Position numbers and translations under genes: made by a program | The notes under the pieces: model-generated | Told to the model about the DNA's origin: nothing | Databases searched by the model: none | What the model saw: the letters and a program-made list of their open reading frames with translations, nothing else | Assembly: GCA_963666365.2 (NCBI GenBank) | Contig: CAXXNF010000002.1 | Coordinates: 2,112,001-2,176,000, forward strand | Direction: 5' to 3' | DNA length: 64,000 nucleotides | From: Syntrophales bacterium | Lineage (GTDB): Bacteria > Desulfobacterota > Syntrophia > Syntrophales > UBA2210 | Shown here: positions 1 through 64,000 of the stretch, piece by piece | Position numbering within the stretch: position 1 is the stretch's first letter | Layout: each line of letters opens with the position of its first letter

Positions 1-1
1 C

Positions 2-1495
2 CAGATCGAAAATTCACTGGCCTTTCAGATCAGAGCGGCGGCCTGCGACACGATCGGCTATTGCCTCAATTCCGTCCCCGGCGGTCAGACGTCGATCTAT
101 GAATTTTTTGCCGATCTGCTTAATGCCCGCTACGGAATGACACTGGCTGTAGATGACCTCGTTGAAATCGGCAAACAGACGCTGAAGGATGAGAACATCT
201 TCAACAATAAATCAGAATTCAGTAAAATATGGGCCCCTTATCCCGATTTCTATCGAACGGAACCGCTGCCGCCGACGAACAGGGTCTTTGACGTGGAGGA
301 CAGCGAAATTGAAGATATATGGAACAGGATTGATGCGTACAAAGAGCGTAAAAAACACTTTGAAGTGAGGATTCCCCACCTGCCCCACATGGTAATGGGC
401 GAAGGCGTCTTCTCAAAGCTCGGCAGTGAAGCGAAAAGGCTTGGGATGCACAGGGCGCTCTTTCTCTGCGACCCCATTATGAAACAGATCGGCAGGGCCG
501 ATGAAGCAATCGCCAATCTGAAAAAAAACGGAATCGATGCCGTACTCTTTACCGATATTGAACCGGATCCCCCGATTTGGGAAATAGAACACCTAGGTGA
601 ACTGTACAAAAAAGAAGCCTGTGACGGCATCATCGCCATGGGTGGCGGCAGTTCAATGGATGCAGCGAAGGCGGTTGCCGTGAGGGTCACCCATCCCGGC
701 CACATGTCCGAGTACGAAAGCCTTGCCGGCGGCACGGGAAAAATAAAGGACATATTGCCGCCCCTTATCTGCATACCCACTACCTCGGGAACGGGGAGCG
801 AGGCCAATACCTACTCGGTGATCACCGATACGGAGCGGGGCATCAAGTTCATCATCATGAGTGAAATACTCGTGCCCAAGGTGGCGATCATCGATCCGGA
901 CGTGACTAGAACGATGCCTCCGGGACTCACCGCCGAAACGGGCATCGACGCACTGGCCCATTGCATAGAGGGCTACGTGGGAACGCTCATGCCCTACCAT
1001 CCCTATTATTCAACGCTGGCCTATTACGGCGTCAAAATGATCGGCTCAAGCCTGCCTCGCGCCTATCATAACCCCGATGACATGCAGGCACGGACGGATA
1101 TGGCCATGGCGGCCATTTACGGCGGCGCCGCCTTTACCAAGGGACTGGGCATCGGACATAACCTCGGCCATGTCATCGGCGCCCGGTATCACATATCCCA
1201 TGGCAAATCGATCGCCCCGGGACTGCTCTGTTTCGCCAGGGCAAATGAGAAGGCCTGCCGGGAGGATTTCGAAGATCTGGCCTGGACTCTTAATCGCTCC
1301 AGGAACCTGGAAGAGGGTCTTCGCACATTATACGAAGAGGTGGGCATGCCCGCCAGATTCAGAGATTTGGGCGTGCCGGAAGAAGACCTGCCACGCATCG
1401 CTTTCGAGGCATCAAAGGACGTGGTCAACATCGCGGGCAATCCCATACCTTTGGAGGAGAAACATTTTTTGTCGCTGCTTAAAGAATTTTACTGA
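2..1495 (+). CDS. 5'-partial fusion: aldehyde:ferredoxin oxidoreductase (AOR) C-terminus + iron-containing alcohol dehydrogenase
   Basis: Frame open from nt 2 (QIENSLAFQIRAAACDTIGYCL..LLNARYG..EPLPPTNRVFDVEDSEIEDIW, AOR C-terminal-like), continuing without a stop into Fe-ADH motifs (GGGSSMD, IPTTSGTGSE, DALAHCIE, GHNLGH, ISHG). Confidence 0.8.
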   Translation, partial: QIENSLAFQIRAAACDTIGYCLNSVPGGQTSIYEFFADLLNARYGMTLAVDDLVEIGKQTLKDENIFNNKSEFSKIWAPYPDFYRTEPLPPTNRVFDVEDSEIEDIWNRIDAYKERKKHFEVRIPHLPHMVMGEGVFSKLGSEAKRLGMHRALFLCDPIMKQIGRADEAIANLKKNGIDAVLFTDIEPDPPIWEIEHLGELYKKEACDGIIAMGGGSSMDAAKAVAVRVTHPGHMSEYESLAGGTGKIKDILPPLICIPTTSGTGSEANTYSVITDTERGIKFIIMSEILVPKVAIIDPDVTRTMPPGLTAETGIDALAHCIEGYVGTLMPYHPYYSTLAYYGVKMIGSSLPRAYHNPDDMQARTDMAMAAIYGGAAFTKGLGIGHNLGHVIGARYHISHGKSIAPGLLCFARANEKACREDFEDLAWTLNRSRNLEEGLRTLYEEVGMPARFRDLGVPEEDLPRIAFEASKDVVNIAGNPIPLEEKHFLSLLKEFY

Positions 1496-1541
1496 AAAAT
1501 TTTTATGTAAGCAGAAACTCTTATACCACCGATTCCGACAG

Positions 1542-1572
1542 GGCGCCTTCGATACTTCTATTCGAAGGCGCC
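1542..1572 (+). terminator. hairpin downstream of ADH gene
   Basis: GGCGCCTTCGA / TCGAAGGCGCC 11-bp stem; no clear U-tract. Confidence 0.45.
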
Positions 1573-1766
1573 GCCGACCCCTCGCTCCCTTTGCGGATAT
1601 ACTTTTTCAGACGCAACATACCTATGTAATGCAAAACGCAGCTCATTGGCGCCCACCTCCCATATTGTGGGGACCCGATAGTGAAAAAGCGTAGGGAATA
1701 GGGTGAGATATGTATAAAAATATCTCCTATTATTCATAAACGCCACTAAAAAAAGGAGGATTTACC

Positions 1767-3440
1767 ATGAAAGGGAGTACTCGAAATTGGAGACTGTCAC
1801 TTATCGGCCTGGCTGTGATCTGGACACTGCTCATGTCGGCTTCGGTTGTTGCACAGGAGGTCGCCGTCACCGACAAGGGGTACAAGGCTGTTCGTCTTGC
1901 CGCTGACACCCCCTTCCCCGGCGCGAACGGGGCTACAATAGGCGCCGACGGCAATCTCTATGTGAGTCACACCGGCAACGGCACAATAACGAAGATAGAT
2001 CTTACGTCAATGAAGGCAACACCCTTCGTCAGTCCCTATCAGGCGGCATTCATTATAGACGATATTGCGGCAGACGATAAGGGAAACATCTATGCTACAG
2101 GGACCACGCCGCTGGTCGGGGAGGTGTACCGTATCGACAAAAACGGAGTGCGCACGATTATCGCCGACGGCATGGCGGCGCCGAACGGGATCGAATACAA
2201 TCCGCGTACGGGGAGACTCTTTGTCACGGAATGCTTCCAGGGAAACCGCGTCTATGAGGTTGATCCTGCCGGCATAAAAAAGGCGCGACTCCTGATCGAC
2301 AAGGACGTGATTCCCGTCCCTGAAGGATTCGACTACGATCCCGATACAAACGATTTGATCATCCCCGACCTGGGAACGGGGAAAATCCTGAGAGTCCATC
2401 CCGATACGGGCGCGATCAGCACCATAACCGACAAGGTTCCCGCCTGCATCGCACTTGCGATAGGTCCGGACAAAATGATTTATGTGCCGGCCCTTTCCGG
2501 TGTGGTGTACCGGGTCAGTCTGGATGGTTCCAAGGTGGAAAAACTTGCCCAGTTGACTCCCGGTCTGGACAACGTGGCGCTCACCAAAGAGGGACGACTC
2601 TTTGTCACCAGTTACTGGGATGCCACAGTCTACGAAGTTGCCACCGACGGAAGCGGCAAATTCACGCAGTTATTCCCTATGGGACCCAATCAGCCTCTCG
2701 GCGTTGTCGTAAAAAAGGGGGCGATCTTTGTTGCCGATGCAATCATGATACGAACCGTTGCGGATGGAAAATATAACCAGACCAAGCTGAACGCCTGGGC
2801 TGCTCACGGCATGCCTCTGACACTGAGCTTGACTGACGGTCCCGGGGATCAGCTTTTCTGGACCGATTGCATTCACGGCGCCGTGGCCATAGGGAATCCT
2901 TCAACAGGAGAGTTCAAACCTGTGGCGGGTGGGCTGGCACGACCAATCGCTGCACTTATGAGCAGTGACGGATCGCAGCTCTTTGTGGCTGAATTTGCCG
3001 CGGGACAGATTACTGCCATCAGTTTAAAGGACGGTGCAAAAAAGGTGCTCGCACAGGACCTCGAAGGCCCTCTCGGACTGGCGCTCATCGATGGCGCCCT
3101 TTATGTGGCAGAAGCAAAATCGGGGCGCATCAGCAAGGTCGATCCCCTTTCGGGAAAGAAAGAAGTGTTTGTTTCATCCATGGTAGGAAAACCGGTTGCT
3201 CTCGCCAATGATGGCGGCGACACGTTGCTCGTGCTCGACGGCGCCGGACAGAGAATCATCAGGATCTGCCCGAAGACCCTGGCAATGACCCTCATCGCAA
3301 AGGACGTTCCCGTGGGATACAGTCCTATCGGAAGCTACCCCTCTGTGGAGTTTCCTTCTGCCATGACGGTATGTGCCAAGGGAAACATCTATTTTACTAC
3401 GGCGGACCGCGGCCTCATTAAACTTGAAAAAATCAAATAA
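1767..3440 (+). CDS. secreted SMP-30/gluconolactonase/NHL-type beta-propeller protein
   Basis: Signal peptide (..ASVVAQ), repeated PNGI/PEGF/PLG..DG.LYV blades, RBS AGGAGG. Confidence 0.75.
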   Translation: MKGSTRNWRLSLIGLAVIWTLLMSASVVAQEVAVTDKGYKAVRLAADTPFPGANGATIGADGNLYVSHTGNGTITKIDLTSMKATPFVSPYQAAFIIDDIAADDKGNIYATGTTPLVGEVYRIDKNGVRTIIADGMAAPNGIEYNPRTGRLFVTECFQGNRVYEVDPAGIKKARLLIDKDVIPVPEGFDYDPDTNDLIIPDLGTGKILRVHPDTGAISTITDKVPACIALAIGPDKMIYVPALSGVVYRVSLDGSKVEKLAQLTPGLDNVALTKEGRLFVTSYWDATVYEVATDGSGKFTQLFPMGPNQPLGVVVKKGAIFVADAIMIRTVADGKYNQTKLNAWAAHGMPLTLSLTDGPGDQLFWTDCIHGAVAIGNPSTGEFKPVAGGLARPIAALMSSDGSQLFVAEFAAGQITAISLKDGAKKVLAQDLEGPLGLALIDGALYVAEAKSGRISKVDPLSGKKEVFVSSMVGKPVALANDGGDTLLVLDGAGQRIIRICPKTLAMTLIAKDVPVGYSPIGSYPSVEFPSAMTVCAKGNIYFTTADRGLIKLEKIK

Positions 3441-3457
3441 TGACGCCCTTCAAAGGC

Positions 3458-3490
3458 GAATGCTCCCTGCCTTTCGGGCAGGGAGCATTC
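3458..3490. terminator. probable bidirectional terminator hairpin
   Basis: GAATGCTCCCTGCC-TTTCG-GGCAGGGAGCATTC, 14-bp stem between convergent genes. Confidence 0.7.
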
Positions 3491-3520
3491 GTGTGTTCAC
3501 AAAGATGTTCATGCCGCGTT

Positions 3521-4039
3521 TTACACATCACTGAAGCTGATATCGGTTTCACCTCTTGGAAGCGGTATGATATACACAGGTTTACGCGTTCTCCGCAATA
3601 CCCGTTCCGCCACGCTGCCCAGAAAGGTATTTGCAATCGAGCCCTTGCTGTGCGTGCCCATGACGATGACATCGCAGTTGCGCTCATCGGCCGTTCGCAA
3701 TATAACCTCCGCCGGATACCCCTCTTCGACGATAATTTCGTCCTCCCGTCCGACGGCATCGGGGTCGTCGGCAAGTTCTTTTTCCCTGATCACATTCCAG
3801 CGTTCCCTGAGCTTCTCCAGGCTCTGCTGAATATTTAGTTCGGCAAATTTCTGTTTGTCCTTTTCGCTCACATAGAGATCCATCCAGACCCGCGCATTCT
3901 GAGGCAACGGTTCGATGACATGAAGCGTCACCACTTCCGCATCATGCTTCTGCGCCGTGTTGATTGCATAGCGAAAGGCATAGGCCGAATTTCTGGAAAG
4001 ATCCGTCGCATAAAGAATCTTCTTTATTCGTGGTATCAT
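3521..4039 (-). CDS. universal stress protein (UspA family)
   Basis: KKILYATDLS..DVIVMGTHSKG..LGSVAERVLR; start re-set to the ATG after AAGGAGG. Confidence 0.9.
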   Translation of the reverse strand: MIPRIKKILYATDLSRNSAYAFRYAINTAQKHDAEVVTLHVIEPLPQNARVWMDLYVSEKDKQKFAELNIQQSLEKLRERWNVIREKELADDPDAVGREDEIIVEEGYPAEVILRTADERNCDVIVMGTHSKGSIANTFLGSVAERVLRRTRKPVYIIPLPRGETDISFSDV

Positions 4040-4118
4040 GGTGTATCCTCCTTTTTTTGTCGATTCATCTGACTGCCGCGTTTCCTTCAGGGGGCTTACA
4101 GGATTGACGCGCACCCCC

Positions 4119-4679
4119 TTATTTGAGCCATGGCTTGCCCGCAGGAACCACGTCTCTTCCGAACACCTCGCCCAGGATAATATGGGCCATGGTATACCAT
4201 GCCGCCAGGGCACAGATCATCAGTTCATATCCGGCCACCTTGGTCAGTCCAGGAAAACCGAAATGTGCGAAATCAAGAAGGATAAATCCCACCAAGAGGA
4301 GGGTAAAGGTCCAGGCAAGGGCGCCGTTGATGCGCATGGCGCCAATCCACATTATGGCCGTGTACACCGTAAATCCGATGAGAAACCACCCCACATCGGT
4401 CGTGCTCGCCTTATAAATCCCGAAGTGGTTGCCCAGGAGGATAAGCGCCAGGGCAATCCAGAAGCATCCGTAGGTGGTAAATGCGCTGTATCCGAAATTG
4501 TTGCCTGTTTTCATTTCCTGAAGCCCGGCAATCATCTGTGCAATACCGCCGAAAATCAATCCCAGCGCCACAACCGGACCTGCGCCGCACCAGCCCACAT
4601 TGTGAAACTGCAAAATTAATGTCGTCATGCCAAATCCGGCCAGCCCAACCACTGCGGGGTTTCCCATTTTCTGCTCCAT
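4119..4679 (-). CDS. satP: acetate/succinate uptake transporter (GPR1/FUN34/YaaH family)
   Basis: GNPAVVGLAGFG motif, six TM segments, YGCFW. Confidence 0.88.
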   Translation of the reverse strand: MEQKMGNPAVVGLAGFGMTTLILQFHNVGWCGAGPVVALGLIFGGIAQMIAGLQEMKTGNNFGYSAFTTYGCFWIALALILLGNHFGIYKASTTDVGWFLIGFTVYTAIMWIGAMRINGALAWTFTLLLVGFILLDFAHFGFPGLTKVAGYELMICALAAWYTMAHIILGEVFGRDVVPAGKPWLK

Positions 4680-4789
4680 GTTTTTCTTCCACGCCTCCTT
4701 TTTTTGGAAATAGTGGTTGGAAATTGAACTATATTTTTTCTGAAATTACCACCATTTTCTTATACCATCTCCCGTTTTCGAAACAGCAT

Positions 4790-6313
4790 CTACCCTTTTT
4801 GCCTCAGCTCGCGCTTCAGGATCTTCCCCACGGAACTCTTCGGCAGTTCATCCAAAAACACCACCGACTTGGGCGCTTTAAAACGGGATACTTCCTTTAT
4901 GCAATGATCCATCAATTCCTGTTCCGAAACGTGCGCGCCCGGGCGGAGAACCACAAAGGCCTTCACCTCTTCTCCATACACGGCATCGGGTACACCCACC
5001 ACGGCCGCCTCCATGACGGCCTCATGGCTGTAAAGTATTTCTTCGATTGCCCCGGGGGAAATATTTTCACCACCCCGAATAATCAGGTCTTTTTTTCTGT
5101 CGGTGATAAAGAGATCGCCGTCCTCATCGAGACATCCCATGTCGCCCGTATGCATCCATCCATGCAGCAATGCCGCCTCCGTTTCCTGCGGCTTGTTGAG
5201 ATAGCCCTTCATGACATTCGGTCCCCTGACACAAATTTCACCTTCTTCCCCAGCAGGAACTTCCTCATCACGATCGTTGAATATCTTCACTTCTACGTTT
5301 CGAATGGCGGAACCGACCGATCCGGGCTTCTTCGGTCTTCCGACAGCCTGTCGTGTAATAGTGGGGGACGTTTCCGTCATCCCGTACCCCTCGTAAAGCG
5401 TGCCCCCGAGCGTCTCTTCCACCATGCGCAGCGTTTCCAGACTGAGCGGCGCCGCTGCGCTTATCCATCGGCGGATAGATCCGAGATCATGCACTGTCGT
5501 ATCATAATGCTGCAACAGCATAATATACATGGTGGGAACGCCGACAAACTGCGTTACCTTGTGGGTGGTAATGCTTCTCAGCGCCAGTTTGGGATCGAAT
5601 CCCTTGTGGATGATCAGAGTGGCGCCGGTAATGTTGCACTCGTTTATCATCAACATGCCGTAGATGTGATTCAAAGGAAGAGGAACCAGATAGACATCGC
5701 TTTCGTCGGTCGGCCAGGATGGCAGCCCATCCTCCAGATTTGATCCGATGTTTCTATGGCTGAGCATCACGCCCTTGGGAAAACCGGTCGTTCCCGACGT
5801 ATACATCAGCACCGCCGTATCGTCCGGGTCCATGACGGCCATTTCATAGTCAACGGAGTGTTCGGCAAGAAGCGAATCAAAAGAAAGGGTCCCCGGAACT
5901 GCCTTTTTGTCAGCGATAATAATATGTTCTATCGTCTTGAGCCCCTTCGCGGCCTCCTGTATTTTCGGATAGAGTTCCTCATTGGTGATGATGGCGACGG
6001 CCTTCGAATCTTCCAGGATATATCGTATTTCAGGGGCGGTGAGACCAAAAATGACGGGCAGGAACACGGCGCCCCTCTTGAATATGCCGATAAAAGACAC
6101 GGGAACTGCGGGACCGTTGGGTAAGATCACCGCGACAATATCCCCTCTTCTTACGCCCAGACCGGCCAGGCCGTTGGCGAGCGCATTGGAACGATTTTTC
6201 AGCTCCACGTTGGTAAAACGTTCTTCATGATCCTGCTCTTCATACACAAGAATTTCATACTCTCCAAACTTTTTGATGCTTTCCAGCCCGTAGTGCGCGT
6301 AATTCCAGTTCAT
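4790..6313 (-). CDS. acyl-CoA ligase (AMP-forming, long-chain fatty acid type)
   Basis: YTSGTTGFPKG, YEGYGMTE, TGD, ELPKSSVGKILK; start after GAGGAG. Confidence 0.9.
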   Translation of the reverse strand: MNWNYAHYGLESIKKFGEYEILVYEEQDHEERFTNVELKNRSNALANGLAGLGVRRGDIVAVILPNGPAVPVSFIGIFKRGAVFLPVIFGLTAPEIRYILEDSKAVAIITNEELYPKIQEAAKGLKTIEHIIIADKKAVPGTLSFDSLLAEHSVDYEMAVMDPDDTAVLMYTSGTTGFPKGVMLSHRNIGSNLEDGLPSWPTDESDVYLVPLPLNHIYGMLMINECNITGATLIIHKGFDPKLALRSITTHKVTQFVGVPTMYIMLLQHYDTTVHDLGSIRRWISAAAPLSLETLRMVEETLGGTLYEGYGMTETSPTITRQAVGRPKKPGSVGSAIRNVEVKIFNDRDEEVPAGEEGEICVRGPNVMKGYLNKPQETEAALLHGWMHTGDMGCLDEDGDLFITDRKKDLIIRGGENISPGAIEEILYSHEAVMEAAVVGVPDAVYGEEVKAFVVLRPGAHVSEQELMDHCIKEVSRFKAPKSVVFLDELPKSSVGKILKRELRQKG

Positions 6314-6350
6314 ACTCCTCTCCCTCACTTGCATATCAATTAGTAGTGAT

Positions 6351-7931
6351 CTATCTTTTCTCCCAGAGCGCCCGTTTTAATTCGCTCTTCAGCACCTTCC
6401 CCGTTCCCCCTTTGGGAAGGGTTTCCCTGAACTCGATGAGACGGGGAATCTTAAATCCGGCAAGCCCCTCTTCTCTGCAATAGGCAATCAACTCTTCGGA
6501 GGTAAGCTCGGCGCCCTCCGCAAGGACAATGAAAGCCGCCGGCGTCTCCCCCCATTTTTCCGAAGGCGCCGCCACTACGGCTACTTCCGCAACCGCAGGA
6601 TGTGAGGAGATGACATTTTCCACTTCCACCGATCCGATGTTCTCTCCCCCGCTGATAATGATATCCTTTTTTCTATCCACGATCGTAATATACCCATCTT
6701 CGCTGATCGTAGCGATATCGCCGGAATAGAGCCATCCATCGACAACGGTCTTCTTCGTTTCCTCGGGAAGCCCCCAGTAACCGTCAATGATGGTATTGCC
6801 GCGCATGATTATCTCACCCATCTGGATGCCGTCGTGTGTGACATCCTTTCCTACGCCGTCGACGACCCTCACCGACGTTACCATATCTTCGTACCCCTGC
6901 GACCGGAGGAGAACCCGTTTCTTTTCTTCAGGCAGGTCCCGCAGGTGCTCTTTCAGGTGCGCCGTGGTGCCGCAGGATGACGTCTCACTCATTCCATAAC
7001 CGGCATGAATCACGCACCAGGGAAATTTCCGCATTAACGCGTCCTGCGTCCCCTCGAGAAGGGGGGCGCCTCCGATTACAATGCGTTCAAGGCTGCTCAA
7101 ATCATACTTGTCCAGATCCTTGAACTGAGTCAGCGTATCGCACATGGTGGGCACCATCTCCACATAGTTCACCTGTTCCCGCTCAATCAATTCACAGATC
7201 AGGGCCGGACGAAACTGAGGCAGCATGACATGCCTGCCTCCGACCGCGGTAATCATGTGCGCCTTTCTCCAGCAATTCGCATGAAAGAGGGGAATGGCTT
7301 GAAGATACACGGTCCGATCGTTTGCCACGCCGAAAAAAAGATCTTTCGTCGCCGCAAGCCAGAGGGTCCGGTGCGTGAGCAACATTCCCTTTGGATTCCC
7401 TGAGGTTCCGCTGGTATAAAACATCTCTGCGGGATCATGCTCATCCAGACCGAAATCGGCATCCATCACCGGTGACGCCTGTCCAAGCAATGTCTCATAT
7501 CGTTCCCCCTGAATCGTATGGTCAGGCGTCGTTTCTCCTTCAAGCACGACATATTGTTCCACAGTGTTCAGCTGCTCCCTCGGGACGAGATCCACCATGT
7601 CCTCGTTGACGACGAGCAGCCGCGTCCCTGAATCATTTAGCACATAGGTGATTTCCCGGGGAGTAAGCCGTATATTGATCGGCAGGAGAATCGCACCGAT
7701 CTGCGGCACACCGAAGTGCAGCTCAAGGAGGCGATGGCTGTTGGTATCGATCACGGCCACGCGGTCCCCTTTTTTAATACCCATTTTTATCAAGGCATTG
7801 GAAAGACGATTGACCCGCTCGCCGAACCGGGCATAGGTAAACCGTTTGTCTCCGTCGACAACACCTGTTTTCTTTCCATACTGTTGTACCGCTTTTCGCA
7901 AGAAATCGGTGGCTAAAAGGGGAACATACAT
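6351..7931 (-). CDS. acyl-CoA ligase (AMP-binding)
   Basis: YTSGTSGNPKG, GYGMSET, SGD, LPKGGTGKVLK. Confidence 0.9.
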   Translation of the reverse strand: MYVPLLATDFLRKAVQQYGKKTGVVDGDKRFTYARFGERVNRLSNALIKMGIKKGDRVAVIDTNSHRLLELHFGVPQIGAILLPINIRLTPREITYVLNDSGTRLLVVNEDMVDLVPREQLNTVEQYVVLEGETTPDHTIQGERYETLLGQASPVMDADFGLDEHDPAEMFYTSGTSGNPKGMLLTHRTLWLAATKDLFFGVANDRTVYLQAIPLFHANCWRKAHMITAVGGRHVMLPQFRPALICELIEREQVNYVEMVPTMCDTLTQFKDLDKYDLSSLERIVIGGAPLLEGTQDALMRKFPWCVIHAGYGMSETSSCGTTAHLKEHLRDLPEEKKRVLLRSQGYEDMVTSVRVVDGVGKDVTHDGIQMGEIIMRGNTIIDGYWGLPEETKKTVVDGWLYSGDIATISEDGYITIVDRKKDIIISGGENIGSVEVENVISSHPAVAEVAVVAAPSEKWGETPAAFIVLAEGAELTSEELIAYCREEGLAGFKIPRLIEFRETLPKGGTGKVLKSELKRALWEKR

Positions 7932-7958
7932 CTTTTCATCCTCCCGTCACAGGGCGGC

Positions 7959-9284
7959 CTAACCGCCGAAGATTAATCTCGGTATCCACAGGGATATCTG
8001 CGGAAACAGGGACACAAGTATCAGGCCCACTGCCTGAAGAAGCACAAAAGGCACGATCGCCAGGTATATGTCCTTGATACCCACCCCTGCCGGGGCAATG
8101 CTCTTCAGGTAAAAGAGATTGTAACCGAAGGGTGGAGATATGTAGGCAATCTGCATATTCATGATGAAGATCACGCCGAACCACACGGGATCATATCCCA
8201 TCACATCCACGACGGGCATAATGATCGGCGCCGTGATCATCACGATGGCGCCCGGATCGAGGAGCATGCCCAGAGCGAAGAACATGATCTGAATCAGGAT
8301 GAAGACGCCCCAGTACCCGAAGGGCAGACCAGTCAAGAGGTTTCTGATGAAATCGGAGGCGCCCAGTGCCGTATAAATAGTGGCAAAACTGTAGGCGCCG
8401 ATGATGATCCACATGACCATTCCCGTAAGCCGCAACGTCCCCAGGGACACGCGCTTGAAAGAGCCCCAGTTCATCGTTCCGCTGAAGAGCATGAGCACAA
8501 GACTGCCGAAAGCGCCGATGGCCGATCCTTCCGTGGGGGTGCAGACGCCCCCGAAAATAGATCCCAGGACGACAAGGATGAGAATGATCGGGGGAATCAC
8601 TGTTTTGGTGGCCCGCATCTTCTGTATGAGGGACATCGTATCCCCTTCTTCATCTACCTTGCTCGGACCTAGTTCCGGTTTAATTTTGCAGGCAATCAAT
8701 ATGTAGGCAATGTACAGCAGCGCCAGAAGGATGCCCGGACCGATGCCGCCGGCAAAAAGCTGTCCCACCGAAACCTGGCAGATCATACCGTAGATAATCA
8801 TGACGATACTCGGCGGGATAAGAATTCCCAGCGCCCCGCCGGCGCCGATGCACCCGAGGGCAAGCCGTGTGTTATAGTTGCGGGAAAGCATCGCCGGAAG
8901 CGCAATGAGCCCCATGGTAATCGTACCGGCGCCTCCGATGCCCGTCATGGCGGCAAAGAGGGTACAGACAATGACTGCTGCCACGGCCAGCCCTCCGTTG
9001 ATGCGTCCACCCCATACATGCACTGCGGAGAAGAGCCGATCGGCCATGCCCGATTCCTGGAGCGCCGCCCCCATAAGAATAAACAGGGGAATGGCCAGCA
9101 GACCGAAGGACATCATGGCCTTGCCGAAAATAAGCGTGGGAATGACCCCAAGGGCGTAGGGACCCCAGAGGAATATCGTAAAGAGCACACCGATGGAACC
9201 GAGAATAAAGGCGATGGGGAGCCCCGATATCAAGCCAAGGACCATACAGGCAAAGAGCAGAAAGGTAATAGTGCTTATATCCAT
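7959..9284 (-). CDS. dctM: TRAP transporter large permease
   Basis: LLAIPLFILMG, LGILIPPSI, ISPPFG; about 12 TM. Confidence 0.92.
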   Translation of the reverse strand: MDISTITFLLFACMVLGLISGLPIAFILGSIGVLFTIFLWGPYALGVIPTLIFGKAMMSFGLLAIPLFILMGAALQESGMADRLFSAVHVWGGRINGGLAVAAVIVCTLFAAMTGIGGAGTITMGLIALPAMLSRNYNTRLALGCIGAGGALGILIPPSIVMIIYGMICQVSVGQLFAGGIGPGILLALLYIAYILIACKIKPELGPSKVDEEGDTMSLIQKMRATKTVIPPIILILVVLGSIFGGVCTPTEGSAIGAFGSLVLMLFSGTMNWGSFKRVSLGTLRLTGMVMWIIIGAYSFATIYTALGASDFIRNLLTGLPFGYWGVFILIQIMFFALGMLLDPGAIVMITAPIIMPVVDVMGYDPVWFGVIFIMNMQIAYISPPFGYNLFYLKSIAPAGVGIKDIYLAIVPFVLLQAVGLILVSLFPQISLWIPRLIFGG

Positions 9285-9790
9285 TATTCATCCACTCCTT
9301 TCCCCGTGACAGCCATATACAGATCGGCCAGGAAATTGCTGATCCCCTGAAGGAGCAGCAACAGGGCGCCGAGAGGGATGGTGAGCTTTACCGGCCAGAG
9401 TGGCGGCGCCCAGTCACTTTGGGATACTTCAAGCACTTTCACGGAGCGGAGCGCAAATTCCCAGCCAAGCCAAAGGATAATCACCGCAAAGAGCAGAAAA
9501 AAAGGAAATGTTATGAGATCAAGTATCGCTTTCCCGCGGGGAGGAAGATGCATATAAAAAAGATCCATATTCACGTGTGCCTTGTAACGCAACGTATAGG
9601 CGCCCCCCATAATCGTCAACGCCGCAAACACCATAATACTCAATTCGTGAGCCCAGACAGTGGGATGGTTGAAGATGTTCCTCAGCACAATTTCCCACAT
9701 GATAATTGCCATCAGTATCCAGGGGAGCCACATAAGAATCATGCCGCTCACCTCGCTGATGCTATTAAGGATATTGATTATTTTTCGCAT
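9284..9790 (-). CDS. dctQ: TRAP transporter small permease
   Basis: 4 TM, HVNMDLFY motif, between dctP and dctM. Confidence 0.9.
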   Translation of the reverse strand: MRKIINILNSISEVSGMILMWLPWILMAIIMWEIVLRNIFNHPTVWAHELSIMVFAALTIMGGAYTLRYKAHVNMDLFYMHLPPRGKAILDLITFPFFLLFAVIILWLGWEFALRSVKVLEVSQSDWAPPLWPVKLTIPLGALLLLLQGISNFLADLYMAVTGKGVDE

Positions 9791-9944
9791 TGAGTCCCCC
9801 TTCTTGCCTCCAGGAGATAATTGCCGTAACAGCCGGTTTATTCCGTACAGGTCCCCTGATTCATCACGCGCCTCCTGACGGGATGGGAGGCGCCCTTCTG
9901 CAAAGCGGGGGGATGACCCGTTGTCATCCCCCCTTTCTGTGTCC

Positions 9945-11006
9945 CTATTTGATGTCGCCCATTGCTCTCAGATACTCTTTGATCATTTTGATAAGCTCGC
10001 CGCACTCGGGAGTCTTTTTCGCTTCCTCGTCCCAAATCTGGAATGCCACTTCTTCCGCCTTTTCGAGATCGGCGCCCTTCAGTGCGTTAATCGTCACACC
10101 GGCTTTTTTCATCTGGTTCAGACCCCACTGCTCGCCGGTCCAGTTCTGGTGATTCGTCATGTCCAGACCCGCTCGTACAATGGCCTGTTCAAGGATTACC
10201 TTGAGGTCGTCAGGCAGTGATTTCCAGGCCCGTTCGTTGACCAGAACGGTAAGATGATTGATCGGATTGACCGGGGGCCAGAGGAAGTACTTGGCAACTT
10301 CATGGAATTTCATGCTGTACATGCCCATGGCGCTTCCCCAGGTAATGCCGTCAATGGCGTTCGTCTGAAGCGCGCTGTAGGCTTCCTCACCGGGGATATA
10401 CACGCCCTGGCCGCCGAGCCTTTCTATCCAGGTAATCATCAGACCGGAGGCCCGGACCTTTTTACCCTTCAAATCGGCAATGCTGTTAATGGGAGAGGTA
10501 AACATGTAGGCAGCGGGCCAGCAGTCAACCCCGCCGGCCAGATAATGGACCCCATGCTTCGCGTAGACCTTTCTCAAAAGATCGATGGCACGCCAACCGC
10601 CGAAGAGATTGGGCAGTTCCTTGCCGTACATGAAGTTATACATCTGGGAGGGCGTTCGAATGCCGAAGGGAACTCCGTATTCAATGCCCGCTTCCGGAAT
10701 CACGCCCTTGAAGTAGATGCAGGGCATGCCGATCATTTCAACGATCCCCGCTTTGACCGCATCAAGGGAATCGGCGCTTTTCACCAGCTCGCCAGCCCAG
10801 AACATCTTGATCTGAAGCCGTCCCTTTGTCATGGCGGGCAGCGTCTTCTCGAACATCTCCTGATAATAGGCCATGCCCGGTTCAGAGGCAATCCGCATCT
10901 GCTGATATTTCCACTTAAACACCTTATCCGCCGCATTGCAGGCAAATGAAGTACTCAACAGCACCGCAACGGCCAGAACCACAATCCCCACTACCTTCTT
11001 TTTCAT
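9945..11006 (-). CDS. dctP: TRAP substrate-binding protein
   Basis: Signal peptide, DLKGKKVRA, YSALQTNAIDG, FHEVAKY. Confidence 0.9.
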   Translation of the reverse strand: MKKKVVGIVVLAVAVLLSTSFACNAADKVFKWKYQQMRIASEPGMAYYQEMFEKTLPAMTKGRLQIKMFWAGELVKSADSLDAVKAGIVEMIGMPCIYFKGVIPEAGIEYGVPFGIRTPSQMYNFMYGKELPNLFGGWRAIDLLRKVYAKHGVHYLAGGVDCWPAAYMFTSPINSIADLKGKKVRASGLMITWIERLGGQGVYIPGEEAYSALQTNAIDGITWGSAMGMYSMKFHEVAKYFLWPPVNPINHLTVLVNERAWKSLPDDLKVILEQAIVRAGLDMTNHQNWTGEQWGLNQMKKAGVTINALKGADLEKAEEVAFQIWDEEAKKTPECGELIKMIKEYLRAMGDIK

Positions 11007-11106
11007 AACATCCTCCTTCCTTTTGAGTAAAATCTCTTACCAAAAATAGTGATTCAATCGCCCGGATCACACGGTGTGTACCGCGATTCGCCGGATCAGA
11101 TCCGAA

Positions 11107-12327
11107 TCAGACCTCACCGCATCCCGCTACCCCCGACACACAGAGCGTCATGGAAAGCAACGCCTTCAACTCCTTAATTTCCTTAATTTTACTGCGGTAT
11201 TCTCCTTTTTCAAGAAAGAGCCATCGAAATGCCAGATAGGTAAAGGCCCCGGCAAACATAAAACAAAACACCCTGGCGTTTACACTTTTCCGTATGGACC
11301 CCTCCTTTTTGCCGTCTTCAATAATAGTTTTGAGAATGGAATAGTAGCGTTCGAAATACTGAAATGTAGTTGATTGATAAAATTTTCTATTTAATTGCAT
11401 GTGGGCGAGAAAGATTTTAAAGAAGTCACGCTCCATCAAAGCAAGACAACAATGGGAATTGGCAAACTGCCTGAACCTGCTCCAGGCCGTTATAGACCGA
11501 CTGTCCCCGGATAGATCCTGAATCAGCGACTCAAAATGGGCAACAGGAATCGAAAAAAGGAGGTTTTCTTTGCTCTCGAAGTAGTCATACACCGTCCCTT
11601 CGGATACGCGTGACGATTTTGCTATCTCGGTCACCTTGGCATTCAGATACCCTTTTTCGGCAAAAATCCTCTCAGCTTCCTTGAGAATACGGATGGGCTT
11701 TTCAAGTTCTTCCCCCCCGGAGGGAACCAGCATGGGAGAAATGAGGCCCATGATATCCTCCAGATCGTCGGTCCCCTTTTTCCGATAGCCCGACACCCAT
11801 GAATTGATCGCCTCCGAATCGAGAGTTCCCAGTATTATGTCGCGCATAATCGAGGGATTGAGGTCGGAGCGGAACTTTCCCTGATCGATGCCGTCTTTCA
11901 GTATCGCACGCAGCATCCCGGAATAGGCGCGGATGAGACGATAGGCGGGGGCATCGTAAAACTCCCGCAACACTCTGCATTCAAGCAACTGAATGCTCAG
12001 CCAGGCAGGATGGGTGTCGTTATTGTAGAGGTGAAACCATATGACCTTTCTGAGACGGCTTTCCGGATCCTGTATGCCCTGAAGATGCTCGTTCAGACCG
12101 GCAAGAAATTCTTCAAGTCTTTTCTCTGCAGTGCAGAACAGAATATCCTGCTTGCCCTTGAAATACTGGTAGATGACGGAGTCGGCAATGCCGACGGCGC
12201 CGGCAATTTCAGAAATCTTTGTATCTGCAAGCCCTTTGCGCGAGATAATGTCTTCCGCAACGAGAAGAATCTCTTCCCGGCGGTTACGCTCTTGATTTTC
12301 TCTAGGCGACGCGTGCAGTTCGTCCAC
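11107..12327 (-). CDS. tandem double TetR/AcrR-family regulator
   Basis: Two TetR HTHs (IAGAVGIADSVIYQYFKGK; IAKSSRVSEGTVYDYFESK), each with a C-terminal ligand domain. Confidence 0.85.
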   Translation of the reverse strand: MDELHASPRENQERNRREEILLVAEDIISRKGLADTKISEIAGAVGIADSVIYQYFKGKQDILFCTAEKRLEEFLAGLNEHLQGIQDPESRLRKVIWFHLYNNDTHPAWLSIQLLECRVLREFYDAPAYRLIRAYSGMLRAILKDGIDQGKFRSDLNPSIMRDIILGTLDSEAINSWVSGYRKKGTDDLEDIMGLISPMLVPSGGEELEKPIRILKEAERIFAEKGYLNAKVTEIAKSSRVSEGTVYDYFESKENLLFSIPVAHFESLIQDLSGDSRSITAWSRFRQFANSHCCLALMERDFFKIFLAHMQLNRKFYQSTTFQYFERYYSILKTIIEDGKKEGSIRKSVNARVFCFMFAGAFTYLAFRWLFLEKGEYRSKIKEIKELKALLSMTLCVSGVAGCGEV

Positions 12328-12495
12328 AAGGATAACCTGTTATCAAAACGGAGCATCTCATCCTTGAGATTACGCTCATATCATGCTTCTGCCTACAAGA
12401 CTCTCGTATATAGGCGCTTCATTAAGAATACGGCTCATTTATATCTAAGAGAAAAACTGAGTTCTTTTCACCGATAGCAGGGACAGGGGACCAAG

Positions 12496-13845
12496 TCAAG
12501 ATCTTTTTACGGCAAGGACAGTTCCATACAGATCATAGGTGTCGGCGGCGTCGATGCGGCATCTGATGATAGTGCCCACAGTCGCATGGGGCGCATTGAC
12601 ATAGGTAATGCCGTCAATCTCCGGAGCCTGACCTTGAGTGCGCCCGATGTAGTCGTATTCAGGGATATCGGACGGTTCCTGCACCAGCACTTCCTGTATC
12701 GATCCGACCAAGGCCTGATTCTTTTCAAAAGAAATCGGCGCCTGTGCCTCCATTATCACCCTTTTCCGCGATTCCTTCATATGCGCTGGAACCTGGTGCG
12801 ACATTTCGGCGGCTGCTGTCCCCTCTTCTTTTGAGTAGGTGAACACGCCCAGGTGATCGAACCGTGCTTCTTTCACAAACTCCAGCAATCGTTTGAACTG
12901 CCGCACCGTTTCTCCGGGGAATCCGACTATGAGTGATGTGCGAAGCGCAATTTCAGGCATCCATGCCCTCGCCCCTGCAATACAGGATCGAATATGGTCG
13001 CTCCCCACTCTTCGATTCATGGCCCTGAGCATGTCATCATCAATATGCTGTACAGGCATGTCTATGTAGTTGCAGATCTTGTCTTCTTCGGCCATTATTT
13101 TGAAAAGATCATCCGTTACATGCAACGGATGAGTATAGAGCAGTCTGATCCATTGAATATGTTCCAGTGAAGCCAACTCGCTCATTAATGCGCCGAGCGT
13201 GGGTCTGCCCGGCAGGTCATGCCCGTACCACGTCGTTTCCTGCGCGGTGAGGATTAACTCCCTGATCCCCTGCCCGCCAAGTCCTTCGGCTTCCCTGATA
13301 ATATCGTCGGGCGTCCTGCTCCTGTAGACGCCCCTTACCGCAGGGATGACACAGTAGGAACAATGATTGGAACAGCCCTCGGCAATCTTGATGTAGGCAC
13401 TTGACGCCGGCGTGGAGACCACACGCGGACAGGATGAGTCCATAAGAAAATCGGGAGCTCCGATGATGGACCGCACGGTTCCCCGGCCCTGCTCGATCAG
13501 ACAGGAAACATGGGCGGCGATCCCCGGCACTTCTCCCACACCTAAAAAGAGATCCACCTCCGGCAGCTCCTTCTCCAGCACAGTCCCGTAGCGCTGGGGC
13601 ATGCAGCCCGCAACAACAACATGGCTGCACTCACCTCGGTTTTTACGCGCGATCGCCCCGAAAATCTCATCGATGGCCTCTTCTTTCGCATCATCGATGA
13701 AGGTGCAGGTATTCACAATAATCACATCCGCCCTTTCGGATGGATCGACCACACAAAAGCCCTTCTCGAGAAGAAGGGCCTCCATGACTTCCGAATCCAC
13801 CAGATTTTTTGGGCACCCCAGACGTATGATACTTACGGTATTCAA
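12496..13845 (-). CDS. rimO: ribosomal protein S12 methylthiotransferase
   Basis: LGCPKNLVDSE, CSNHCSYC, APEIDG TRAM; TTG start inferred just after ftsK. Confidence 0.93.
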   Translation of the reverse strand: MNTVSIIRLGCPKNLVDSEVMEALLLEKGFCVVDPSERADVIIVNTCTFIDDAKEEAIDEIFGAIARKNRGECSHVVVAGCMPQRYGTVLEKELPEVDLFLGVGEVPGIAAHVSCLIEQGRGTVRSIIGAPDFLMDSSCPRVVSTPASSAYIKIAEGCSNHCSYCVIPAVRGVYRSRTPDDIIREAEGLGGQGIRELILTAQETTWYGHDLPGRPTLGALMSELASLEHIQWIRLLYTHPLHVTDDLFKIMAEEDKICNYIDMPVQHIDDDMLRAMNRRVGSDHIRSCIAGARAWMPEIALRTSLIVGFPGETVRQFKRLLEFVKEARFDHLGVFTYSKEEGTAAAEMSHQVPAHMKESRKRVIMEAQAPISFEKNQALVGSIQEVLVQEPSDIPEYDYIGRTQGQAPEIDGITYVNAPHATVGTIIRCRIDAADTYDLYGTVLAVKRS

Positions 13846-13846
13846 T

Positions 13847-16072
13847 TTATTTCGGCAGCTTTCCGACAAGCACTTTGCGGGCCTTCGACCCATCGGCCGG
13901 ACCGACCACACCTTCGGCTTCCATTTTTTCGATAATGCGGGCGGCCCTGTTGTAGCCTATTTTCAGATATCGCTGCACCAGTGATATTGACGCCTGTCCG
14001 AGATCGGTCACCAATTCGACTGCTTCATCGTAACGGTCGTCGAACTCTTCTTCGACCTGAACCCCTTCTCTTGTCTCGGGGTTATACTGCGCTATGGACT
14101 CATCATAGCTCGGCGCCGCCTGTTTTTTCAGGAACATCACTATTTCCTTAATTTCCCGGTCCGACACATAGGCACCGTGTATGCGGACCAGCTGCGATGT
14201 CCCCGGGGGGATAAAGAGCATATCTCCCGCACCGAGAAGTTTTTCGGCGCCGAGCTGGTCGAGAATTGTGCGGGAGTCGACTTTCGAAGACACCTGAAAG
14301 GATATTCTTGTGGGGAAATTCGCCTTGATAATTCCGGTGATAACATCAACGGAAGGACGCTGAGTAGCCAGAATAAGATGAATCCCGGCTGCTCGCGCCA
14401 TCTGAGCAAGCCTTGCAAGCGAGGATTCCACATTCCGCTGGGCCACCATCATCAAATCGGCAAGCTCGTCGATCACAATAACAATATAGGGAAGGTGCTC
14501 CCTGTTCTCAGGCGCCGTCTCTTCCTGAGAAACCGGACGGGTTCCCTTCCGTTGATGGCCCTCTTCCGCTTTTCGTTTCTCCATCAGACGATTGTACTTC
14601 TCGATGCTTTTCACCCCTTCGCAACTGATAAGTTCGTAACGCCGCTCCATCTCGTCAATCGCCCATTTCAGCACCTGGGCCGCCTTTTTCGGATTGACGA
14701 CAACGGGATGAAGCAGGTGCGGAATTCCTTCATAGGCGGACAATTCCAGTCGCTTCGGATCGATCATGAGGAATTTCACATCGTCGGGACGGGCCTTGAA
14801 AAGTATGCTGCAGATCATGGCATTCAAGGAAACACTTTTCCCCGAACCGGTTGTGCCGGCGATAAGAAGATGGGGCATCTTCACAAGGTCCGCGGCCACG
14901 GGGTTTCCCACGATGTCCTTGCCGAGTATGATGGGAAGCCGGTATTTCGACTCCAGAAACACGTCAGTATCAAGTACGCTCCTTACATAGACATAATCGC
15001 GTTCCTGGTTGGGTATTTCGATGCCGATTGCCGCCTTTCCCGGAATCGGGGCAATGATGCGCACACTCTGTGCTTTCATGGCCAGGGCAAGGTCATCGGA
15101 TAAATTGGTAATGCGATTGATTTTAACTCCCGATGCTGGTTCCAGCTCATACATGGTAATCACCGGACCCGGTTTTATTTCAACAACCTTCCCCTCCACC
15201 CCGAAATCAGCCAACTTCTTTTCAAGGAGCCTGGCATTCATGACAAGGCTCTCTTTTTTCATTCTTGTATCCTTTTGTTCCCCCTCCTCCAGAAGAGTAA
15301 AGGGTGGAAGCCGAAACCCGTCATCCGATGCAACAAAATCGAAGGAAATCTGTTCAACTTTCTTTCTGGATGGCTTCGCTTCCGAGGCCGGGGTCTCCTC
15401 GGAAATACGGGGCACGTGCTTTTCCGGTTTCCGTTTTTTCGGCCTCTCCACTTTTTTCTTGCGCCTCATCCGTTCTATCCGGATCACCACGGCAACGCGC
15501 ACCTTTTCGAATATCTTCATGGCAACTGTTCGTATGCGCTTCAATATCACTATGAGGGATATATCGAAGGTTGCAATGAGCGATATCAGAAAGATGACAA
15601 TGAGAAGAATATAGGTGCCCGCGGAATTGAGATACTGGACAAGGGTGCGTGACGCGACAGTCCCCAGGAGGCCTCCGGCGGCAATGGCAAATATTTTGTG
15701 CGCGCCATATCTGGTCCCTATGAAGGCAGCGGCGGAAAACACAATACCTATAATTCCGAGCATCTTCACGACTATCCTTATAGGACCTGTCACCTTTGTT
15801 TTTCCTAAAAAGAGCTTTATTGAGGCAAGGGCAAGGGCAAAGGGCAGAAGATAGGCCACAACCCCGAAAAATTGCAGGAGGCCGTCGGCAAGATAACTGC
15901 CTATTTTACCGGCAAGGTTATGAACCTTCGCCTTGCCGGCGACAAAGTGCATCCAGGATGGATCCCGGGGGTTGTATGACAGAAGTGCGACGATCACAAA
16001 GAGGGCAACTGCAAAAAGAAGTATCCCTAGTATCTCCCTGGATCGTTTATTGTTGTCTTCCTGTGTGTTCAT
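13847..16072 (-). CDS. ftsK: DNA translocase FtsK
   Basis: N-terminal TMs, GTTGSGKS, ATQRPSVDV, gamma domain IGYNRAAR. Confidence 0.96.
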   Translation of the reverse strand: MNTQEDNNKRSREILGILLFAVALFVIVALLSYNPRDPSWMHFVAGKAKVHNLAGKIGSYLADGLLQFFGVVAYLLPFALALASIKLFLGKTKVTGPIRIVVKMLGIIGIVFSAAAFIGTRYGAHKIFAIAAGGLLGTVASRTLVQYLNSAGTYILLIVIFLISLIATFDISLIVILKRIRTVAMKIFEKVRVAVVIRIERMRRKKKVERPKKRKPEKHVPRISEETPASEAKPSRKKVEQISFDFVASDDGFRLPPFTLLEEGEQKDTRMKKESLVMNARLLEKKLADFGVEGKVVEIKPGPVITMYELEPASGVKINRITNLSDDLALAMKAQSVRIIAPIPGKAAIGIEIPNQERDYVYVRSVLDTDVFLESKYRLPIILGKDIVGNPVAADLVKMPHLLIAGTTGSGKSVSLNAMICSILFKARPDDVKFLMIDPKRLELSAYEGIPHLLHPVVVNPKKAAQVLKWAIDEMERRYELISCEGVKSIEKYNRLMEKRKAEEGHQRKGTRPVSQEETAPENREHLPYIVIVIDELADLMMVAQRNVESSLARLAQMARAAGIHLILATQRPSVDVITGIIKANFPTRISFQVSSKVDSRTILDQLGAEKLLGAGDMLFIPPGTSQLVRIHGAYVSDREIKEIVMFLKKQAAPSYDESIAQYNPETREGVQVEEEFDDRYDEAVELVTDLGQASISLVQRYLKIGYNRAARIIEKMEAEGVVGPADGSKARKVLVGKLPK

Positions 16073-16078
16073 CGGCGT

Positions 16079-16903
16079 CTATTTTATGAATGCGACCACA
16101 AAGGTGATAAGGGCAAGTGTCCAGCAGTAATAGGCGAAGGCACGCAATTTGCGCTTTGATATCACGAACAGAAGCAGTCTCAACGTTAAAAAGCCCGTGA
16201 TACATGCCACCACCATCGACACGCCGTAGATTATCATCGTCGCTGCGGGAACCATTGCGGCGTACCTCAGTTCAAGAATTGTCGCCCCCAGCACGGCGGG
16301 CATTGAAATAAGAAATGAAAAACGCGCCGCCGTTTCGCCCTTCAAGCCCCTGAATATTCCCACGGCAATTGTCGATCCCGATCTCGATATTCCGGGGATC
16401 AACGCCAAACCCTGAACCAGCCCGATGACTGCACCGTCGAAATACGTTATTTCACCTTCGTCCCGTCCACCTTTTTTGACCCTATCCGAAAAAAAGAGCA
16501 GAAATCCTGTGATCACCAGCATGACGCTTACGGTGCGCACCGATTGAAACAGATCATGAATTGCATCTTCGAAGGCAATACCAATGACGCCTGTCACAAT
16601 TGTGGCAATCACAATAGAAACAGCGAGAGTCCTCGCGGCCCTCACACTGACGAATTCGTTTCCTTCCGATCCCCCCCAAGTACGAGGCACAAGCGATTTC
16701 AGAATGGCGACGACCTCTTTGCGTAAAAAAAAGAGTACCGCCAGCAACGTTCCAAAGTGCAGCATCACATCAAAAAGGACTCCCGGTTGCTCGAATCCCT
16801 TAAAAAGGCTCTGCACAATCACCAGATGCCCTGAGCTGCTCACCGGAAGAAATTCCGTGAGCCCTTGCACAATTGCCAACACAATGCCTTCCCAAAGACT
16901 CAA
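16079..16903 (-). CDS. uppP: undecaprenyl-diphosphate phosphatase
   Basis: QGLTEFLPVSSSGHL, PGISRSGST. Confidence 0.95.
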   Translation of the reverse strand: MSLWEGIVLAIVQGLTEFLPVSSSGHLVIVQSLFKGFEQPGVLFDVMLHFGTLLAVLFFLRKEVVAILKSLVPRTWGGSEGNEFVSVRAARTLAVSIVIATIVTGVIGIAFEDAIHDLFQSVRTVSVMLVITGFLLFFSDRVKKGGRDEGEITYFDGAVIGLVQGLALIPGISRSGSTIAVGIFRGLKGETAARFSFLISMPAVLGATILELRYAAMVPAATMIIYGVSMVVACITGFLTLRLLLFVISKRKLRAFAYYCWTLALITFVVAFIK

Positions 16904-17153
16904 CTGTAAGGGGTCCTCTGTTTCGATGGTATCCGAGTGCGCCTTCGCTCGTTCTATGGTTTTTACTGGATCTTCCTGGTGAAGTCAACCGTTATCCATG
17001 GAGTTTGCAGGCATCCTTCCCTTCGATAAGAAACAATGCACTTCCTGCCCTGCACTGGGATAAAATTTTGCGGTACATTTGATTTGCCAAGAATCATTCG
17101 AACATGCTATAGTTCCACTATCAAATTCGGAAAATCAATGCTTGGGAGGGTTC

Positions 17154-17573
17154 ATGATCAACAAGGTCATTCTTGTCGGAAGGTTGGGTGCGGATCCTGA
17201 GGTACGGTACACCCAGGACGGCACCATGGTAACTAATCTGCGAATAGCCACAAGCGAGCAATGGAAAGACAAAAACGGCGAACGGGTGGAAAGGACCGAA
17301 TGGCATCGCGTGGTGACCTTTCGCCGACTTGCCGAAATATGCGGCAACTATCTGTCAAAAGGAAGTCTTGTCTACATCGAAGGAAGAATTCAAACAAGGG
17401 CCTGGGATGACAAAGAAGGCAATAAACGCTACACTACCGAAATTATCGCCTTAACGATGCAGATGCTGGACAGGAAGAGCCAGGATGGCAAGACCGGCGG
17501 CGGAGACGGAGACATGGAAAATATCACCCATGCCCCAGGACCCGACACCTACGAGGACGATGTCCCGTTCTGA
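17154..17573 (+). CDS. ssb: single-stranded DNA-binding protein
   Basis: [12 protein letters not shown], acidic tail DDVPF. Confidence 0.96.
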
Positions 17574-17576
17574 GCA

Positions 17577-17771
17577 TTATTTCTTCTCTTCAATCTTTTC
17601 TGAATCCTTTGCCTTTGACTCCGGGAGGTCATCCTGCTCCTGAAAAGATTTTTTGAAGTTCTTTATTCCTTTGCCGACGGCGCCCCCTATTTCAGGAAGT
17701 TTGCCGGCGCCGAATATGATAAGGATTATTACCAGAATAATCAGTAATTCGGGCATTCCGATTCCAAACAT
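17577..17771 (-). CDS. tatA: Tat translocase subunit
   Basis: [29 protein letters not shown]. Confidence 0.95.
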
Positions 17772-17879
17772 TTGATTTCACCTCATGCCATAAGGGGCGC
17801 TCCCCTTTTAAAAGTTGCCGACTCAAAAAAAGTCAGTGAGAAAATCTAATTCATTCTTCAAGGTATGTCAAACAGATCT

Positions 17880-18926
17880 TTATCGCGTCTTCACATCGTC
17901 AGGAAGGGTCAAAAAGACAACCTCCCCCTTTTTGCCAAGAACCCCCAGCGACTTCCCCTGAAATTGCACCTCAACGCCGCCTGCGTTTCCCACAATGATA
18001 TCGAATTTTTTATCCCCATCCCTTGTCACGGTTTCCCCTGCCTTTAAAAACAATTCCTCCGGAAGTTCGCTGTCCTTTATAATTTGAACCCATGACAGGT
18101 CAGTGGCGCGTATTTCCACAGTCATTTTTGACGGGACCTCGGCAGCACTCTCCGTTGTCGCTGTCCTTGATTGGCCGGACAACTCTTCCGCCGCCTTGAC
18201 GTCAGTTCCTTCAGGACTATCCTCACCGGGGGTTGCATCGGCGGTTTCACCCTTTTTCTGTAATCTGTCCTCATTGCCTGATTCAGTTTTCTTTTCTTCA
18301 GCGGGCAGCGCGTGGGTTTTTTCCGCTTCAGCCGGCGCTTTCTTTTCTTGTTTTAAAGGTTCGGAAACTCTCAAGTTTTGAGGTACATTGGGGATATCAA
18401 TTTTTTCAGCAGGCGTTCCTCCTCTGAATTTATCAAAAAGGAGGGTGATACTTTGCAACTGTTCCAACCAACCACGTTCTTTCGCTCCCCGGTTGTCCTG
18501 ATGCATAAAATAGAAGACGGCAAAAGAAAGAACACAGACGAAAAGCACTATTAAAAGAACCAATCGCCGATGAGAAGGCCTTCCCTTTTCTTCCGGAGAG
18601 GGCTCGGAAACCAGCTCATTCAGCTGACTTTCAGCAAGATACGTTTCATATCCGGCAAGTATCTCCTCACTGTCTATGTTGAGAGCGCGGGCGTAGGCCT
18701 TTAAAAAGGCTCTTGTATACACAGGTTCAGGGAGCCTGTGAAAATCTCCCGTTTCGATCGCCTCAATCATTGAGGGGCTGAGCTTCGTTTTTTCGATAAT
18801 GCTCCTGAGGCTTACACCTCGAGATTCTCTGAGCTCCTTCAAGCGCTTTGCAGGTTCCTTTTTCTCATTCTTCTCTATTTCGGGATCAATAGACGTCCTG
18901 TGTTCTTCCATGTTGAAAAATACCAT
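17880..18926 (-). CDS. RodZ-like protein (HTH + TM + DUF4115)
   Basis: LPEPVYTRAFLKAYARAL, single TM, VGNAGGVEV. Confidence 0.8.
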   Translation of the reverse strand: MVFFNMEEHRTSIDPEIEKNEKKEPAKRLKELRESRGVSLRSIIEKTKLSPSMIEAIETGDFHRLPEPVYTRAFLKAYARALNIDSEEILAGYETYLAESQLNELVSEPSPEEKGRPSHRRLVLLIVLFVCVLSFAVFYFMHQDNRGAKERGWLEQLQSITLLFDKFRGGTPAEKIDIPNVPQNLRVSEPLKQEKKAPAEAEKTHALPAEEKKTESGNEDRLQKKGETADATPGEDSPEGTDVKAAEELSGQSRTATTESAAEVPSKMTVEIRATDLSWVQIIKDSELPEELFLKAGETVTRDGDKKFDIIVGNAGGVEVQFQGKSLGVLGKKGEVVFLTLPDDVKTR

Positions 18927-19047
18927 TTTAGTAAAATTTAGAAAGGCTTAGCACTTATTGAATCATAAAACAACATAAATCGTCTCGTTTTTTGGCTTCA
19001 TTAATGATAAGAAATCAGCATATCATGTGAAGGAAAGGCAATAACCA

Positions 19048-19848
19048 ATGAAGGATCTGAAAGATTTTACCGTTTCGATTGCACGCGAGGCGGGAGCGCT
19101 CCTCAAGTCACGATTCAATGACAGGCACACTATAGATTTTAAAGGTGAAATCGATATTGTGACAGAGGCGGACCGGCTCTCCGAAGACCTGCTGGTCGCA
19201 AGAATCAGTAAGGCCTTTCCCCACCATGACATCATGGCGGAAGAATCGGCTGCAACAAAACGGGGCGCCCATTCGCGATGGATCATCGATCCTCTCGACG
19301 GAACCACCAATTATGCCCACGGGTTCCCCTTTTTCTGCGTGTCCCTTGCCCTTGAAGAACGCGGTGTGGTGGAACTTGGTGTCATCTATAATCCCATCAT
19401 GGATGAGATTTTTGTGGCCCGACGCGGGCAAGAGGCCACCCTCAACGGCTTGGCCCTCAAAGTATCCGACACGACGTCACTGGGTCACAGCCTTCTTGCA
19501 ACGGGGTTTCCCTATGATATACGCGTCAACCCCGACAACAATATCGCCTATTTTATAGAAATGGCGCTTCGGGCACGGGCTATCCGGCGGGCCGGATCGG
19601 CAGCGCTGGACCTGGCGTATGTTGCGGCGGGAAGATTCGACGGATTTTGGGAGCTGAGGCTCCACCCCTGGGATATCGCGGCCGGCCAACTGCTTGTTAA
19701 GGAAGCAGGCGGACTCGTTACCGATAGTGAAGGTAACGAGTCCTCTCTTGACGCACCCGTCATTGTAGCGTCTAACGGTAAAATCCATTATGAGATAATA
19801 AAAGTGCTGAAGGGAACGAATCCTCGGCATGAGTTCAGCCACAGGTAG
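19048..19848 (+). CDS. suhB: inositol monophosphatase
   Basis: WIIDPLDGTTNY, RRAGSAALDL, WDIAAG. Confidence 0.93.
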   Translation: MKDLKDFTVSIAREAGALLKSRFNDRHTIDFKGEIDIVTEADRLSEDLLVARISKAFPHHDIMAEESAATKRGAHSRWIIDPLDGTTNYAHGFPFFCVSLALEERGVVELGVIYNPIMDEIFVARRGQEATLNGLALKVSDTTSLGHSLLATGFPYDIRVNPDNNIAYFIEMALRARAIRRAGSAALDLAYVAAGRFDGFWELRLHPWDIAAGQLLVKEAGGLVTDSEGNESSLDAPVIVASNGKIHYEIIKVLKGTNPRHEFSHR

Positions 19849-19924
19849 AATCGCCGCTATAAACGGAGAAGCGAGATCAGACAGCAATTTGAAATATCGC
19901 AGCTGACAAAAGGAGGATCTGTCG

Positions 19925-20179
19925 GTGACACAATCAGTAAAACTTTACAGCTTAAGCACATGCAGTCACTGCAAAGCCGCAAAGAAATTCCTGAGTGACC
20001 ATAATATTCAGTATGAATTCATCGATGTCGATCTGTTGGATACGCTGGAAAGGGCATCGGCAATTGCCGATGTGCGCGCACTGAATCCGGAGTGCACCTT
20101 TCCCACGATCCTCATTGGAGAAAAGGTGATCGCAGGAAACAGAGAAGACGCCATAAGAGAGGCGCTGGGATTGATATGA
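19925..20179 (+). CDS. glutaredoxin-like protein
   Basis: CSHC motif, TFPT cis-Pro, RBS AAGGAGG. Confidence 0.85.
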   Translation: MTQSVKLYSLSTCSHCKAAKKFLSDHNIQYEFIDVDLLDTLERASAIADVRALNPECTFPTILIGEKVIAGNREDAIREALGLI

Positions 20180-20200
20180 AACCGGCGCGACAGGCGCCTG

Positions 20201-20491
20201 TCAGTCGAAATTTTTTTCATCTTCAACGTGAAGCTTGTGCATTTTGCTGTGGAGGGTATTGCGGTTTATCCCCAGAAATTGCGCCGCAGCTGTTTTCACG
20301 TTGTTTGATCTCTTCAATGCAATTCGAATAAGAATTCTCTCAACCATTGAAAGAATGTCTTCATAGACTGCACTCTTGCACGGCGCTTCCGAACTGAGTA
20401 TCGTCACAATTTCCTCAAGTCTGCGCTCTATGATGCTTTCAACGTTGGGAAATGAGGCGATACTGATATCTTCCCTTTCCTGGGCATTCAT
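20201..20491 (-). CDS. Fis-family HTH protein
   Basis: NNVKTAAAQFLGINRNTLHSKM. Confidence 0.85.
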   Translation of the reverse strand: MNAQEREDISIASFPNVESIIERRLEEIVTILSSEAPCKSAVYEDILSMVERILIRIALKRSNNVKTAAAQFLGINRNTLHSKMHKLHVEDEKNFD

Positions 20492-20653
20492 AGCTTTTCA
20501 CACCGATCCTTTCATGCAATGCTAATCCAACAGTAATTATGAGCGCACCTGCGGATAAATCTCAGCACGTTGCCTTTGACGTAAAGCTTCTCCGAAGGAT
20601 CATCTTCAACATATCGGCTCTTAACTCGAAGAAGACCGGACAGAGCTTCACAG

Positions 20654-21214
20654 TCAATGAATAAGTTTGAAATACACGACTCCCGCCAGAAGGAGTGCCG
20701 CAATCCAGGTCGCCACCACATCGGCGACCCTCTTCACCGGATTTTGAAAAAGTTCTCGAACCCCCCCCTCGACCTTGTCACCTTCTACTCCTTCCACCTT
20801 AACACTCTCCACTCCTTCAACAACATCGCCAACGAGCGCCGTAAAATTGCCAAAGGCGTTTGAAATGATATGGAAGCCCTTCGTAGAAGTCAGCAGCAAA
20901 TACACTTTCTTGCGCACAATCATGGAACCGACGTGAGTAATGTCACCCCACTGCAATTCCTTTTTTCTCAAAAACTTTTTTATCACAACCCCTTCCGGTG
21001 TAATAATCGCTTCTCGAAAAAGTGCTTCAAAAAAGAGCCAGGCTAAAGGGACAAATACAATAACCAGCACAATTGTTTCCTGAGGGGCGCCTCCGATCGC
21101 GAGGGATATTATGATAAGCACGAACAGCAGCGCCATGTCAACGGCAAAGGGGATTAAAAAACTTTTTCTTGTTTTATAGGTGCGTGTCGACAGTTCCCCG
21201 ACTGAATCTTCCAT
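20654..21214 (-). CDS. membrane protein, bacterial PH-domain-like
   Basis: 2 TM + ITPEGVVIKK..LQWGDI + C-terminal TM. Confidence 0.55.
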   Translation of the reverse strand: MEDSVGELSTRTYKTRKSFLIPFAVDMALLFVLIIISLAIGGAPQETIVLVIVFVPLAWLFFEALFREAIITPEGVVIKKFLRKKELQWGDITHVGSMIVRKKVYLLLTSTKGFHIISNAFGNFTALVGDVVEGVESVKVEGVEGDKVEGGVRELFQNPVKRVADVVATWIAALLLAGVVYFKLIH

Positions 21215-21358
21215 TTAATAGGACCCTTAAATTATTGGATGACCTGGCATATACCATTCGGCACATCGCAATGTTACCGTCGGTAAAATTTCTCTTTCCG
21301 TGAAATTTGAAAGGTTACAGCCCCGAGCAAGCGACTCTGTGCGCGAAACGACCGCTTT

Positions 21359-21841
21359 TTATTCTGTTCTTTCAAAGGTTCCGCTTTTACCGCCGCTCTT
21401 TTTCATCAGTCTTACATCGGCAATCACTATTTCCCTGTCGGCAGACTTGCACATATCATACACGGCGAGCGCGGCAACAGTTACCGCCGTCATGGCCTCC
21501 ATCTCGACACCCGTTCTTCCCACCGTCTTTACCGTGGCATCTATCGTGATCTGCCCCTTTGCACTGTCGCTTTCAAAAGTGATTTCAATGCCTGTCAGCT
21601 CCAGCGGATGACACATGGGGATGAGATCGCTTGTTCGCTTCGCCCCCATTATGCCGGCAATCTTTGCCACGCCGAACACGTCGCCCTTCAGCACCGCTCC
21701 CTCTTCAATCACCCTTACGGTATCAGGCTTCATTAAAAGTCGGCCCCGCGCAACGGCCTCCCGCACAGTGGCGCCCTTCCCTGTCACATCGACCATTCGT
21801 GATCCGCCGCCGTATTCATCAATGTGAGTAAACCGCTTCAT
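21359..21841 (-). CDS. moaC: cyclic pyranopterin monophosphate synthase
   Basis: RMVDV, LIPMCHP, TGVEMEA, KSGGKSG. Confidence 0.96.
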   Translation of the reverse strand: MKRFTHIDEYGGGSRMVDVTGKGATVREAVARGRLLMKPDTVRVIEEGAVLKGDVFGVAKIAGIMGAKRTSDLIPMCHPLELTGIEITFESDSAKGQITIDATVKTVGRTGVEMEAMTAVTVAALAVYDMCKSADREIVIADVRLMKKSGGKSGTFERTE

Positions 21842-21948
21842 CCTGTTCGCGTCATCCTGCTATCGGGGTTGTGTACTGATTGAGGGTTAGAAATGTAACA
21901 CAGCGGCTTCCCTTCGTCAAGATGATTGAAGAGAAGAATGGCCTACGC

Positions 21949-22758
21949 TCACTCCAGGGCAATGAGCTTTGAAGTTACTGATGTGCCGTAAAATATTCGG
22001 GCAAGCCGGTCGAACTTGTCACAATCATCGGTAGTAAAAAAAACTCTTTCACCCCGACGGGTGACTTTTTTTTCCATTTCCCCGTGCCGTCGGAAATAGT
22101 CTTTCAGCTTCTGTGCCACGATGGGCCCCTGATCGATAAGGGCAACCCCTGCAGGAAGGTGACGTTCAATCGTCCTCTTCAGAATCGGATAATGGGTACA
22201 GGCAAGAAGAATAGCATCAATGGAACCATTGTGTGCAAACAGTCGTTCCAGATAATCCGCCACGGCCACATCTGCTATGTGTCGGTCCTGCTCGCCTGCC
22301 TCGACAATGGGCACAAGCAGCGGGCATGCCTGCTGCACGATGGCTATGGCGGGATCGAGCTTGCCGATTTCCGCAAGATAGGCCCCGGACGCAACAACCC
22401 CTTCAGTAGCAAGAATCCCTACCGATCGGCAGCCGCCCTCTACAATCGCCTCCGCTGCAGGGCGCACGACACCGAGCACGCGGCGCTCGGGAAAGGCCTC
22501 CGGCAGATATTCCTGCTGAATTCTCCTCAACGCATTCGCCGATGCGGTGTTACACGCAACGATAATAAGCGGACATCCTCTGCGAAACAAAAAATCAACA
22601 GCCTGTCTGGTAAACTCGTACACCCGGTCGGCTGAACGGTTTCCATAAGGCACCCGAGCACTGTCTCCCAGATAAAGATAATCGTACTGCGGCAATAGTG
22701 CAACCACGCACTTCATTACTGTGAGCCCGCCAAAACCGGAGTCGAAAAAACCTATCAC
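21949..22758 (-). CDS. murI: glutamate racemase
   Basis: FDSGFGGLTV, ACNTAS, LACTHYP; GTG start after GGAGGAAGGA. Confidence 0.94.
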   Translation of the reverse strand: MIGFFDSGFGGLTVMKCVVALLPQYDYLYLGDSARVPYGNRSADRVYEFTRQAVDFLFRRGCPLIIVACNTASANALRRIQQEYLPEAFPERRVLGVVRPAAEAIVEGGCRSVGILATEGVVASGAYLAEIGKLDPAIAIVQQACPLLVPIVEAGEQDRHIADVAVADYLERLFAHNGSIDAILLACTHYPILKRTIERHLPAGVALIDQGPIVAQKLKDYFRRHGEMEKKVTRRGERVFFTTDDCDKFDRLARIFYGTSVTSKLIALE

Positions 22759-22913
22759 CGCTCGTGTCCTTCCTCCGTCATATGCACGTGGATAGATGTG
22801 CGGAAAATTAATTCGGCAAGTGTAGCAGCTTGCCTGTCCCATTCTCAACAAAATTCTTGCCATTATGACGCCGATCCCATAGAATCAGCCGCGCACAAGG
22901 GGGGAGTGCGAGA

Positions 22914-24443
22914 ATGATTGTAAAGGTGGCCACAGGCGCCATAGTCGGCATAGATTCCTGTCCAGTTGATGTTGAAGTGGATGTCTCTTCGCAGGGACTT
23001 CCCCAGTTTTCCACAGTAGGTCTGCCCGATGCGACCGTAAAAGAGAGCAAGGATCGGGTCAAGTCGGCGATCAAAAATTCGGGATATTTATTTCCCAAAC
23101 ATCGGGTGACGGTCAACCTGGCGCCGGCGGATCTCAAAAAAGAAGGGGCTTCCTTTGATCTCCCCATAGCCGTGGGAATACTTGCGGCCCAATCGATTGT
23201 CAACGCAAATAATCTTTACAATTATAGTATCATAGGGGAATTATCCCTTGATGGAAGTGTAAAACCGGTAAACGGCGCCCTGTCCGCCGCCCATCAGGCA
23301 AAGCAAGACGGACTCAAGGGCCTGGTGCTGCCACGTCAAAACGCCCGTGAAGCGGCCATGATTGATTCCATCGATGTCATCGCCGTCGACAATCTCTGGG
23401 AAGTGGTAGAGTTTTTAAACGAAACCCGACCCATCGAACCGACCGCCATTGATGCGTCGGAACATTTTTGTCAAAGCCTCACCTACCCCTTCGATTTCAA
23501 CGAGGTGGGAGGACAGGCGCAGGCAAAACGGGCCCTCGAGGTCGCCGCGGCAGGCAATCACAACATCCTGATGATCGGTCCGCCGGGATCGGGAAAGACC
23601 ATGCTGGCGCAACGCCTGGTCACGATTCTTCCATCCCCTTCTTTTGAAGAGGCCATAGAAACCACAAAGATACACTCCGTCGCCGGCATTCGTGATAATG
23701 AACAGGCACTCATGGAAAGGCGCCCCTTTCGCGCACCCCATCATTCCGTTTCAGATGCGGGACTGGTGGGGGGTGGACATGTTCCCCGGCCGGGGGAGAT
23801 AAGTCTCGCCCACAACGGGGTGCTTTTTCTCGATGAACTTCCCGAATTCAAAAGAAACGTGCTGGAACTGTTGCGGCAGCCCCTTGAAGAGGGCGCAGTA
23901 ACGATTACCCGCGCCTCCGCCACGGCGCGTTACCCGGCGCGCTTCATGCTTGTGGCGGCGATGAACCCCTGTCCCTGCGGATATTTCACCGACCCTCATC
24001 ATACATGCCGCTGCACTCCCCAGCAAATCCGTCAATATCGGGCGAAAATATCGGGACCCCTCCTCGATCGGATTGATATCCACATCGAGGTGCCGTCAAT
24101 TCGATACCGGGATTTGGCAACCACAGGCGACAATGAATCTTCGGATTTGATAAAAGGCCGGGTGGAACGGGCCCGGTCGATTCAAAATACCCGCCTGGAA
24201 AACGGCAGCGGGTGCAATGCCCACATGACCAATCGGCAGATACGGACACATTGCGTCCTGGACGGACAATCGAAGCAACTGATAGAAATGGCCATAGATC
24301 GTCTGGGTCTCTCCGCCCGGGCTTACACCAAAATAGCAAAGGTGGCCCGCACTATTGCCGATCTTGAAGGTGAAAAAGCAATCGCGCCTCACCATGTTTC
24401 AGAGGCAATACAGTACAGAAATCTTGATAGAATTGTCATTTAG
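22914..24443 (+). CDS. comM: YifB/ComM Mg-chelatase-like AAA ATPase
   Basis: VNLAPAD, GPPGSGKT, FRAPHH, AMNPCPCG. Confidence 0.92.
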   Translation: MIVKVATGAIVGIDSCPVDVEVDVSSQGLPQFSTVGLPDATVKESKDRVKSAIKNSGYLFPKHRVTVNLAPADLKKEGASFDLPIAVGILAAQSIVNANNLYNYSIIGELSLDGSVKPVNGALSAAHQAKQDGLKGLVLPRQNAREAAMIDSIDVIAVDNLWEVVEFLNETRPIEPTAIDASEHFCQSLTYPFDFNEVGGQAQAKRALEVAAAGNHNILMIGPPGSGKTMLAQRLVTILPSPSFEEAIETTKIHSVAGIRDNEQALMERRPFRAPHHSVSDAGLVGGGHVPRPGEISLAHNGVLFLDELPEFKRNVLELLRQPLEEGAVTITRASATARYPARFMLVAAMNPCPCGYFTDPHHTCRCTPQQIRQYRAKISGPLLDRIDIHIEVPSIRYRDLATTGDNESSDLIKGRVERARSIQNTRLENGSGCNAHMTNRQIRTHCVLDGQSKQLIEMAIDRLGLSARAYTKIAKVARTIADLEGEKAIAPHHVSEAIQYRNLDRIVI

Positions 24444-24513
24444 TGCTACACAAATCAAGTTTATTCATACCTTCGATCAGCTAAAATTTCTACCTGAAGA
24501 GAGGAACATAGTC

Positions 24514-25590
24514 ATGAAAATAAAAATAACTCAAATCGCCCCGGATTGGATGAAAACAAAGCCTGCAGATGAGTCGACCCTCGGGTTCGGCAAAAGACAG
24601 ACCGATCACATGTTCATCATGCATTATACGGAAGGAACGGGGTGGCATGATGCCGAAATCATTCCTTACGGCCCGCTTACGCTGGATCCGGCAACCATGT
24701 GCCTTCACTACGGACAGGAAATTTTCGAAGGCATGAAGGCCTATCGGGGTAAAGACAATTCCATCTATCTTTTCAGACCGATGGAAAACATCAAAAGGAT
24801 GAACGTGTCGGCCGAACGTCTCTGTATGCCCTCCATCAATCCGGAGCTGTTCATGGATGCGGTGAAAAAACTGGTGCTTCTCGAAAAAGACTGGATACCC
24901 CGCGGTCAGGGAACAGCGCTCTACATCCGACCGACGATGATCGCCTCGGAAGTCGCCCTGGGGGTGCATCCCGCTAACGCCTTCATCTTTTTTATCATTG
25001 TCGGGCCCGTGGGCGCCTATTATCCAGAAGGATTCAGCCCCACGAAAATATACGTGAGCGACAAGTACGTCCGCGCCTGTCCCGGCGGTGTGGGAAACTG
25101 CAAGGCGGGAGGAAACTATGCGGCAAGCCTCTACGCCAGCAGAGAGGCCAGCAGCATGGGATATACCCAGGTGCTCTGGCTCGATGCCATAGAGCGCCGC
25201 TATATCGAAGAGGTGGGGACAAGCAACATCTTTGTCGTCATCGACGGCGTGCTCATTACCCCGCCATTGGGAGGAAGCATCCTTCCGGGCATTACACGCG
25301 ACTCTGTGATTCAACTTGCCCGTTCATGGGGTCAGCCCGTTGAGGAACGGCAGGTCTCAATGGACGAAATGCTGGAAGCCCAGGGAAAAGGGACGTTGAC
25401 TGAAGTATTCGCCTCGGGAACAGCAGCCATTGTGTCCCCGGTAGGAATGGTTCACTTCAGGGGAAAGGAGTATCCCATCAATGAAGGCCGCATCGGATCG
25501 CTGACGGAGCGTCTTTACAACGAAATACTCCAAATTCAGTATGGTGAGAAGGAAGATCCCTTCGGATGGCGGGTAAAGATATCCTCATAG
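24514..25590 (+). CDS. ilvE: branched-chain amino acid aminotransferase
   Basis: LHYGQEIFEGMKA, KAGGNYA, ILPGITRDS, GTAA. Confidence 0.94.
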   Translation: MKIKITQIAPDWMKTKPADESTLGFGKRQTDHMFIMHYTEGTGWHDAEIIPYGPLTLDPATMCLHYGQEIFEGMKAYRGKDNSIYLFRPMENIKRMNVSAERLCMPSINPELFMDAVKKLVLLEKDWIPRGQGTALYIRPTMIASEVALGVHPANAFIFFIIVGPVGAYYPEGFSPTKIYVSDKYVRACPGGVGNCKAGGNYAASLYASREASSMGYTQVLWLDAIERRYIEEVGTSNIFVVIDGVLITPPLGGSILPGITRDSVIQLARSWGQPVEERQVSMDEMLEAQGKGTLTEVFASGTAAIVSPVGMVHFRGKEYPINEGRIGSLTERLYNEILQIQYGEKEDPFGWRVKISS

Positions 25591-25599
25591 GACATCCTC

Positions 25600-25629
25600 A
25601 TCCACAACCCTGTTGACAGGGTTGTGGAT
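25600..25629. repeat. 14-bp inverted repeat downstream of ilvE
   Basis: ATCCACAACCCTGT-TG-ACAGGGTTGTGGAT. Confidence 0.7.
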
Positions 25630-25760
25630 TACCCTGTGGGCATCTCATGTAAGTTCGCTCGGGAAGATGGATTATTGCTGATTGCATATACTTTAAGCAT
25701 ACAGCAATAATCAATATTATCAGTTACATATGGCTTAATTCACTAATTTTGGCGGTTATT

Positions 25761-26441
25761 ATGCCCTCATGCCCGGTAAAATATCTACTTATCCTCTTCC
25801 TCGCGGCCTCCCTGGTGCTGCTCTGCGGAAACAGGGCGTTCTCCAAAGATGAATCCCTGGACGACCTGATCGCAAAGGTACAGAATCTCTACGACAGCAT
25901 ACAGGATTTTCGGGTTTCATTTATACATAACGTGCCGGTAAAAATAACGGGAACAACACTGACGGAGCGAGGGATATTCTATTACAAGAAGCCGAAACGG
26001 ATGCGCTGGGACTATTCGGAACCTCCGGGCAAACTGCTGATCGTCAATCCGGATTTCATGTGGTTTTATGTGCCGGAAGACAATCGGGTCTATATCCAGA
26101 AAACCGACACCGCCCTTAAATCACAGCTTGCGGTAAAATTCCTGACAGGCCTGGGAACCCTGAAAGATGATTTCACTATGTCCTTTGCCGATCCTTCCCC
26201 GACTGACGACAAGGGGAATTATTTCATCACCCTCAGGCCGAAAGAACAGACCGGCGGCATTCAGGATCTTACACTCACGATCGACAGAGACAACTACTAC
26301 ATAACAGGCTACAGGCTTACCGACATGTACGGCAGCAAAAACAGCTATTTCTTTCAGGACATCACCATAAACAACAACCCGACAGAGGACCTTTTTCACT
26401 ACGACCCGCCACCGGGGGTAAAAGTGGAAACCCTTCCCTGA
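25761..26441 (+). CDS. lolA: outer-membrane lipoprotein carrier LolA-like
   Basis: Signal peptide, KKPKRMRWDY, FHYDPPPGV; exact start uncertain. Confidence 0.8.
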   Translation: MPSCPVKYLLILFLAASLVLLCGNRAFSKDESLDDLIAKVQNLYDSIQDFRVSFIHNVPVKITGTTLTERGIFYYKKPKRMRWDYSEPPGKLLIVNPDFMWFYVPEDNRVYIQKTDTALKSQLAVKFLTGLGTLKDDFTMSFADPSPTDDKGNYFITLRPKEQTGGIQDLTLTIDRDNYYITGYRLTDMYGSKNSYFFQDITINNNPTEDLFHYDPPPGVKVETLP

Positions 26442-26611
26442 CCGGGACATGAACGCCTGTGGGGACGGACAGCCCCTCACTCCATGGCGTACTGCTCGCT
26501 CCTGCTGAAAAGTATGGTTTATCGCACTGCGGATTCGGATTGCAAATACTGGACTGTAATAAAGAAACTGCAGAAACTGAACAATTATATGGCGAAGAAA
26601 GGACTGCGGCT

Positions 26612-27370
26612 ATGTTCGATTTAAAGGGAAAAGTGGCAATTATTACGGGAGGAAACGGGGGAATCGGCCTTGGGATGGCCCGCGGGCTTGCCCGGGCCGG
26701 CGCCTGTGTCGTCATCGCTGCGCGAAACGAGGCAAAATCGGCTGCGGCGTTGAAAGAGTTGCAGCTTCTCGGTTCAGATGCGCGTGCGCTGCCCGTCGAT
26801 GTGAGCGATGAGGAGTCCGTCGGCGCCCTGATGGTGGAAACGGAGCAACAGTGCGGCCGAATCGACATCTTGGTGAATAATGCCGGCATGAGCATCCGGA
26901 ATCCCGTTCAGGACCTCCGCCTGGAGGACTGGCAAAAAGTTCTCGATACGAATCTGACAGGCGCCTTCCTCTGTTCCCGCGCCGTATATCCCTACATGAA
27001 GAAGACGGGGCGAGGCAAGGTCATCAATATCGGCTCGATGCTTTCAATTTTCGGCGCCTCTTTTTCACCGGCATATTCGGTCAGCAAAGGCGGCATTGTT
27101 CAGCTTACGAAATCGGCGGCCATAGCCTGGGCGCCCGACAATATTCAGGTCAACGTGGTCCTTCCCGGTTGGATAGATACGGAACTGACCCGTCAGGCCC
27201 GCACGCACGTGCCCACGCTTCATGATGCGGTCGTGACGCGCACACCCGCCGCACGATGGGGAACCATCGATGATCTTGCGGGCGTCGCGGTTTTCCTTTC
27301 AAGTCCGGCATCAGACTTCATCACCGGCGCGGCGATTCCCGTCGATGGCGGCTATTCAGCCTTCGGTTAG
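26612..27370 (+). CDS. short-chain dehydrogenase/reductase (KduD/gluconate DH-like)
   Basis: TGGNGGIG, NNAG, YSVSK, VDGG. Confidence 0.9.
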   Translation: MFDLKGKVAIITGGNGGIGLGMARGLARAGACVVIAARNEAKSAAALKELQLLGSDARALPVDVSDEESVGALMVETEQQCGRIDILVNNAGMSIRNPVQDLRLEDWQKVLDTNLTGAFLCSRAVYPYMKKTGRGKVINIGSMLSIFGASFSPAYSVSKGGIVQLTKSAAIAWAPDNIQVNVVLPGWIDTELTRQARTHVPTLHDAVVTRTPAARWGTIDDLAGVAVFLSSPASDFITGAAIPVDGGYSAFG

Positions 27371-27404
27371 CAGCCCCTGCGATGTGTGGTGGACAGGCTG
27401 CTGC

Positions 27405-28370
27405 TCACTTCCACTGAAACGGACAATCCCTCTCAAAATCGGGAAGCAGCTGTTCTTCGTCGACATTCTGCACAAAGAGGTATTCGAAGCCCAGATTCAT
27501 GGCCTCGTTTACTACCTGTTCATATTCTTCCTTCGTAATTCTTCGCCCCAGGAGGGCATGGTCCATCATCGGCGTCGCCGGCGTGTACTGCGACATGATG
27601 CTGAGGGGGATCGATGTGGAAAGATTTTCCCCTATTGTCCTTAACACCTGAAGGCTGTTCTCAACCATTCCCGGAAGAACAAGATGGCGGATTAACATTC
27701 CCGCCTGAGCAATCCCTGCTTCCACCTCAAGTGTGGCGCCCACCTGCGAAGCCATCTCTCCTATTGCATCGAGCGCACGGGCGCCGTAATCCCGCACCCC
27801 GGACAGAGGATAGGAGTACTCTTCCCTGGCATATTTGAAATCGGGAAGATAGACATCGACAATTCCTTCAAGATGCCTTACGGCTTTAACGCTTTCGTAT
27901 CCGCCGCAATTGTATACGAGAGGAATCGCAAGCCCTTTATCGACGGCATCGATTATTGCACCGATCAGACCGGCAAGATGAGGCGTTCCCGATACAACCT
28001 CAATATTATGGCAGCCCTGTTCCTGCAGATTGAGCATCATTCGGGCACAGTCGCTCTCGCGCGCCGGCCTGCCGAGCCGAGAGTGACTGATCTGATAATT
28101 CTGACAGTAGATGCATTTGAGATTGCAGGAAGAAAAAAAAATGGCCCCGGCTCCTCGGACCCCCGAAAGAGGCGGTTCCTCTCCAAAATGGGGTAGAGCC
28201 TGTTGAATGACCATTACATCGTTGAGATTACAGAACCCCTTTTCGCCGTTTAATCGGTTGACGCCACACTCCCTCGGGCAGAGAGAACAGGCCGTCATCA
28301 TTTCCAGAAGGTTTTTTTGTCGTTCTTGCAGAAGACCTTTTTCGTGAAGTGTGCGATACCCGGGTTTCAT
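27405..28370 (-). CDS. radical SAM protein (PflX-like)
   Basis: CSLCPRECGVNR, HFGEEPP, CNLKCIYCQN, RHLVLPG. Confidence 0.85.
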   Translation of the reverse strand: MKPGYRTLHEKGLLQERQKNLLEMMTACSLCPRECGVNRLNGEKGFCNLNDVMVIQQALPHFGEEPPLSGVRGAGAIFFSSCNLKCIYCQNYQISHSRLGRPARESDCARMMLNLQEQGCHNIEVVSGTPHLAGLIGAIIDAVDKGLAIPLVYNCGGYESVKAVRHLEGIVDVYLPDFKYAREEYSYPLSGVRDYGARALDAIGEMASQVGATLEVEAGIAQAGMLIRHLVLPGMVENSLQVLRTIGENLSTSIPLSIMSQYTPATPMMDHALLGRRITKEEYEQVVNEAMNLGFEYLFVQNVDEEQLLPDFERDCPFQWK

Positions 28371-28371
28371 T

Positions 28372-29442
28372 TTACAGCTTGATCACTGCATCCCTCAGCT
28401 TGTCCCCCTGAAGAAGCTCCAGGAATTCCTCGCCCAGATGTTCTGATGCGCGCACGACCTCCCACCACCGCTTCATCCGCTCGGGTGGGTGAGCGGCATA
28501 TTCATAAAAATCTTCACGGGTGGGAATTCTCCCCCCGGGCAGTCGTTTCACAAATTCTTCCGTGGGATGTATCATGAGGAGATTCTTTGTCATCACCGGT
28601 GAAGGCCCCCGATAGCCGAGTCGGCGATCGAGCCAGCTCGGGATAAGACGCGCCTCGTGGTGAAACATCAGCGCGATTTCGCCTTTTCCCGCGCCCCCGT
28701 AGTGCTGATTGAGGTGATAATCTACAAGTCCGCCGTCACGATACACTCCCCTGGGGGCGCCGAAAATGTTCTTTACTCCGGCCACGGCCAGAGGCACTGC
28801 CGACGATGCCAGAAGGGCCGACTTAAAATTGGCCTCGTTCAGCGGCAGTGCAATGCCGACAAAATCACCATTGAGACACATCGGCGGCGGCATGATTCCG
28901 CTGTGAAAGACGACCCGCTGAAACATGGCAGAAAGCCACGAAGGTTTGCAGGCGTTCAGAGCGAAAGCCGTCGCCAATCCGGATGCCTGAATCAGCTTCA
29001 TCTCCGATGCGGCAAGGTATTTTGCCCGGGCCGCAATAATAGAAAGGCGATATTTTTTATTCGCCAGGGCAAAGGGAACCGCGCTGTCTTCCACATAACT
29101 GTCAATGACCCACTGAAGGGTGCCGAGGATATTTTGAGGAGTATCCTTCTGCGTCAGCACCATAGAAATATAGGAATCGAGGAGCTGATAATACCTCTTC
29201 TCCGGTTCCGGCTGAATCCATGCGGCAAACCGGAGGGCGCCCGCCGACGAGCCGATAAGCTGAACCGGCCGGCGATTGCCCAGAACTCCCGAAGAGAGAA
29301 GCGTAAGATCAAAACCGCTTGCCACCAGCCAGCGCGGCCCTACCGCCGGCCCCACATAGGTGGTAATTCGATCGGGATGCAGCGTTCCGTTCATGATCAG
29401 TTCATAGGCATTTTCGCCCGCACGAACGGCTATATCAGACAT
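28372..29442 (-). CDS. patatin-like phospholipase-fold protein
   Basis: GSSAG nucleophile motif, DGG motif. Confidence 0.7.
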   Translation of the reverse strand: MSDIAVRAGENAYELIMNGTLHPDRITTYVGPAVGPRWLVASGFDLTLLSSGVLGNRRPVQLIGSSAGALRFAAWIQPEPEKRYYQLLDSYISMVLTQKDTPQNILGTLQWVIDSYVEDSAVPFALANKKYRLSIIAARAKYLAASEMKLIQASGLATAFALNACKPSWLSAMFQRVVFHSGIMPPPMCLNGDFVGIALPLNEANFKSALLASSAVPLAVAGVKNIFGAPRGVYRDGGLVDYHLNQHYGGAGKGEIALMFHHEARLIPSWLDRRLGYRGPSPVMTKNLLMIHPTEEFVKRLPGGRIPTREDFYEYAAHPPERMKRWWEVVRASEHLGEEFLELLQGDKLRDAVIKL

Positions 29443-29649
29443 TGTTGTCGTACCAGAGTACTTTCTTCAGATTTATGCTATTGATGTGCCGAAAAAACCC
29501 CTTGTTGGTTTTTTCCCTTCTTGCCGCCCCATCAACCTTGACAGACAATTTCATATACTATAAATTACTTTCCTTCAATGGAAAAGACCATTCTTTACCG
29601 GAAGACTTTTCGAGAGTTTTTTGACTTCACTATACGCTGAGGGGAAATC

Positions 29650-30909
29650 ATGTCAGAACTATCACAACAGGTTATCGCAATAGCAAAGGGCGCGAAGGAA
29701 GCGGCCTCGGTCCTCGCACACATTCCCACGTCAACGAAAAACCGGGCGCTTTCCGAAATGGCCGAACGGCTCATGGAACACAGCGGCGCACTCATCGCCG
29801 AAAATGCAAAAGACTTACAGGCAGCGAAGAAAAAGGGGATTTCGGGCGCTATGCTGGATCGTCTGACCCTCACCGAAAGGACGATCCAGGAAATTGCACA
29901 GGGATTGAACGAGGTAGCGGCCCTTCCCGATCCCGTGGGAAATGTGACCTCCATGTGGAAACGGCCGAACGGCCTTATGGTAGGACGCATGCGCATTCCC
30001 CTGGGCGTGATCGGCATTATTTATGAATCACGGCCCAACGTGACGGCCGATGCGGCAGCGCTGTGCCTCAAATCCGGAAACAGCGTCATATTGCGGGGGG
30101 GCTCGGAGGCAATCAATTCGAACCTTGCCATTACCCGCATTCTGCAGGACGCACTGCGTGCGACGGGCATCCCCGACACCGCCATTCAGGCGGTTCCCAT
30201 CACGGACCGTGCCGCAATCAACGAGCTTCTCTCCCTTGAGGAATATATAGATCTCATCATTCCCCGGGGCGGCGAAGACCTCATCAGGACGGTGGTAAGC
30301 CTCTCCAAGATCCCCGTTATCAAACATTATAAGGGGGTATGCCACGTGTTCGTCGATGCCGACGCCGACATCGACATGGCACTCGACATCGCCCTGAACG
30401 CAAAGGCACAGCGTCCGGGCGTCTGCAACGCCATGGAAACGCTTCTTGTTCACAAGGATATTGCCGCATCGTTCCTCCCTGTGCTGGCGGCAAAGTTCGA
30501 AGAGATCAACGTTACCCTCAAAGGCTGCGAAAAAACCCGGGCAATCCTGGGTAATATTGAGGCGGCGTCGGAAGACGACTGGTATGAGGAGTATCTTGAT
30601 CTGATCCTTGCCGTACGGGTGGTCGACGACATGGATCAGGCCATGGCCCATATCGAAAAATACGGCTCTCTCCATACGGAATCCATTGTAACCCGCGACT
30701 ATAAAAACGCACACCGATTCATCAACGAGGTGAATTCCTCAACCGTAATCGCCAATGCCTCCACACGATTCAGCGACGGCTTCCAGCTCGGTCTGGGGGC
30801 GGAGATAGGCATCAGTACGACGAAACTTCACGCCTTCGGACCGATGGGGCTGGAGGAACTGACCACGACAAAGTTCATCATTTACGGTGACGGACAGTTG
30901 CGGACATGA
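29650..30909 (+). CDS. proA: gamma-glutamyl phosphate reductase
   Basis: [31 protein letters not shown]. Confidence 0.96.
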
Positions 30910-31550
30910 AGCTGGGACTCTTTGGAGGAACCTTCGACCCGATCCATTTCGGACACCTGAGATGCGCCGAAGAGATCCTCGAACTGTTTGATCTGACACA
31001 GGTCGTCTTTATACCGGCGGCACAACAGCCCCTCAAGGCGGGTCGGAAGATTGTTCCCTTTCACCACCGTGAGAGCATGATCAAACTCGCGATCGCCGAC
31101 CACCAGGGATTTTCATGTTCAAACCTCGAAAATCAGCGCAGCGGCTACTCCTATTCCGTGGACACGGTCGCCCACTTCCTTGACCATGATTGCGACAGTG
31201 GGAATCTTTATTTTATCGTGGGAGAAGACGCCTTTCAGGAAATTACCCTGTGGAAGGACTGGCACACCCTGCTTTCCATCTGCAACTTCGTCGTCATGAC
31301 CCGTCCCGGCTATACGATCACAGGCCTGGAAGAAATTCTGCCGCCTGATGTGGCGTTGCACTACCACTATGATCGGAAGCATGGGGGGTTCCATGGACCG
31401 GGAATGCCTTTTATTTATTTCAGACGCCTGACCCTTCTCGATATATCGTCGACGGACATCCGCACCCGCCTGAAAGAAGGACGCTCAGTTCGCTATCTCA
31501 TGCCCGACACCGTACACCGGTACATTGCCATGCACAGGCTCTATCGCTGA
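30906..31550 (+). CDS. nadD: nicotinate-nucleotide adenylyltransferase
   Basis: [18 protein letters not shown]. Confidence 0.95.
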
Positions 31551-34367
31551 AGCCCTCTCCTTCAACACAGTGCGGAGGAACTGGCCCGTAATCGATTCGG
31601 CGCAATGCCGCACTTCTTCCGGCGTCCCGCAGGCGACAATCCTTCCTCCTCCTTCCCCTCCTTCGGGTCCCATATCGATGATATAGTCGGCGCATTTTAT
31701 CACATCGAGATTGTGCTCTATCACCACCACGGTATTCCCCATATCCACCAGCCGCATGAGGACGGAAAGCAGCTTCGCGATATCGGCGAAGTGCAGGCCG
31801 ATAGTGGGTTCGTCGAGCACGTAGAGGGTGTTGCTGGTCTGCCGCTTGCCCAGCTCGCGGGACAGTTTGATCCGCTGAGCCTCCCCCCCTGAAAGGGTCG
31901 TGGCCGACTGGCCGAGTCTGACATAACCGAGCCCCACATCCGCCAAAAGCTCCAGCTTGGTGTTGATGACCGGGATATGCGCAAAAAATGCCTGGGCCTG
32001 ATCAACGGTCATATCCAACACATCGGCAATGCTTTTTCCCTTGTACCGCACCTCCAGAGTGTCCCGGTTGAATCTTCGTCCTCCGCAGACATCGCAGGTC
32101 ACATACACGTCAGGAAGAAAATGCATCTCGATCCGTTTCAACCCGTCGCCCTGACAGGATTCACAGCGCCCTCCTTTGACATTGAAGCTGAACCTCCCCG
32201 GCCTGTAGCCCCGCATCTTCGCCTCGGGAAGGCGGCTGAAAAGGTCGCGGATGTGGGTAAACACACCCGTATAGGTTGCAGGATTCGACCGGGGTGTGCG
32301 CCCGATCGGCTGCTGATCCATGACAATAGCCCGCTCGATGCCGCCGAAATCCCTGATGCGGCGTATTTTCCCCGTTCTGCCCCTGTAGCGGTTCAAACGC
32401 CTTCTGAGCGCCTTGTAAAGCGTTTCGATTACCATGGTGCTCTTCCCCGACCCCGACACACCGGTCACACAGGTAAAAAGCCCGCAGGGAATGCGTATTT
32501 CAACATCTTTTAAATTATTTTCCGAGGCGCCTTCAATGACCACATACCGATCCGAGAGGGAACGCCTTCGTTCGGGCGGGGGAATCGACAGAGCCCCCGA
32601 AAGGTATCTTCCGGTGAGCGATGCTTCGGACTTTCGCACCTGTGAGGGAGTCCCGTGAACGACCACCTTGCCGCCCTCTTCACCTGCCCCTGGACCCATG
32701 TCGATAATGTAGTCGGAGGCATTCATCACGGCAGCATCATGTTCAACCACGAGCACCGTGTTTCCCATATCTCTCAACCGCAGCAGGGTTGATATGAGGC
32801 GGGCGCTGTCCCGCGGGTGAAGCCCGATGGTAGGTTCATCAAGCACATACAGCACGCCTACCAGCCCTGAACCGATCTGAGTGGCCAGTCTGATTCGTTG
32901 CCATTCACCTCCTGAAAGCGTGCCCGATGAACGGCTGAGGCTCAAATAATTCATCCCCACATCGAGAAGGAACTGAAGCCGCGCCTTTATCTCTTTTTGA
33001 ATCCTCCCGGATATAACCATTTCCTGTTCAGACAGTACAAGCCCTTCGAAAAACTCCATACACCTGCCGATAGACATGCGGCACACGTCATGAATATTCT
33101 TTCCCGCCACCGTTACCGAAAGGCTCTCCCGCCGCAGACGCGCCCCTTCGCAAAGGGGGCAATCGGTAATGTTCATATAACGGGCAAGTTCCATCCTCAC
33201 CTCGTGCGACTCTGCCTCACGGTAGCGCCGATCGAGGTTGGGCATCACGCCTTCAAAGATCCTGCGGTAGAAATGACGCCGTCCCCTTCTGTCAAACCAG
33301 AACTCGATTTCCTCATCGCCGGACCCGTACAGCAATACTTTGCGAATCCGATCGGGCAACTGGTTGAAAGGCGTATTCACGTCGAAACCGTAGTGTGCCG
33401 AAAGCGACTCCAGCATCTGATAAAAATAGAGTGAGTTCCTCTTCTCCCAGGGAGCGATGGCCCCCTCTCTAATGGAAAGTCCGGGATCGGGTACGATCAT
33501 ATTTTCATCAAAATATATCTTCGTACCCAACCCCCCGCAGTCGGGGCAGGCCCCGTAGGGACTATTGAAAGAAAACGTGCGCGGCGCCACTTCAGCAATG
33601 CTTATGCCGCAGTGGGGACAGGCATAGTGTTCACTGAAGATCATTTCATCGGCGTTATCAACAATCACTTTGATAAGCCCCTCGGAAAGACCGAGACCGG
33701 TTTCAAGGGAATCGGTGAGTCTCCCGCGAAGCCCCTCCTTGACGATGAGGCGATCGACCACTACATCTATGTCATGGCGCTTGTTCTTGTCGAGAGAGAT
33801 CTCCTCCGCCAGATCCCTGAGTTCTCCATCTATGGACACTCTGGCAAAGCCCCCCTTGCGAAGTCCCGCCAACTCCCGCTGGAACTCCCCCTTCTTCCCC
33901 TTGGCAACAGGCGCTAGTATCTGGATTCGGGTCATTTCGGGGAGTGCCAGGATTTGCCCTGCCATCATGTCCACTGTCTGCGAACGAATCTCACGACCGC
34001 ATTTGTAGCAGTGAGGCACACCGATTCTGGCAAAGAGAAGACGAAGGTAGTCGTATATCTCCGTTACCGTGCCGACCGTCGAGCGGGGATTGTGACTGGC
34101 AGCCCGCTGCTCGATGGCAATTGCGGGAGAAAGCCCCTCTATAGATTCCACCTCAGGTTTGTCCATCTGACCGATGAACTGACGGGCGTAAGTAGAAAGG
34201 GATTCCACATACCGGCGCTGCCCCTCGGCATAGACGGTATCGAAGGCAAGGGAAGATTTTCCCGAACCGCTCACCCCGGTAATAACCACTATTTTATCTC
34301 TGGGAATATTGACGTGTACATTCTTAAGATTGTGCTGGCAGGCGCCGCGGATTTTGATATATTTCAT
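31485..34367 (-). CDS. uvrA: excinuclease ABC subunit A
   Basis: Two GVSGSGKS Walker A motifs, Zn fingers, two LSGGE motifs. Confidence 0.97.
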
Positions 34368-34425
34368 AATTACAGTCTGTCATGCGTAAAAATTTCCTTA
34401 CCTCAAAAACAGCCCTTTACGATTT

Positions 34426-35403
34426 TTACAGCCGTATGTCTATATGGGCCTTTTCCACCAACTCGTCGATCCACTCCATGAACTTCGCTTCCATGCGCTG
34501 GTTGCCGATCTCCGAAATGATCTCTTCACGCACTTCTTCAAGCGGTTTGGCGCCGATGCCTCTCTTGTCGGCTATTCTGAGAATGTGGAACCCCACCGGG
34601 GATTCCACGACATCGCTGACCTCGCCTTTTTCCAGCGAAAAGGCAACCTTTTCAACCTCGGGGACGATCATTCCCTTTTCTATAAACCCCAGATCCCCCC
34701 CTTCTTCAGAGGCGGGCCCCTGTGAATATTGGCGCGCCAAAAGATCAAACCGTTCTCCCGCCCTTATTTTTCCCAATACCATTTCGGCGCGCGACCTCAA
34801 TCTTACCTTGGTTGCCTCGTCGGCATCGCGGGGAATTACGACAAGAATCTGTGCGATTCTCACCGATTCTTTTCCCTCGTATTTCTCCCGGTGTTCTTTA
34901 TAATACCTGCCGATATCCTCGTCAGAAACGGCAATTTTTGACCGAATCTCTCTGCGCACAAGTTTCGCGCGCATTATTTCCCTGCGTATATCATCCCTAT
35001 ACTTCTCGTAGGACATATTTTCCTTCGCCAGGACGTCCAGCAGATCTTTTTTGGTCGCCTTTTTTTCCGCCAACCTGTCCTCGATAACTGCATCGATTTC
35101 CTTGTCGCCTACCGTAACACTCAGCCTTTTTGCTTCCTGTTCTATAAGGATGTCGCGGATCAATCTATCCAGCAGCGATTTCTTTGCTTGATCCCTTATC
35201 TTTTCATTCATTTTCGCACGGTCATCGGCCTTAATTCGCGCAAGAATGGGTTCATACACCTCGTTGAGTTCGGAAAGGGTTATCACGTCGTCATTGACGA
35301 CTGCCACTACTCTATCTTCGAAGGCATCCAACGGGCGCACAAAGGAGGCACACAAGAAAATCCCGGCAATCAGCATAGCCCATGTCCTTAACTTCATCGG
35401 CAT
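34426..35403 (-). CDS. SurA-like peptidyl-prolyl isomerase
   Basis: DRVVAVVNDDVIT, GGDLGF, GFHIL. Confidence 0.88.
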   Translation of the reverse strand: MPMKLRTWAMLIAGIFLCASFVRPLDAFEDRVVAVVNDDVITLSELNEVYEPILARIKADDRAKMNEKIRDQAKKSLLDRLIRDILIEQEAKRLSVTVGDKEIDAVIEDRLAEKKATKKDLLDVLAKENMSYEKYRDDIRREIMRAKLVRREIRSKIAVSDEDIGRYYKEHREKYEGKESVRIAQILVVIPRDADEATKVRLRSRAEMVLGKIRAGERFDLLARQYSQGPASEEGGDLGFIEKGMIVPEVEKVAFSLEKGEVSDVVESPVGFHILRIADKRGIGAKPLEEVREEIISEIGNQRMEAKFMEWIDELVEKAHIDIRL

Positions 35404-35492
35404 CCCTCACGTTCGTTTATTAGGAGAAATGTGCACTTGTATCAGAATCCCGGCCATTATTCAATGCAAATTGGCGTCACTGAGGGCGCCTT

Positions 35493-38400
35493 CTATTGAC
35501 AATGGGTTTCGGTCAACAGACGAATCAATCCCCTCGCCTCTTCCACTCTTCCCTTTTCGCCAAGCTGCGGCCTTACCACTGTAAGCCGGTTATCCGCCGA
35601 AAAGTGCATTCCGGACCCCTTTCTATTGACGAGTTCCACTATCCGCAGAGGATCCACGGCAGTATCGGGAGAAAAGAGAATGGAAAAGCATTTGCCGTCA
35701 TATCTCAGCTCCCGGACTTTTATGTGCTTGAGCAGAAGCTTTATCCGGATAATATCGATCAGGGCATATACCTCTTCGGGAACGGGTCCATAGCGGTCGG
35801 CAAGTTCCTCCCCTATATCGTCAAGTTCTTCTTCGGAGGCTGCCATTGACAATTTTTTGTACATAATTAAACGATCATGGGTATCAACAATAAAATCATC
35901 CGGAATAAAGGCGGCAACACCCAGGTGAATTTCGGGCTGCCATGTCGCCTCAGTCGGCGTTTCGCCCCGCAGCTCTCGAATCGCCTGTTCCATCAATTCC
36001 ATGTACAGTTCATAGCCCACCGCCGATACGTGGCCCGATTGGGATACCCCCACGATGTTTCCGGCGCCCCTTATTTCAAGATCATAGGCGGCTACTTTGA
36101 ACCCCGAACCGGGTGCCGAGAACTCCCGGGCCACGCGCAGCCTTTTTCGGGCATCTTTCGTCAAAACGGCCCCCTTGGGTACCAGCAGATAGGCGAAGGC
36201 CTGTTCCCTGGCCCGACCCACCCGCCCGCGCAGCTGGTAGAGCTGGGAGAGTCCGAAGCGGTCGGCGCGATTGATCACAATCGTATTCGCCGTCGCTATA
36301 TCGACACCGGCGCCCACTATGGTCGTACAGACCAGCACATCGATCTCCTTTTTGAGGAACCCGACCATTATCTCTTCAAGCTCTTTCGGGGGCATCTGAC
36401 CATGGGCAACTCCCACCCGCGCCTCCGGCACGATTCGACGCACCGCATGGGCCATCCCCTCTATGGACTGCACCCGGTCATGGATAAAAAACACCTGTCC
36501 CCCCCGCGCGCGTTCCAGTTCAAGGGCATCCCGAATGAGATCCTCATCGAATTCAGCCACATACACCTTGACTTCCTGCCGATCCTCCGGGGGAGTGTCT
36601 ATTACCGAAAGATCCCGCAAGCCGGCCAGTGAAAGCTGCATCGTCCTTGGAATCGGCGTGGCGGTGAGCGTTAATACGTCAACAAGGGTCCTGAGCTTCT
36701 TCAGCTTTTCTTTGTGGGCAACACCGAAACGCTGCTCCTCATCGACTATCACAAGCCCCAGATCCTTGAAGACCAGGTCCTTCTGAAGAATCCGGTGGGT
36801 CCCGATTACCACGTCAACCAGCCCCTTGTTCACATCGGCAATGATCCTGTTCTGTTCTTTCTTCGTCTTGAAACGGTTGAGCACCTCCACCCGAAAGGGG
36901 TAGTCGGCAAAACGCCGTGCGAAGGTTCGATAGTGCTGCTCTGCAAGAATCGTCGTCGGAACCAGAACGGCCACCTGTTTTCCATCCATGGCAGCCCTGA
37001 ATGACGCCCTCAGGGCGACCTCCGTTTTGCCGAATCCGGCATCGCCGCAGATAAGACGGTCCATGGGCTTGACATCGTCCATGTCCTCGTTCACTTCTTC
37101 AATCGCCCTGGCCTGATCGGGCGTTTCCTCATATTCGAAGGATGAGCAAAATTCATCGTAATATCGACTGCTTCTGGCGTAGCTGTGTCCTTCCATCACC
37201 TCACGGGCGGCGTAGAGGGCAACCAGTTCCTCGGCAATCCTGCGAACCGATTCCCTGGCACGCTTTTTTACGGCATCCCAGGAGGTTCCTCCCAAGCGGT
37301 CAATCCCGGGTTGTTGTCCGTCGGGACCGATATACCGCTGGATCTGGTCGAGCCGATCCACCGGGATATACAATCTGTCGCCCCCGAGATATTCGATAAG
37401 GAGAAAATCGTTCTCGATTGCACCCACAGAAAGCCGGTTCAGCCCGCGATACAGACCGACGCCATGATCCACGTGAACAATGTAATCCCCCTCTTTCAGT
37501 TCACCGAAGGATTTTAAGAAATACCCCTCCCGCGCCCTGCCCTTCCTCCTGCGCTTGATTTTCTGTCCGAATACATCATTCTGAGATATCAGAACGAGTT
37601 TCAAATCACGATACTCAAATCCCTCCGACAGGGCGCCGGCCTTTACAAGCAGGCGCCCCGATCCACCCTGTTGCGCCAAATCGGTAAAAAGCGGAAGCGA
37701 GGATTTTTCCACGGGAAGGGAGTAGCCCTGAAAAAGGTGCATAATCCTGGGCCCCTCTTCTTCCCCGCATACAAATGCAACCAGCGTCCCGTCCCTGAGC
37801 CATTCTCTTACCCGTTCCACGAAGGGCGCCAGAAGGCCCTGGTCCGGTTCGGGAATATGCATATTTCTTTTCAATCCGGCCGTGGATTCAACGGAAAAGG
37901 CAAAGGAATGCGTTGTTTCGCGGTCATGCATTGTATGGAGAAAGAGACGCTGAAGATCCTTGTGCTCCGAGAAAAGCGCATCGATCGTAGTAAAATGGGA
38001 ATCCCCATCGAGATAAAACCGTTCCTCCGCCCGCGCCTTTTCGAAGAACCGTTCTATACGACCGTAGACCTCCATCTCGCCGTCATGTATGCCCTGGTCG
38101 TCGAACAGGGCGACAATGCTCTTTTTCGGGAGGTAATCAAAAAGCGTATCGAGCTTTCGGCAGGCGGTGTTACCGCCCTCTTCAGATATGATGTCATAAT
38201 AGAGGGGAAGAAGCTGAATGCCCGCAGACGAGAAAATGTCGCCCTGTTCCATAAGATCGGCCAGGTAATCCCGACGTTGGCGTGAAACGTCCAGTGCGTG
38301 AGATCTGATCCGAAGATTCTTCAGGGCCCGTTCTTTTGTTTCATTTGTGACCACAATCTCGGAGGCGGGGGCAATCACAAAAGATTCGACGGTCCCCCGG

Positions 38401-39056
38401 GATCGTTGCGACTCGGGATCGAATGTCCTGATCGAATCTATGTCGTCGCCGTAAAACTCCAGTCTCAGGGGAAGCGGGCTCGTCACCGGAAATATGTCCA
38501 TGATATAGCCCCGCTGGCTGAACTCCCCCGTCTCCTCCACCAGTGAAACCCTCTGGTACCCTCCATGGAGAAGCTTGTTCGCCAGTCCTTCGCGGGAGTA
38601 AGTATCGCCCGCGGCAATTATTTCAAGGTATTCTCCCAGCACCGCGAGAGGCATTACACGCTGTATAAGCGCTCCCACCGGGGCCACCACCACGGAGGGG
38701 CGACCGGCATAGAGGCGCGACAGAACCGCGATACGCGCCCTCATCGTCTCCTGTTGAAACGAAAGAATATCGTCGGAGGTAAGCAGTCTGAGATCCCAGG
38801 CGGGGTGCAAAAGGACATCTTCAGGATCGAGGAAAAACTGCAGGTCCTGATAGACCTGCGCCGCCTTTTTCTGCGATTCCGCGACCACCACTACCGATTT
38901 GCCGACCCTCCTGAAGAGAAGTGCACAGAGAAAGGCGCTTGAGGCCCCTTGAAGGCCCCGGAGAGAAAGATCCTGCTCGCCCTGAAGTGCGGCATCTATG
39001 AACGAGTTGAGAACGGGATCGGACGCAAGATGTCTTCTTTCTACTTTTTTTCTCAT
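35493..39056 (-). CDS. mfd: transcription-repair coupling factor
   Basis: CarD/TRCF region, GDAGFGKTE, DEEQRFG, TATPIPRT, QLRGRVGR. Confidence 0.97.
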   Translation of the reverse strand: MRKKVERRHLASDPVLNSFIDAALQGEQDLSLRGLQGASSAFLCALLFRRVGKSVVVVAESQKKAAQVYQDLQFFLDPEDVLLHPAWDLRLLTSDDILSFQQETMRARIAVLSRLYAGRPSVVVAPVGALIQRVMPLAVLGEYLEIIAAGDTYSREGLANKLLHGGYQRVSLVEETGEFSQRGYIMDIFPVTSPLPLRLEFYGDDIDSIRTFDPESQRSRGTVESFVIAPASEIVVTNETKERALKNLRIRSHALDVSRQRRDYLADLMEQGDIFSSAGIQLLPLYYDIISEEGGNTACRKLDTLFDYLPKKSIVALFDDQGIHDGEMEVYGRIERFFEKARAEERFYLDGDSHFTTIDALFSEHKDLQRLFLHTMHDRETTHSFAFSVESTAGLKRNMHIPEPDQGLLAPFVERVREWLRDGTLVAFVCGEEEGPRIMHLFQGYSLPVEKSSLPLFTDLAQQGGSGRLLVKAGALSEGFEYRDLKLVLISQNDVFGQKIKRRRKGRAREGYFLKSFGELKEGDYIVHVDHGVGLYRGLNRLSVGAIENDFLLIEYLGGDRLYIPVDRLDQIQRYIGPDGQQPGIDRLGGTSWDAVKKRARESVRRIAEELVALYAAREVMEGHSYARSSRYYDEFCSSFEYEETPDQARAIEEVNEDMDDVKPMDRLICGDAGFGKTEVALRASFRAAMDGKQVAVLVPTTILAEQHYRTFARRFADYPFRVEVLNRFKTKKEQNRIIADVNKGLVDVVIGTHRILQKDLVFKDLGLVIVDEEQRFGVAHKEKLKKLRTLVDVLTLTATPIPRTMQLSLAGLRDLSVIDTPPEDRQEVKVYVAEFDEDLIRDALELERARGGQVFFIHDRVQSIEGMAHAVRRIVPEARVGVAHGQMPPKELEEIMVGFLKKEIDVLVCTTIVGAGVDIATANTIVINRADRFGLSQLYQLRGRVGRAREQAFAYLLVPKGAVLTKDARKRLRVAREFSAPGSGFKVAAYDLEIRGAGNIVGVSQSGHVSAVGYELYMELMEQAIRELRGETPTEATWQPEIHLGVAAFIPDDFIVDTHDRLIMYKKLSMAASEEELDDIGEELADRYGPVPEEVYALIDIIRIKLLLKHIKVRELRYDGKCFSILFSPDTAVDPLRIVELVNRKGSGMHFSADNRLTVVRPQLGEKGRVEEARGLIRLLTETHCQ

Positions 39057-39076
39057 GAGAAAAAAATCTTCGACAT

Positions 39077-39985
39077 CTAGGAAATCGACAGCATACGCTC
39101 CAGCGCCCGGTAGGCGGGAACTCGGATTTCCTCGGGAACTGTCACTGCGTGCTTCATCTCCCGGAGAGAATCACGGATGTCTTCAAGCCTGATCTTTTTC
39201 ATGTCATTACAGATCAGATGATCCGATGCGGGGATGAAGGTCTTTTCGGGATTGCGCTTTTTCAGCTGATGCATGATGCCCATTTCGGTTCCCACAATGA
39301 TTTCCCGGACATCTGCTGTACCGGCAAACTCTATGATACCGGCGGTGCTTCCCACAAAATCGGCCCTGTCGATCACCGCCTTGGCACATTCCGGATGGAC
39401 CGCCAGGAGGGCCTTCGGGAAGCGTCCCTTTACCTGCTCGATATCGGCGACGGAAAGCTGATTGTGGACATAACAGAACCCCTTCCAGGGAATGATCTTC
39501 TTGGAAGTAAAGCGGGCCGTGTAGCGGGCCAGGTTCCCATCGGGGACCATCAGAATTTCTTCCGCATCGACGGCATTGACTACCTTGACGGCATTGCCCG
39601 ACGTACAGCAGATATCGCTTTCCGCCTTCGTCTCGGCCGACGAATTTACATAGGTCACCACCACGGCGTCGGGATGTTCCTCTTTCGCCCTTTTGAGCTC
39701 CTCCAGGGTAATTTTGTCTGCCAGGGGGCATCCCGCATCGAGCACGGGCAACAGCACCGTTTTGTCCGGCGATAGAATGGCAGCGCTTTCCGCCATAAAT
39801 TGCACCCCGGCAAAAACGATCACCTCGGCATCGGTTTTGGCGGCCTCTATACTGAGGGCAAGGGAATCACCCAGAATGTCTGCGACATCCTGAATCTCGT
39901 CCCTCTGATAATAGTGAGCGAGAAGTACGGCGTTTTTTTCCCTCAACAATTCCTTAATTTCAGTCTGCATATCTGGTATATTCAT
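39077..39985 (-). CDS. nadA: quinolinate synthase
   Basis: AHYYQR, GDSLAL, YVNSS, HPEC, CNDMK; start uncertain by a few codons. Confidence 0.93.
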   Translation of the reverse strand: MNIPDMQTEIKELLREKNAVLLAHYYQRDEIQDVADILGDSLALSIEAAKTDAEVIVFAGVQFMAESAAILSPDKTVLLPVLDAGCPLADKITLEELKRAKEEHPDAVVVTYVNSSAETKAESDICCTSGNAVKVVNAVDAEEILMVPDGNLARYTARFTSKKIIPWKGFCYVHNQLSVADIEQVKGRFPKALLAVHPECAKAVIDRADFVGSTAGIIEFAGTADVREIIVGTEMGIMHQLKKRNPEKTFIPASDHLICNDMKKIRLEDIRDSLREMKHAVTVPEEIRVPAYRALERMLSIS

Positions 39986-40090
39986 CAGCACTCTCTCTAT
40001 AAAAACCGGGGTCTCTTTTTGAAGCGCCCGGCGCCTCAATGCAGGGGCTATCCGTTTTTCTGAGCATCCCCGATTCTCGCTGGCTTAAAA

Positions 40091-40180
40091 TTGATGGTTT
40101 CGTAAAACGTCACATTCCCCTCCCCTGGTGGGAGGGGATGAAGGGGAGGGGGATTTTCAGACTTTTTACAAACCCATAAA
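40091..40180. mobile_element. ~90-bp MITE-like element with imperfect terminal inverted repeats
   Basis: TTGATGGTTTCGTAAAACGTC vs reverse complement of GACTTTTTACAAACCCATAAA (17/21); internal CCCCTCCC/GGGAGGGG hairpin. Confidence 0.55.
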
Positions 40181-40329
40181 AATTACGTGTGAAACAGCGT
40201 GCCTATTTAATCAATAACCATATATAAAAAGAGTTGTTTATAACAGCCCGCTCATTTATTCAAGTGTAAAATATTGACAACATTATTGCTTTGATATATG
40301 GGATCATTCAATTCACCCTGTGAGGCACT

Positions 40330-41577
40330 ATGAAAACCGTAGAAGAAACCCTGCGACATATTCTCGATTCCGTGGTCCCGCTGGGATTGGAAAAAACAGC
40401 CATTCTCCAGACTCTCGGCCGCATTATCGGCGAGGACATCTATTCGCAGCGCGCCATCCCCCCCCGGGACAATTCCGCCATGGACGGCTATGCCCTGAGG
40501 GCCGATGACATCGCCGGCGCCACCCGCGACTGCCCGGCAGTAATTCACACCGTCGAGCACATTCCCGCAGGCTATGCCCCACAGAAGGCGCTCGCCCCCG
40601 GCCAGGCGTCACGGATCATGACGGGGGCCCCCATCCCTGACGGCGCCGACGCAGTGGTCAAGATAGAAGATGTGGAAGTTGACGGAGACCTGGTAAAAAT
40701 CTTTGCACCATCAGCCGTCGGCGATCACATAAGGCGCCGGGGAGAAGACGTCGACGAAGGGGAACTGATTATCTCTCGTGGAACCGTCATAGGCCCCGCC
40801 CACATCGGCATGCTCGCCTCAACGGGAAATGCGGTCGTAGCCGTATATCAGAAGCCGCTGATCGCCGTCATCGCCACGGGAGACGAGCTGATCGACATAG
40901 ACGGCGATGCGACATCGGGCAAGATCGTCAGCAGCAACAGTTATTCACTCTACGGACAGATCCTTCAGTGCGGCGGCATACCCATGCAACTGGGTATTGC
41001 AAGAGACACAAAGGAAGCGCTTCTTGAAAAGTTCAATGCGGCGCGGCGAGCCGACATCATCATCTCCTCGGGAGGGGTGTCGGTCGGGGATTATGATTAT
41101 GTAAAAGACGTAATGACGGAAATCGGCGTCCGGCTGGAAATAGAGAATGTCGCCCAGCGGCCGGGAAAACCCTTTACCTTCGGGACACTCGGCGCCGTTC
41201 CCGTCTTCGGTCTTCCCGGCAACCCCGTATCGGCCATGCTTTCATTCGAACAGTATGTACGCCCCATCATTCGTAAAATGACGGGGCATCAACATCTTTT
41301 CCGCAAAACAGTCAGGGCGGTCCTTGAAGAGGATATAGAGAAAAAAGCAGACCTTACCTACTTTATCAGGGGACGGGTCGTCAACCGGGACGGCCGCTTC
41401 ACCGTGGCGACCACAGGTGATCAGGGCTCGGGCATCCTTAAATCCATGGTCCTGGCAAACGGCATCATCGTGCTGCCCCGCGGCGTCAAAAAAGTGAAAA
41501 AGGGGGAAAAGGTAACCGTCCAGCTCATGGACGACTCGCTCCTTTCAACACTGAAACCGGAATACATCCCCTTCTGA
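40330..41577 (+). CDS. moeA: molybdopterin molybdotransferase
   Basis: SAMDGYA, RIMTGAP, TGDEL, SGGVSVG, LPGNPVS. Confidence 0.95.
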   Translation: MKTVEETLRHILDSVVPLGLEKTAILQTLGRIIGEDIYSQRAIPPRDNSAMDGYALRADDIAGATRDCPAVIHTVEHIPAGYAPQKALAPGQASRIMTGAPIPDGADAVVKIEDVEVDGDLVKIFAPSAVGDHIRRRGEDVDEGELIISRGTVIGPAHIGMLASTGNAVVAVYQKPLIAVIATGDELIDIDGDATSGKIVSSNSYSLYGQILQCGGIPMQLGIARDTKEALLEKFNAARRADIIISSGGVSVGDYDYVKDVMTEIGVRLEIENVAQRPGKPFTFGTLGAVPVFGLPGNPVSAMLSFEQYVRPIIRKMTGHQHLFRKTVRAVLEEDIEKKADLTYFIRGRVVNRDGRFTVATTGDQGSGILKSMVLANGIIVLPRGVKKVKKGEKVTVQLMDDSLLSTLKPEYIPF

Positions 41578-41643
41578 TATCGGCACAACGGCGCAACATC
41601 CTTATTGACAGGGTCGAAGATTTTCTGTATTGATCCGCTATGC

Positions 41644-41741
41644 GGAAGTGCCAAGGTCACTGGTGGGCCTCCCGGACTTCAAATCCGGTGTGGGGGGCTA
41701 GTACCCTCCCAGGTGGGTTCGATTCCCATGCACTTCCGCCA
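41644..41741 (+). tRNA. selC: tRNA-Sec (UCA)
   Basis: GGAAGTG/CACTTCC acceptor stem with GCCA end, CCGGA-CTTCAAA-TCCGG anticodon arm, long variable arm, GTTCGATTC T-loop; TTGACA at 41605. Confidence 0.95.
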
Positions 41742-41806
41742 ATCATTTCAATATGTTAGCGTTCAGCTCCTTTTTAATGTCCACACCGGATTTATCCATT
41801 AGCACA

Positions 41807-42877
41807 TTATTGTGATAAAATTGTGATAGATTTTTGCGCTTCCTGCAAAACCGATTGTCGCTCCCTTGAAGCTTCATCGACTTTTTTTGCTGCAGAACGG
41901 AGATCCTCCTCGTTTATAATGTTGTATCGGTCAAATACACTCCTTGTCTTGTGACCGCTGATCTTCATTGCAACAACATCGGGAACTCCTGCTCTCGTCA
42001 TGTTTCGGACAGCTGTCCTTCGATTGTCATGCAAAAATCTCCCCACCAGCCCGGTCTTTTTACAGGCAGTATTCCAAGCTGCCTGGTAATTTCGAATCTG
42101 CTGCCCATCCCTAAAGAAGACGTAGGGACATTCCGGGTACTTTGTCTCCCTTATCTTCCACTGCAATAGAATCGTATCATAGAGTTCTCCTGTAAGAAAA
42201 ATCTCCCGACTTTCGCCATTTTTCGTCAACTCTGGAGGTAGCGTGATTTTTTCTTCAAACAGGTTGGTATGACACCATCGCAGATTAAGGATTTCCGATT
42301 TTCGCATCCCGGTAAAGTAGGCAATGGTCAAAACCGGTTTCATGTGAGCGGGTAAAGCATTTCGTAAACGAACGTACTCATCGTACTCAAAAAACCCTTG
42401 CCTGGGTTTGCTCTCCTTTAATTTCGGGATAAAAGGGGGATTCAGTACCCTGGGAGGACTTTGTCTCATCCCCAGCACAAAAATCCTGTTCAAGGCCGAG
42501 AGTTCCCTATTAATCGTCCCATTACTGGCCTTTTCTTCCTTTCTCAAAAGAATATAGTCATCTATAATACTTGATGTGATCTCAACAACTTTCATCCCGC
42601 CAAAGAAAGCTCCTAAGTGCTTAAGGCTTAATTCCGCACGATCCAGCGACCGCCTCTCGCGAATCTTATAATCTTTGATGAGTATATTGCTCAAGTCATC
42701 GAATGTTACCTTATCGAGATTCATATCGGGACGCTTTCCTTCCGCAATCTCGCCTTTCAATTTGTCAAAGATCCGCTGGGCCAGTTTTCGGTCTTCCGTC
42801 TCCGTTGACCGTCTGTACTGTTGCCCCTGATGAGTAAAACTCATCCACCAGACCGTTCCTCTCTTATAGAGCCCCAT
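41807..42877 (-). CDS. int: tyrosine integrase
   Basis: [24 protein letters not shown] catalytic set; RBS AAGGAGGT before MGLYKRG. Confidence 0.93.
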
Positions 42878-43235
42878 CTCTGACCTCCTTTCCGAGGCCC
42901 TTGATCCGGTCTGATTTCCCGTGATCGTCATGGTAATACTTTCCCTTTTCCTCGTCAATGGTCTTGCGGATGACCTTATCGAAGTTCCCGCCATTCCTGC
43001 TGACGGGCCCTCTTCTTCTTTTCTGCACATGCGGGTCTTTCGTTTCTCCACGCCGGTGTTCTTCCAGCCAGTCATCGACCTCTTCCATCCTGAAGCGAAT
43101 AAGTCGCCCGATGCGGTAATGAGGTATGTCTCCCGCTTCAACCTTCGCATACAATGTTTTCACTTTAACCCCGAGATATGCCGAAAGCTCTGATATCGTT
43201 AGCAAACATTGGGGTTCCTTTACTTTTCCTTCCAT
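42864..43235 (-). CDS. excisionase / HTH_17 DNA-binding protein
   Basis: [31 protein letters not shown]; overlaps int start. Confidence 0.85.
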
Positions 43236-43544
43236 TTTCGATGTCTCCCATCCGGGATCGGATGGTAATTGCATCGATGGCCACCAAACTGTCCGGCGGT
43301 CTGTGTCATGGTAATTGTTTCAAAAAAATCTGATCCCTGCTGTTGTGTGTTAGTCCCATGGAAAGAGCCCCGCCAGGGCTCTCCCCTCCTACGTTATGCT
43401 TACCCTTTTGCGCACCTCCTTTTATGTCAGTACCATATATTTATACATAGAGGGACAGAATGTCAATAACATATTGTATATACTATAATATACATCATTA
43501 TAACATTATTCTACCGATATATTATTGTTAATGTTAAAATCATC

Positions 43545-43574
43545 TTGACAACCAGATAGATGAGTAAATATAAT
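43545..43574 (+). promoter_or_regulatory. consensus sigma70 promoter, probably leaderless mRNA
   Basis: TTGACA-N18-TATAAT with ATG 8 nt downstream and no SD. Confidence 0.7.
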
Positions 43575-43582
43575 GCCCTATC

Positions 43583-44287
43583 ATGATTAATGAAAAAAAA
43601 GACATGTCACGGAAAAAAGACCTGAAAATCCTTATTGAGGATTACCTGGAGCGGGACATTCTGCAAATGGAAACCCTTTTTGACAGGCGAAGACATGACG
43701 CAACGGCACTTTTCAGCAGAATCTTCCAACTGCTGGGAGCACCAGAAATTGATGCTGACGACCTGACGCCTTATGAATTGAAGGAAACTGTCCTGGAATG
43801 GCATGGGCTCTTGTCGCCAATCTGGGGGAAAATTAAGAATGCTTTTCTTGATTATCGTAACCATGTTCTTCCAGAAAAAAGAACGCACCAACGTATGATT
43901 ACATCGGCACAAAATCCTTTGTCACCACTCAGCAAATACAGGGATCTAGTGGAACACACACCTGCCTTTCCCGAGGAAAAAACCTACGCCATAAAAGCTC
44001 GACGAATGCCAGTCACTATAAATCTTTCCTTCTCTTCCGAAAAATTTCATATCTCCATGGAGGGTCTCAGAATACTCGATAATTTTCTTCTTCATCTTAA
44101 GGATGTGCCCATAGAGAGCTTATATCCCTGCGACCACTGCGGGAAGATCATTGTGGCAACCAGAAAGGGAAAACGATATCATGCGGGATGTGCCGCCAAA
44201 GCGAAACAGAAAGAACGGTGGGAAAAAGATCCTGAAGGATGTCGCGAGAAAGAACGACAGCGATATCGGGAACGAAAAAAAACATAA
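43583..44287 (+). CDS. hypothetical protein with C-terminal CGNR-like zinc finger
   Basis: CDHCGK..KRYHAGCAAKAKQKER. Confidence 0.6.
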   Translation: MINEKKDMSRKKDLKILIEDYLERDILQMETLFDRRRHDATALFSRIFQLLGAPEIDADDLTPYELKETVLEWHGLLSPIWGKIKNAFLDYRNHVLPEKRTHQRMITSAQNPLSPLSKYRDLVEHTPAFPEEKTYAIKARRMPVTINLSFSSEKFHISMEGLRILDNFLLHLKDVPIESLYPCDHCGKIIVATRKGKRYHAGCAAKAKQKERWEKDPEGCREKERQRYRERKKT

Positions 44288-44454
44288 AGAATAAACAAGA
44301 GGTTCTGTAAATGCGATAAATACTGTCCGCATTGAAGTAAGGTCCCGATAAAAATTAAGAAAAATGGGATCCCGGTAATCTATGGAGGCATGGAGAAGGG
44401 TACAAAAGATGGAACGGAACGCTGTTGGGGTTTCCCATACCAGATGTGGGGTGA

Positions 44455-45525
44455 CTATTTCATTAAGTCCTTCTTCTGCTCTTCACTCCTCTTCTTGTAT
44501 GTCGCTGCATATGCGGCACATAAATTTGAGCAATACTCTTTATTAGCTTTGGGGAATTTTACGAAGAGCCTTTTCTGGCGACATGATTTGTTTCCGCAAA
44601 TGCCAAAATAATCGAGGCTGACGTGGGAAAACATCATCATAATTAGATGTGCTAACTCATTTTTCGCATTTGTAAACCTCTTTTTAAAGTTGTCATCGAG
44701 ATAAACATGCAGGCTGTGGTAATTGAAATCCTTTGTGGGCCTTTCTTTGCTCAAAATGTTCGGGAAATAGCATTCAATCAGTGAATATTCATCCAAGGCA
44801 ATCATTGCTTTAATGTCACTTATAATAGAATCGAGTAGTGAAAAAACATCTTCAACCCACAATTCAAATAACTTTATGTTGATCATAGGGTATCCGTTTC
44901 GTTTCTGATAGTGGAAATAGGCAACCACATCATTGGTTAACGTACGGAAAGCCTCTTGAACCTCCTGCTCAGAAACCCCGTCCAGAAGACTGTGCAGGAA
45001 ATCGTTGTCAGGTTTTTTAAACTCGCGTGCAAACTCTTCCTGCAACGTGTCCGCTTTGGCTTCCGAAAAACTTTCAATTCCCTTTTTCCTAAAATATAAC
45101 GACTCTAAAACTGCGTATTCTCTGATTTCCGGTTTTTCTAAAACACCGTCAGCAAGATTGAATGCCAGAACAACATCGTCGGGATTTGAAAAGTCAAAGT
45201 GGTCATTGTTATATATGTCGATAAAATGCTTTCGTGTGACTGGTGATGAAAACCAGGAATCAACCCGGTCGATGGAAGGTTTTTCCTGCAGATCGTACAA
45301 TGGTGCTCTTTTTCCTCGAAGGAATTTCCTGAAATTGACCACCATAGCCCTTGTCGGTCCCTCCCCCTCCTTTAAAAAGGGTGCATACAACATCCAAAAG
45401 GTTTGCATCTTGTCTATGAGGATAGCCCTCTTTTTCTGCGATCGTTTATTATCGTAATAAAATTGCTCGATTAGGAATTTCAGACCCCACAATTTTTGTG
45501 TCAGATGGCTATCGATCCCTTCCAT
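44455..45525 (-). CDS. hypothetical protein with C-terminal CGNR-like zinc finger
   Basis: CGNKSC..LF..KEYCSNLCAAYA..YKKR; ATG after AGGAG. Confidence 0.6.
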   Translation of the reverse strand: MEGIDSHLTQKLWGLKFLIEQFYYDNKRSQKKRAILIDKMQTFWMLYAPFLKEGEGPTRAMVVNFRKFLRGKRAPLYDLQEKPSIDRVDSWFSSPVTRKHFIDIYNNDHFDFSNPDDVVLAFNLADGVLEKPEIREYAVLESLYFRKKGIESFSEAKADTLQEEFAREFKKPDNDFLHSLLDGVSEQEVQEAFRTLTNDVVAYFHYQKRNGYPMINIKLFELWVEDVFSLLDSIISDIKAMIALDEYSLIECYFPNILSKERPTKDFNYHSLHVYLDDNFKKRFTNAKNELAHLIMMMFSHVSLDYFGICGNKSCRQKRLFVKFPKANKEYCSNLCAAYAATYKKRSEEQKKDLMK

Positions 45526-45587
45526 GTTTAATGAACTCCTCAAGTTTTTGCAATAGTTCGTTAAAAATAAATCAATATTATCAACTA

Positions 45588-45620
45588 GTTATTGACATTT
45601 AAAATCGAATGTCATATTTT
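45588..45620 (+). promoter_or_regulatory. promoter of rightward operon with overlapping palindromic operator
   Basis: TTGACA-N17-TATTTT overlapped by TGACATT-N8-AATGTCA. Confidence 0.6.
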
Positions 45621-45724
45621 TTCATTAAACACGGTTGCAACCATAAAATCAAGCAATTTGCCCCCTCACTTGAGGCAGAGGCAACCACATCAAGACCGAA
45701 ACAACGGTCAAGGAGAAAAGAGAT

Positions 45725-45952
45725 ATGTTTATGCACAAACACAAAATAGCAGCCATTAATGAACAACTGGCGTCCCGGCTGGGAAAAATGGACCCTACGG
45801 GACTTAGCATGAAGAGAAGAACTGAAACCATTCTGATCGATATGCTGGACAGATTACCACCTGGTTGGAATGCTCAGGACCCTGCCTGTACGGTGAAGTC
45901 GCGCAAGAGAAGAAGGCGTAGACGAGGACCTCGCGTTCTAACTTCCAACTAA
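45725..45952 (+). CDS. small protein with arginine-rich C-terminal motif
   Basis: RBS AAGGAG; KSRKRRRRRRGPR. Confidence 0.55.
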   Translation: MFMHKHKIAAINEQLASRLGKMDPTGLSMKRRTETILIDMLDRLPPGWNAQDPACTVKSRKRRRRRRGPRVLTSN

Positions 45953-45998
45953 AACGGATAAGTCATTATAACAGTCACCGAATTGATGGTCTCATAGG

Positions 45999-46110
45999 GA
46001 AAGGAGGTACAATTATGAAGATATAAGCATATCATCGGATCAGCACTAATTTAAAATTTATAGACACATGTGGGGCCGGTTTTTTTCTGTGAAAGCCGGC
46101 CCTTTTTATT
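45999..46110 (+). promoter_or_regulatory. SD-minigene(MKI*)-terminator module 1
   Basis: GAAAGGAGGT-6nt-ATG AAG ATA TAA (46015-46026); GGGCCGGT/GCCGGCCC stem + TTTTTATT. Confidence 0.6.
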
Positions 46111-46137
46111 AACCTGAAACAGGAAGGAGAAATAAAA

Positions 46138-47202
46138 ATGTCGAATGACGAAAATATTACGAACTTAGAAGTAGAAAACGAAGTCATCACGGATGAGAAC
46201 AATCAGCATAACATTCCTTCAGTCGATGTAAATCATGACTCGATAGAGCCCGAATCAGAATACTGGTCCTATATGGGTACCGATAGTACCGCTGTTAACG
46301 AAATTAGAATATGCAGTGTCGGTGAGGAATTGGATGATGCGGAGGGTTACGGAGAGCGAATCAATGCCTGGACCGGGGAACTTGAGGCAAACCTCGTCGA
46401 GGGTAGAACAAGGCCCATCAATGATTTACTAAGCGATGGGGTTACCATGGTCCGTGAAATATCAGCAGACGCCAACAGCCTGATCAACTCCGCGAACCGT
46501 GATTTTGCGAACCGGGCTATTCAAATCGGTATTCTCTGCATCAAACTCAAGAGCCTGCTTTCGGAATCCAAGAGAAAATGGGGCCCCTGGGCAGAGGAAA
46601 ACCTCCCTTTCATAGCCCGACGCAACCGTGAAAAATATATGCGGCTTGCGAAACGTAAAGATTGCTGGCCCTTCAGCTTCCTGGGCGTTGACCGTCTCGA
46701 TGAGCTCTGCGCGGCGACCGAAAAGATGTCAGGCGAGGATAGAATTGGAGATCTCTTTCGCACCTACGGGATCCCCTTCGATGAAGGCTCGGAACTCAAC
46801 ATGACCGAATTTCGGCTCAAGATCGACACTGCCATCGCCAATGAACGGCTTATCAAAAAAAGCATAACAATTGATCCTGCCCTGGTCGAGGCCGTGATTC
46901 GCCAGGGAATCGAAGTTGACGGCGCCCTTATTCGTCGGTTGTCGGACGCAATAAGTTCCGGCGGAAATCCATCCATGCTGCTTGAAAAAATTTCCCTTGA
47001 GGGCGGCCAGGAGCCACAGAGCAAGGCACCGGAAACGCGAGTCAGAGATTTTAATAGTCTTTCCAATAAGTTGATCAAAACGATTGAATTCATTGCGGGA
47101 GACAGGGACCATCTGGACAGAATCGACAGGGAGAGCCTGGAGAGGCTCCTGGAAAAACTTCAGGGTATTCTGGAGCAATTTCAGCCTGAAACGGTAGCGT
47201 GA
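46138..47202 (+). CDS. hypothetical protein with DUF3102-like domain
   Basis: AIQIGILCIKLK..KWGPWAEENLPFIARRNREKYMRLAK; acidic N-terminus. Confidence 0.55.
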   Translation: MSNDENITNLEVENEVITDENNQHNIPSVDVNHDSIEPESEYWSYMGTDSTAVNEIRICSVGEELDDAEGYGERINAWTGELEANLVEGRTRPINDLLSDGVTMVREISADANSLINSANRDFANRAIQIGILCIKLKSLLSESKRKWGPWAEENLPFIARRNREKYMRLAKRKDCWPFSFLGVDRLDELCAATEKMSGEDRIGDLFRTYGIPFDEGSELNMTEFRLKIDTAIANERLIKKSITIDPALVEAVIRQGIEVDGALIRRLSDAISSGGNPSMLLEKISLEGGQEPQSKAPETRVRDFNSLSNKLIKTIEFIAGDRDHLDRIDRESLERLLEKLQGILEQFQPETVA

Positions 47203-47215
47203 CTTTTAACAATCC

Positions 47216-47258
47216 GGCCCCTTACCGTCTCCGTAATGGTGGGGGGCCTTCACTTTTT
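47216..47258 (+). terminator. intergenic terminator-like hairpin
   Basis: GGCCCCTTACCGT/ATGGTGGGGGGCC then TTCACTTTTT. Confidence 0.55.
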
Positions 47259-47274
47259 ATAAGGAGATACAATC

Positions 47275-48156
47275 ATGAAATTTTACCAAGCCTCCATGAG
47301 TTTGCGAATTCTGCAGAGGTACTGGAAAGTATTCGGTGAGAAAGTCAATATCCTGCTCTCTTTTGCCTATGTCGGCTCTGACTTTTCGAACATTGTCACC
47401 AACTGTCGGCACATGGTGAAGGGACTCGTTCTCGATTCCGGTGCGTGGTCCGTTGCCACGGGTGTTGCCGACCTTTCGCTGCAAAACTACATGGCGTTCA
47501 CAAAACTCCATGGTCATCGCTTCGATCGATATTTCAATTTCGACACAGACTTCAGTGATAGCGGCTTTGATCACAACGTAGCCCACCAGCTGATCATGGA
47601 GCGGGAGGGACTTTCCCCAGTTCCCGTGGTTCACAATCTCTTTGACGGTGAGATCGATTATTATGTTCAGTCCGGCAGATATGACTATCTCGCGTTGGGT
47701 TCGAGCCAGACAACCAATTATGACGACCTGGCCTATGGGGTTCATCGAATCAAGAAGGCAAAGGAGGACATGAAAATTCACTGGTTCGGCGGCGGCAGGT
47801 ATGACTGGCTCAGCAGATTGCCCATAACATCCTGCGACACATCATCGTGGGCATCACTCGGCAAGTTCGGTTTCATCATGTACTGGAACCAGCATCAACC
47901 GGGGCCGAACAAGGCTGACAAAATATACGTCAGCGGCACAGTGCGACCGGTAAAGGAAGATGAGTTTCTCTACACCACCTATCCCTGGAGAGAGGAACTT
48001 GACCGCTACATTTTCACGGTCTTTGGGCTCACCTTTCATGATCTCTGTGCCTACGAGGGAGCCTTCAACATGCAGCTGATCAATACCAGGTTCTATGCGG
48101 AAATGGAAAAACGGATCAATGAGGAGCGGACCCGCCGGGGAATCGCACTGGAATAA
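47275..48156 (+). CDS. tRNA-guanine transglycosylase-like (TGT/DpdA-like) protein
   Basis: LVLDSGAWS, YFNFD, PVPVVH, YLALG, KIHWFG, SCDTSSW in TGT barrel order. Confidence 0.7.
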   Translation: MKFYQASMSLRILQRYWKVFGEKVNILLSFAYVGSDFSNIVTNCRHMVKGLVLDSGAWSVATGVADLSLQNYMAFTKLHGHRFDRYFNFDTDFSDSGFDHNVAHQLIMEREGLSPVPVVHNLFDGEIDYYVQSGRYDYLALGSSQTTNYDDLAYGVHRIKKAKEDMKIHWFGGGRYDWLSRLPITSCDTSSWASLGKFGFIMYWNQHQPGPNKADKIYVSGTVRPVKEDEFLYTTYPWREELDRYIFTVFGLTFHDLCAYEGAFNMQLINTRFYAEMEKRINEERTRRGIALE

Positions 48157-48288
48157 AAAACGCAGGAGTCTGCGCTTTTTAAATATTCAACGAAAGGAGG
48201 TATCATTATGGAATAACTATTATTGATACAAGTTGTTAGGACTACAATGGAAGTGGGACGTCTCCAGGAAGGGCGTCCCTTTTTTATT
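48157..48288 (+). promoter_or_regulatory. palindrome + SD-minigene(ME*)-terminator module 2
   Basis: ACGCAGGAGTCTGCG; GAAAGGAGGT-6nt-ATG GAA TAA (48208-48216); GGGACGTCT/GGGCGTCCC + TTTTTTATT. Confidence 0.6.
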
Positions 48289-48359
48289 CCAGCACCATGA
48301 ACAGCGGAAGCATCCGGCCTGGCGGACTCCTAGAAAAAAATACAGAAAGGATAAAACAA

Positions 48360-48908
48360 ATGTCAGGAAAAGTCTTTGATGACCTAAAAAGAATTTTCGA
48401 ACAAATTGGCATCCAGATGGACGATGAAGATGAATTGGTTAATTCGGTTTATACCTTAGTGGGCTTTTATGATTACAGAAAAGTTGAAATGTGTGTGGCA
48501 CTCGAACATCATTACTGGCCCCACTTTTCCAAAATCTGGATTGGCGAAATAACGGTGCCAATAGAAAAGATATCTGCTGCCTATGAGCTTATTAGCAGAA
48601 TCAATTCACTGCTTGTATATGATCATTTTAAAATCGACCCCGAAAGTGGTGAAATCGGATTGTATGCTGGTTTTTATAGTGGAATGGTCGGATGCGACGA
48701 AGATGAAGAGGAATTAAATGATGGTTTGGATACATATAGTTTTATGCATATCCGTATGTTGATTTATCAGATGATCCGACATTTTTCCCTTTTTTCACCA
48801 TTGTTTAACACATTAACTAAAACCGATAAGCTTCCATCTGTTATCATGGAAGAATTTTGGAACAAACTTTCCAAAAAAAATAAAGCTGAATTGAGAGAGT
48901 ATCTCTAA
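48360..48908 (+). CDS. YbjN-like (T3SS-chaperone fold) protein 1
   Basis: VPIEKISAAYELISRINS..HFKIDPESGEI; RBS GAAAGGA. Confidence 0.55.
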   Translation: MSGKVFDDLKRIFEQIGIQMDDEDELVNSVYTLVGFYDYRKVEMCVALEHHYWPHFSKIWIGEITVPIEKISAAYELISRINSLLVYDHFKIDPESGEIGLYAGFYSGMVGCDEDEEELNDGLDTYSFMHIRMLIYQMIRHFSLFSPLFNTLTKTDKLPSVIMEEFWNKLSKKNKAELREYL

Positions 48909-48950
48909 TAATCTTCCCAAAGGGACCATCGTGGAATACCGCTGGAATGA

Positions 48951-49096
48951 AAAACGCAGGAGTCTGCGTTTATTGAGAAAGGGGTGAGCGGATATATGAT
49001 TGCATGAAAACGGTTTTCGGTTAAGCAACTCAAATAATTCAGGTATACGCAATGATAAAGGGGATTGTCTCTCAAACGGGACGCCCCTTTTTTATT
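48951..49096 (+). promoter_or_regulatory. palindrome + SD-minigene(MIA*)-terminator module 3
   Basis: ACGCAGGAGTCTGCGT; GAAAGGGGTG-9nt-ATG ATT GCA TGA (48996-49007); GGGGATTGTCTC/GGGACGCCCC + TTTTTTATT. Confidence 0.55.
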
Positions 49097-49127
49097 GCCA
49101 TTAATCAAAGAAAGGTAGGATTTTGAA

Positions 49128-50123
49128 ATGAATAAGATGAATAAGTTTACCGCTAAAGACAAACAGATCTTCGATGACATGAAGCAATGCGTCAAGGATC
49201 TCGGATTAAAAATTGTTGATGAGTATGTGGAGGAAGGGGTTCTTTTGGGAATGTCTACGTTTGAATACCCAGGTTACAACTTGGGGATCTTTTTTTCCTA
49301 TACCCCGTCAACGAATATGGCGTCGGTGGTTTTGGGGTATGCAGATATACCGGTTGAGAAGCTTCCAGCTCTGTATGATTTGCTAAACCGCATTAACGGA
49401 CACCTGATAGGCAACCACTTTTCTATCAATCCTGAACTTAGGATTCTTCTCATGCATTCAGGCATGGAAGTGACTGGCTACTTCCTCGATAAAGCGGCAT
49501 TTATGGGTATCCTTGGACATGATCTCGGCTCAGGACATACGTTTATGCCCTTGATTGGCAAGGTCCTGGCGAGTGATCAAACACCCCAGGCGGTGATGGA
49601 GGAATTTATGAAACAAAAACACAAGATGCCTCGTACCCTGTTTATGCAGGATGGGACGCTCAGAGTGGAACAGGAGGCAGAGGATCTTCCATTCTTCATA
49701 CATGTGTATAAAGATATGCCTGCTTTTCCCACCCACACCCATGGCCTCACAGAACTGGGCATGCCAGAGTTTTTAATGGATCCTCTTTCATTTGGTCAAA
49801 AGGGAACGTACACGCTCGTCATTGTGTCGTACAACTATTTCAGCTGTCCCGAGAATAAAGCTAAGCTGGAAGCCATTATGAATGGGAAAATTGTCAAATT
49901 GACGCACCGTGACCTGGCGCCTGACGGATGCGGTGAAGACCCTTACGTCTATTGCTACCGCAGGGTCTATCCAGAGTTCGAGATGGTCAGGCAAGCATAC
50001 AACATCGACGAGGAAAAGGAACAATCAGACGCCTCTCCGGAAGTGTGTTTTGTCCAGATCTACGTTGAGGGAGATGATCATGTCTTGACTGACGATTACT
50101 ACAAGGGCGGGGTTATGTGGTAG
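49128..50123 (+). CDS. YbjN-like protein 2 with extra C-terminal domain
   Basis: IPVEKLPALYDLLNRINGH..FSINPE; C-terminal THTHGLTELGMPEF (DUF4261/4262-like). Confidence 0.55.
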   Translation: MNKMNKFTAKDKQIFDDMKQCVKDLGLKIVDEYVEEGVLLGMSTFEYPGYNLGIFFSYTPSTNMASVVLGYADIPVEKLPALYDLLNRINGHLIGNHFSINPELRILLMHSGMEVTGYFLDKAAFMGILGHDLGSGHTFMPLIGKVLASDQTPQAVMEEFMKQKHKMPRTLFMQDGTLRVEQEAEDLPFFIHVYKDMPAFPTHTHGLTELGMPEFLMDPLSFGQKGTYTLVIVSYNYFSCPENKAKLEAIMNGKIVKLTHRDLAPDGCGEDPYVYCYRRVYPEFEMVRQAYNIDEEKEQSDASPEVCFVQIYVEGDDHVLTDDYYKGGVMW

Positions 50124-50142
50124 GGTAATCAAAAACTAATAC

Positions 50143-50189
50143 ATGACAAAGGGGATCGATCGTGCCCGAGATTGATCCCCTTTTGTCAT
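50143..50189 (+). terminator. intergenic hairpin
   Basis: ATGACAAAGGGGATC / GATCCCCTTTTGTCAT. Confidence 0.65.
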
Positions 50190-50220
50190 TTCAGCACTTT
50201 CAGAAAGGAAGGAAAAGACA

Positions 50221-51249
50221 ATGAGTAAAAAGAAAAATAAACAAGGCAATAAGGTCGTAAGGGACTTGAAGGAATGTTTCCGGTCCTTCAATCTACCCGT
50301 CAATAAACTCAAAGGCAATCATGACGATCCCATGAATGTCGTCTTCACCTCTCAGCTCTGTAATGACCAGGCCTGCGCATTTGTAGCCGTTACGTTTGAT
50401 AGGTTTAGAGGATATATCGGCATGGACGCCGCCGCCCTTCGCTTTAAAATTCCTCAAGAGAGAATGGGAGAGACATTGACGCTGTTAAATCTGCTCAATG
50501 AAATCAGGCCTATCTGCAGCTATTCGGTTTGCCCCTGCTGCAATACCGTGTCATATAGGACAGCTTTGTTTCTCTCTGGTGAGACCCTTCCTGTGAGTAA
50601 ATTCAGAAGGCTTATCCAGGATATGCTTGAAGAGACATACCTCTGTTTCCCGTTGATATCCAAAGTGGCCACAGATGGCAATCCCAAGGATCTTCATGCT
50701 CGGTTTATGGATGACCATAAACATCTGATGAGCATGGAAAGTAAGTTGTCCCAAAAAGCAATAAAGCAGATTCTTGATGACATGGGGCAGGTTATGGCCA
50801 ACCTCAAAATACCGATTCATGAGAGGCTCTCTGACGGTTTTGTCACGGATCTCATGCTTGAAGGCATGGATTTTCCGGTCCGTATCGGCGTTACACTGGT
50901 AAAAGAATATGAATTGGTCACGCTGAGCGTTGGACCAGCCTTTACCGTTCCAGATGACAAGATTCCCGTAATGTTGGATTTGGTGAACCGGATCAATAGA
51001 GCGTCCGAGCCAGATCATATGTTCATTAACCAGCAATCAAAGCGGGTGATCCTTGTCAACGGGATTCTGATCGACAATGGCACCTTTGATAAAAGGGAGT
51101 TAGAATTGTCGCTTCAAATCCTGCTGGGAAAAGGAAGGTTAGTCTTTCACACTATCAATGAGCAGCTTTCTTCCAATGAAAGCCCAGAAGATCTTTTCGA
51201 AAAGACGATAAAATATCACGAGAAGATCATCGAGAATCAGAACGTTTAG
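50221..51249 (+). CDS. tandem double YbjN-like protein 3
   Basis: IPQERMGETLTLLNLLNE and VPDDKIPVMLDLVNRINR repeats. Confidence 0.55.
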   Translation: MSKKKNKQGNKVVRDLKECFRSFNLPVNKLKGNHDDPMNVVFTSQLCNDQACAFVAVTFDRFRGYIGMDAAALRFKIPQERMGETLTLLNLLNEIRPICSYSVCPCCNTVSYRTALFLSGETLPVSKFRRLIQDMLEETYLCFPLISKVATDGNPKDLHARFMDDHKHLMSMESKLSQKAIKQILDDMGQVMANLKIPIHERLSDGFVTDLMLEGMDFPVRIGVTLVKEYELVTLSVGPAFTVPDDKIPVMLDLVNRINRASEPDHMFINQQSKRVILVNGILIDNGTFDKRELELSLQILLGKGRLVFHTINEQLSSNESPEDLFEKTIKYHEKIIENQNV

Positions 51250-51254
51250 TTGAT

Positions 51255-51936
51255 TCTGGAAACCCACACCCTGTGGGTGTGGTCATGTGGGATTGGCTGT
51301 GCCAGTCCCGAATGGGTATGGCCAAATAGGCCGCCCACTGCTATCCTTGCTCAGAGTTGTTAGCCACAACAAAAGAGCAAGGAGGAAGCAGTGAGCAGAT
51401 TTCACAAGTTATCACATACGATATGGCATTGTCAGTACCATATTGTATGGGTTCCGAAATACAGATACCGGATTCTGACAGGTGCTGTTCGGGATGCGAC
51501 AGAGGCGGGGATTCAAGCGATATGCGGTTATGCAGGGTGCGAAGTAATCGAGTTAAACGTACAACGTGATCATGTACACCTTGTGGTAATGATACCGCCC
51601 AAGCTGTCGATATCGAATTTGATGGGTCGCGTTAAGGGACAGACATCAATGAAGATGTTTCATCAATTTCGGGAATTGCGGAAGAAGCCCTATTGGGGGA
51701 ATCATTTTTGGGCAAAAGGATATTGTGTTGACACAGTTGGACTGAATGCCGAGATGATTCGGAAGTATGTCCGGTATCAGGAGAAAAAAGAGAAGCAGGA
51801 AGAGCAACTGAGGTTAGATTAAGAGCACAGAGACATGCGGCACAACTCGCTATGCCTCGCCCCCTCTGGGGGCAGAGGCACAATCCCCCTATGGGGGATA
51901 AATTAAAGCCGCGTCCTGTGGGCGCGGATTATTTAC
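51255..51936 (+). mobile_element. IS200/IS605-family element (tnpA only); ends approximate
   Basis: Subterminal hairpins CCACACCC-TGT-GGGTGTGG (51264) and CCGCGTCC-TGT-GGGCGCGG (51909) flanking tnpA. Confidence 0.85.
51391..51822 (+). CDS. tnpA: IS200 Y1 HUH transposase
   Basis: YHIVWVPKYR, DHVHL, FWAKGY, IRKYVRYQ. Confidence 0.95.
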   Translation: MSRFHKLSHTIWHCQYHIVWVPKYRYRILTGAVRDATEAGIQAICGYAGCEVIELNVQRDHVHLVVMIPPKLSISNLMGRVKGQTSMKMFHQFRELRKKPYWGNHFWAKGYCVDTVGLNAEMIRKYVRYQEKKEKQEEQLRLD

Positions 51937-51939
51937 ACT

Positions 51940-51979
51940 AAAAGGGGCTCATACTTTACGTCTGGTATGGGCCCCTTTT
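51940..51979 (+). terminator. terminator hairpin
   Basis: AAAAGGGGCTCATAC / GTATGGGCCCCTTTT. Confidence 0.65.
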
Positions 51980-52129
51980 ACATCCTATTGTCAGATTACG
52001 GAAAGACCATATTAAAATTAGCTTAGAATCTCAAAGAAACAATCCCGCACTGATCTGTCTCTCACCATAGAACAAACTAATGAAGGATCATTTTCCTTTA
52101 ATTATATTTTATGAAGGAGGAATCGAACT

Positions 52130-52315
52130 ATGAAGACAGCCTGTTTTACAAAAGCGTTAACCGTAGCCTTTACCGAAGACATTTACCTGAAAATCAAGGA
52201 AATAACCGATGAGAAAAATATTTCCATGGGGGAATGGGTGCGAATCGCAGCGGAAAGGGAATTGAACAATAACGAGTATATCAAATGTATTTCTGGAGGA
52301 ATCAAGCATGACTAA
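52130..52315 (+). CDS. small RHH/CopG-like DNA-binding protein
   Basis: LTVAFTEDIYLKIKEIT..ISMGEWVRIAAE; RBS AAGGAGG; overlaps primase start. Confidence 0.6.
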   Translation: MKTACFTKALTVAFTEDIYLKIKEITDEKNISMGEWVRIAAERELNNNEYIKCISGGIKHD

Positions 52316-54647
52316 ATTTATATCAGACAAAGAGACTTTCATTACAATGGCATCTGATTTTTTCAACGAACTTTTTGAACCAGCGTTTAATAGCGAGTGC
52401 GGTGATATCGAAATCAGGACATTCAAACCATCACCTCAACAGAACTTTTACAAATCGGAGCATGAAGCCGCTGAAAGAGCGTTCGATTTATGCAACCGGG
52501 GCATTGATGTGTATTTCGGAGTGAATCCGCGAACCGGCAATGCTGGAAAAAAAGAGAACATCCAGTATGTGAGTGCATTCCACGCGGAAATCGATTACGG
52601 CGAAACAGGTCATAAAAAAGATACACCCCATAAGACGTATGAAGACGCCTTAAATGCTATAGAATCCTTCAACCCGGAACCAACCATTATTATCCACAGC
52701 GGCGGCGGCTTTCATTGTTACTGGGTATTGAGCAATCCCGTAAAGGTCGATGCCATTGGATGTCAGATTCTGGAAAGCATCAATAAAAATCTGTCGGAAA
52801 AACTGGGAGGCGATCGGGGAACACAGGACATTACACGGGTGCTGCGAGTGCAAGGTACATACAATTTTAAAATAATGGACAATCCGCGACCAGTAATGCT
52901 CATATCCAACAGTCATAAGAAGTATGAGTATGAGGAGTTCAGGACATTCATACCCACCGAACATGCAGTCGCAAGCGGCATACCAGACACCGGCAAAAAT
53001 CTTCAGACACACCGCCCAGTTGCGCATGTTGAGCCCTCACAACTGTCGTTTGATATAGAGAACTTGCCTGTTTCGAGTAAAATAAAGTCGCTTATTAAGA
53101 ATGGCAATGACGGCAGGTATACATCAAGAAGCGAAGCAGACATGGCGGTGGTAATTGCTCTGGTGAATAAAGGGGTGAATACAGAAAATATCAAACAGAT
53201 ATTTCTCAACTGTGGCATCGGTGAAAAATACAGGGAGCATCGCTCAAAAGACGACTATTTGAACCATACCATTGAACAGGCAAAAAAATACTCTGATCTT
53301 ACCGAAGAAGAGAGGACAGACCCGCTTTTCATTACAAACGCGCTTTTAAAAACAGATGGGAGATATCGACTCAACATTCTGAAATTTCAAGAATACATGG
53401 TCAGAAAATACCGTATAGTCATTCTTGACCGTGAACAGGCAATGTTCCGCTATACAGGTAAATGCTATGAACAGATAACAGATAAGGCCCTTAATAATCT
53501 CTGCCAGAGGGAACTGAAGGACCATAGAAATCTCTTTTCCCGGTCGTCTCTTTCAGAATTCATCCATTACGCCGTGGGAGAAACACTGGCCGACAGCGAG
53601 AAGGTGAAGCAGGAGCAGGTCAATTACCTGACAATGCAAAACGGCATCTATGAATTTGACCGTGGGAGATTATTGCCCCGTACCCCAAAAATCTTCACAA
53701 CGAATCTTCTGCCTTTTGAATACGACCCCAATGCTAAATGCACCAGATTCATACAGTTTCTTAATGAAGTATTCGAAGGTGAGCAGGAAAAGATCCGTTT
53801 CGTACAGGAAGCTGTGGGGTACATCTTTCACAAGTCCATTCCCACCCCTGCGGTCTTTTTCCTTATCGGGTCAGGCAGCAACGGCAAGTCGGTTTTCATT
53901 AACACCATATCCAGCCTGGTAGGAAAGGAGAATACAAGCAACGTCAGCTTCAACCTCCTTTCCGACGAGACCTACATTCTTGAGCTTTATCAGAAGATGA
54001 TCAACATCTCCGGTGAAACCCCTCATGCAAAAACGATCGATACAGATGTGATTAAAGCGGTGACGGCTGGCGATTGGGTTACGGGAAGAGAGCTTTACAA
54101 ACCGCCCATGAAATTCCGACCTTTTGCTAAAAGCTTTTTAGCTATGAATAATCTGCCCACAATAAAAGATACCTCGCATGGTATGTGGCGGAGAATATGG
54201 GTTGTCACTTTTCCCAAAAAATTTGAAGAACATGAGATGGATCGACAGCTGGAAGAAAAACTCACGAAGGAGTTATCAGGCATCTTTAACTGGGCGCTTG
54301 AGGGGTACAGTAGATTAAAAGGAAACGGTTTTTCTTTACAGGAAAGCGATTCCATGAAACTGGAGAAGAAGTCTTACCGGATAAGTGCCGACAGTGCCAG
54401 AGAATTCATTAGTGAATATCTTGCTCCTTCGAGTGATGAAAATGCACGAATTAAACTTAGTGTGCTCTATAACCACTATAAAGACTGGTGTAATTCACAA
54501 AGATCAAAAGATGTTAAAAATAAAAATGAATTCAAAATAATACTTGAAGATATGAAATATTATGTAGACAACTCTTCAAAAGACAATAATCAAGTTCATG
54601 CATTCAATGTTGTTTTTAAAGAGAATATAAAAAATATTATTGTATAA
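52308..54647 (+). CDS. primase-helicase (RepB-like primase + P4/D5 SF3 helicase)
   Basis: VYFGVNPR, AEID, SGGGFHCYW, RVLRV; GSGSNGKS, KAVTAGD, MWRR. Confidence 0.88.
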   Translation: MTKFISDKETFITMASDFFNELFEPAFNSECGDIEIRTFKPSPQQNFYKSEHEAAERAFDLCNRGIDVYFGVNPRTGNAGKKENIQYVSAFHAEIDYGETGHKKDTPHKTYEDALNAIESFNPEPTIIIHSGGGFHCYWVLSNPVKVDAIGCQILESINKNLSEKLGGDRGTQDITRVLRVQGTYNFKIMDNPRPVMLISNSHKKYEYEEFRTFIPTEHAVASGIPDTGKNLQTHRPVAHVEPSQLSFDIENLPVSSKIKSLIKNGNDGRYTSRSEADMAVVIALVNKGVNTENIKQIFLNCGIGEKYREHRSKDDYLNHTIEQAKKYSDLTEEERTDPLFITNALLKTDGRYRLNILKFQEYMVRKYRIVILDREQAMFRYTGKCYEQITDKALNNLCQRELKDHRNLFSRSSLSEFIHYAVGETLADSEKVKQEQVNYLTMQNGIYEFDRGRLLPRTPKIFTTNLLPFEYDPNAKCTRFIQFLNEVFEGEQEKIRFVQEAVGYIFHKSIPTPAVFFLIGSGSNGKSVFINTISSLVGKENTSNVSFNLLSDETYILELYQKMINISGETPHAKTIDTDVIKAVTAGDWVTGRELYKPPMKFRPFAKSFLAMNNLPTIKDTSHGMWRRIWVVTFPKKFEEHEMDRQLEEKLTKELSGIFNWALEGYSRLKGNGFSLQESDSMKLEKKSYRISADSAREFISEYLAPSSDENARIKLSVLYNHYKDWCNSQRSKDVKNKNEFKIILEDMKYYVDNSSKDNNQVHAFNVVFKENIKNIIV

Positions 54648-54659
54648 TGTAATACTTTT

Positions 54660-54940
54660 TTCCCAAAAGATTAAAAAGAGATTAATTCCCAGCATAAACA
54701 TTAATCAGTAATAGCTGAATATAATAAAATGGTTAAACCGAAAGATTAATAGATTAATTCTTTTTTATATTATTTGTTGCAAATAAAAAACAATATTATA
54801 AATATAATATAAATTATAAATAAAAAATAAAAGATAGGAAATTACATTAATCTGTTAATTTTTACCAGAACACAGTAATAATATTAATGATTTTAGATTA
54901 ATGGATTGTATATTTATTTAATCTCTTTTTAATCTGACTG
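54660..54940. other. candidate replication origin of the element
   Basis: 18-bp perfect IR AGATTAAAAAGAGATTAA (54668/54918), many ATTAA units, very AT-rich core. Confidence 0.7.
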
Positions 54941-55200
54941 TTTCCTCAGAGAAATATTGTCCTTCATGAGTTTTTCAAAAAATAGTACAATAATAGTAAT
55001 GTAAGAACCCTTAAGCAAATTTTGGCAAAAAAAAGAAAAGACAAAACAATATGAAATAGTTTACCTTCAAATATTGAAACTTAAAACCAACAACACTGAA
55101 TTAAAACGACTCCTTTTCCGGTAATTCGATTGATCCCCGATACTGTTTTGACTTTAAAAGAGCATCTTAAAGAACTTATAAATGCCCAGAAAAACCGAAA

Positions 55201-55590
55201 ATGACTATCACTGCACGTTTCCTTCAACACCCCCTGGGAGAGCTTTTTGCTCATAACCTTCTATCGAAGAGCTATGACTGGTTGGATAACCGGTTTTATC
55301 GCCTCCCCAATAATGCCCAGGTTTTCTATAGAAGGTTTTTGATCCACAATGACTATAAGAGTATCCCCCTGAAAATCGAGACGATTATAGAAGCATTAAA
55401 CCTCGTTGACAAAAATATCACCAACCTGACCGGAACAATAGAAACGAATATCCTGAAGCCGCTCATGGACCAGGGATTAATCGATTCCTATGAGAAAAAG
55501 AGGGATGGTCTCTACGGTTTGAAGTTCATAATTAAGCGATCGAAAAATTCAGTACCCGTTGAGATTGACCTTCAACAGCCGTCAAGTTGA
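55201..55590 (+). pseudogene. truncated plasmid Rep (TrfA/RepA-like) C-terminal winged-helix fragment
   Basis: AQVFYRRF..IPLKIETIIEALNL..LKPLMDQGLIDSYE; no SD; iterons follow. Confidence 0.45.
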
Positions 55591-55598
55591 GATGGATT

Positions 55599-55657
55599 GA
55601 GGGTCTGTAAAACTTTAATCGAGGGTCTGTAAAACTTATATCGAGGGTCTGTAAAAC
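55599..55657 (+). repeat. three iterons, 22-bp period
   Basis: GAGGGTCTGTAAAAC at 55599, 55621, 55643; AAGATATAAT repeats at 55704-55730. Confidence 0.85.
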
Positions 55658-56380
55658 GGAAACCGATTTAAACCTTTCAGATTGGTTAGGATCTCAAAAA
55701 TACAAGATATAATAAGATATAATAAGATATCTTAATACCGGAACCCCTCCCTTTGGGTCGGGTTTCCTCGGGGACCATATAGTTATATTTTTGTAGTTAG
55801 GGAAAAATGGTTATGGAGATATGAATATTCATACAAGAAGATTGGTCATGCATTACTAAAGGAATTGGTCAAGAGGAAATTATGGGGTAATAGATTTATA
55901 GTAATGAAGAATGGGTAAACATTACTTGTGAGATTGGTCGTACACACCATGGGGTTTACTTGTAAGAAATACAAAACTATAACAAATAAAAAATGGTGAG
56001 AGAAGAAGAGTGGTCGGTTGCTGCTTTTATCTACTGTTTACTTCATGCTGCTGGTGGGTATACTGAAACAATACCCTCTGAAGTCTATCTCATGTCTTCC
56101 AGGAAAGAAGATCTGTGGGAAAGTGGAATGGATCGCGAAGGGTTCCCATGGTAGTAGCGTCCGTTATTACAGCAGGAGTAATGGGTCCCGGTTTCGCGCG
56201 CCGCCTGATGGGATCGTGAGCCTCATTGAGGGAGACCGTCCGTACTGTCGAGCATTCACCATCCCGGGACTTCTCAGGTTGTCTCTCCGGTGAGTTCTGC
56301 CGCATCGTATATATGGGGTTGGATTATGAATGAACGAGTGCTGACATCAAAGCAGGAAGGTTTGAGAGGGGAGGGCAAAT

Positions 56381-56396
56381 ACGCAGGAGTCTGCGT
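56381..56396. repeat. third copy of ACGCAG-GAGT-CTGCGT palindrome
   Basis: Identical 16-mer to the copy at 48954. Confidence 0.85.
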
Positions 56397-56612
56397 TTTT
56401 AGCTGTTTTCACCATGAGCATCGGGCAGAATGGATGGACGTATTGAACATTCTCCGAGACTATCGAAAGTACCTCTGCAAATAAACGAGATCATTCCGAA
56501 ATAACGACCGTTTTTCGCCGTTCTTGATATTTACAATGAATTTTGGGCGAATTCGGGAAGGCGTTGGAATGAAAGGGATATGTGTTGCGGAGTACACCTC
56601 TAAAGCCTCAGC

Positions 56613-56684
56613 GGTGGCGGAATCAATCGGAATCAGCTGGCGGAATGAATCATATTCGGGTGGCGGAATGCGTCGGAATATCCA
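56613..56684. mobile_element. orphan IS21-family terminal remnant
   Basis: Repeated TGGCGGAAT/CGGAAT units ending ..CGGAATATCCA. Confidence 0.55.
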
Positions 56685-56889
56685 TTTCGTTCAACGGCTC
56701 TTCACGTTTCATCGAATGAGCAGGCGCACCACCCGCCTTTTGCGGCCCGCCTTCGTCTCCATGATAATCAAATATCTCTTACAGTATCAACGGGATACAA
56801 AATTATTTTTATCATACGCCCCTTCTGGCACGGTTCTTTCTATAAAGTAAGGCAAAGACACACGAACACACCAAAAGGAGGAAAATGAT

Positions 56890-57165
56890 ATGAAACGGAC
56901 ACTTCAGACACTGATCATGGCGGTCTTCGTGGTTCTGATTACGGCATCCTTCAGCTTTGCCGAGTATGTGGCATCGACGGCGGGGAATTTCCCCTACTTC
57001 CAACTGGGCTGCCTGGTGGTGGGCGGTCTGATCATCACCTCACTGAAGCACAAATACTCCAAGATCTACATGAGCGAAGCCGTCGGTTCCTTCGCGCTGT
57101 ACGCGGTGCTGGTGGCCCTCTTCACGGCTCCGGTCATCGATGGATTGAAGGCATTGGTCAGTTAG
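56890..57165 (+). CDS. small membrane/exported protein
   Basis: RBS AAGGAGG; signal-like N-terminus and two TM segments. Confidence 0.7.
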   Translation: MKRTLQTLIMAVFVVLITASFSFAEYVASTAGNFPYFQLGCLVVGGLIITSLKHKYSKIYMSEAVGSFALYAVLVALFTAPVIDGLKALVS

Positions 57166-57236
57166 ATAGAGTAATATAGAAAAAGAGCGCTTCACCTGCA
57201 TAACGGCAGGCATCCTCGGAAAGGAGGACAAAGGCA

Positions 57237-57482
57237 ATGACAGCATTGAGAGAACATATGCACCAGATGGAGAACAGATCGCAATACACGTCGGTATTCA
57301 TGATAAGCGTGTGGGGATTTGTAATCGCAATTTCGTCCTTCCTCTTTCTCTATGCGGGGTACTGGCTTGACCAGCAGTTCGGTTCCGCGCCGACCTTCAT
57401 GCTGGGACTCTTCTTTCTCGGGGTGTTCCTCTGCATAGGTCGTCTCTACTGGGAAGTCTGGGTGAGACGGGGAAAGGACTAA
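57237..57482 (+). CDS. AtpZ/AtpI-family small membrane protein
   Basis: AGYWLDQQFGSAPTFMLGLFFLG; RBS AAGGAGG. Confidence 0.75.
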   Translation: MTALREHMHQMENRSQYTSVFMISVWGFVIAISSFLFLYAGYWLDQQFGSAPTFMLGLFFLGVFLCIGRLYWEVWVRRGKD

Positions 57483-57673
57483 ACCCTGCCGGCAGCGCCG
57501 GTTGCCTCGTCGATAACGCCCATCGTATACAAAAGATCCCCCTTTACTATCAAAAAAGGGGGACTTTTTTGAATCCGGCGACAGCATACGCAATTACGAC
57601 CCTCTCACGCGACACTTCCAGTCTGTCGTGCACTTTTGTGGTTTTTCGAGGACCAGTATCCCCGGAATTGACC

Positions 57674-57702
57674 TTGACACACAAGAGAACGTTTCTTATA
57701 CT
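57674..57702 (+). promoter_or_regulatory. sigma70 promoter
   Basis: TTGACA-N17-TATACT. Confidence 0.7.
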
Positions 57703-57849
57703 GCCGCCAACTGAAAGTAATTTCTCATCAATCGCTGATATCGGACTGTTAGAGGCACCGCAACCACTGGCGATCGACGGACCACCGGCCGCACCGTGTT
57801 TCCACCGGCAATGGCGCGGATTCTTTAACCAAAACGACAGGAGCAAACG

Positions 57850-59850
57850 ATGAAAATGGTTTTCTACTGGATCTTTGGTGTTATTGGTGTGTTCTTACTC
57901 TGCCTCACCGGTTGCGAGTCCGGGTCCGAGAGCGATAGCCTGGGTGCTTCAGATGGGAATGGCATTGCCATCTTCGCCTATAGCCAGGACTGCAATAATT
58001 ACTTTTCCAAACACGCCTACTCTCATTTGGGAGAAACGACGATGAGCGGCCAGTGGGACAGCAGCTACTACTGGGACCATATGACAAAGTTCAACGTTGG
58101 CGACCAGCAGTACATCATGGGCCACCACAAGTACGATCCCTCTACCCTGAAAGGCTCGAATGACTGGTGGATAAGGAGAATCTACAAAACCGGCGACCTT
58201 GGACAACAGACCGACAGCGGCGTGTGGTCGCACCGCTACCAGACCCTGACCGGCTGCAAGTCAGGCAACAACTCGTTTATAATTGGCCAGAGCTCTGACA
58301 CCAAGCGCTGGTTCGTTCAGCAAGTGCTGACCGGTGGCAAACTCGGAGACGAGACGTCGTCGGGTACCTGGTACGACTATTATCCTGTCGCGGTCCCGTT
58401 GGAAATGAACGGCAATACTTTCATCTATTTCCAGTCCAGCAGGGATGAGTCGAGCCGGTACTATTGGTTCATCGCCAAGCTGACTGAGACCGGACACCTC
58501 CACCAGACCGACGACGGCTACTGGAACAATCTTTATCACGCACACACGTCCTTCGAGATCGACGGCATCTGGTACATCTTCGGAATCAGAAAACCGACTG
58601 CCGAGTCAAAGGGGGTCTGGTTCATCCAGCACGTTTTTCACGATGGTACGATGGGCAACGAGATGGACAACGGCAAATGGGATTATTTCTATCAGACCAT
58701 CGCCTCATACAGGGCTGAGAACGGCAAGACCTACATTCTATCCCACAATGCGGAATACAATTTCTGGCACATTCACGAGGTGCACTCCGGCGGAACAATG
58801 GGCTCTGAGACCGACAGCGGCGTCTGGGACAACTACTGCGAATACGTTTTTCCGGTCAGCTTCAACACAGTTTACCTGCGCGACGACAATTGGATGACCG
58901 CTATGAACGATACCATCGGCCCCCGCAAGCTGATCAACATCACGCTGCCGGGTTCGCACGACGCAGGTGTAAATGAGAAGGACTACAATTTGGGGGCGGA
59001 CTGTTTTAGCGGCGCCTGTTCGTGTAACACCACCGCACAGGAAACCGACATCATCGGCCAGCTCGAACGCGGATCGCGCTACTTTGATATCCGTCCGTCC
59101 TGCATGGAAAGCAATAAAAAGGAATGGGCATCCTGGCTAACCGCACATCTTGAAGTGAACGGTTCGACAATCCTGGGCTGCCAGAGCGAATCCATGTCCA
59201 ACGTGTTTGCCGACGTCTCCGATTTTTTTGCCAACGGCGCCCATAACCAGGAACTGGTCATCCTCAAGATTTCCCATTGCATTGACGTCAATTGCGCAGA
59301 AGGACAATGTGACGGCAACGACTTTGACTTGCTCGTGTCGCACATCAAGAAAGATCTGCCTAACCTGGTTAAGTGCGACGACAATTGCAATCTGATGGAC
59401 ATGACGCTCGACGAAATTCTCGAAAAAGGGAACGTTATCGTTCTGGTTGACGAGCCTAGTGGCATTTCAGTAAGAGACAAGGCCAACGGCATCTTCTCCT
59501 GGTCCGACGACATGCCGATATACGACGAATATTCCAATACCGACGATCTGGACACCATGACCAGCGACCAACTCAGTAAGCTGAAAAACTCGCACAACCA
59601 CAAGAATAAGCTCTTTCTGCTCTCCTGGACTCTGACTATGACTGAGGATGATGCCATTGCGTGCATAATCACGAAAAACTCTATTCTGAATATGGCTTTA
59701 CAAGCGCGCGAAGCGCTCTTTCCGACGCTCATCGGCGGATGGGTCGAAAAGGGGACCATCACACAGGAGATCTATCCGAACATCCTTTACCTCGATGCGT
59801 TCCAGCAACTGGGTACGCGGGCCGCGATATACTTGAACCTTTACGATTAA
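57850..59850 (+). CDS. lipoprotein: Trp-rich repeat beta-propeller + PI-specific phospholipase C domain
   Basis: Lipobox LTGC; about six TDSG.W repeats; WM..LPGSHDAG, QLERGSRYFDIRP, ELVIL. Confidence 0.8.
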   Translation: MKMVFYWIFGVIGVFLLCLTGCESGSESDSLGASDGNGIAIFAYSQDCNNYFSKHAYSHLGETTMSGQWDSSYYWDHMTKFNVGDQQYIMGHHKYDPSTLKGSNDWWIRRIYKTGDLGQQTDSGVWSHRYQTLTGCKSGNNSFIIGQSSDTKRWFVQQVLTGGKLGDETSSGTWYDYYPVAVPLEMNGNTFIYFQSSRDESSRYYWFIAKLTETGHLHQTDDGYWNNLYHAHTSFEIDGIWYIFGIRKPTAESKGVWFIQHVFHDGTMGNEMDNGKWDYFYQTIASYRAENGKTYILSHNAEYNFWHIHEVHSGGTMGSETDSGVWDNYCEYVFPVSFNTVYLRDDNWMTAMNDTIGPRKLINITLPGSHDAGVNEKDYNLGADCFSGACSCNTTAQETDIIGQLERGSRYFDIRPSCMESNKKEWASWLTAHLEVNGSTILGCQSESMSNVFADVSDFFANGAHNQELVILKISHCIDVNCAEGQCDGNDFDLLVSHIKKDLPNLVKCDDNCNLMDMTLDEILEKGNVIVLVDEPSGISVRDKANGIFSWSDDMPIYDEYSNTDDLDTMTSDQLSKLKNSHNHKNKLFLLSWTLTMTEDDAIACIITKNSILNMALQAREALFPTLIGGWVEKGTITQEIYPNILYLDAFQQLGTRAAIYLNLYD

Positions 59851-59862
59851 CGGAGCGTGGAC

Positions 59863-60014
59863 TCAATTCCGGGGACAGACTCAATGCAGTATTTCTGCAA
59901 AAAAGGTACAATTCCGGGGACAGTATACTTAATTCAGTATTTCTGTAAAAAAGGTGACGGTATTTTTTTGCCGGCTTTCAAGGAAACCTGAGGGCCTTTA
60001 ATTAAGTATACTGT
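59863..60014. repeat. REP-like repeat cluster (AATTCCGGGGACAG family)
   Basis: Two tandem ~45-bp units; ACAGTATACTTAATT (59920) inverted at 60000-60014. Confidence 0.75.
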
Positions 60015-60130
60015 TTGAATGCATAAGTAAGAAAGATTGCAGGAAACCTCCAGGCGGGTCACAATGTTTGTAAATGCAAACTGCTGGGTCGAGATGAGTT
60101 CGCCCAGAAATGAACCACAAGGAGGTTTCC

Positions 60131-61162
60131 ATGGACAGATCTTACTACATAGGGTTGGATATTCACAAGAAGGTAATCGCATATTGTATCAAGGCCCTTG
60201 ACGGATCCTTGATTGATCAGGGAAAGATAGGGGCAGACAGGCTGGCCTTGGGAGTATGGGTGAAGGGTCTGCCGGGACCCTGGATAGGAGCTATGGAAGC
60301 GACCCTCTTCACCGGATGGGTGTACGACTTTTTGAAACCCCATGCCGTTGCCCTGAAGGTGGCTCATCCAGCGATGCTCCAGGCCATAACAGTCGCCAAG
60401 AAGAAGAATGATCGAGCCGATGCGGAAAAGATAGCCGATCTACTGCGGGTGAATCTTCTGCCTGAATGCCACATGCTCTCGGAAGAGATTCGCGAACTGG
60501 GGAGAATATTACGATATCGCAACCACATAGTTCGGACGGCAGTGAAGATTCAGAACAAGATGTCGGGCCTGCTCATGGAGGTTGGGGTCAGCTACAGCAA
60601 AAAACGCCTGCACGGCAATAAATACTTTCATGAGCTACTCGAACGGGTCGATGAGATTCCTCCTTCGGTTAATGAGCTTCTTCAGTTGAGCCGTTCCAGC
60701 TATGAGATGTTTCGCTCTTTCCAGAAGCGGCTTGTTGAGACGCTTCGTACCGACAGCCTGATCAGTGGGCGGGTGCATCGTCTCATGACCATCCCCGGAG
60801 TAGGCGAGATAACAGCTCTCACTTGGATATTAGAGATTGGCGATCCTGACCGATTCTCATCCATTCGGAAGGCAGTCAGTTACTGTGGTTTGTGCAGCGC
60901 GCAAAGGGAATCAGCGGGGAAGGAACAGCGAGGTCCCATCTCCAAGAAGAGGAACAAGCACCTGCAAACCATGCTCATTGAGGCAGCAAAGGTTGCGCCG
61001 CACTGGAACGAACAACTGGCAATCGTACATGAACGAGAATTGAAGAAGGGTAACCGGAACAGGGCAACGCTTGCCGTTGCGAGAAGGCTTGTTGCCTACA
61101 TGTTGGCCGTTGACAGGAAAGGAGCAGATTTCAATCTGCCCTCTGAAATACGGGCAGCATAA
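60131..61162 (+). CDS. IS110 DEDD recombinase/transposase
   Basis: IGLDIHK, AMEAT, KNDRADA, TIPGVG, ESAGK; RBS AAGGAGG. Confidence 0.95.
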   Translation: MDRSYYIGLDIHKKVIAYCIKALDGSLIDQGKIGADRLALGVWVKGLPGPWIGAMEATLFTGWVYDFLKPHAVALKVAHPAMLQAITVAKKKNDRADAEKIADLLRVNLLPECHMLSEEIRELGRILRYRNHIVRTAVKIQNKMSGLLMEVGVSYSKKRLHGNKYFHELLERVDEIPPSVNELLQLSRSSYEMFRSFQKRLVETLRTDSLISGRVHRLMTIPGVGEITALTWILEIGDPDRFSSIRKAVSYCGLCSAQRESAGKEQRGPISKKRNKHLQTMLIEAAKVAPHWNEQLAIVHERELKKGNRNRATLAVARRLVAYMLAVDRKGADFNLPSEIRAA

Positions 61163-61204
61163 AGCAAAAGCTGAACATATAGATCTGCCGAGAGGAAGAT
61201 CTTC

Positions 61205-61430
61205 CCGCCGGGCCTTGCCGTTCTGGGGACTGTGCTATCGGATGTAGGTATCCGTGATGCACCGGTTATTATGTTTCGAGGCCGGTGGGTTGACCCAAAC
61301 TCAATCTTCTGCAGAGGTCATGAAGGATATGGTGTAACGCGAACCTGTCTGACCTTGATACAGCAAATGGATGTCTGGTCGCATGTGATCGATTAGTGCG
61401 GACCAAAAAGGATTATAAAGATCGGGTTGC
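61205..61430 (+). ncRNA. putative bridge/seek RNA of the IS110 element
   Basis: Two stem-closed internal loops with segments matching the target (ACTGT..ACCG) and donor (ATGGATGT..CAAA) junctions. Confidence 0.65.
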
Positions 61431-61729
61431 GGCAGATGAACAAGAATAACCGCCGGGAGTCCTTCAATCGGAAAGGTCAAGGGAAATCTCCGTTTTCCCC
61501 TTGATAAAACTTATCATGGATGTCGGTATAGAAATTCACGGTTGACGAACCGGTCATTTTTGTATATTCTCTGTACTAACATACAGTTAACGACAGGCCA
61601 CGTCACGCATCTCCGGCCTCTTATTCCTCTACCGGAACCGACTCCTCAAAAACATAAAGCCTGCACAGACACCGATGCAACCCCATATTCCTGCAGGCGT
61701 GGCCTGTTTTTTCATTAAGAGGCAGGATC

Positions 61730-62332
61730 ATGACAGTACAATATGCAATTACCATCATGACAAGAAGAGACAATCGATTTGGGTTGCTGAAGAAGTGTGC
61801 CGATATTGTCACTGAAACTTTTCCCGATAAGAGCTTTAGAACCAGCGATCTGTTGAATAATGAGGACCTAACCTGGAATGAGAAAAAGATTATGAAGGAT
61901 CTGTTCGACGGCAAGTCAAGTTACATCATGACTCACCGATTTGATTTCACCAGAGAAGATGGAGACAAATGGGTCTTTGACGACGGAAAAAGACAGAGGC
62001 ATGAATTTGCCATGAAAGTCCTCAACATGATTCACTATGAAGGGACATATAAGATAGGAGAGACAGTCTATACGAGGGATTTTGATTTCATACGATCGTT
62101 AATAGGTGCCTGGAATGCGATTTTGAAACATCTGATGAAAAAGGAGCTGGGTGAAGAAGATCCCGGATATGATATCACGGAAGAGATGATGGAGCATATA
62201 TCGGATGGCCTGATGGAAAAGGTGGGGATCTTCGGGAAATTCGATTACAGTTTTGTCCGGAGGTTTCTGGAGGCACTGTCGGAATATGACGAGGCGTATG
62301 TGGAGAGGTTGATAGAGGAGGAAGAACCCTGA
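61730..62332 (+). CDS. hypothetical protein
   Basis: 200-aa ORF with upstream purine-rich RBS-like sequence; no recognised motif. Confidence 0.65.
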   Translation: MTVQYAITIMTRRDNRFGLLKKCADIVTETFPDKSFRTSDLLNNEDLTWNEKKIMKDLFDGKSSYIMTHRFDFTREDGDKWVFDDGKRQRHEFAMKVLNMIHYEGTYKIGETVYTRDFDFIRSLIGAWNAILKHLMKKELGEEDPGYDITEEMMEHISDGLMEKVGIFGKFDYSFVRRFLEALSEYDEAYVERLIEEEEP

Positions 62333-62349
62333 GCGCCCTATCGTATTAT

Positions 62350-64000
62350 CCTAAATTCCCGGCTTAATGTAACGAGGTTGGCGGGGCGATCCCCATTGCC
62401 TCATAAAGTTCGATTTGTTTCTTTGTCACTTCACCTACGCGAAGTTCATACCCCGGGTACTCAAAGCATTCAATGATGTCCAGTTCATCCAGAAGCTCAT
62501 GCATCGTATATTTTTTGAAAAGATTTCCATCTTGCATCTTCTTTTTGAGATAAGAAAGAAAAATAAGCGCGATAAATTCCACAAACAGCTTGCCGTCCAG
62601 ACTTTGATCGGAGGACACCGCCATGCGGTTGAAATTCAGTCGCTCTTTCAGATTTCCGAAGGCCTTTTCCACAAGATCCTTGTTCCGGTATATTTCCAGG
62701 GCTGCGATAGGTTCCCTGACCTCGTTGCTGAGTAACACAAAAAATCCATAATTCTTTCGTGCATCAAGAAGAGCATCCTCTCTGGCAATAACCTTTGTCC
62801 CTCTTACCGGGGTGGTGGTGACATCAAAATATTTGGCGTACAGCCTGTCGTGTTCCGGAAGGGTTGCGCCGCCTTCCAATTCCTCCTGCAGACGACAAAG
62901 CAGGGCGTTGAAGTTCTTTTCATCCTCCAATGCCCGTTCACTGTTAAAATAGAGGTGCATATACATCCGGCGTTTTCCCTTAAGAATATCGCCCTTGTAA
63001 GGACGCTCCTGAGAATAGTCCCATTCTATCTTCGTGGTGCAGGCATAAAGATCATGTTTCTGATTATAGTGTGTCCAGGTACGGAGTGAATCGCGCACAT
63101 TATCCAGTTCGGTCTTTACGAATTTCAACGACTTCTTTGCGGCAATCAGGAATTTCAAATGATTCCGGTACAGGTCGTTGATATTGTCCTCGCTGTAGAA
63201 TCCCCTGTCCATAACCAGCTTGATCTTGTCGTACCCAAAGAAATCGATGTCAGCCAGAAGGTTCTTCACTGTCTTCACATCGGGAATGTTGCCTGCAAGT
63301 TTTCGGTAGTAAAAAGGAAGATTGGATTCCTCCCCGAACAATAACGCGAGATTGATCTGCGGAAGCGGCTCATGATCCTTGTTCATCCCGTATCTGACCT
63401 GGCTTAAGCATCTGGAATAGCTCGATATGGAGGTCGTATCATAGGCCCAGTACTCTTTCTCGACTCGCCGTCTTCCCTGCAGCCGGAAAAACCGATTCTT
63501 GTCGTCTTCGGTAATAGATGCGAACAACTCACTGCTCCTCTGAGAAGGGATGTTTCTGCCGTAAGGATGCCTATGCGTGGCTGCCCATTTCGGAAAACGG
63601 CTCAAGGGGTTCCTGTCCTCCATGATGAGGTAGTATGCCGTGGACAAAATCTGTTTGTATGTGCCGGGAAAGCATTTTTTCAAATCCGCGGCAATCCCGA
63701 GCTTCTCGCCGATGGCGTCAAAAAGGTATGTTGCCCCGTAAAAACTGCGGGATACATTCTCGATAGGGACCGGACCTCTTTTATGGACTTTGTCATGATT
63801 GCCGGGATCAGTGGCAACCACCCTTTTTCTGGTCGGGATGATCTCCTTTGTCTCGGGATCAACCCGTCCGATGCATCTACGTGTGGCACGAGACTGCTTT
63901 TTCTCTTTATCCCAGTAGGATAGCGATTCATAGGCATAGGTAATTCCCGTCTGCTTGCTGGTCTGATACACAATCGCCGCCATTGAGCACCCCCCCCTTT
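62350..64000 (-). mobile_element. IS1634-family element (left end beyond window)
   Basis: Terminal CCTAAATTCCCG just past the transposase stop. Confidence 0.75.
62364..63983 (-). CDS. IS1634-family DDE transposase
   Basis: YDTTSISSYS, GNIPDV, VMDRGFYSE, YRNKDLVEKAFGNLK. Confidence 0.9.
   Translation of the reverse strand: MAAIVYQTSKQTGITYAYESLSYWDKEKKQSRATRRCIGRVDPETKEIIPTRKRVVATDPGNHDKVHKRGPVPIENVSRSFYGATYLFDAIGEKLGIAADLKKCFPGTYKQILSTAYYLIMEDRNPLSRFPKWAATHRHPYGRNIPSQRSSELFASITEDDKNRFFRLQGRRRVEKEYWAYDTTSISSYSRCLSQVRYGMNKDHEPLPQINLALLFGEESNLPFYYRKLAGNIPDVKTVKNLLADIDFFGYDKIKLVMDRGFYSEDNINDLYRNHLKFLIAAKKSLKFVKTELDNVRDSLRTWTHYNQKHDLYACTTKIEWDYSQERPYKGDILKGKRRMYMHLYFNSERALEDEKNFNALLCRLQEELEGGATLPEHDRLYAKYFDVTTTPVRGTKVIAREDALLDARKNYGFFVLLSNEVREPIAALEIYRNKDLVEKAFGNLKERLNFNRMAVSSDQSLDGKLFVEFIALIFLSYLKKKMQDGNLFKKYTMHELLDELDIIECFEYPGYELRVGEVTKKQIELYEAMGIAPPTSLH

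Follow-up and report, generated by a model that had tools for sequence, protein, structure and literature searches.

We find that three short intergenic modules in a mobile element of a Syntrophales bacterium belong to a conserved family of mini-cistron junction elements, recognized by sequence comparison and composed of an SD, an ATG, one or two free codons, a stop, an A/U-rich stretch and a terminator. On the same comparative basis, the family is confined to mobile elements of Syntrophales-like bacteria that integrate at tRNA genes, encode a primase and carry an ORF354 / DpdA-like operon, and we infer that what is selected is the capture of a ribosome and its immediate release. Our favored reading, to which we give a probability of roughly one in three, is by analogy with known minigenes that the module parks a ribosome in cis at gene-cassette junctions and so controls the fate of the RNA.

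Only a few isolated two-codon minigenes are known (lambda bar, the LEE1 leader and axe-txe), and in these a selected feature is hard to tell from an accident. Here, at least 40 distinct related elements have a tiny frame, an unusually long SD and a terminator joined in a compact unit of some 100 nt and placed at set junctions; the codons of the frame drift, and start, stop and SD stay. Such comparative evidence suggests that selection can favor the translation of next to nothing.

Three modules in an element integrated at tRNA-Sec

The window, by which we mean the whole stretch of 64,000 nucleotides that was analyzed, contains a low-GC element integrated at tRNA-Sec with an integrase, xis, a DpdA-like transglycosylase (ORF293) and a D5-type primase aboard. 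Direct reading of the sequence placed three units, each made of an SD, a frame of two to three codons and a terminator, between genes of this element, exactly where an earlier note on this DNA had located them. The features are as follows.

45999..46111, plus strand: module 1, position A, leader of the ORF354-ORF293 operon
45999-46008, plus strand: SD of module 1, GAAAGGAGGT
46015-46026, plus strand: mini-ORF of module 1, ATG-AAG-ATA-TAA, with an A/T-rich spacer behind it
46072-46103, plus strand: terminator stem of module 1, then a TTTTTATT T-tract
46138..47202, plus strand: ORF354, conserved partner that precedes ORF293, without a family match
47275..48156, plus strand: ORF293, DpdA / queuine-tRNA-ribosyltransferase-like (phrog_887, E 1.1e-21), the anchor for finding relatives
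48161..48174, plus strand: hp1, short hairpin CGCAG-GAGT-CTGCG and T-run, directly 3' of the ORF293 stop
48192..48288, plus strand: module 2, position B
48192-48201, plus strand: SD of module 2, GAAAGGAGGT
48208-48216, plus strand: mini-ORF of module 2, ATG-GAA-TAA, with a spacer behind it
48255-48279, plus strand: terminator hairpin of module 2, then a TTTTTTATT T-tract
48360..48908, plus strand: ORF182, cargo gene with modules 2 and 3 on either side
48930..48974, plus strand: second junction copy, a remnant downstream of ORF182 comprising the last 20 nt of ORF293 and hp1 (stem 48955-48968)
48977..49096, plus strand: module 3, position B, second junction
48977-48986, plus strand: SD of module 3, GAAAGGGGTG
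48996-49007, plus strand: mini-ORF of module 3, ATG-ATT-GCA-TGA, with a spacer behind it
49060-49087, plus strand: terminator hairpin of module 3, then a TTTTTTATT T-tract
49128..50123, plus strand: ORF331, cargo gene behind module 3 and, in relatives, the usual gene after position-B modules

From stop to hairpin the distances are 45, 38 and 52 nt in modules 1, 2 and 3. Module 1 matched covariance model R2, which was trained on module 1, at E 1.3e-6, and modules 2 and 3 matched a profile built from the post-stop spacer and terminator only (the 3' half of the module) at E 1.2e-8 and 1.8e-8. The hairpin hp1 has three copies in the genome, all within the module-bearing element, and is kept after ORF293 homologues with some compensatory changes; the second junction copy is 84% identical over 45 nt to the ORF293-end/hp1 junction. 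A family-alignment search with the ORF293 profile against solved structures returned nothing meaningful.

The 16S gene of this genome ends ...GGATCACCTCCTTTCT, and the module SDs (GAAAGGAGGT, or (A)GAAAGGAGGTG or GGAGGTGATCC in relatives) present 10 to 12 contiguous bases complementary to the 16S rRNA 3' end. The motif GAAAGG(A/G)GGT, which the earlier note had assigned to all three regions, is found in modules 1 and 2 but gives way to GAAAGGGGTG in module 3; it has four matches in the window (these two modules and two unrelated minus-strand sites) against 0.35 expected from shuffles. The claim that the module SDs are stronger than those of the genes downstream likewise holds for module 1 (-15.7 versus -11.2) and module 2 (-16.0 versus -8.4), but module 3 is level with its neighbor (-10.7 versus -10.6). 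Among related modules, the next gene's SD was the weaker in 49 of 53 cases. An SD-like site before xis (43413-43423, minus strand) is present as had been described, but none of the seven related loci examined has it in the matching region, and it therefore falls outside the module family.

Scanning both strands of the 4.0 Mb genome for the layout (an SD of -9 kcal/mol or lower, an ATG, at most five sense codons, a stop and a terminator within 115 nt) returned 55 sites. Three of them lie inside the 3.1 kb considered here, where about 0.04 would be expected from the genome-wide density. SDs of -10.5 or better were present at 21 of the 55, and of -13 or better at four, two of which are modules 1 and 2. 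Only 2.0% of random ATGs have an SD as strong (20,000 ATGs from contig C2 of the genome), and a stop within one or two sense codons follows 7.1% or 11.5%, respectively, of the 13,930 ATGs in the loci, so that so strong an SD and so early a stop would be combined by chance at about 1 ATG in 500.

We also considered that translation plays no part and that the purine-rich "SD" and the TATG...stop form a promoter or a protein-binding DNA or RNA motif of a small RNA gene. Sigma-70-like -35/-10 sequences do overlap module 2 (48178-48206, 9/12) and module 3 (48973-49000, 10/12), but a promoter scan gave 25 sites against 19.1 expected, barely above chance, and the start and stop triplets hold frame and spacing. 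The -35 hexamers (TTGAGA, TTTAAA) are lost in relatives whereas complementarity to the 16S tail is kept; we rejected the promoter reading of the "SD" on this ground and find the wider non-translational explanation scarcely credible.

Conservation of the layout in related elements

Relatives were gathered through the ORF293 family, yielding 90 related loci (L002-L091) on contigs from wetlands and anaerobic digesters. They surfaced only by family-alignment search: searches with the single ORF293 protein found no relatives in genome contigs or viral contigs, and none of 60 related genomes matched. In viral contigs, the family-alignment scan likewise found no ORF293 relatives, and an exact scan for the hp1 19-mer gave no matches.

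At the same junctions of the related loci we identified 54 distinct modules, a count which, like those that follow, overstates independent events because the module sequences are related. Half of them (27) lie upstream of ORF354 homologues and half (27) after ORF293 homologues or cargo genes. An ATG with two sense codons is found in 24 of 27 modules at position A, before the ORF354 homologue, and an ATG with one sense codon in 22 of 27 at position B, after the ORF293 homologue or cargo. The sense codons differ between modules, covering 14 amino acids, while SD, start and early stop are retained and the ATG spacing is constant. The 3'-half profile identified 42 distinct homologous sites, and the SD and mini-ORF accompany all 16 of those at position B and 22 of the 26 at position A, 38 altogether; decayed copies account for four of the 26 type A sites. 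At two loci (L018 and L069) the usual TATG is lost, and another in-frame ATG with a stop yields a tiny frame.

A same-strand gene with an SD follows 53 of the 54 modules; this SD lies a median of 48 nt past the start of the T-run, and the mini-ORF stop is separated from the next start by 90 to 170 nt. At position B, hp1 and the start of the module SD are in most loci no more than about 12 bases apart; in one group (L030-type) the gap reaches about 45. A layout that recurs in this way in dozens of related elements looks selected. The earlier note had reached the same view from the differing spacers and had named a lack of conserved SD-ATG-stop spacing in homologs among the outcomes that would count against it; that spacing is indeed conserved in homologous elements. 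More distant relatives, with an ORF293 identity of about 51% or less, lack the module at the same junctions, and it is thus not essential to this type of element.

In the genome that the window comes from, covariance models R1 and R2 recovered only the three training modules and one weak partial match (E 0.67). Across 151 genomes of the order, R2 had matches in 26 at E up to 0.01. Eleven of these loci were inspected: eight are plain terminators, two are true modules (L096 and L097) and one is a degenerate module without an ATG (L099), the last three all adjoining ORF354/ORF293 homologues.

Could the tiny frame instead be an unused relic? A module would then be a recombination scar or empty cassette, the deletion remnant of a gene (start region, 3' UTR and terminator) that persists by its place in the repeated junction where related elements swap cargo. 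Several features fit: the SD after hp1 starts a real long gene in three loci (L009, L010 and L079), the SD-ATG of modules 1 and 2 resembles the true ORF293 start, remnants of the ORF293 3' end occur in the junction copies of the window and of L023 and L039, and the decayed type A copies noted above are of the kind expected. Yet SD strength, ATG and early stop persist where spacers no longer align and the flanking ORF293 is only 51 to 66% identical to that of the window, frame length is fixed by position, the lost ATG of L018 and L069 has been replaced, and the pairing of SD and early stop has the low chance level given above (about 1 ATG in 500). We judge a scar to be very unlikely.

Terminator, spacer and candidate regulatory mechanisms

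The sole conserved structure in the RNAalifold consensus of both types is the terminator, a G+C-rich hairpin followed by a T-run, with compensatory changes in 7 of 11 pairs in type A and 3 of 11 in type B. Folded without constraint, it is predicted to form with a probability of 0.76 to 1.0 in 52 of the 54 modules, the exceptions being L048 (0.49) and module 3 of the window (0.17). Upstream of the terminator the RNA shows no more structure than shuffles do (z > 0 in 39 of 54, mean z +0.49), and once the 3' terminator arm is removed the stability of the RNA does not exceed that of shuffles. The spacer is accordingly unstructured and A/U-rich, and it keeps short motifs within each type, GCGG...GGCGGAAA in type A and GATGA...GCGG in type B.

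An Rfam scan of the whole window at the gathering threshold returned tRNA-Sec only; between 45900 and 49200, at E up to 10, there were six matches, all far below gathering scores, the best being STnc40 on hp1 (25.1 bits versus 45). With no Rfam family matching the module, the earlier suggestion of an undescribed RNA element stands, and no account of this family emerged from a literature search that covered few subscription journals. A preQ1 riboswitch, considered because ORF293 is DpdA-like, was rejected along with other riboswitches (no Rfam match, no conserved aptamer-like structure). A ribosome shunt across the hairpin was likewise set aside, as the distances from stop to helix base (0 to 58 nt) and from helix to next ATG are too variable, and so was pairing of the SD with the terminator arm as an antiterminator, which by eye amounts to only 4 to 6 bp and is outweighed by the terminator in the predicted ensemble.

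The terminator could nevertheless act as a gate. A ribosome quickly loaded at the strong SD would trail RNA polymerase and, by post-termination sliding or coupling, alter termination or re-start at the next gene; alternatively, an element-encoded antiterminator would act on the spacer motifs. Read-through to cargo and replication genes would in the gate version report host translational capacity. The genes downstream have no recognizable promoter of their own and, with SDs so close behind the T-run, depend on read-through; several module terminators stand in series on the path to the primase gene; and the open, A/U-rich spacer with its type-specific motifs would suit such a device. Against this, RNAalifold detected no conserved alternative pairing, the terminator is predicted to form unaided in nearly all modules, the stop lies 25 to 50 nt ahead of the hairpin and thus outside the ribosome footprint, and coupling would be better served by a longer leader frame than one of two or three codons. 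No antiterminator gene was recognized; a conserved gene for a protein of about 150 aa upstream of type A modules has no Pfam match. The element also encodes ORF75, whose tail is rich in arginine.

The trp, his and pyrBI attenuators rely on regulatory codons, overlapping antiterminator and terminator helices and a ribosome that reaches the structure. The modules share with them a leader frame followed by an intrinsic terminator ahead of genes, but they have one or two arbitrary codons, no alternative helix and a stop remote from the hairpin. We therefore regard translation-gated attenuation as unlikely, and the classical ribosome-dependent form offered by the earlier note as unsupported.

Another alternative places the activity in trans. 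In the manner of lambda bar or CreT, a short terminator-ended RNA would be processed out and translated repeatedly, sequestering ribosomes, initiator tRNA or peptidyl-tRNA and slowing the host for takeover, addiction or abortive defense. Lambda bar uses AUA and was recognized through its toxicity in Pth-deficient hosts, and bar minigene toxicity goes with an extreme SD, a frame of two or three codons and A/U-rich sequence after the stop. All of these toxicity features are shared by the modules, which like bar sit on a mobile element and have an SD, an AUG, one codon and a stop (in module 1 the frame even closes with ATA-TAA). There are also multiple copies per element, and an RNA bounded by hp1 on the 5' side and by the terminator on the 3' side would be small and stable.

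The codons argue otherwise. Unlike those of bar, they are diverse and not rare: with this genome's codon usage as a proxy, the last sense codons have a mean usage of 18.0 per thousand, against 16.4 for all 61 codons, and a mean RSCU of 1.0, and their spread over 14 amino acids means that no one tRNA is singled out as a target. Related loci show no conserved promoter ahead of the SD, and the position of 53 of 54 modules directly before a same-orientation gene fits a role in cis. CreT (PMC8501985) is a small RNA that resembles the modules in its strong SD, its start, its handful of codons and its stem-loop but relies on specific codons for scarce tRNAs and is paired with a CRISPR-repeat-derived creA beside cas genes. 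The modules lack such codons; a repeat search found no degenerate CRISPR repeats of the creA kind, a Pfam scan of 12 element ORFs contained no cas families, and no partner antitoxin was seen. A trans-acting minigene RNA is thus quite unlikely, and the tRNA sequestration of the bar or CreT kind that the earlier note had entertained finds no support. For lambda bar, we know of no evidence of selection as strong as that for these modules.

Proposed ribosome capture at cassette junctions

A ribosome parked in cis remains our preferred account. The frame is short enough that a ribosome could start and terminate without the SD-rRNA helix breaking, and such a cycle would leave each gene or cassette junction persistently occupied. 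In these uncultured hosts, the parked ribosome might then stand in the way of RNases that scan from the 5' end and shield the terminator from upstream events, and would in this way determine how stable the junction RNA is, as well as the mRNA that reads through into the next gene. A published account counts bound ribosomes among the obstacles to RNase E scanning (PMC9943677). Against this reading, a strong terminator stands between mini-ORF and next gene, so that a stabilizer would help only read-through transcripts; the absence of the module from the more distant relatives counts against it as well.

The closest precedents are the LEE1 leader of EHEC (PMC3262186) and mg2 of axe-txe (PMC8708949), two-codon minigenes with a positive effect in cis on the gene that follows. 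Like the modules, they place an SD, an AUG, a single sense codon and a stop ahead of a same-orientation gene; the choice of codon is unimportant, what counts is that the frame is translated, and the proposed effect, as for the modules, would be on expression or stability of the following cistron. The modules differ in being a repeated, portable unit that occurs at several junctions of an element, conserved across dozens of elements, with a far longer SD, a strong intrinsic terminator and 90 to 170 nt before the next gene. That interval far exceeds the distance-critical spacing of LEE1 and axe-txe, an observation that counts against the parked-ribosome reading.

STAB-SD of Bacillus thuringiensis cry3A is a 5' mRNA stabilizer that lies near the 5' end and has no start codon. 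The analogy is in a GAAAGGAGG-type sequence that would bind a ribosome without making protein; in the modules, by contrast, ATG and stop are conserved (38 of 42 independently found sites), and the site upstream of xis is the closer look-alike, but is not conserved. By these analogies, a role like that of a stabilizer SD or of a cis-acting minigene is plausible.

More speculatively, and with considerable doubt, we propose that the module is a new mobile-element RNA device, a portable ribosome trap, in which the 10-12-base SD would hold a ribosome through a complete start-to-stop cycle on the frame of two or three codons, before the terminator at every cassette seam, either gating read-through by the host's supply of free ribosomes or being released as a ribosome-soaking small RNA. 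If so, comparative data would here for the first time have shown a minigene family to be under selection.

The module is repeated together with hp1 and hence also marks seams of cargo-gene exchange, which would explain the swapping of cargo genes beside a DpdA-like DNA-modification operon. In T4-type phages, PeSL is a promoter/stem-loop cassette boundary. It resembles the modules in being a short regulatory unit that recurs at the edges of accessory genes open to exchange, but where PeSL carries a promoter, the modules carry an SD with a tiny frame and no recognizable promoter.

Modules and the element that carries them

Direct reading of the sequence agreed with the positions that an earlier note had given for three modules, each made of a strong SD, a mini-ORF of two or three codons, a spacer and a terminator.

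Module 1, plus strand: SD GAAAGGAGGT at 45999-46008; ATG-AAG-ATA-TAA at 46015-46026; terminator stem at 46072-46103
Module 2, plus strand: SD GAAAGGAGGT at 48192-48201; ATG-GAA-TAA at 48208-48216; terminator at 48255-48279
Module 3, plus strand: SD GAAAGGGGTG at 48977-48986; ATG-ATT-GCA-TGA at 48996-49007; terminator at 49060-49087

All three end in T5-6ATT; the SD consensus proposed in that note does not extend to module 3, whose GAAAGGGGTG fails to match it. A layout scanner returned 55 sites in the 4.0 Mb genome; it required an SD that pairs with the 16S tail at -9 kcal/mol or better, then an ATG, no more than five sense codons and a stop, with a terminator following inside 115 nt. The SD reaches -13 or better in four of the 55, two of them modules 1 and 2, and the three sites within 3.1 kb lie far above the genome-wide density. 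Covariance models of the modules (R1, R2) found none in the window's own genome beyond these three, and R2, the model of modules placed like module 1 (type A below), was run across 151 genomes of the order, where the true modules among the inspected hits all stood next to homologues of ORF354 or ORF293. No Rfam family matched the modules, in keeping with the suggestion of an undescribed element.

The modules are part of a stretch of low GC (0.34-0.49 vs about 0.52) that starts directly after a tRNA-Sec gene and belongs to an element integrated at that gene (41644-56400), with the following features.

41644-41737: tRNA-Sec gene
Low-GC stretch: tyrosine integrase and HTH_17 excisionase-like protein
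Low-GC stretch: ORF75 (45725-45952), then ORF354 and ORF293 (pair at 46138-48156)
Low-GC stretch: three cargo genes, ORF182, ORF331 and ORF342, with a YbjN Pfam match in ORF342 only
51250-51940: IS200/IS605-type copy with a 143-aa TnpA-like ORF (51391-51822), directly after ORF342
Low-GC stretch: small ribbon-helix-helix-like ORF
Low-GC stretch: D5_N/DUF5906 primase-helicase
54650-55666: strongly AT-rich stretch followed by a 129-aa ORF and, behind it, three 22-bp direct repeats (iterons, 55596-55666)

From ORF75 through the primase all genes share one orientation, and a hairpin with a T-run follows each gene from ORF75 to ORF331. The three cargo genes cross-match one another weakly in tblastn. 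ORF293 matches the phage family phrog_887 'queuine tRNA-ribosyltransferase' (E 1.1e-21) and is therefore taken as a DpdA-like enzyme; a homologue of ORF354, which belongs to no known family, always precedes it, and the two may form a 7-deazaguanine DNA-modification unit borne by these elements. The 54650-55666 region is probably a replication origin with iterons, and its 129-aa ORF is conserved in many related elements. Two further copies of the insertion sequence, 89-91% identical, lie on contig C1 of the same genome. A 75-nt copy of the 3' part of tRNA-Sec, 97% identical, lies about 76 kb further on (C2:2229904-2229978, outside the window), so the island may be composite or tandem, though its low GC ends near 56000.

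Distribution and anatomy of the module family

A single-protein pattern search found no relatives of ORF293, nor did a search of 60 related genomes, and metagenomes held at least 200 homologues. An alignment of 37 of them (A1) was used to fetch loci, yielding 10 from genomes, mostly MAGs labeled Syntrophales or 'delta proteobacterium', and 80 from metagenomes; the hosts of the family are uncultured. In many loci the stop of the ORF293 homologue is immediately followed by one series of parts: first a short hairpin, hp1 (consensus GCGCAGGAGTCTGCG), next an SD rich in purines, then an ATG with a single codon before its stop, and finally a terminator 60-75 nt further on. Mini-ORFs in this series include ATG-CGC-TGA, ATG-TGC-TGA, ATG-AGC-TGA, ATG-AGA-TGA, ATG-AAC-TGA, ATG-CGA-TAA and ATG-ACT-TAA. 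The layout scan counted 75 modules across all loci, 54 of them distinct, at two conserved positions. Type A (27 modules) precedes an ORF354 homologue, as module 1 does, and has exactly two sense codons in 24 of 27, for example ATG-ATT-GCA-TAA, ATG-AAT-GTT-TAA, ATG-CGT-GAA-TAA and ATG-AAC-GAA-TAG. Type B (27 modules) stands behind an ORF293 homologue or between cargo genes, as modules 2 and 3 do, with one sense codon in 22 of 27. Stops are TAA (18), TAG (5) and TGA (3) in type A, and TGA (18) and TAA (9) in type B. A type A module is present in at least 21 of the 50 distinct stretches that precede ORF354 homologues, a count that misses a few identified otherwise (e.g. L011, L041). Where ORF293 identity to the window's protein is about 51% or less, the module is mostly absent and hp1 is followed by the next gene or another hairpin.

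The 16S gene of the window's genome ends in ...GGATCACCTCCTTTCT, and module SDs in relatives extend to (A)GAAAGGAGGTG and GGAGGTGATCC, 10-12 contiguous complementary bases, with AGGAGGTGATGCNTATG as a common motif. Predicted SD energy averages -12.8 kcal/mol in modules vs -8.7 for the next gene, the module being stronger in 49 of 53 cases. Ahead of the terminator, the RNA is predicted to have slightly less structure than shuffled sequences do (mean z +0.49, z > 0 in 39/54). The only conserved helix is the terminator, with compensatory changes at 7 of 11 pairs in type A and 3 of 11 in type B; its predicted probability is 0.76-1.0 in 52 of 54 modules, the exceptions being L048 and module 3. Type A terminators are lengthened by pairing of an A-tract with a T-tract and of CGGAAA with TTTCCG, and look bidirectional. 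A same-strand gene with its own SD follows 53 of 54 modules, at a median of 48 nt from the start of the T-run.

Conservation of the tiny frame and cargo seams

Because the layout scanner itself demands a mini-ORF, we built nhmmer profiles from the post-stop part only (spacer and terminator), which recovered 42 distinct sites (16 of type B, 26 of type A). An SD and a frame of at most five sense codons lay just upstream in 16/16 and 22/26, respectively. For chance levels, an SD at or beyond -9.5 precedes 2.0% of random ATGs in the window's genome, and among ATGs in the loci a stop follows within one sense codon in 7.1% and within two in 11.5%. The type A exceptions comprise L024, with TTG in place of ATG, L014, with ATG-TGT-TAG nearer to the SD, and L011:4710 and L023:189, which look decayed. 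L009 has TTG-ATT-GCA-TAA at the canonical position and is among the 22 only through an upstream ATG; L018 and L069 lack the usual TATG, and an ATG further upstream there yields ATG-TAA and ATG-CAA-ACG-AGC-TAA. Sets anchored on the ATG and filtered at 80% identity (23 type A, 17 type B) gave about 0.95 bits of information per base in the SD, 0.5-0.66 across the sense codons and 0.3-0.6 in the flanking bases; values at the ATG and stop are set by the selection of sequences and prove nothing. Module counts overstate independent events since the sequences are related. The layout is thus kept while sequence drifts, as the earlier note had proposed: SD, ATG and early stop outlast the surrounding sequence in relatives. 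A motif with no relation to translation is very improbable.

The hp1-module pair is repeated between unrelated cargo genes in the window, L009, L023, L026 and L039. In three of six pairs compared, the second junction copy retains the last 8-20 bases of ORF293 before hp1 (window 48930-48974, the 45-nt repeat D3; L023 about 3843-3920; L039 about 8120-8190), which argues that the unit of ORF293 3' end, hp1 and module was duplicated around cargo genes and marks cargo-exchange seams. A third hp1 copy (AAATACGCAGGAGTCTGCGTTTTT, 56377-56400), with no SD or mini-ORF after it, lies close to where the low-GC region ends on the right. In L009, L010 and L079 the SD after hp1 starts a real gene, which suggests that the module derives from the start region and terminator of a gene. 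Its place at seams would suit a recombination scar; a plain scar is rejected by the persistence of SD, ATG and early stop, and we give a scar of any sort little credence.

Possible roles and neighboring features

The modules combine a conserved, predicted accessible and very strong ribosome-binding site with a start, a near-immediate stop, a terminator and then a gene. We infer that selection favors catching a ribosome and letting it go again without its moving along the RNA. At an SD-ATG distance of 8 nt, one translocation or two would not have to disrupt the SD-rRNA helix, which would leave the site occupied for much of the time. Such a ribosome would stand in the way of RNase scanning and insulate the terminator, and would thereby determine how stable the junction RNA and read-through mRNA are. 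We tentatively favor this role in cis at the junction (probability about 0.35), by analogy with two naturally occurring minigenes of two codons whose effect in cis is positive (PMC3262186, PMC8708949) and with bound ribosomes as obstacles to RNase E (PMC9943677). Unlike those minigenes, the modules have a terminator and a long distance before the next gene, which counts against the cis reading.

A terminator ahead of a gene would also fit an attenuator. The classical, ribosome-dependent kind invoked in the earlier note is rejected, there being no alternative helix and the stop lying 25-50 nt from the hairpin; a translation-gated or factor-dependent form is unlikely. Minigenes of the bar or CreT kind prompted the further analogy of tRNA sequestration, which did not survive: last sense codons average 18.0 per thousand vs 16.4 for all codons (RSCU 1.0) and cover 14 amino acids, with codon usage of the window's genome as a proxy for other hosts. 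A trans-acting RNA of this kind is thus distinctly unlikely, and an explanation outside the cis role and the four alternatives named here is improbable to a similar degree. A promoter was also rejected, as sigma-70-like matches over modules 2 and 3 are not conserved; the loci compared show no conserved promoter between T-run and next gene or between hp1 and SD. Minigenes with regulatory or toxic effects are already known; as far as the literature was searched, we found no description of a conserved, repeated, terminator-linked minigene family at mobile-element cassette seams.

The SD-like site that the earlier note placed upstream of xis exists (AAAAGGAGGTG, minus strand 43413-43423) and has no start codon, and is missing from the matching region in 7/7 relatives examined. 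A good promoter match on the minus strand (TTGACA-17-TAAATA, by eye) precedes it by ~15-20 nt, a STAB-SD-like placement.

ORF75 ends in an arginine-rich tail, KSRKRRRRRRGPRVL, and a 97-aa ORF at its position in L047 (3282-3575) ends similarly (RNRKRGPRPVL); ORF75 is possibly an RNA-binding regulator placed just before module 1. In 13 loci, a conserved protein with no Pfam match, mostly 134-168 aa (a 66-aa fragment in L069), ends 27-145 nt before type A modules (L008 4246-4692, L033 1868-2353, L018 755-1243 and 10 more). The mini-ORF of L046 (4271-4282) and that of L086 (1797-1808) share frame and stop with the end of a D5-type primase ORF, which places SD and ATG inside the final codons of a genuine gene. 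Two more conserved hairpins, e.g. GAGAACTTTATGAAAGTTCTC, occupy the leader of ORF331 homologues, in the ~95 nt between the type B terminator and the gene, just before the gene's SD (L002, L003, L015, L006, L011, L026). In L041 (about 4650-4760) and L027 (about 890-1000), repeated TGTGTCC motifs and, after them, a further terminator closely precede the type A module, and this may be an operator region.

Follow-up and report, generated by a model that had tools for sequence, protein, structure and literature searches.

Why would a mobile element carry an enzyme predicted to exchange bases, and none of the genes that make the base to be inserted? This question is raised by two adjacent genes in a 64,000-nucleotide stretch of a Syntrophales genome (the window), one encoding a 293-aa protein with motifs of the tRNA-guanine transglycosylases (TGT) and the other a 354-aa protein, here called the partner. 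A first-pass annotation, made from the letters alone, had described a TGT-like enzyme that might modify the DNA of a satellite-like element with 7-deazaguanines from the host. Our results tilt towards this reading, and we think it somewhat likely that the pair is a two-gene module for 7-deazaguanine modification of DNA, fed by host preQ0 or preQ1. The features of the locus are listed in Table 1.

Table 1. Features of the island and of the gene pair, in coordinates of the window.
Feature	Position	Strand	Basis or remark
tRNA-SeC, likely integration site, left edge of the island	41644..41741	+	ARAGORN
Tyrosine integrase	41807..43150	-	PF00589, E 2.2e-17
HTH_17 excisionase-like gene	42864..43274	-	PF12728, E 3.2e-16
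Terminator-like hairpin ahead of the partner gene	46072..46103	+	
Conserved partner, 354 aa	46138..47202	+	ORF list
Hairpin with 13-bp stem followed by a T-run, between partner and enzyme genes	47216..47248	+	Terminator- or attenuator-like
DpdA-like TGT-superfamily enzyme, 293 aa	47275..48156	+	ORF list
Two terminator-like hairpins past the enzyme gene (48161-48174, 48255-48279)	48161..48279	+	
Three paralogous downstream genes (203, 331 and 342 aa)	48297..51249	+	Cross-matching the same stretches of related loci
Replication module: 61-aa gene and 779-aa primase/D5-type helicase	52130..54647	+	PF19263, PF08706, PF22763
Iteron-like repeats: three 27-nt copies, 22-nt spacing	55596..55666	+	Downstream of the primase

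The motifs that had been described are all found in the enzyme, and in the described order: DSGAWS (residues 54-59), FDTDF with D90, PVPVVHN (115-121), ALGSSQ (140-145), HWFGG (169-173) and SCDTSSW (186-192). Both reading frames lie where they had been placed, each preceded by a Shine-Dalgarno-like AGGAG. The motifs are not a product of chance, since relatives are numerous in both large protein searches (200 at E≤1e-3 in a search of 5.8 billion proteins; 3115 clusters at E≤1e-3, 142 of these at E≤1e-30, in a search of 1.84 billion representatives). The family is called “hypothetical” wherever any source gives it a name, is patchy within the phylum (4 of 401 genomes, the source genome included), and had no close member among 47 pattern matches from IMG/VR viral contigs in a scan with the alignment of close relatives. 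Both catalytic aspartates that had been predicted are present, and three aspartates in all, D54, D90 and D188, form the only invariant columns across 53 diverse relatives (23-52% identity). In alignment they correspond to the active-site aspartates of TGT and DpdA; in DpdA these residues, which are described as invariant across both groups, are Asp95 for acid/base, Asp130 for base binding and Asp256 as nucleophile (PMC10164549). The roles predicted for the enzyme are general acid/base for D54, base binding for D90 and nucleophile for D188.

That the enzyme is a TGT-type (beta/alpha)8 barrel can be said with confidence from its AF2 model (pLDDT 90.4), and the fold that had been read from the motifs was borne out by structure searches. 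Foldseek against the PDB placed the TGT of Z. mobilis at the top (E 5e-7, probability 1.0, TMq 0.57-0.60). In a VIA structural comparison with 48,161 chains the best five matches were all members of the TGT superfamily (Z 14.3-15.9), with generic TIM barrels at 12.8 or below; these five were arcTGT 1iq8 (Z 15.9, 260 aligned, rmsd 3.9), DpdA 7ui4 (Z 15.7, 266 aligned, rmsd 3.9), Cap10 9ntn_B (Z 15.1 over 242 residues), TGT (Z 14.9) and QTRT2 (Z 14.3). Since no more than 1 Z unit separates arcTGT, DpdA, Cap10 and TGT, structure does not tell DNA, tRNA and protein-linked substrates apart. Sequence searches of the PDB gave 0 matches with the enzyme alone and only chance-level rows with a close profile; a broad profile aligned H169..G172 and D188 onto VHLLG and SIDST of 7ui4, at only E 0.09.

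The archaeal tRNA TGT at the head of the structural matches, tied with DpdA, would suit a second tRNA-guanine transglycosylase of altered specificity, acting on an RNA of the host or of a helper, be it tRNA or another kind, and PHROG and record annotations do name the phage relatives “queuine tRNA-ribosyltransferase”. We nevertheless regard this explanation as quite improbable. The tRNA TGT of Z. mobilis has a C-terminal Zn-binding CxCxxC...H subdomain. Our enzyme, as had been remarked before, has no zinc-binding Cys cluster, and none after D188; its only three cysteines are C44, C187 and C258, and C187, which adjoins the predicted nucleophile, is the sole invariant one in a 34-sequence alignment. 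Moreover, Pfam TGT (PF01702) matches 0 of 53 family members at E≤0.1, and the host already has a full-length canonical tgt, outside the window. The annotated names are historical, and the relatives lie within 7-deazaguanine synthesis clusters in both phages that were inspected; phage DpdA is described as an inserter of 7-deazaguanines into DNA (PMC6884629, PMC10516641).

Judged by sequence, the enzyme is nearest to phage DpdA; its closest phage homologues are dpdA genes that belong to complete 7-deazaguanine clusters. tblastn against phages found 148 records, with Queuovirinae-type genes as the best matches (25-29% identity, covering ~90% of the length, with a best E of 3e-12). BLASTP against the gene in dpdA position of Providencia phage PSTCR4 gave 29% identity (E 3e-19), and all three aspartates of the enzyme align with Asp in phage DpdA. 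In PSTCR4 and in Pantoea phage Vid5 the matched gene directly follows yhhQ/VUT-queE-gat-queC-queD-folE. The enzyme matches phrog_887 at E 1.1e-21, and 53 of 53 family members match this PHROG, while Pfam yields zero matches for the enzyme even at E≤10 and the NCBIfam DpdA model (NF041059) gives it 11.8 bits where the cut-off is 200. With the phage DpdA1 type (Queuovirinae and the relatives 9g, CAjan, PaMx25 and Vid5; subfamily names follow PMC10516641 and PMC6884629) it shares a length of ~300 aa, a TGT barrel without the Zn subdomain, the DSG, H..FG and SCDSSSW-type motifs and the PHROG. However, the DpdA1 genes examined belong to full 7-deazaguanine clusters of virulent phages, whereas the enzyme here stands alone on an integrative island and, unlike them, has a conserved upstream partner, for which tblastn found no match in phages. 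A quick tree, from which bDpdA, DpdA2, DpdA3 and DpdA4 were left out, set the five Queuovirinae DpdA sequences within a polytomy, on a branch measuring 3.75, and the enzyme in a separate group; the tree does not fix the placement of one relative to the other.

The base itself could come from the host. Whole-genome searches located, outside the window, queD-queE-queC with queE between the other two, a second queD, and queF; the queF match contains one in-frame TGA, and the supply of preQ1 is thus uncertain. The island has no que genes by Pfam, NCBIfam and PADLOC searches of its open reading frames, and there are none in the related flanks examined. The earlier statement that que and dpd genes are missing from the window stands for the former, which were mapped elsewhere in the genome, and for dpdB and dpdC the absence covers the open reading frames of the island. 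The view of a stand-alone enzyme on an element in a preQ0-making host proved sound, in that no que genes were found to accompany the enzyme on its integrase/primase island. There is a precedent in the “group three” of PMC6884629, 76 phages with dpdA and no preQ0/G+ synthesis genes, which are presumed to use host preQ0 and whose hosts mostly carry the queuosine pathway. Likewise, no preQ0/G+ synthesis genes accompany our enzyme, and its host has queuosine-pathway genes. The singletons of that group are described from phages of Mycobacterium and Gammaproteobacteria, whereas ours belong to non-phage integrative elements in Desulfobacterota-type MAGs. The modification status of phages with a singleton DpdA “is difficult to predict” (PMC6884629).

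The partner, for which 49 homologues were found, has a variable N-terminus that is also disordered (residues 1-65) in its AF2 model (pLDDT 73.8), the remainder being all-helical. Over residues ~122-245, VIA ranks 1-3 were VirB 3vwb (Z 6.7, 99 aligned, rmsd 3.1), P1 ParB 1zx4 (Z 6.5, 114 aligned, rmsd 4.4) and SopB 3mkw (Z 6.2, 110 aligned, rmsd 3.7), values of 6.2-6.7 that fall below the VIA trust level for helical proteins. Foldseek against the PDB returned zero matches at E≤0.001; sigma-factor rows of weak significance (E 0.1-1) were set aside. No NCBIfam family matched at E≤1. The resemblance to DUF3102 that had been noted is weak: PF11300 (DUF3102) is touched, weakly, by 3 of 29 homologues (best E 0.0056), and a protein atlas search returned DUF3102-named clusters at score 0.94, but the protein of the window has no Pfam match at E≤10. 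The modelled core weakly resembles ParB/SopB/VirB-type HTH domains and DUF3102, and the partner is probably DNA-binding.

Is this neighbor a functional partner, or only a companion? In 12 of 13 related loci the gene immediately before that of the enzyme encodes a homologue of the partner, in line with the co-occurrence looked for, and in a more distant, transposase-flanked locus a remote homologue holds the same upstream position (hhalign E 0.0059, 188 columns). Such adjacency could be inherited synteny. The partner would then be the island's own regulator or a partition-type DNA-binding protein (VirB/KorB/ParB-like), and the enzyme would be what it seems; we hold this to be rather unlikely, yet a serious alternative. 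It gains from the fact that the sole structural likeness of the partner is to plasmid ParB/SopB/VirB DNA-binding domains, and that phage DpdA expressed alone in E. coli is described as working without such a partner (PMC6884629). It also gains from the distant family members L013 and L031, beside which the partner was not detected, so that it is not obligatory for the wider enzyme family; the open reading frame upstream in L031 gave hhalign E 0.049 over 33 columns and was treated as unrelated. On the other hand, the pair is kept while the integrase type, the replicase type and the downstream cargo change among loci, whose neighbors range over D5 primase, Prim-Pol/DnaB, PolA and SPL-like radical SAM genes, and which may lack an integrase within 8 kb (among the loci, integrases are present in L004, L005, L006, L007, L013 and L031).

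The intergenic hairpin bears on the same alternative. In 11 of 11 related loci that were folded, a similar hairpin (12-16-bp stem, then Ts) of other sequence occupies the same position, so that a terminator-like element parts the two genes in 12 of 12 cases, the window included. This argues against strict co-translation or stoichiometric co-expression. As to physical contact, complex prediction for enzyme and partner scored 0.44 against 0.00 for the best control, with at least 78% contact agreement between runs and partner pLDDT of at least 87. The mark was passed by 116 of 157 solved complexes and by 2 of 215 mismatched pairs, and just 18 of the 157, together with both of those mismatches, passed at 0.60 or below. 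The prediction thus supports enzyme-partner contact weakly, which suits the synteny explanation, while the gap to the controls speaks against it. No description of this pairing was found in the literature; the supplementary DpdA homologue tables of PMC6884629 and PMC10516641 lay outside the search and might include members.

Coupling between the two proteins would have a counterpart in the bacterial Dpd system, which comprises DpdA, DpdB and DpdC, plus DpdD-K (Salmonella Montevideo; PDB 7ui4; PMC10164549). Our enzyme, ~110 aa shorter than bacterial DpdA, has the same fold and the same three aspartates, and both are island-borne. Bacterial DpdA depends on a DNA-associated second protein of ParB ancestry, DpdB, and this is the role that we propose for the partner. 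Unlike DpdB, however, the partner lacks the ParB N-terminal NTPase domain and, as read from its translation, the DGQQR motif. Also unlike the Dpd system, no DpdC or restriction genes were recognized in the island by Pfam, NCBIfam or PADLOC, and the DpdB and DpdC families found no match among the 7 island proteins scanned with NCBIfam.

A different kind of coupling is known from Cap10 of type IV CBASS (PDB 9ntn; bioRxiv 10.1101/2025.04.06.647259), a compact TGT-family protein that is described as forming a complex with its partner. Its structural score, tied with that of DpdA, its similar size and its same Asp and His pair, as described in that preprint, together with the obligate-looking protein neighbor of our enzyme, raise the idea that the latter holds or transfers a protein-linked 7-deazaguanine (type IV CBASS deazaguanylation), the carrier being either the partner or some other protein of the island. 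We give it very little credence: no QueC-like Cap9 and no CD-NTase occur among the island's open reading frames or the related flanks scanned, the partner does not begin with the glycine-rich M(G/S)G(G/S)GG motif that the CBASS carrier is described to have (bioRxiv 10.1101/2025.04.06.647259), PADLOC gave no such match, and the enzyme's sequence finds phage DpdA.

The pair sits on a low-GC mobile island beside tRNA-SeC. GC falls from ~0.52-0.55 to 0.34-0.49 across ~42-56 kb, and the right border, at ~56 kb, is set by GC alone. The integrase gene begins 66 nt downstream of tRNA-SeC; its listed reading frame overlaps the next gene, and the true start is for this reason probably internal. It is 65% identical to the integrase of L007, aligned from residue 57. 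Past the enzyme gene, the hairpin at 48161-48174 is part of a 24-nt repeat with further copies at 48950-48973 and 56377-56400. The third downstream paralogue (50221-51249) matches Pfam YbjN (PF10722, E 2.1e-7), and by tblastn a relative of the three paralogues follows the pair in L001, L002, L003, L004, L005, L007 and L011, while L008 has only a short fragment; the 61-aa and primase genes also come after the module in L011 and L008, at 59% and 56% identity, respectively. The description of the element as satellite-like is made plausible by the integrase, the excisionase-like gene, the primase-helicase, the iterons and the absence of structural genes, but no helper was identified and no second att site was found: the 3' end of tRNA-SeC has no second copy in the window, even when as many as 3 mismatches are allowed, 41630-41815 and 54600-60200 share no exact word of 10 or more, and a repeat scan gave no att copy either.

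Mobile islands frequently carry defense cargo, and the enzyme might accordingly be a defense factor, which removes or exchanges modified guanines (e.g. 7-deazaguanines) in phage DNA, or leaves abasic or covalent lesions there, and so protects the host or the island. TGT chemistry is a reversible base exchange that begins with base excision, for which the acid/base and nucleophile aspartates would be needed too, and glycosylases against 7-deazaguanine-modified phages are reported to exist and to be abundant on mobile elements (bioRxiv 10.1101/2025.10.29.685425). Those enzymes, however, are described in the same preprint as having glycosylase-like folds, and its main text contains “TGT” 0 times. 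Furthermore, PADLOC on 10 island proteins was empty of defense families, save for a weak AbiEii match (E 0.0027) of another open reading frame (55201-55590), and the closest sequence relatives of the enzyme are modifying enzymes of phages. Overall, a defense role appears improbable.

Under the modification reading, which we prefer, the enzyme would be a compact DpdA-type guanine transglycosylase working by double displacement, as do TGT and DpdA. D188 would attack C1' of the target (deoxy)guanosine, with D54 in the role of general acid/base, and base recognition would fall to D90, S55 and H120. A 7-deazaguanine of host origin, preQ0 via queD-queE-queC or possibly preQ1 via queF, would take the place of guanine. 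The target would most likely be the island's own DNA and, while the element is integrated, possibly the host chromosome too. As in phages, the benefit would be that element DNA is shielded from restriction during transfer. The helical partner may be a DNA-binding or loading subunit that works with the enzyme, its job being analogous to that of the ParB-like ATPase DpdB for bacterial DpdA, but without a recognizable NTPase domain, and the hairpin and T-run between the genes probably keep the enzyme level below that of the partner. A bolder version, which we consider possible but doubtful, is that the pair is a self-contained two-protein system of non-viral elements, in which an NTPase-less, ParB-HTH-like partner replaces DpdB and delivers a minimal DpdA to specific DNA sites, thereby marking the element with host preQ0 or preQ1 before transfer.

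In conclusion, 7-deazaguanine modification of DNA has been described for phages and for the large Dpd restriction-modification islands of bacteria, and the presented data suggest a third setting, the small integrase/primase islands of anaerobic Desulfobacterota-type bacteria. Of a modification system, such islands would hold just a minimal transglycosylase with a single conserved helical partner, and they would take the base from the host. Since the family is invisible to the Pfam TGT and NCBIfam DpdA models, surveys of DNA hypermodification that use those models would miss its members. If the partner is a targeting or loading subunit, the pair would offer a simple two-gene model for how a TIM-barrel base-exchange enzyme is steered to duplex DNA; how such an enzyme reaches duplex DNA is a question left by the work on DpdA and DpdB. 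And if a two-protein, non-viral system is indeed at work, 7-deazaguanine modification of DNA would gain a third class of carrier and a new targeting principle.

Both genes of the pair, read from the ORF listing, are preceded by an AGGAG-type ribosome-binding site, and since both have many relatives we regard them as real genes. The partner has 49. For the enzyme, a word-indexed search returned 200 proteins at E<=1e-3, with every source-named one labelled "hypothetical", and an exhaustive profile search yielded 3115 representative clusters at that threshold (795 at E<=1e-10, 142 at E<=1e-30); most full-length relatives among the 150 profile-search clusters listed are ~280-310 aa long.

The first-pass annotation had proposed a tRNA-guanine transglycosylase (TGT) fold for the enzyme, with a set order of motifs and no cluster of Zn-binding cysteines. 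Our results bear out all three proposals. ORF translation and alignment give DSGAWS, FDTDF, PVPVVHN, ALGSSQ, HWFGG and SCDTSSW in order, and the whole protein holds three cysteines, none clustered. It has no Pfam match even at E<=10, nothing significant in the PDB by sequence, and 11.8 bits against the NCBIfam DpdA model, below the cut-off of 200. PHROG 887 ("queuine tRNA-ribosyltransferase") matches the enzyme at E 1.1e-21 and is matched by 53 of 53 diverse family members. An AlphaFold2 model based on an alignment of 34 relatives is confident (mean pLDDT 90.4, pTM 0.87), and Foldseek ranked Z. mobilis TGT first in the PDB (E 5e-7, probability 1.0, TMq 0.57-0.60) and phage "queuine tRNA-ribosyltransferases" first among viral models (best E 4e-10, TMq 0.71). 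In an independent all-against-all structural search the five best chains all belonged to the TGT superfamily: archaeosine TGT 1iq8 (Z 15.9), the DNA preQ0 insertase DpdA 7ui4 (Z 15.7), the CBASS protein Cap10 9ntn_B (Z 15.1), bacterial TGT (Z 14.9) and QTRT2 (Z 14.3), whereas no ordinary TIM barrel exceeded Z 12.8. Despite the third of these matches, that the enzyme should handle a base linked to a protein in the manner of Cap10 (bioRxiv 2025.04.06.647259, available portion) is hardly to be expected; neither Cap9 nor a CD-NTase was found in the island or the related flanks scanned.

D54, D90 and D188 are the sole three invariant columns in an alignment of 53 relatives (23-52% identity to the enzyme). 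Three aspartates are invariant in TGT and DpdA according to the accessible part of Gedara et al. (PMC10164549), Asp95 as general acid/base, Asp130 in base recognition and Asp256 as nucleophile. D54 lies within the DSG motif, and D188 within SCD(T/S)SSW, which aligns to SCDSSSW of a phage DpdA and, at E 0.09 only, to SIDST of 7ui4. H120 and H169, nearly invariant in the same alignment, would fall at the places of DpdA His181 and the Cap10 nucleophile H-bond donor as far as the available sources describe them, judged by motif position with no structure superposed.

On the question of DNA or tRNA as substrate, tblastn matched 148 of 50,697 phage records, the best at 25-29% identity, ~90% coverage and E down to 3e-12. 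The two matches inspected occupy the dpdA position in full 7-deazaguanine clusters, one from Providencia phage PSTCR4 (yhhQ, queE, gat-queC, queD, folE, enzyme homologue) and, with the same layout, one from Pantoea phage Vid5; a match in VogelGryff, another phage, carries the annotation "7-deazaguanosine inserting enzyme DpdA". The enzyme is of like length to phage DpdA and, unlike tRNA TGTs, has no zinc subdomain. A 62-sequence tree from a quick maximum-likelihood run covered 53 family members, the related loci L012 and L013, five DpdA from phages, the TGT of the host and a TGT-like gene from locus L006, with bDpdA and DpdA2-4 outside the sample. In it the family and phage DpdA stood apart from TGTs (SH-aLRT 86), and a long-branched clade (3.75) inside an unresolved polytomy held the five Queuovirinae sequences. 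The enzyme is therefore DpdA-like, with no named subfamily assignable (bDpdA or DpdA1-4, as named in the accessible part of PMC10516641). That the enzyme should act on RNA appears quite improbable. On the L006 island, ~4 kb downstream of the pair, lies a second, different TGT-superfamily gene of 367 aa (12828-13931; PF01702, E 5.5e-15; NCBIfam tgt_general below cut-off).

Scanning one genome from each species gave 13 loci with enzyme relatives, mostly MAGs labelled delta-proteobacteria, Syntrophaceae, Syntrophobacteraceae or Desulfobacula. The pair is conserved: tblastn and a partner-family HMM on six-frame translations place a partner homologue immediately upstream of the enzyme gene in 12 of the 13. 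In L013 the enzyme is 33% identical, and the upstream gene is a different one on the opposite strand. Frameshifts split both genes in L008 (6983-8881), so that this pair is decaying; the orf61-primase module downstream is intact. The phylum scan yielded two more distant family members. The 386-aa gene upstream of the first matches the partner profile across 188 columns, landmark motifs included (E 0.0059, low probability); that upstream of the second does not align, and its integrase/HTH_17 layout is as in the window. Complex prediction gave the enzyme and partner "weak support" at 0.44 (runs 0.37, 0.48 and 0.44; best control 0.00), a mark that 116 of 157 solved complexes also attained, as did 2 of 215 mismatches; 18 of the 157 complexes and both passing mismatches attained it at 0.60 or below; contact agreement between runs was at least 78% and partner pLDDT at least 87. 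The strong hairpin between the two genes has a counterpart at the same position in 11 of 11 related loci folded (L001-L007, L009-L012), where stems of 12-16 bp and a T-run precede the ribosome-binding site and structure is kept while sequence differs. It looks like a conserved attenuator, terminator or mRNA-end structure.

Residues 1-65 of the partner form a variable, disordered N-terminus (pLDDT below 50); the body is all-helical (model mean pLDDT 73.8), and the most conserved stretch of the protein is W..WAEENLPFI..RNREKYM..A.R.D....FLGVDR. Its earlier description as DUF3102-like is weakly backed, in that PF11300 is touched by 3 of 29 homologues (best E 0.0056) and DUF3102-named clusters are among its atlas listings (score 0.94), but the partner itself has no Pfam match. 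NCBIfam gave no family at E<=1, phage genomes no match and Foldseek no solved relative. In a wide structural search residues ~122-245 matched, at ranks 1-3, the DNA-bound ParB-family domains of the VirB core (Z 6.7), P1 ParB (Z 6.5) and SopB (Z 6.2), values below the tool's reliable level for helical proteins, and the modelled resemblance is therefore a lead. The ParB N-terminal NTPase domain and DGQQR motif are absent. That the partner is merely the regulator or partition protein of the island is unlikely, though to be reckoned with, and would be compatible with the enzyme's role.

The pair lies in a region, at window positions of roughly 42 to 56 kb, where GC falls from ~0.52-0.55 to 0.34-0.49; features of the island are listed from left to right.

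Features of the island, with positions in the window
Feature	Position	Strand	Remarks
tRNA-SeC			leftmost island feature
Tyrosine integrase and HTH_17 excisionase-like gene	41807-43274
Gene with C-terminal cysteine-pair motif	43583-44287	+
Gene with C-terminal cysteine-pair motif	44455-45543	-
Partner gene	46138-47202	+	354 aa
Hairpin	47216-47248		13-bp stem, then Ts
Enzyme gene	47275-48156	+	293 aa
24-nt hairpin-forming repeat	48156-48179, 48950-48973, 56377-56400		three copies, 92-100% identity
Three paralogous YbjN-like genes	48297-51249		203, 331 and 342 aa; last matches Pfam YbjN
IS200/IS605-type Y1 transposase	51391-51822		PF01797, E 2.7e-40
61-aa gene and primase/D5 helicase			helicase 779 aa
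Three iteron-like 27-nt repeats	55596-55666		22-nt spacing; lowest GC (0.34)

The 447-aa integrase ORF as listed overlaps the HTH_17 gene by ~290 nt; its true start is probably internal, because the L007 integrase aligns only from residue 57. The cysteine-pair motifs of the two next proteins are similar and zinc-ribbon-like, and a comparable C-terminus occurs in L013 (6579-7706, minus strand), in a protein encoded upstream of the enzyme at this locus that lacks the usual partner. YbjN-like relatives follow the pair in L001-L005, L007 and L011 (tblastn). The transposase stands as an insertion between YbjN-like genes and primase module; their L011 counterparts are adjacent without it. Copies of the 24-nt repeat follow the enzyme gene and the next gene and lie near the presumed right island end. 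The iteron-like repeats, which follow the primase-helicase and a 129-aa ORF, may be the replication origin. Given this gene content, with no recognised capsid or transfer genes in the island and no second att site found, the element is an integrative, probably replicative island; "satellite-like", as first suggested, is plausible but unproven. Among the 10 longer related loci the surroundings differ: a Pfam scan found integrases near the pair in L004, L005, L006, L007 and L013 (none within 8 kb in L003), replicases of D5 type in L011, Prim-Pol/DnaB in L005 and PolA type in L008 and L009, and no que genes in any flank. Spore-photoproduct-lyase-like radical SAM genes lie downstream of the pair in L003 (13144-13422), L004 (8939-10117) and L013 (11594-13608), where one of them forms a pair with a gene like DUF5131/"radical SAM mobile pair protein A", and may be another DNA-directed cargo of such islands.

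The enzyme family occurs rarely and patchily, in 4 of 401 sampled genomes of the phylum (source included), and is single-copy in the host, whose genome (4.0 Mb, 2 contigs, 94% complete) encodes, all outside the window, consecutive queD-queE-queC, a second queD, a queF match and an ordinary tgt. The sole QueF match (host contig G000:C1, 1420750-1420983) contains one in-frame TGA, which could be a pseudogene mutation, sequencing error or recoding event and bears on preQ1 availability. Given the intact active site, DNA-modifying phage enzymes as closest relatives, host precursor supply and mobile setting, we lean towards the pair being a host-fed, two-gene module, in which enzyme and partner would modify DNA with 7-deazaguanine from a host-supplied precursor. 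Defence, with the enzyme excising or exchanging modified bases of invaders (cf. the available portion of bioRxiv 2025.10.29.685425), is improbable.

Singleton dpdA genes, presumably fed by host preQ0, have been described for 76 phages (PMC6884629, accessible part), and in the Dpd system DpdA is encoded on islands (PMC10164549). The literature covered, which leaves out the supplementary DpdA-homologue lists of two Hutinet papers, gave no description of the enzyme-partner pairing. In conclusion, what is new is a large unannotated family of ~290-300 aa outside curated models, the fact that small non-viral integrative elements of anaerobes carry it, and its conserved helical partner and intergenic hairpin.

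Follow-up and report, generated by a model that had tools for sequence, protein, structure and literature searches.

A GT-core IS1111-type insertion sequence with a probable guide RNA whose target segments covary with insertion-site flanks

The 64,000-nt stretch of DNA that we analyzed (the window) very probably carries an intact insertion sequence of the RNA-guided IS110 family, of the IS1111 type, which, judging from its sequence, encodes a seekRNA/bridge RNA. The RNA-guided IS110/IS1111 class itself is already known, and the element adds one further member to it. Established here are both ends and the GT core, the family and catalytic residues of the recombinase, a conserved RNA-type structure, and covariation between guide segments and insertion flanks. 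The element with its terminal and protein-coding features is laid out as follows:

60015..61523, plus strand: the whole insertion sequence, 1509 bp, with ends as in related copies from other genomes, many of these at contig ends
60015..60028, plus strand: left end, an 8-nt terminal extension TTGAATGC and then the left sub-terminal inverted-repeat arm ATAAGT (60023-60028), conserved in relatives
60042..60051, plus strand: 5' strand GGAAACCTCC of an anti-RBS stem, complementary to the ribosome-binding region 60121-60130 (10/10 pairing)
60121..60130, plus strand: ribosome-binding site GGAGGTTTCC immediately upstream of the ATG, forming the other strand of the anti-RBS stem
60131..61162, plus strand: transposase/recombinase gene, 343 aa (Pfam, NF033542), with putative catalytic residues D10, E56, D94, D97, and S261
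61501..61506, plus strand: outward-facing −35-like hexamer TTGATA, 17 nt before the element end
61509..61523, plus strand: right end, the right inverted-repeat arm ACTTAT (61509-61514) and the terminal extension CATGGAT with core GT, conserved

The sequence-only reading had proposed an IS110-family element with ends at 60015 and 61523 and a GT core, and comparison with relatives bears it out. Matches to the element occur in 23 of 61 related genomes; many of these begin exactly at the first query base or run to base 1509 and no further, often where the contig itself ends. The ends are set by about 30 related copies that start or stop at exactly these bases. All 12 left ends inspected read flank-GT/TTGAAT, all 18 right ends inspected read ATGGATGT/flank, and every one of the 61 listed left flanks of relatives ends in GT. 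The core is present at both junctions (60013-60014 and 61522-61523), so the ends could equally be written as 60013-61521. Terminal inverted repeats and target duplication are both lacking, and a short core is common to the element junction and the target, as in the IS110 family. The sub-terminal inverted repeat ATAAGT/ACTTAT is a perfect 6 bp and conserved in relatives (ATGCATAAGT matches the reverse complement of ACTTATCAT at 9/10 with one indel), which is at the short end of the 7-17 bp reported for IS1111 elements in the relevant section of PMC11208160. The gene is followed by 361 nt of non-coding DNA (61163-61523) and preceded by 116 nt (60015-60130). Searching for the protein yielded 79 further loci at 68-89% identity.

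Family membership of the protein is clear from profile matches. Both Pfam domains scored above their cutoffs (PF01548, E = 6e-15; PF02371, E = 7.7e-22), so that an N-terminal DEDD (RuvC-like) domain and a C-terminal Tnp domain are both detected, and the NCBIfam equivalog NF033542 (“IS110 family RNA-guided transposase”) matched residues 6-331 with 190.4 bits against a cutoff of 140. The catalytic residues of IS621 are given as D11, E60, D102, D105, and S241 in the structural account used here (PMC11208158). When aligned by phmmer with chains of IS621 and ISCro4, NDRAD falls opposite KTDTVD and RESAG opposite YE-SG, with D94/D97 on IS621 D102/D105 and E56 on the ISCro4 MEAT motif. S261 in RESAG is the likely serine nucleophile, assigned by motif because the alignment puts a one-residue gap opposite IS621 YE-SG; D10 in GLDIH is likewise a putative catalytic aspartate assigned by motif. 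When the 79 loci were scanned, S-A-G was found in 35/35 relatives caught by the motif pattern. The anti-RBS stem upstream of the gene varies in a compensatory way among 82 left ends, with the combinations GGAAGCCTCC/GGAGGCTTCC, AGAAACCTCC/GGAGGTTTCT, and GGGAGCCTCC/GGAGGCTCCC.

The right non-coding end, on comparative grounds, is well supported as the source of a bridge/seek-type guide RNA, structured and about 200 nt long (61200-61405), as had been claimed from the single sequence; a conserved covarying fold and guide-flank covariation agree on this. Its predicted parts, together with a further hairpin near the right end, are:

61200..61217, plus strand: 5' strand of outer stem P1 (paired with 61277-61293), the helix that closes the target-binding loop
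61221..61230, plus strand: top-strand target guide UUCUGGGG with AC, the complement of the GT core; covaries with right flanks
61232..61262, plus strand: inner hairpin of the target loop, its ends extended by one base on each side past the modelled pairs, from sequence
61267..61274, plus strand: bottom-strand target guide UAUUAU with core GU, predicting the left flank TATTAT-GT; covaries with left flanks
61277..61293, plus strand: 3' strand of outer stem P1, supported by covariation
61301..61306, plus strand: candidate top-strand donor guide UCAA, pairing with left-end TTGA, with UC opposite the core
61309..61363, plus strand: stem 61309-61317/61354-61363 with a variable insert, separating the donor guides (7 pairs, 5 changed on both sides)
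61367..61374, plus strand: bottom-strand donor guide AUGGAU with GU, 8/8 identical to right end plus core
61376..61405, plus strand: hairpin UGGUCGCA...UGCGGACCA following the donor guide (8 pairs, 5 changed on both sides)
61481..61499, plus strand: hairpin GGGAAAUCUCCGUUUUCCC close to the right end, conserved and with little variation (6 pairs, 98.5% paired)

A 42-pair structure of the downstream region was paired in 96.3% of cells across 44 relatives, with compensatory changes at 21 pairs. Slid-partner controls paired at 36-51%, and 0/500 shuffles reached any measure of this structure. RNAalifold predicted 54 pairs, 21 of them compensatory; its pairings GGAC/GUUU, AUCU/GGAU, and GUC/GAC are invariant and join the guides to each other or to the element end, and they were excluded from the tested structure. 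G-U pairs are abundant on the plus strand (e.g. columns 17/83 and 122/203). On the minus strand these would become C-A, which identifies the plus strand as the one that folds. The stem GGCCTTG/CGAGGCC (61211/61277) that had been pointed out earlier is real and belongs to the longer covarying stem P1, the 13-pair core helix of which is 99.3% paired with 5 pairs changed on both sides. Compensatory changes also support the hairpin TGGTCGCA/TGCGGACCA (61376-61405), and all four modelled pairs of the inner hairpin change on both sides, in up to 18/44 sequences. The fold of 61163-61523 as a single sequence was no better than shuffles (z = −0.55). An Rfam 15 scan of 59800-61800 on both strands returned no family and two chance-level matches only (E about 6), and a promoter/terminator scan of 59900-61700 returned no sigma-70-like promoter for the RNA inside the element, with counts no higher than in shuffles.

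The target guides were read from covariation across 50-59 distinct natural insertions, with identical pairs and identical guides collapsed. The relatives are kin, so the shuffle tests overstate independence, which is reduced only by this collapsing. At the best offset, right flanks matched the 5' loop strand at 5.80/8 positions vs 4.80 when shuffled (0/3000 shuffles; 59 distinct pairs). With a fixed anchor the match was 5.89/9 vs 4.72 (0/10000; 47 pairs); in this test the parser dropped 14/73 elements. For L080 and L083 the right-flank parser set the ends a few bases off, and none of these rows was tuned. Examples of right-flank covariation are L037, L073, L057, and L066. Left flanks matched the 3' loop strand at 5.08/7 vs 3.12 when shuffled (maximum 3.88; 0/10000; 50 distinct pairs), also with one flank per guide (38 distinct guides; 0/5000), and positions −6 to −2 were identical in 62-88% of cases vs 29-47% expected. 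Read in this way, the top-strand guide of the window copy (61221-61230) calls for a right flank of GT-CCCCAGAA; allowing one U-G wobble, CCCCGGAA would also fit. The putative top-strand target guide lies 5' of the bottom-strand one. This is the published IS1111 seekRNA order (Siddiquee et al. 2024, PMC11187229, in the part describing guide order) and the opposite of that in IS621.

The earlier reading had matched ATGGATGT (61367-61374) to right end plus core at 8/8, and this assignment is strengthened by L057, in which guide and right end change together (CATAGATGT with AAATAGATGT); the right-end variant GGAAGT is uncompensated in two combinations. For the second donor guide, UCAA(UC) at 61301-61306 appears more likely than the CAAA after the hairpin that had been named before, which is not conserved among relatives. 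In 61301-61306, a C to T change goes with left-end G3 to A in L069, L070, and L072 (2/18 distinct combinations), and the common left-end variant TAGAAT is uncompensated (3 combinations). With a match of 4 nt plus the core G and a single covarying position, the candidate left-end donor guide is more weakly supported than the target guides. CCAAAC (61295-61300) was also tried as the left-end guide and rejected, as its variants CAAAC/CTAAC/TAAAC do not track left-end GTTTG/GTTAG/GTTTA.

The window copy itself sits next to sequence that fits its guides poorly. The relevant flanking features are:

59909..59935, minus strand: unoccupied REP-like target 80 bp upstream, a member of the REP family counted below; the minus strand reads GAATTAAGTATACT-GT-CCCCGGAATTG
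59998..60014, plus strand: left flank, consisting of core GT preceded by the left half of the REP-like repeat found locally (TTAATTAAGTATACT)
61524..61540, plus strand: right flank CGGTATAGAAATTCACG, which matches neither guide nor REP right half

Fifteen to 17 bases of the left flank also border the second copy in the genome, and the same bases recur in about 30 uninterrupted REP copies, where CCCC(G/T)GAA follows. The proposed REP-like target class is upheld, and both resident copies carry the REP left half. The restored target TATACT-GT-CGGTAT does not amount to a whole REP: some 30 further local copies read TATACT-GT-(C/G)CC(C/T), and none with the same left half continues CGGTAT. Against its own guides the window copy scored 4/6 on the left (4/7 in the covariation test, near the bottom of the 50 pairs) and 3/9 on the right (CGGTAT), among the lowest of the 47 pairs; a guide fit of 4/6 left plus 8/8 right (with wobble) is reached at 30 genomic sites. 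Either the right flank changed after insertion or the insertion was off-target. Pattern and tblastn scans of the element's own genome found only two copies, the intact one in the window and a decayed one, so current activity is doubtful.

We lean somewhat toward a normal insertion into a full REP, TATACT-GT-CCCCGGAA, whose right half a deletion or rearrangement subsequently removed or replaced. A paralogous composite repeat (G000 C1:27351-27453) shares the same 90-nt left context and continues TATACTGT/CCCCGGAATTG. All other local copies with the same left half continue (C/G)CC(C/T). At 840 bp to the right there is an IS1634-family element whose ends are multi-copy, indicating that the neighborhood has been rearranged. 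Non-matching right flanks also occur in other family members (e.g. L053, L092, and L033). On the other side, neither flank, each searched separately in 12 related genomes, had a match outside the element's own genome, so that no empty or ancestral site was recovered, and no reciprocal junction was found; a primary off-target insertion at TATACT-GT-CGGTAT, relying on left flank and core, may be what happened instead.

From the sequence features and the characterized relatives, we infer RNA production and binding, the circle, its promoter, and activity of the element. By this analogy, the element would excise as a circle joining ATGGAT-GT-TTGAAT. The promoter hexamers that the sequence-only reading had picked out are in place: circularization would bring TTGATA (61501-61506) 17 nt from TTGAAT (60015-60020, as −10), and the resulting promoter would drive expression of both the recombinase gene and the RNA that follows it. 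In relatives the hexamer begins TTGAC, mostly with A as the next base, and the window copy alone among 44 rows has T at the fifth base. Contigs of sequencing runs X1, X4, X5, and X6 showed no 61523-to-60015 joint and so lend the circle no support, although contigs cannot show absence. In the RNA, the target module (61200-61293, 94 nt) would be an internal loop closed by the outer stem. Its 5' strand UUCUGGGG-AC would pair with the top strand over core GT and right flank, and its 3' strand UAUUAU-GU with the bottom strand over left flank and core, the two guides overlapping on the core. The donor module (61294-61405) would read the two ends of the circularized element, the left with UCAA-UC and the right with AUGGAU-GU. 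Bound to its protein, the RNA would then direct recombination between the junction and sites of the form NNNNNN-GT-CCCCNNNN, represented in this genome by the REP-like repeat TATACT-GT-CCCCGGAA.

It is a rather unlikely extension of this model that this uncharacterized element family represents a compact GT-core IS1111-type recombinase system with a short code (6 + 2 + ~8 nt) and a mechanism that departs from IS621 in three ways. First, the base opposite the core T in top-strand guides might be dispensable; among the 47 guide-flank pairs it is A in 34, U in 8, and absent in 5, and such variation is a difference from IS621 as described. Second, invariant letters after the bottom-strand guides (GU-UU, GU-C) match post-insertion junctions and could be bottom-strand handshake positions. 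Third, copies whose right flank has ceased to pair with the guide, like that in the window, may be unable to leave their site, since excision would depend on that pairing too.

We give little credence to the possibility that the flank-matching segments act as DNA, either as single-stranded DNA guides as in IS200/IS605 or as protein-binding sites near the end. The segments are known here from DNA sequence alone, and a folded plus strand of DNA would also produce flank covariation and strand-specific pairing. Against this, the protein scores above the curated NF033542 cutoff, the many G-U pairs fit RNA better than DNA, the architecture is that of published seekRNAs, and the family guide is described in the sections used of PMC11187229 and PMC11208160 as an RNA that copurifies with the transposase and is needed for transposition.

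Least tenable is the IS621-like layout of the sequence-only reading, in which ACUGU (61229-33) would read left target plus core, ACCG (61261-64) would read CGGT, and TATACT-GT-CGGTAT would be the cognate site: both words are present and match the window copy's own flanks, and they would explain a right flank otherwise unexplained, but they overlap the covariation-supported inner stem, the loop segments that covary with flanks are others, the IS1111 order in the published account (PMC11187229, as far as quoted here) is opposite, and about 1.4 occurrences of a 4-mer and 0.35 of a 5-mer are expected by chance in 361 nt. ACTGT (61229-61233) is constant sequence, namely the core complement AC and the start of the inner stem; it is kept in 14/73 elements, and in only 2 of the 11 with readable left flanks does the flank end ACT-GT, the others ending TAT, TGT, AGG, or GCT. 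ACCG is likewise the constant end of the inner stem. CACCGG occurs in six elements, with the right flank CCCC in five (three distinct loci, since L035 = L004 and L041 = L005 on the same contigs) and CGGT only in the window copy. As both words stay unchanged where the flanks of relatives differ, we read them as chance matches. The caution that had accompanied them, that short target-guide matches may arise by chance, was justified, and the covariation check suggested with them did reveal covariation when run on relatives, albeit at other loop segments. Of the earlier interpretation as a whole, the family, ends, GT core, structured guide RNA, and REP-like target class stand, whereas the target-guide positions do not.

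Placement in the IS1111 group is probable, the architecture and guide order agreeing with published members. The parts of the published account used here describe four IS1111 seekRNA elements, ISEc11, ISPa11, ISKpn4, and ISPst6 (Siddiquee et al. 2024, PMC11187229). Like these, our element has its long non-coding region on the 3' side of tnp, terminal extensions outside a probable sub-terminal inverted repeat, a transposase within the 330-350 aa range, a top-strand guide 5' of an overlapping bottom-strand guide in the target, and, as a prediction, a circle-junction promoter. The short seekRNA there is 82-96 nt, and the predicted stem-closed target module here is 94 nt; ISPa11 also targets REP. 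IS1111 bridge RNAs are further reported to lie in the right end, often with donor nucleotides in a multiloop (PMC11208160, in the part on IS1111). The differences from IS1111 elements are that the sequence is only distantly related (the nearest annotated relatives seen were IS4321-family transposases, by tblastn over residues 1-288 at 25.5% identity, E = 1e-9, 84% of the protein), that the serine motif GLCSAQRESAG is an S-A-G variant of GL-P----S(t)G, and that the inverted repeat is short.

With IS621, the element shares a DEDD RuvC-like domain, a coiled coil, and a Tnp domain with a catalytic serine (PMC11208158; PDB 8wt6), as well as separate target and donor loops with two guides each for opposite strands and a 2-nt core (Durrant et al. 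2024, PMC11208160), and a circle-junction promoter, here predicted (PMC11208160; Hiraizumi et al. 2024, PMC11208158), all as given in the portions of these accounts drawn on. By the same portions, IS621 has its RNA in the left end rather than the right, the reverse guide order within each loop, a CT instead of a GT core, and a simple internal loop where the donor part here looks like a multi-helix region. Detectable protein similarity to IS621 is confined to the C-terminal 140 residues (E = 2.8e-6). ISPpu9 and ISPpu10 of Pseudomonas putida (IS110 family), compared by abstract-level descriptions, also insert into repetitive extragenic palindromic sequences; ISPpu9 has a small RNA gene downstream of its transposase, and extra copies of the RNA region occur without transposase, for which the solo fragment in G014 may be compared. 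Their host phylum and sequences differ.

RNA-guided IS110/IS1111 recombinases are under development as programmable tools for DNA insertion, inversion, and excision, and mechanistic knowledge comes mostly from IS621-type elements. The element family was seen spread through Syntrophales, Geobacter-like, and Desulfobulbus-like genomes. Our finding adds no new principle. It shows that guide assignment from a single copy's own flanks can mislead even though the element call is correct. It also supplies a well-delimited natural family whose distinct insertions, in anaerobic genomes of the Thermodesulfobacteriota type, number more than 50, and in which IS1111-type guide positions can be read directly from covariation, and thereby a usable map for work on a GT-core IS1111-type orthologue.

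The ends of the element (60015 and 61523) and its GT core stand as the sequence-only reading gave them. The element was matched in 23 of 61 related genomes, and many of the matches have query base 1 (60015) as their first base or base 1509 (61523) as their last. These points often coincide with contig ends, the pattern that a multi-copy element would give. Relatives share these end points and also the junctions compared (12 left ends and 18 right ends, flank-GT/TTGAATGCATAAG and CTTATCATGGATGT/flank), so both calls are correct. Its own genome (4.0 Mb, two contigs) holds the window copy and one decayed copy, listed here with the other main features.

Features in the window and the second copy
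60131 (ATG) to 61160-61162 (stop), + strand: transposase open reading frame, 343 aa
61200-17 with 61277-93, + strand: target module outer stem, a long stem closing a 94-nt module
61221-61230, + strand: top-strand target guide (5' loop strand), mapped from covarying segments
61267-61274, + strand: bottom-strand target guide (3' loop strand), likewise mapped
59909-59935, other strand: unoccupied REP-like copy, 80 bp upstream of the element
62364-63983, - strand: IS1634-family DDE transposase (NF033559, 314 bits)
G000 C2:110479-111670 (own genome): decayed second copy, locus L002, 81% identical, with an in-frame stop and the same REP left flank

Two features align the element with the IS1111 type as passages of PMC11187229 and PMC11208160 describe it: a sub-terminal inverted repeat, here short (ATAAGT, 60023-28; ACTTAT, 61509-14), and a long non-coding region downstream of the transposase gene. 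Its predicted mode of action and most of its defining features are those of an IS110-family element of the IS1111 type with a predicted seekRNA/bridge RNA. The assignment is less firm with regard to the shortness of the inverted repeat and a variant Ser motif, S-A-G, found in all 35 relatives caught by the pattern (79 loci scanned). The 343-aa protein contains PF01548 and PF02371, both Pfam domains of IS110-family transposases, and scores 190 bits against NF033542, "IS110 family RNA-guided transposase" (cutoff 140). Using phmmer, it matched the IS621 and ISCro4 transposases, which have solved structures, with its NDRAD aligned on the IS621 D102/D105 motif and its RESAG on the catalytic-Ser loop. 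With the residue roles in IS621 taken from the relevant part of PMC11208158, we infer a catalytic set of D10, E56, D94, D97 and S261. An AAGGAGG ribosome-binding site precedes the ATG at 60131, and use of a longer frame starting at 60110 is unlikely. Bases 60042-51 and the ribosome-binding region at 60121-30 can form a conserved 10-bp stem, in which the 82 left ends of relatives show compensating changes at no fewer than three positions; this suggests that the stem could sequester the ribosome-binding site and exert translational control of the transposase.

We gathered 79 further loci from public genomes (68-89% protein identity; mostly Syntrophales, Geobacter-like and Desulfobulbus-like metagenome-assembled genomes); 73 elements were parsed together with flanking sequence and 3' non-coding region. 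The six bases directly ahead of an invariant GUUUYRAGG track the six bases left of the core. Left flank and 3' loop strand agree at a mean of 5.08 of 7 positions, whereas exchanging flanks at random between elements gives 3.12 (at most 3.88). None of 10,000 such shuffles reaches the observed mean (50 distinct pairs), and the outcome is the same with one flank per guide (38 distinct guides, 0/5,000); the signal comes from positions -6 to -2. On its 5' side this loop has a strand that ends GGG(G)-AC and corresponds, in reverse complement, to the core with its right flank, both at the best offset (5.80/8 vs. 4.80; 0/3,000; 59 distinct pairs) and at a fixed anchor (5.89/9 vs. 4.72; 0/10,000; 47 pairs, with 14 of the 73 elements skipped by the parser).

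Clear examples of target guides and flanks in related loci
L037: 5' loop guide AAAUAGGGAC, right flank GT-CCCTATTT; 3' loop guide GGCGCU-GU, left flank GGCGCT-GT
L073: 5' loop guide CCUUGGAC, right flank GT-CCAAGG
L057: 5' loop guide AUCCGGGAC, right flank GT-CCCGG
L066: 5' loop guide UUCCGGGG-C, right flank GT-CCCCGGAA
L072: 3' loop guide UUUUCGU-GU, left flank TTTTCGT-GT

Guides and targets thus do covary, but at 61221-61230 and 61267-61274 rather than at ACTGT (61229-33) and ACCG (61261-64), which the sequence-only reading had taken as the guides. ACTGT combines AC, complementary to the core, with the opening bases of the inner stem, and ACCG is the last part of that stem; both stay unchanged in relatives whose flanks differ and are therefore not guides. 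Of the two guides, the one reading the top strand comes first (5') and shares the core with the one reading the bottom strand, as the account of IS1111 seekRNAs in PMC11187229 has it; the order in IS621 is the reverse, going by that account and the passages of PMC11208158 on LTG and RTG. About 98% identical copies with different flanks, in contigs of three other public sequencing runs (X4, X5 and X6), carry A>G at 61268, within the bottom-strand guide, and C>T at 61283 in the outer stem, yielding a G-U pair.

The consensus fold of 44 diverse non-coding regions had 54 pairs, 21 of them compensatory. Guide-to-guide pairings without any variation were taken out, leaving 42 pairs, for which pairing is 96.3% versus 36-51% with slid partners (0/500 shuffles reach the observed values). 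G-U pairs are frequent on the + strand, which is thus the folding strand. The 94-nt target module falls within the size range given for short seekRNAs in the relevant text of PMC11187229.

On the donor side, AUGGAUGU (61367-74) is identical to right end plus core, a match already noticed from the sequence, and in L057 both vary jointly. Pairing with left-end TTGA is possible for UCAA (61301-04), whose C becomes U in exactly three elements, those with left end TTAAAT; two other end variants have no compensating change. From these changes, 61367-74 is a well-supported predicted right-end donor guide and UCAA a probable left-end one. The CAAA after the hairpin, earlier proposed for the latter role, is unconserved in the alignment of relatives. 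A remark on IS1111 orthologues in PMC11208160 fits the multi-helix donor region. After the two bottom-strand guides, 44 relatives all have the same letters (GU-UU, 61273-61276; GU-C, 61373-61375). UU corresponds to the start of the left end (TT) and C to that of the usual right flank (C), so each guide strand reads as the junction formed on insertion; that this has a handshake-like function is speculative. Locus L017 (G014 C2:101846-101992) comprises 147 nt of the non-coding region, inner hairpin to donor guide, and has no transposase within 1.5 kb. It stops exactly after an internal ATGGATGT, a mimic of the right end, and may be a relic or a product of recombination at this pseudo-end.

The REP-like repeat AATTAAGTATACT-GT-CCCC(G/T)GAA has about 30 copies in this genome. 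The top-strand guide fits its right half at 8/8 with one U-G wobble, and the bottom-strand guide UAUUAU matches TATACT at only 4/6; nowhere in the genome do both guides have a perfect match. The REP left half flanks both resident copies, and the right half is absent right of the window copy, where the flank CGGTATAG fits the guide at 3/9 and matches no other local REP copy. In a paralogous composite repeat whose left context is the same, the sequence goes on as CCCCGGAATTG. Flank searches in 12 related genomes found neither an empty site nor a counterpart of either flank. Between a primary off-target insertion and a later change of this flank, we lean slightly towards the later change. The decayed copy is cut at the equivalent of 61220, inside the outer stem region, with REP-like repeats directly after, and has thus lost both target guides. 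REP-like units at 59864-60014 and G000 C1:27351-27453 form composite inverted pairs with a spacer of about 60 nt, which holds a terminator-like hairpin (59973-59996), similar to enterobacterial mosaic REP arrangements. The flanking frames (57850-59850, 666 aa with a lipoprotein-like N-terminus; 61730-62332, 200 aa) had no Pfam match. Stretches of 50-60 bases at 62342-62400 recur at three other places in the genome (98-100% identity), marking a second, multi-copy insertion sequence 840 bp right of the element.

If the element behaves as its characterized relatives do, circularization would join TTGATA (61501-06), as the upstream hexamer, to TTGAAT (60015-20) across a 17-nt spacer, and this predicted junction promoter would give rise to the recombinase mRNA and to the RNA located in its 3' region. 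The other 43 aligned rows read TTGAC(A), with C at 61505, which argues for a -35-like hexamer functional in the family and weakened in the window. With its weakened hexamer and poorly fitting guides, and as the one intact copy, the element in the window may have hardly any activity. What the analysis mainly adds is a corrected guide map, drawn from covariation, for an uncharacterized GT-core family.
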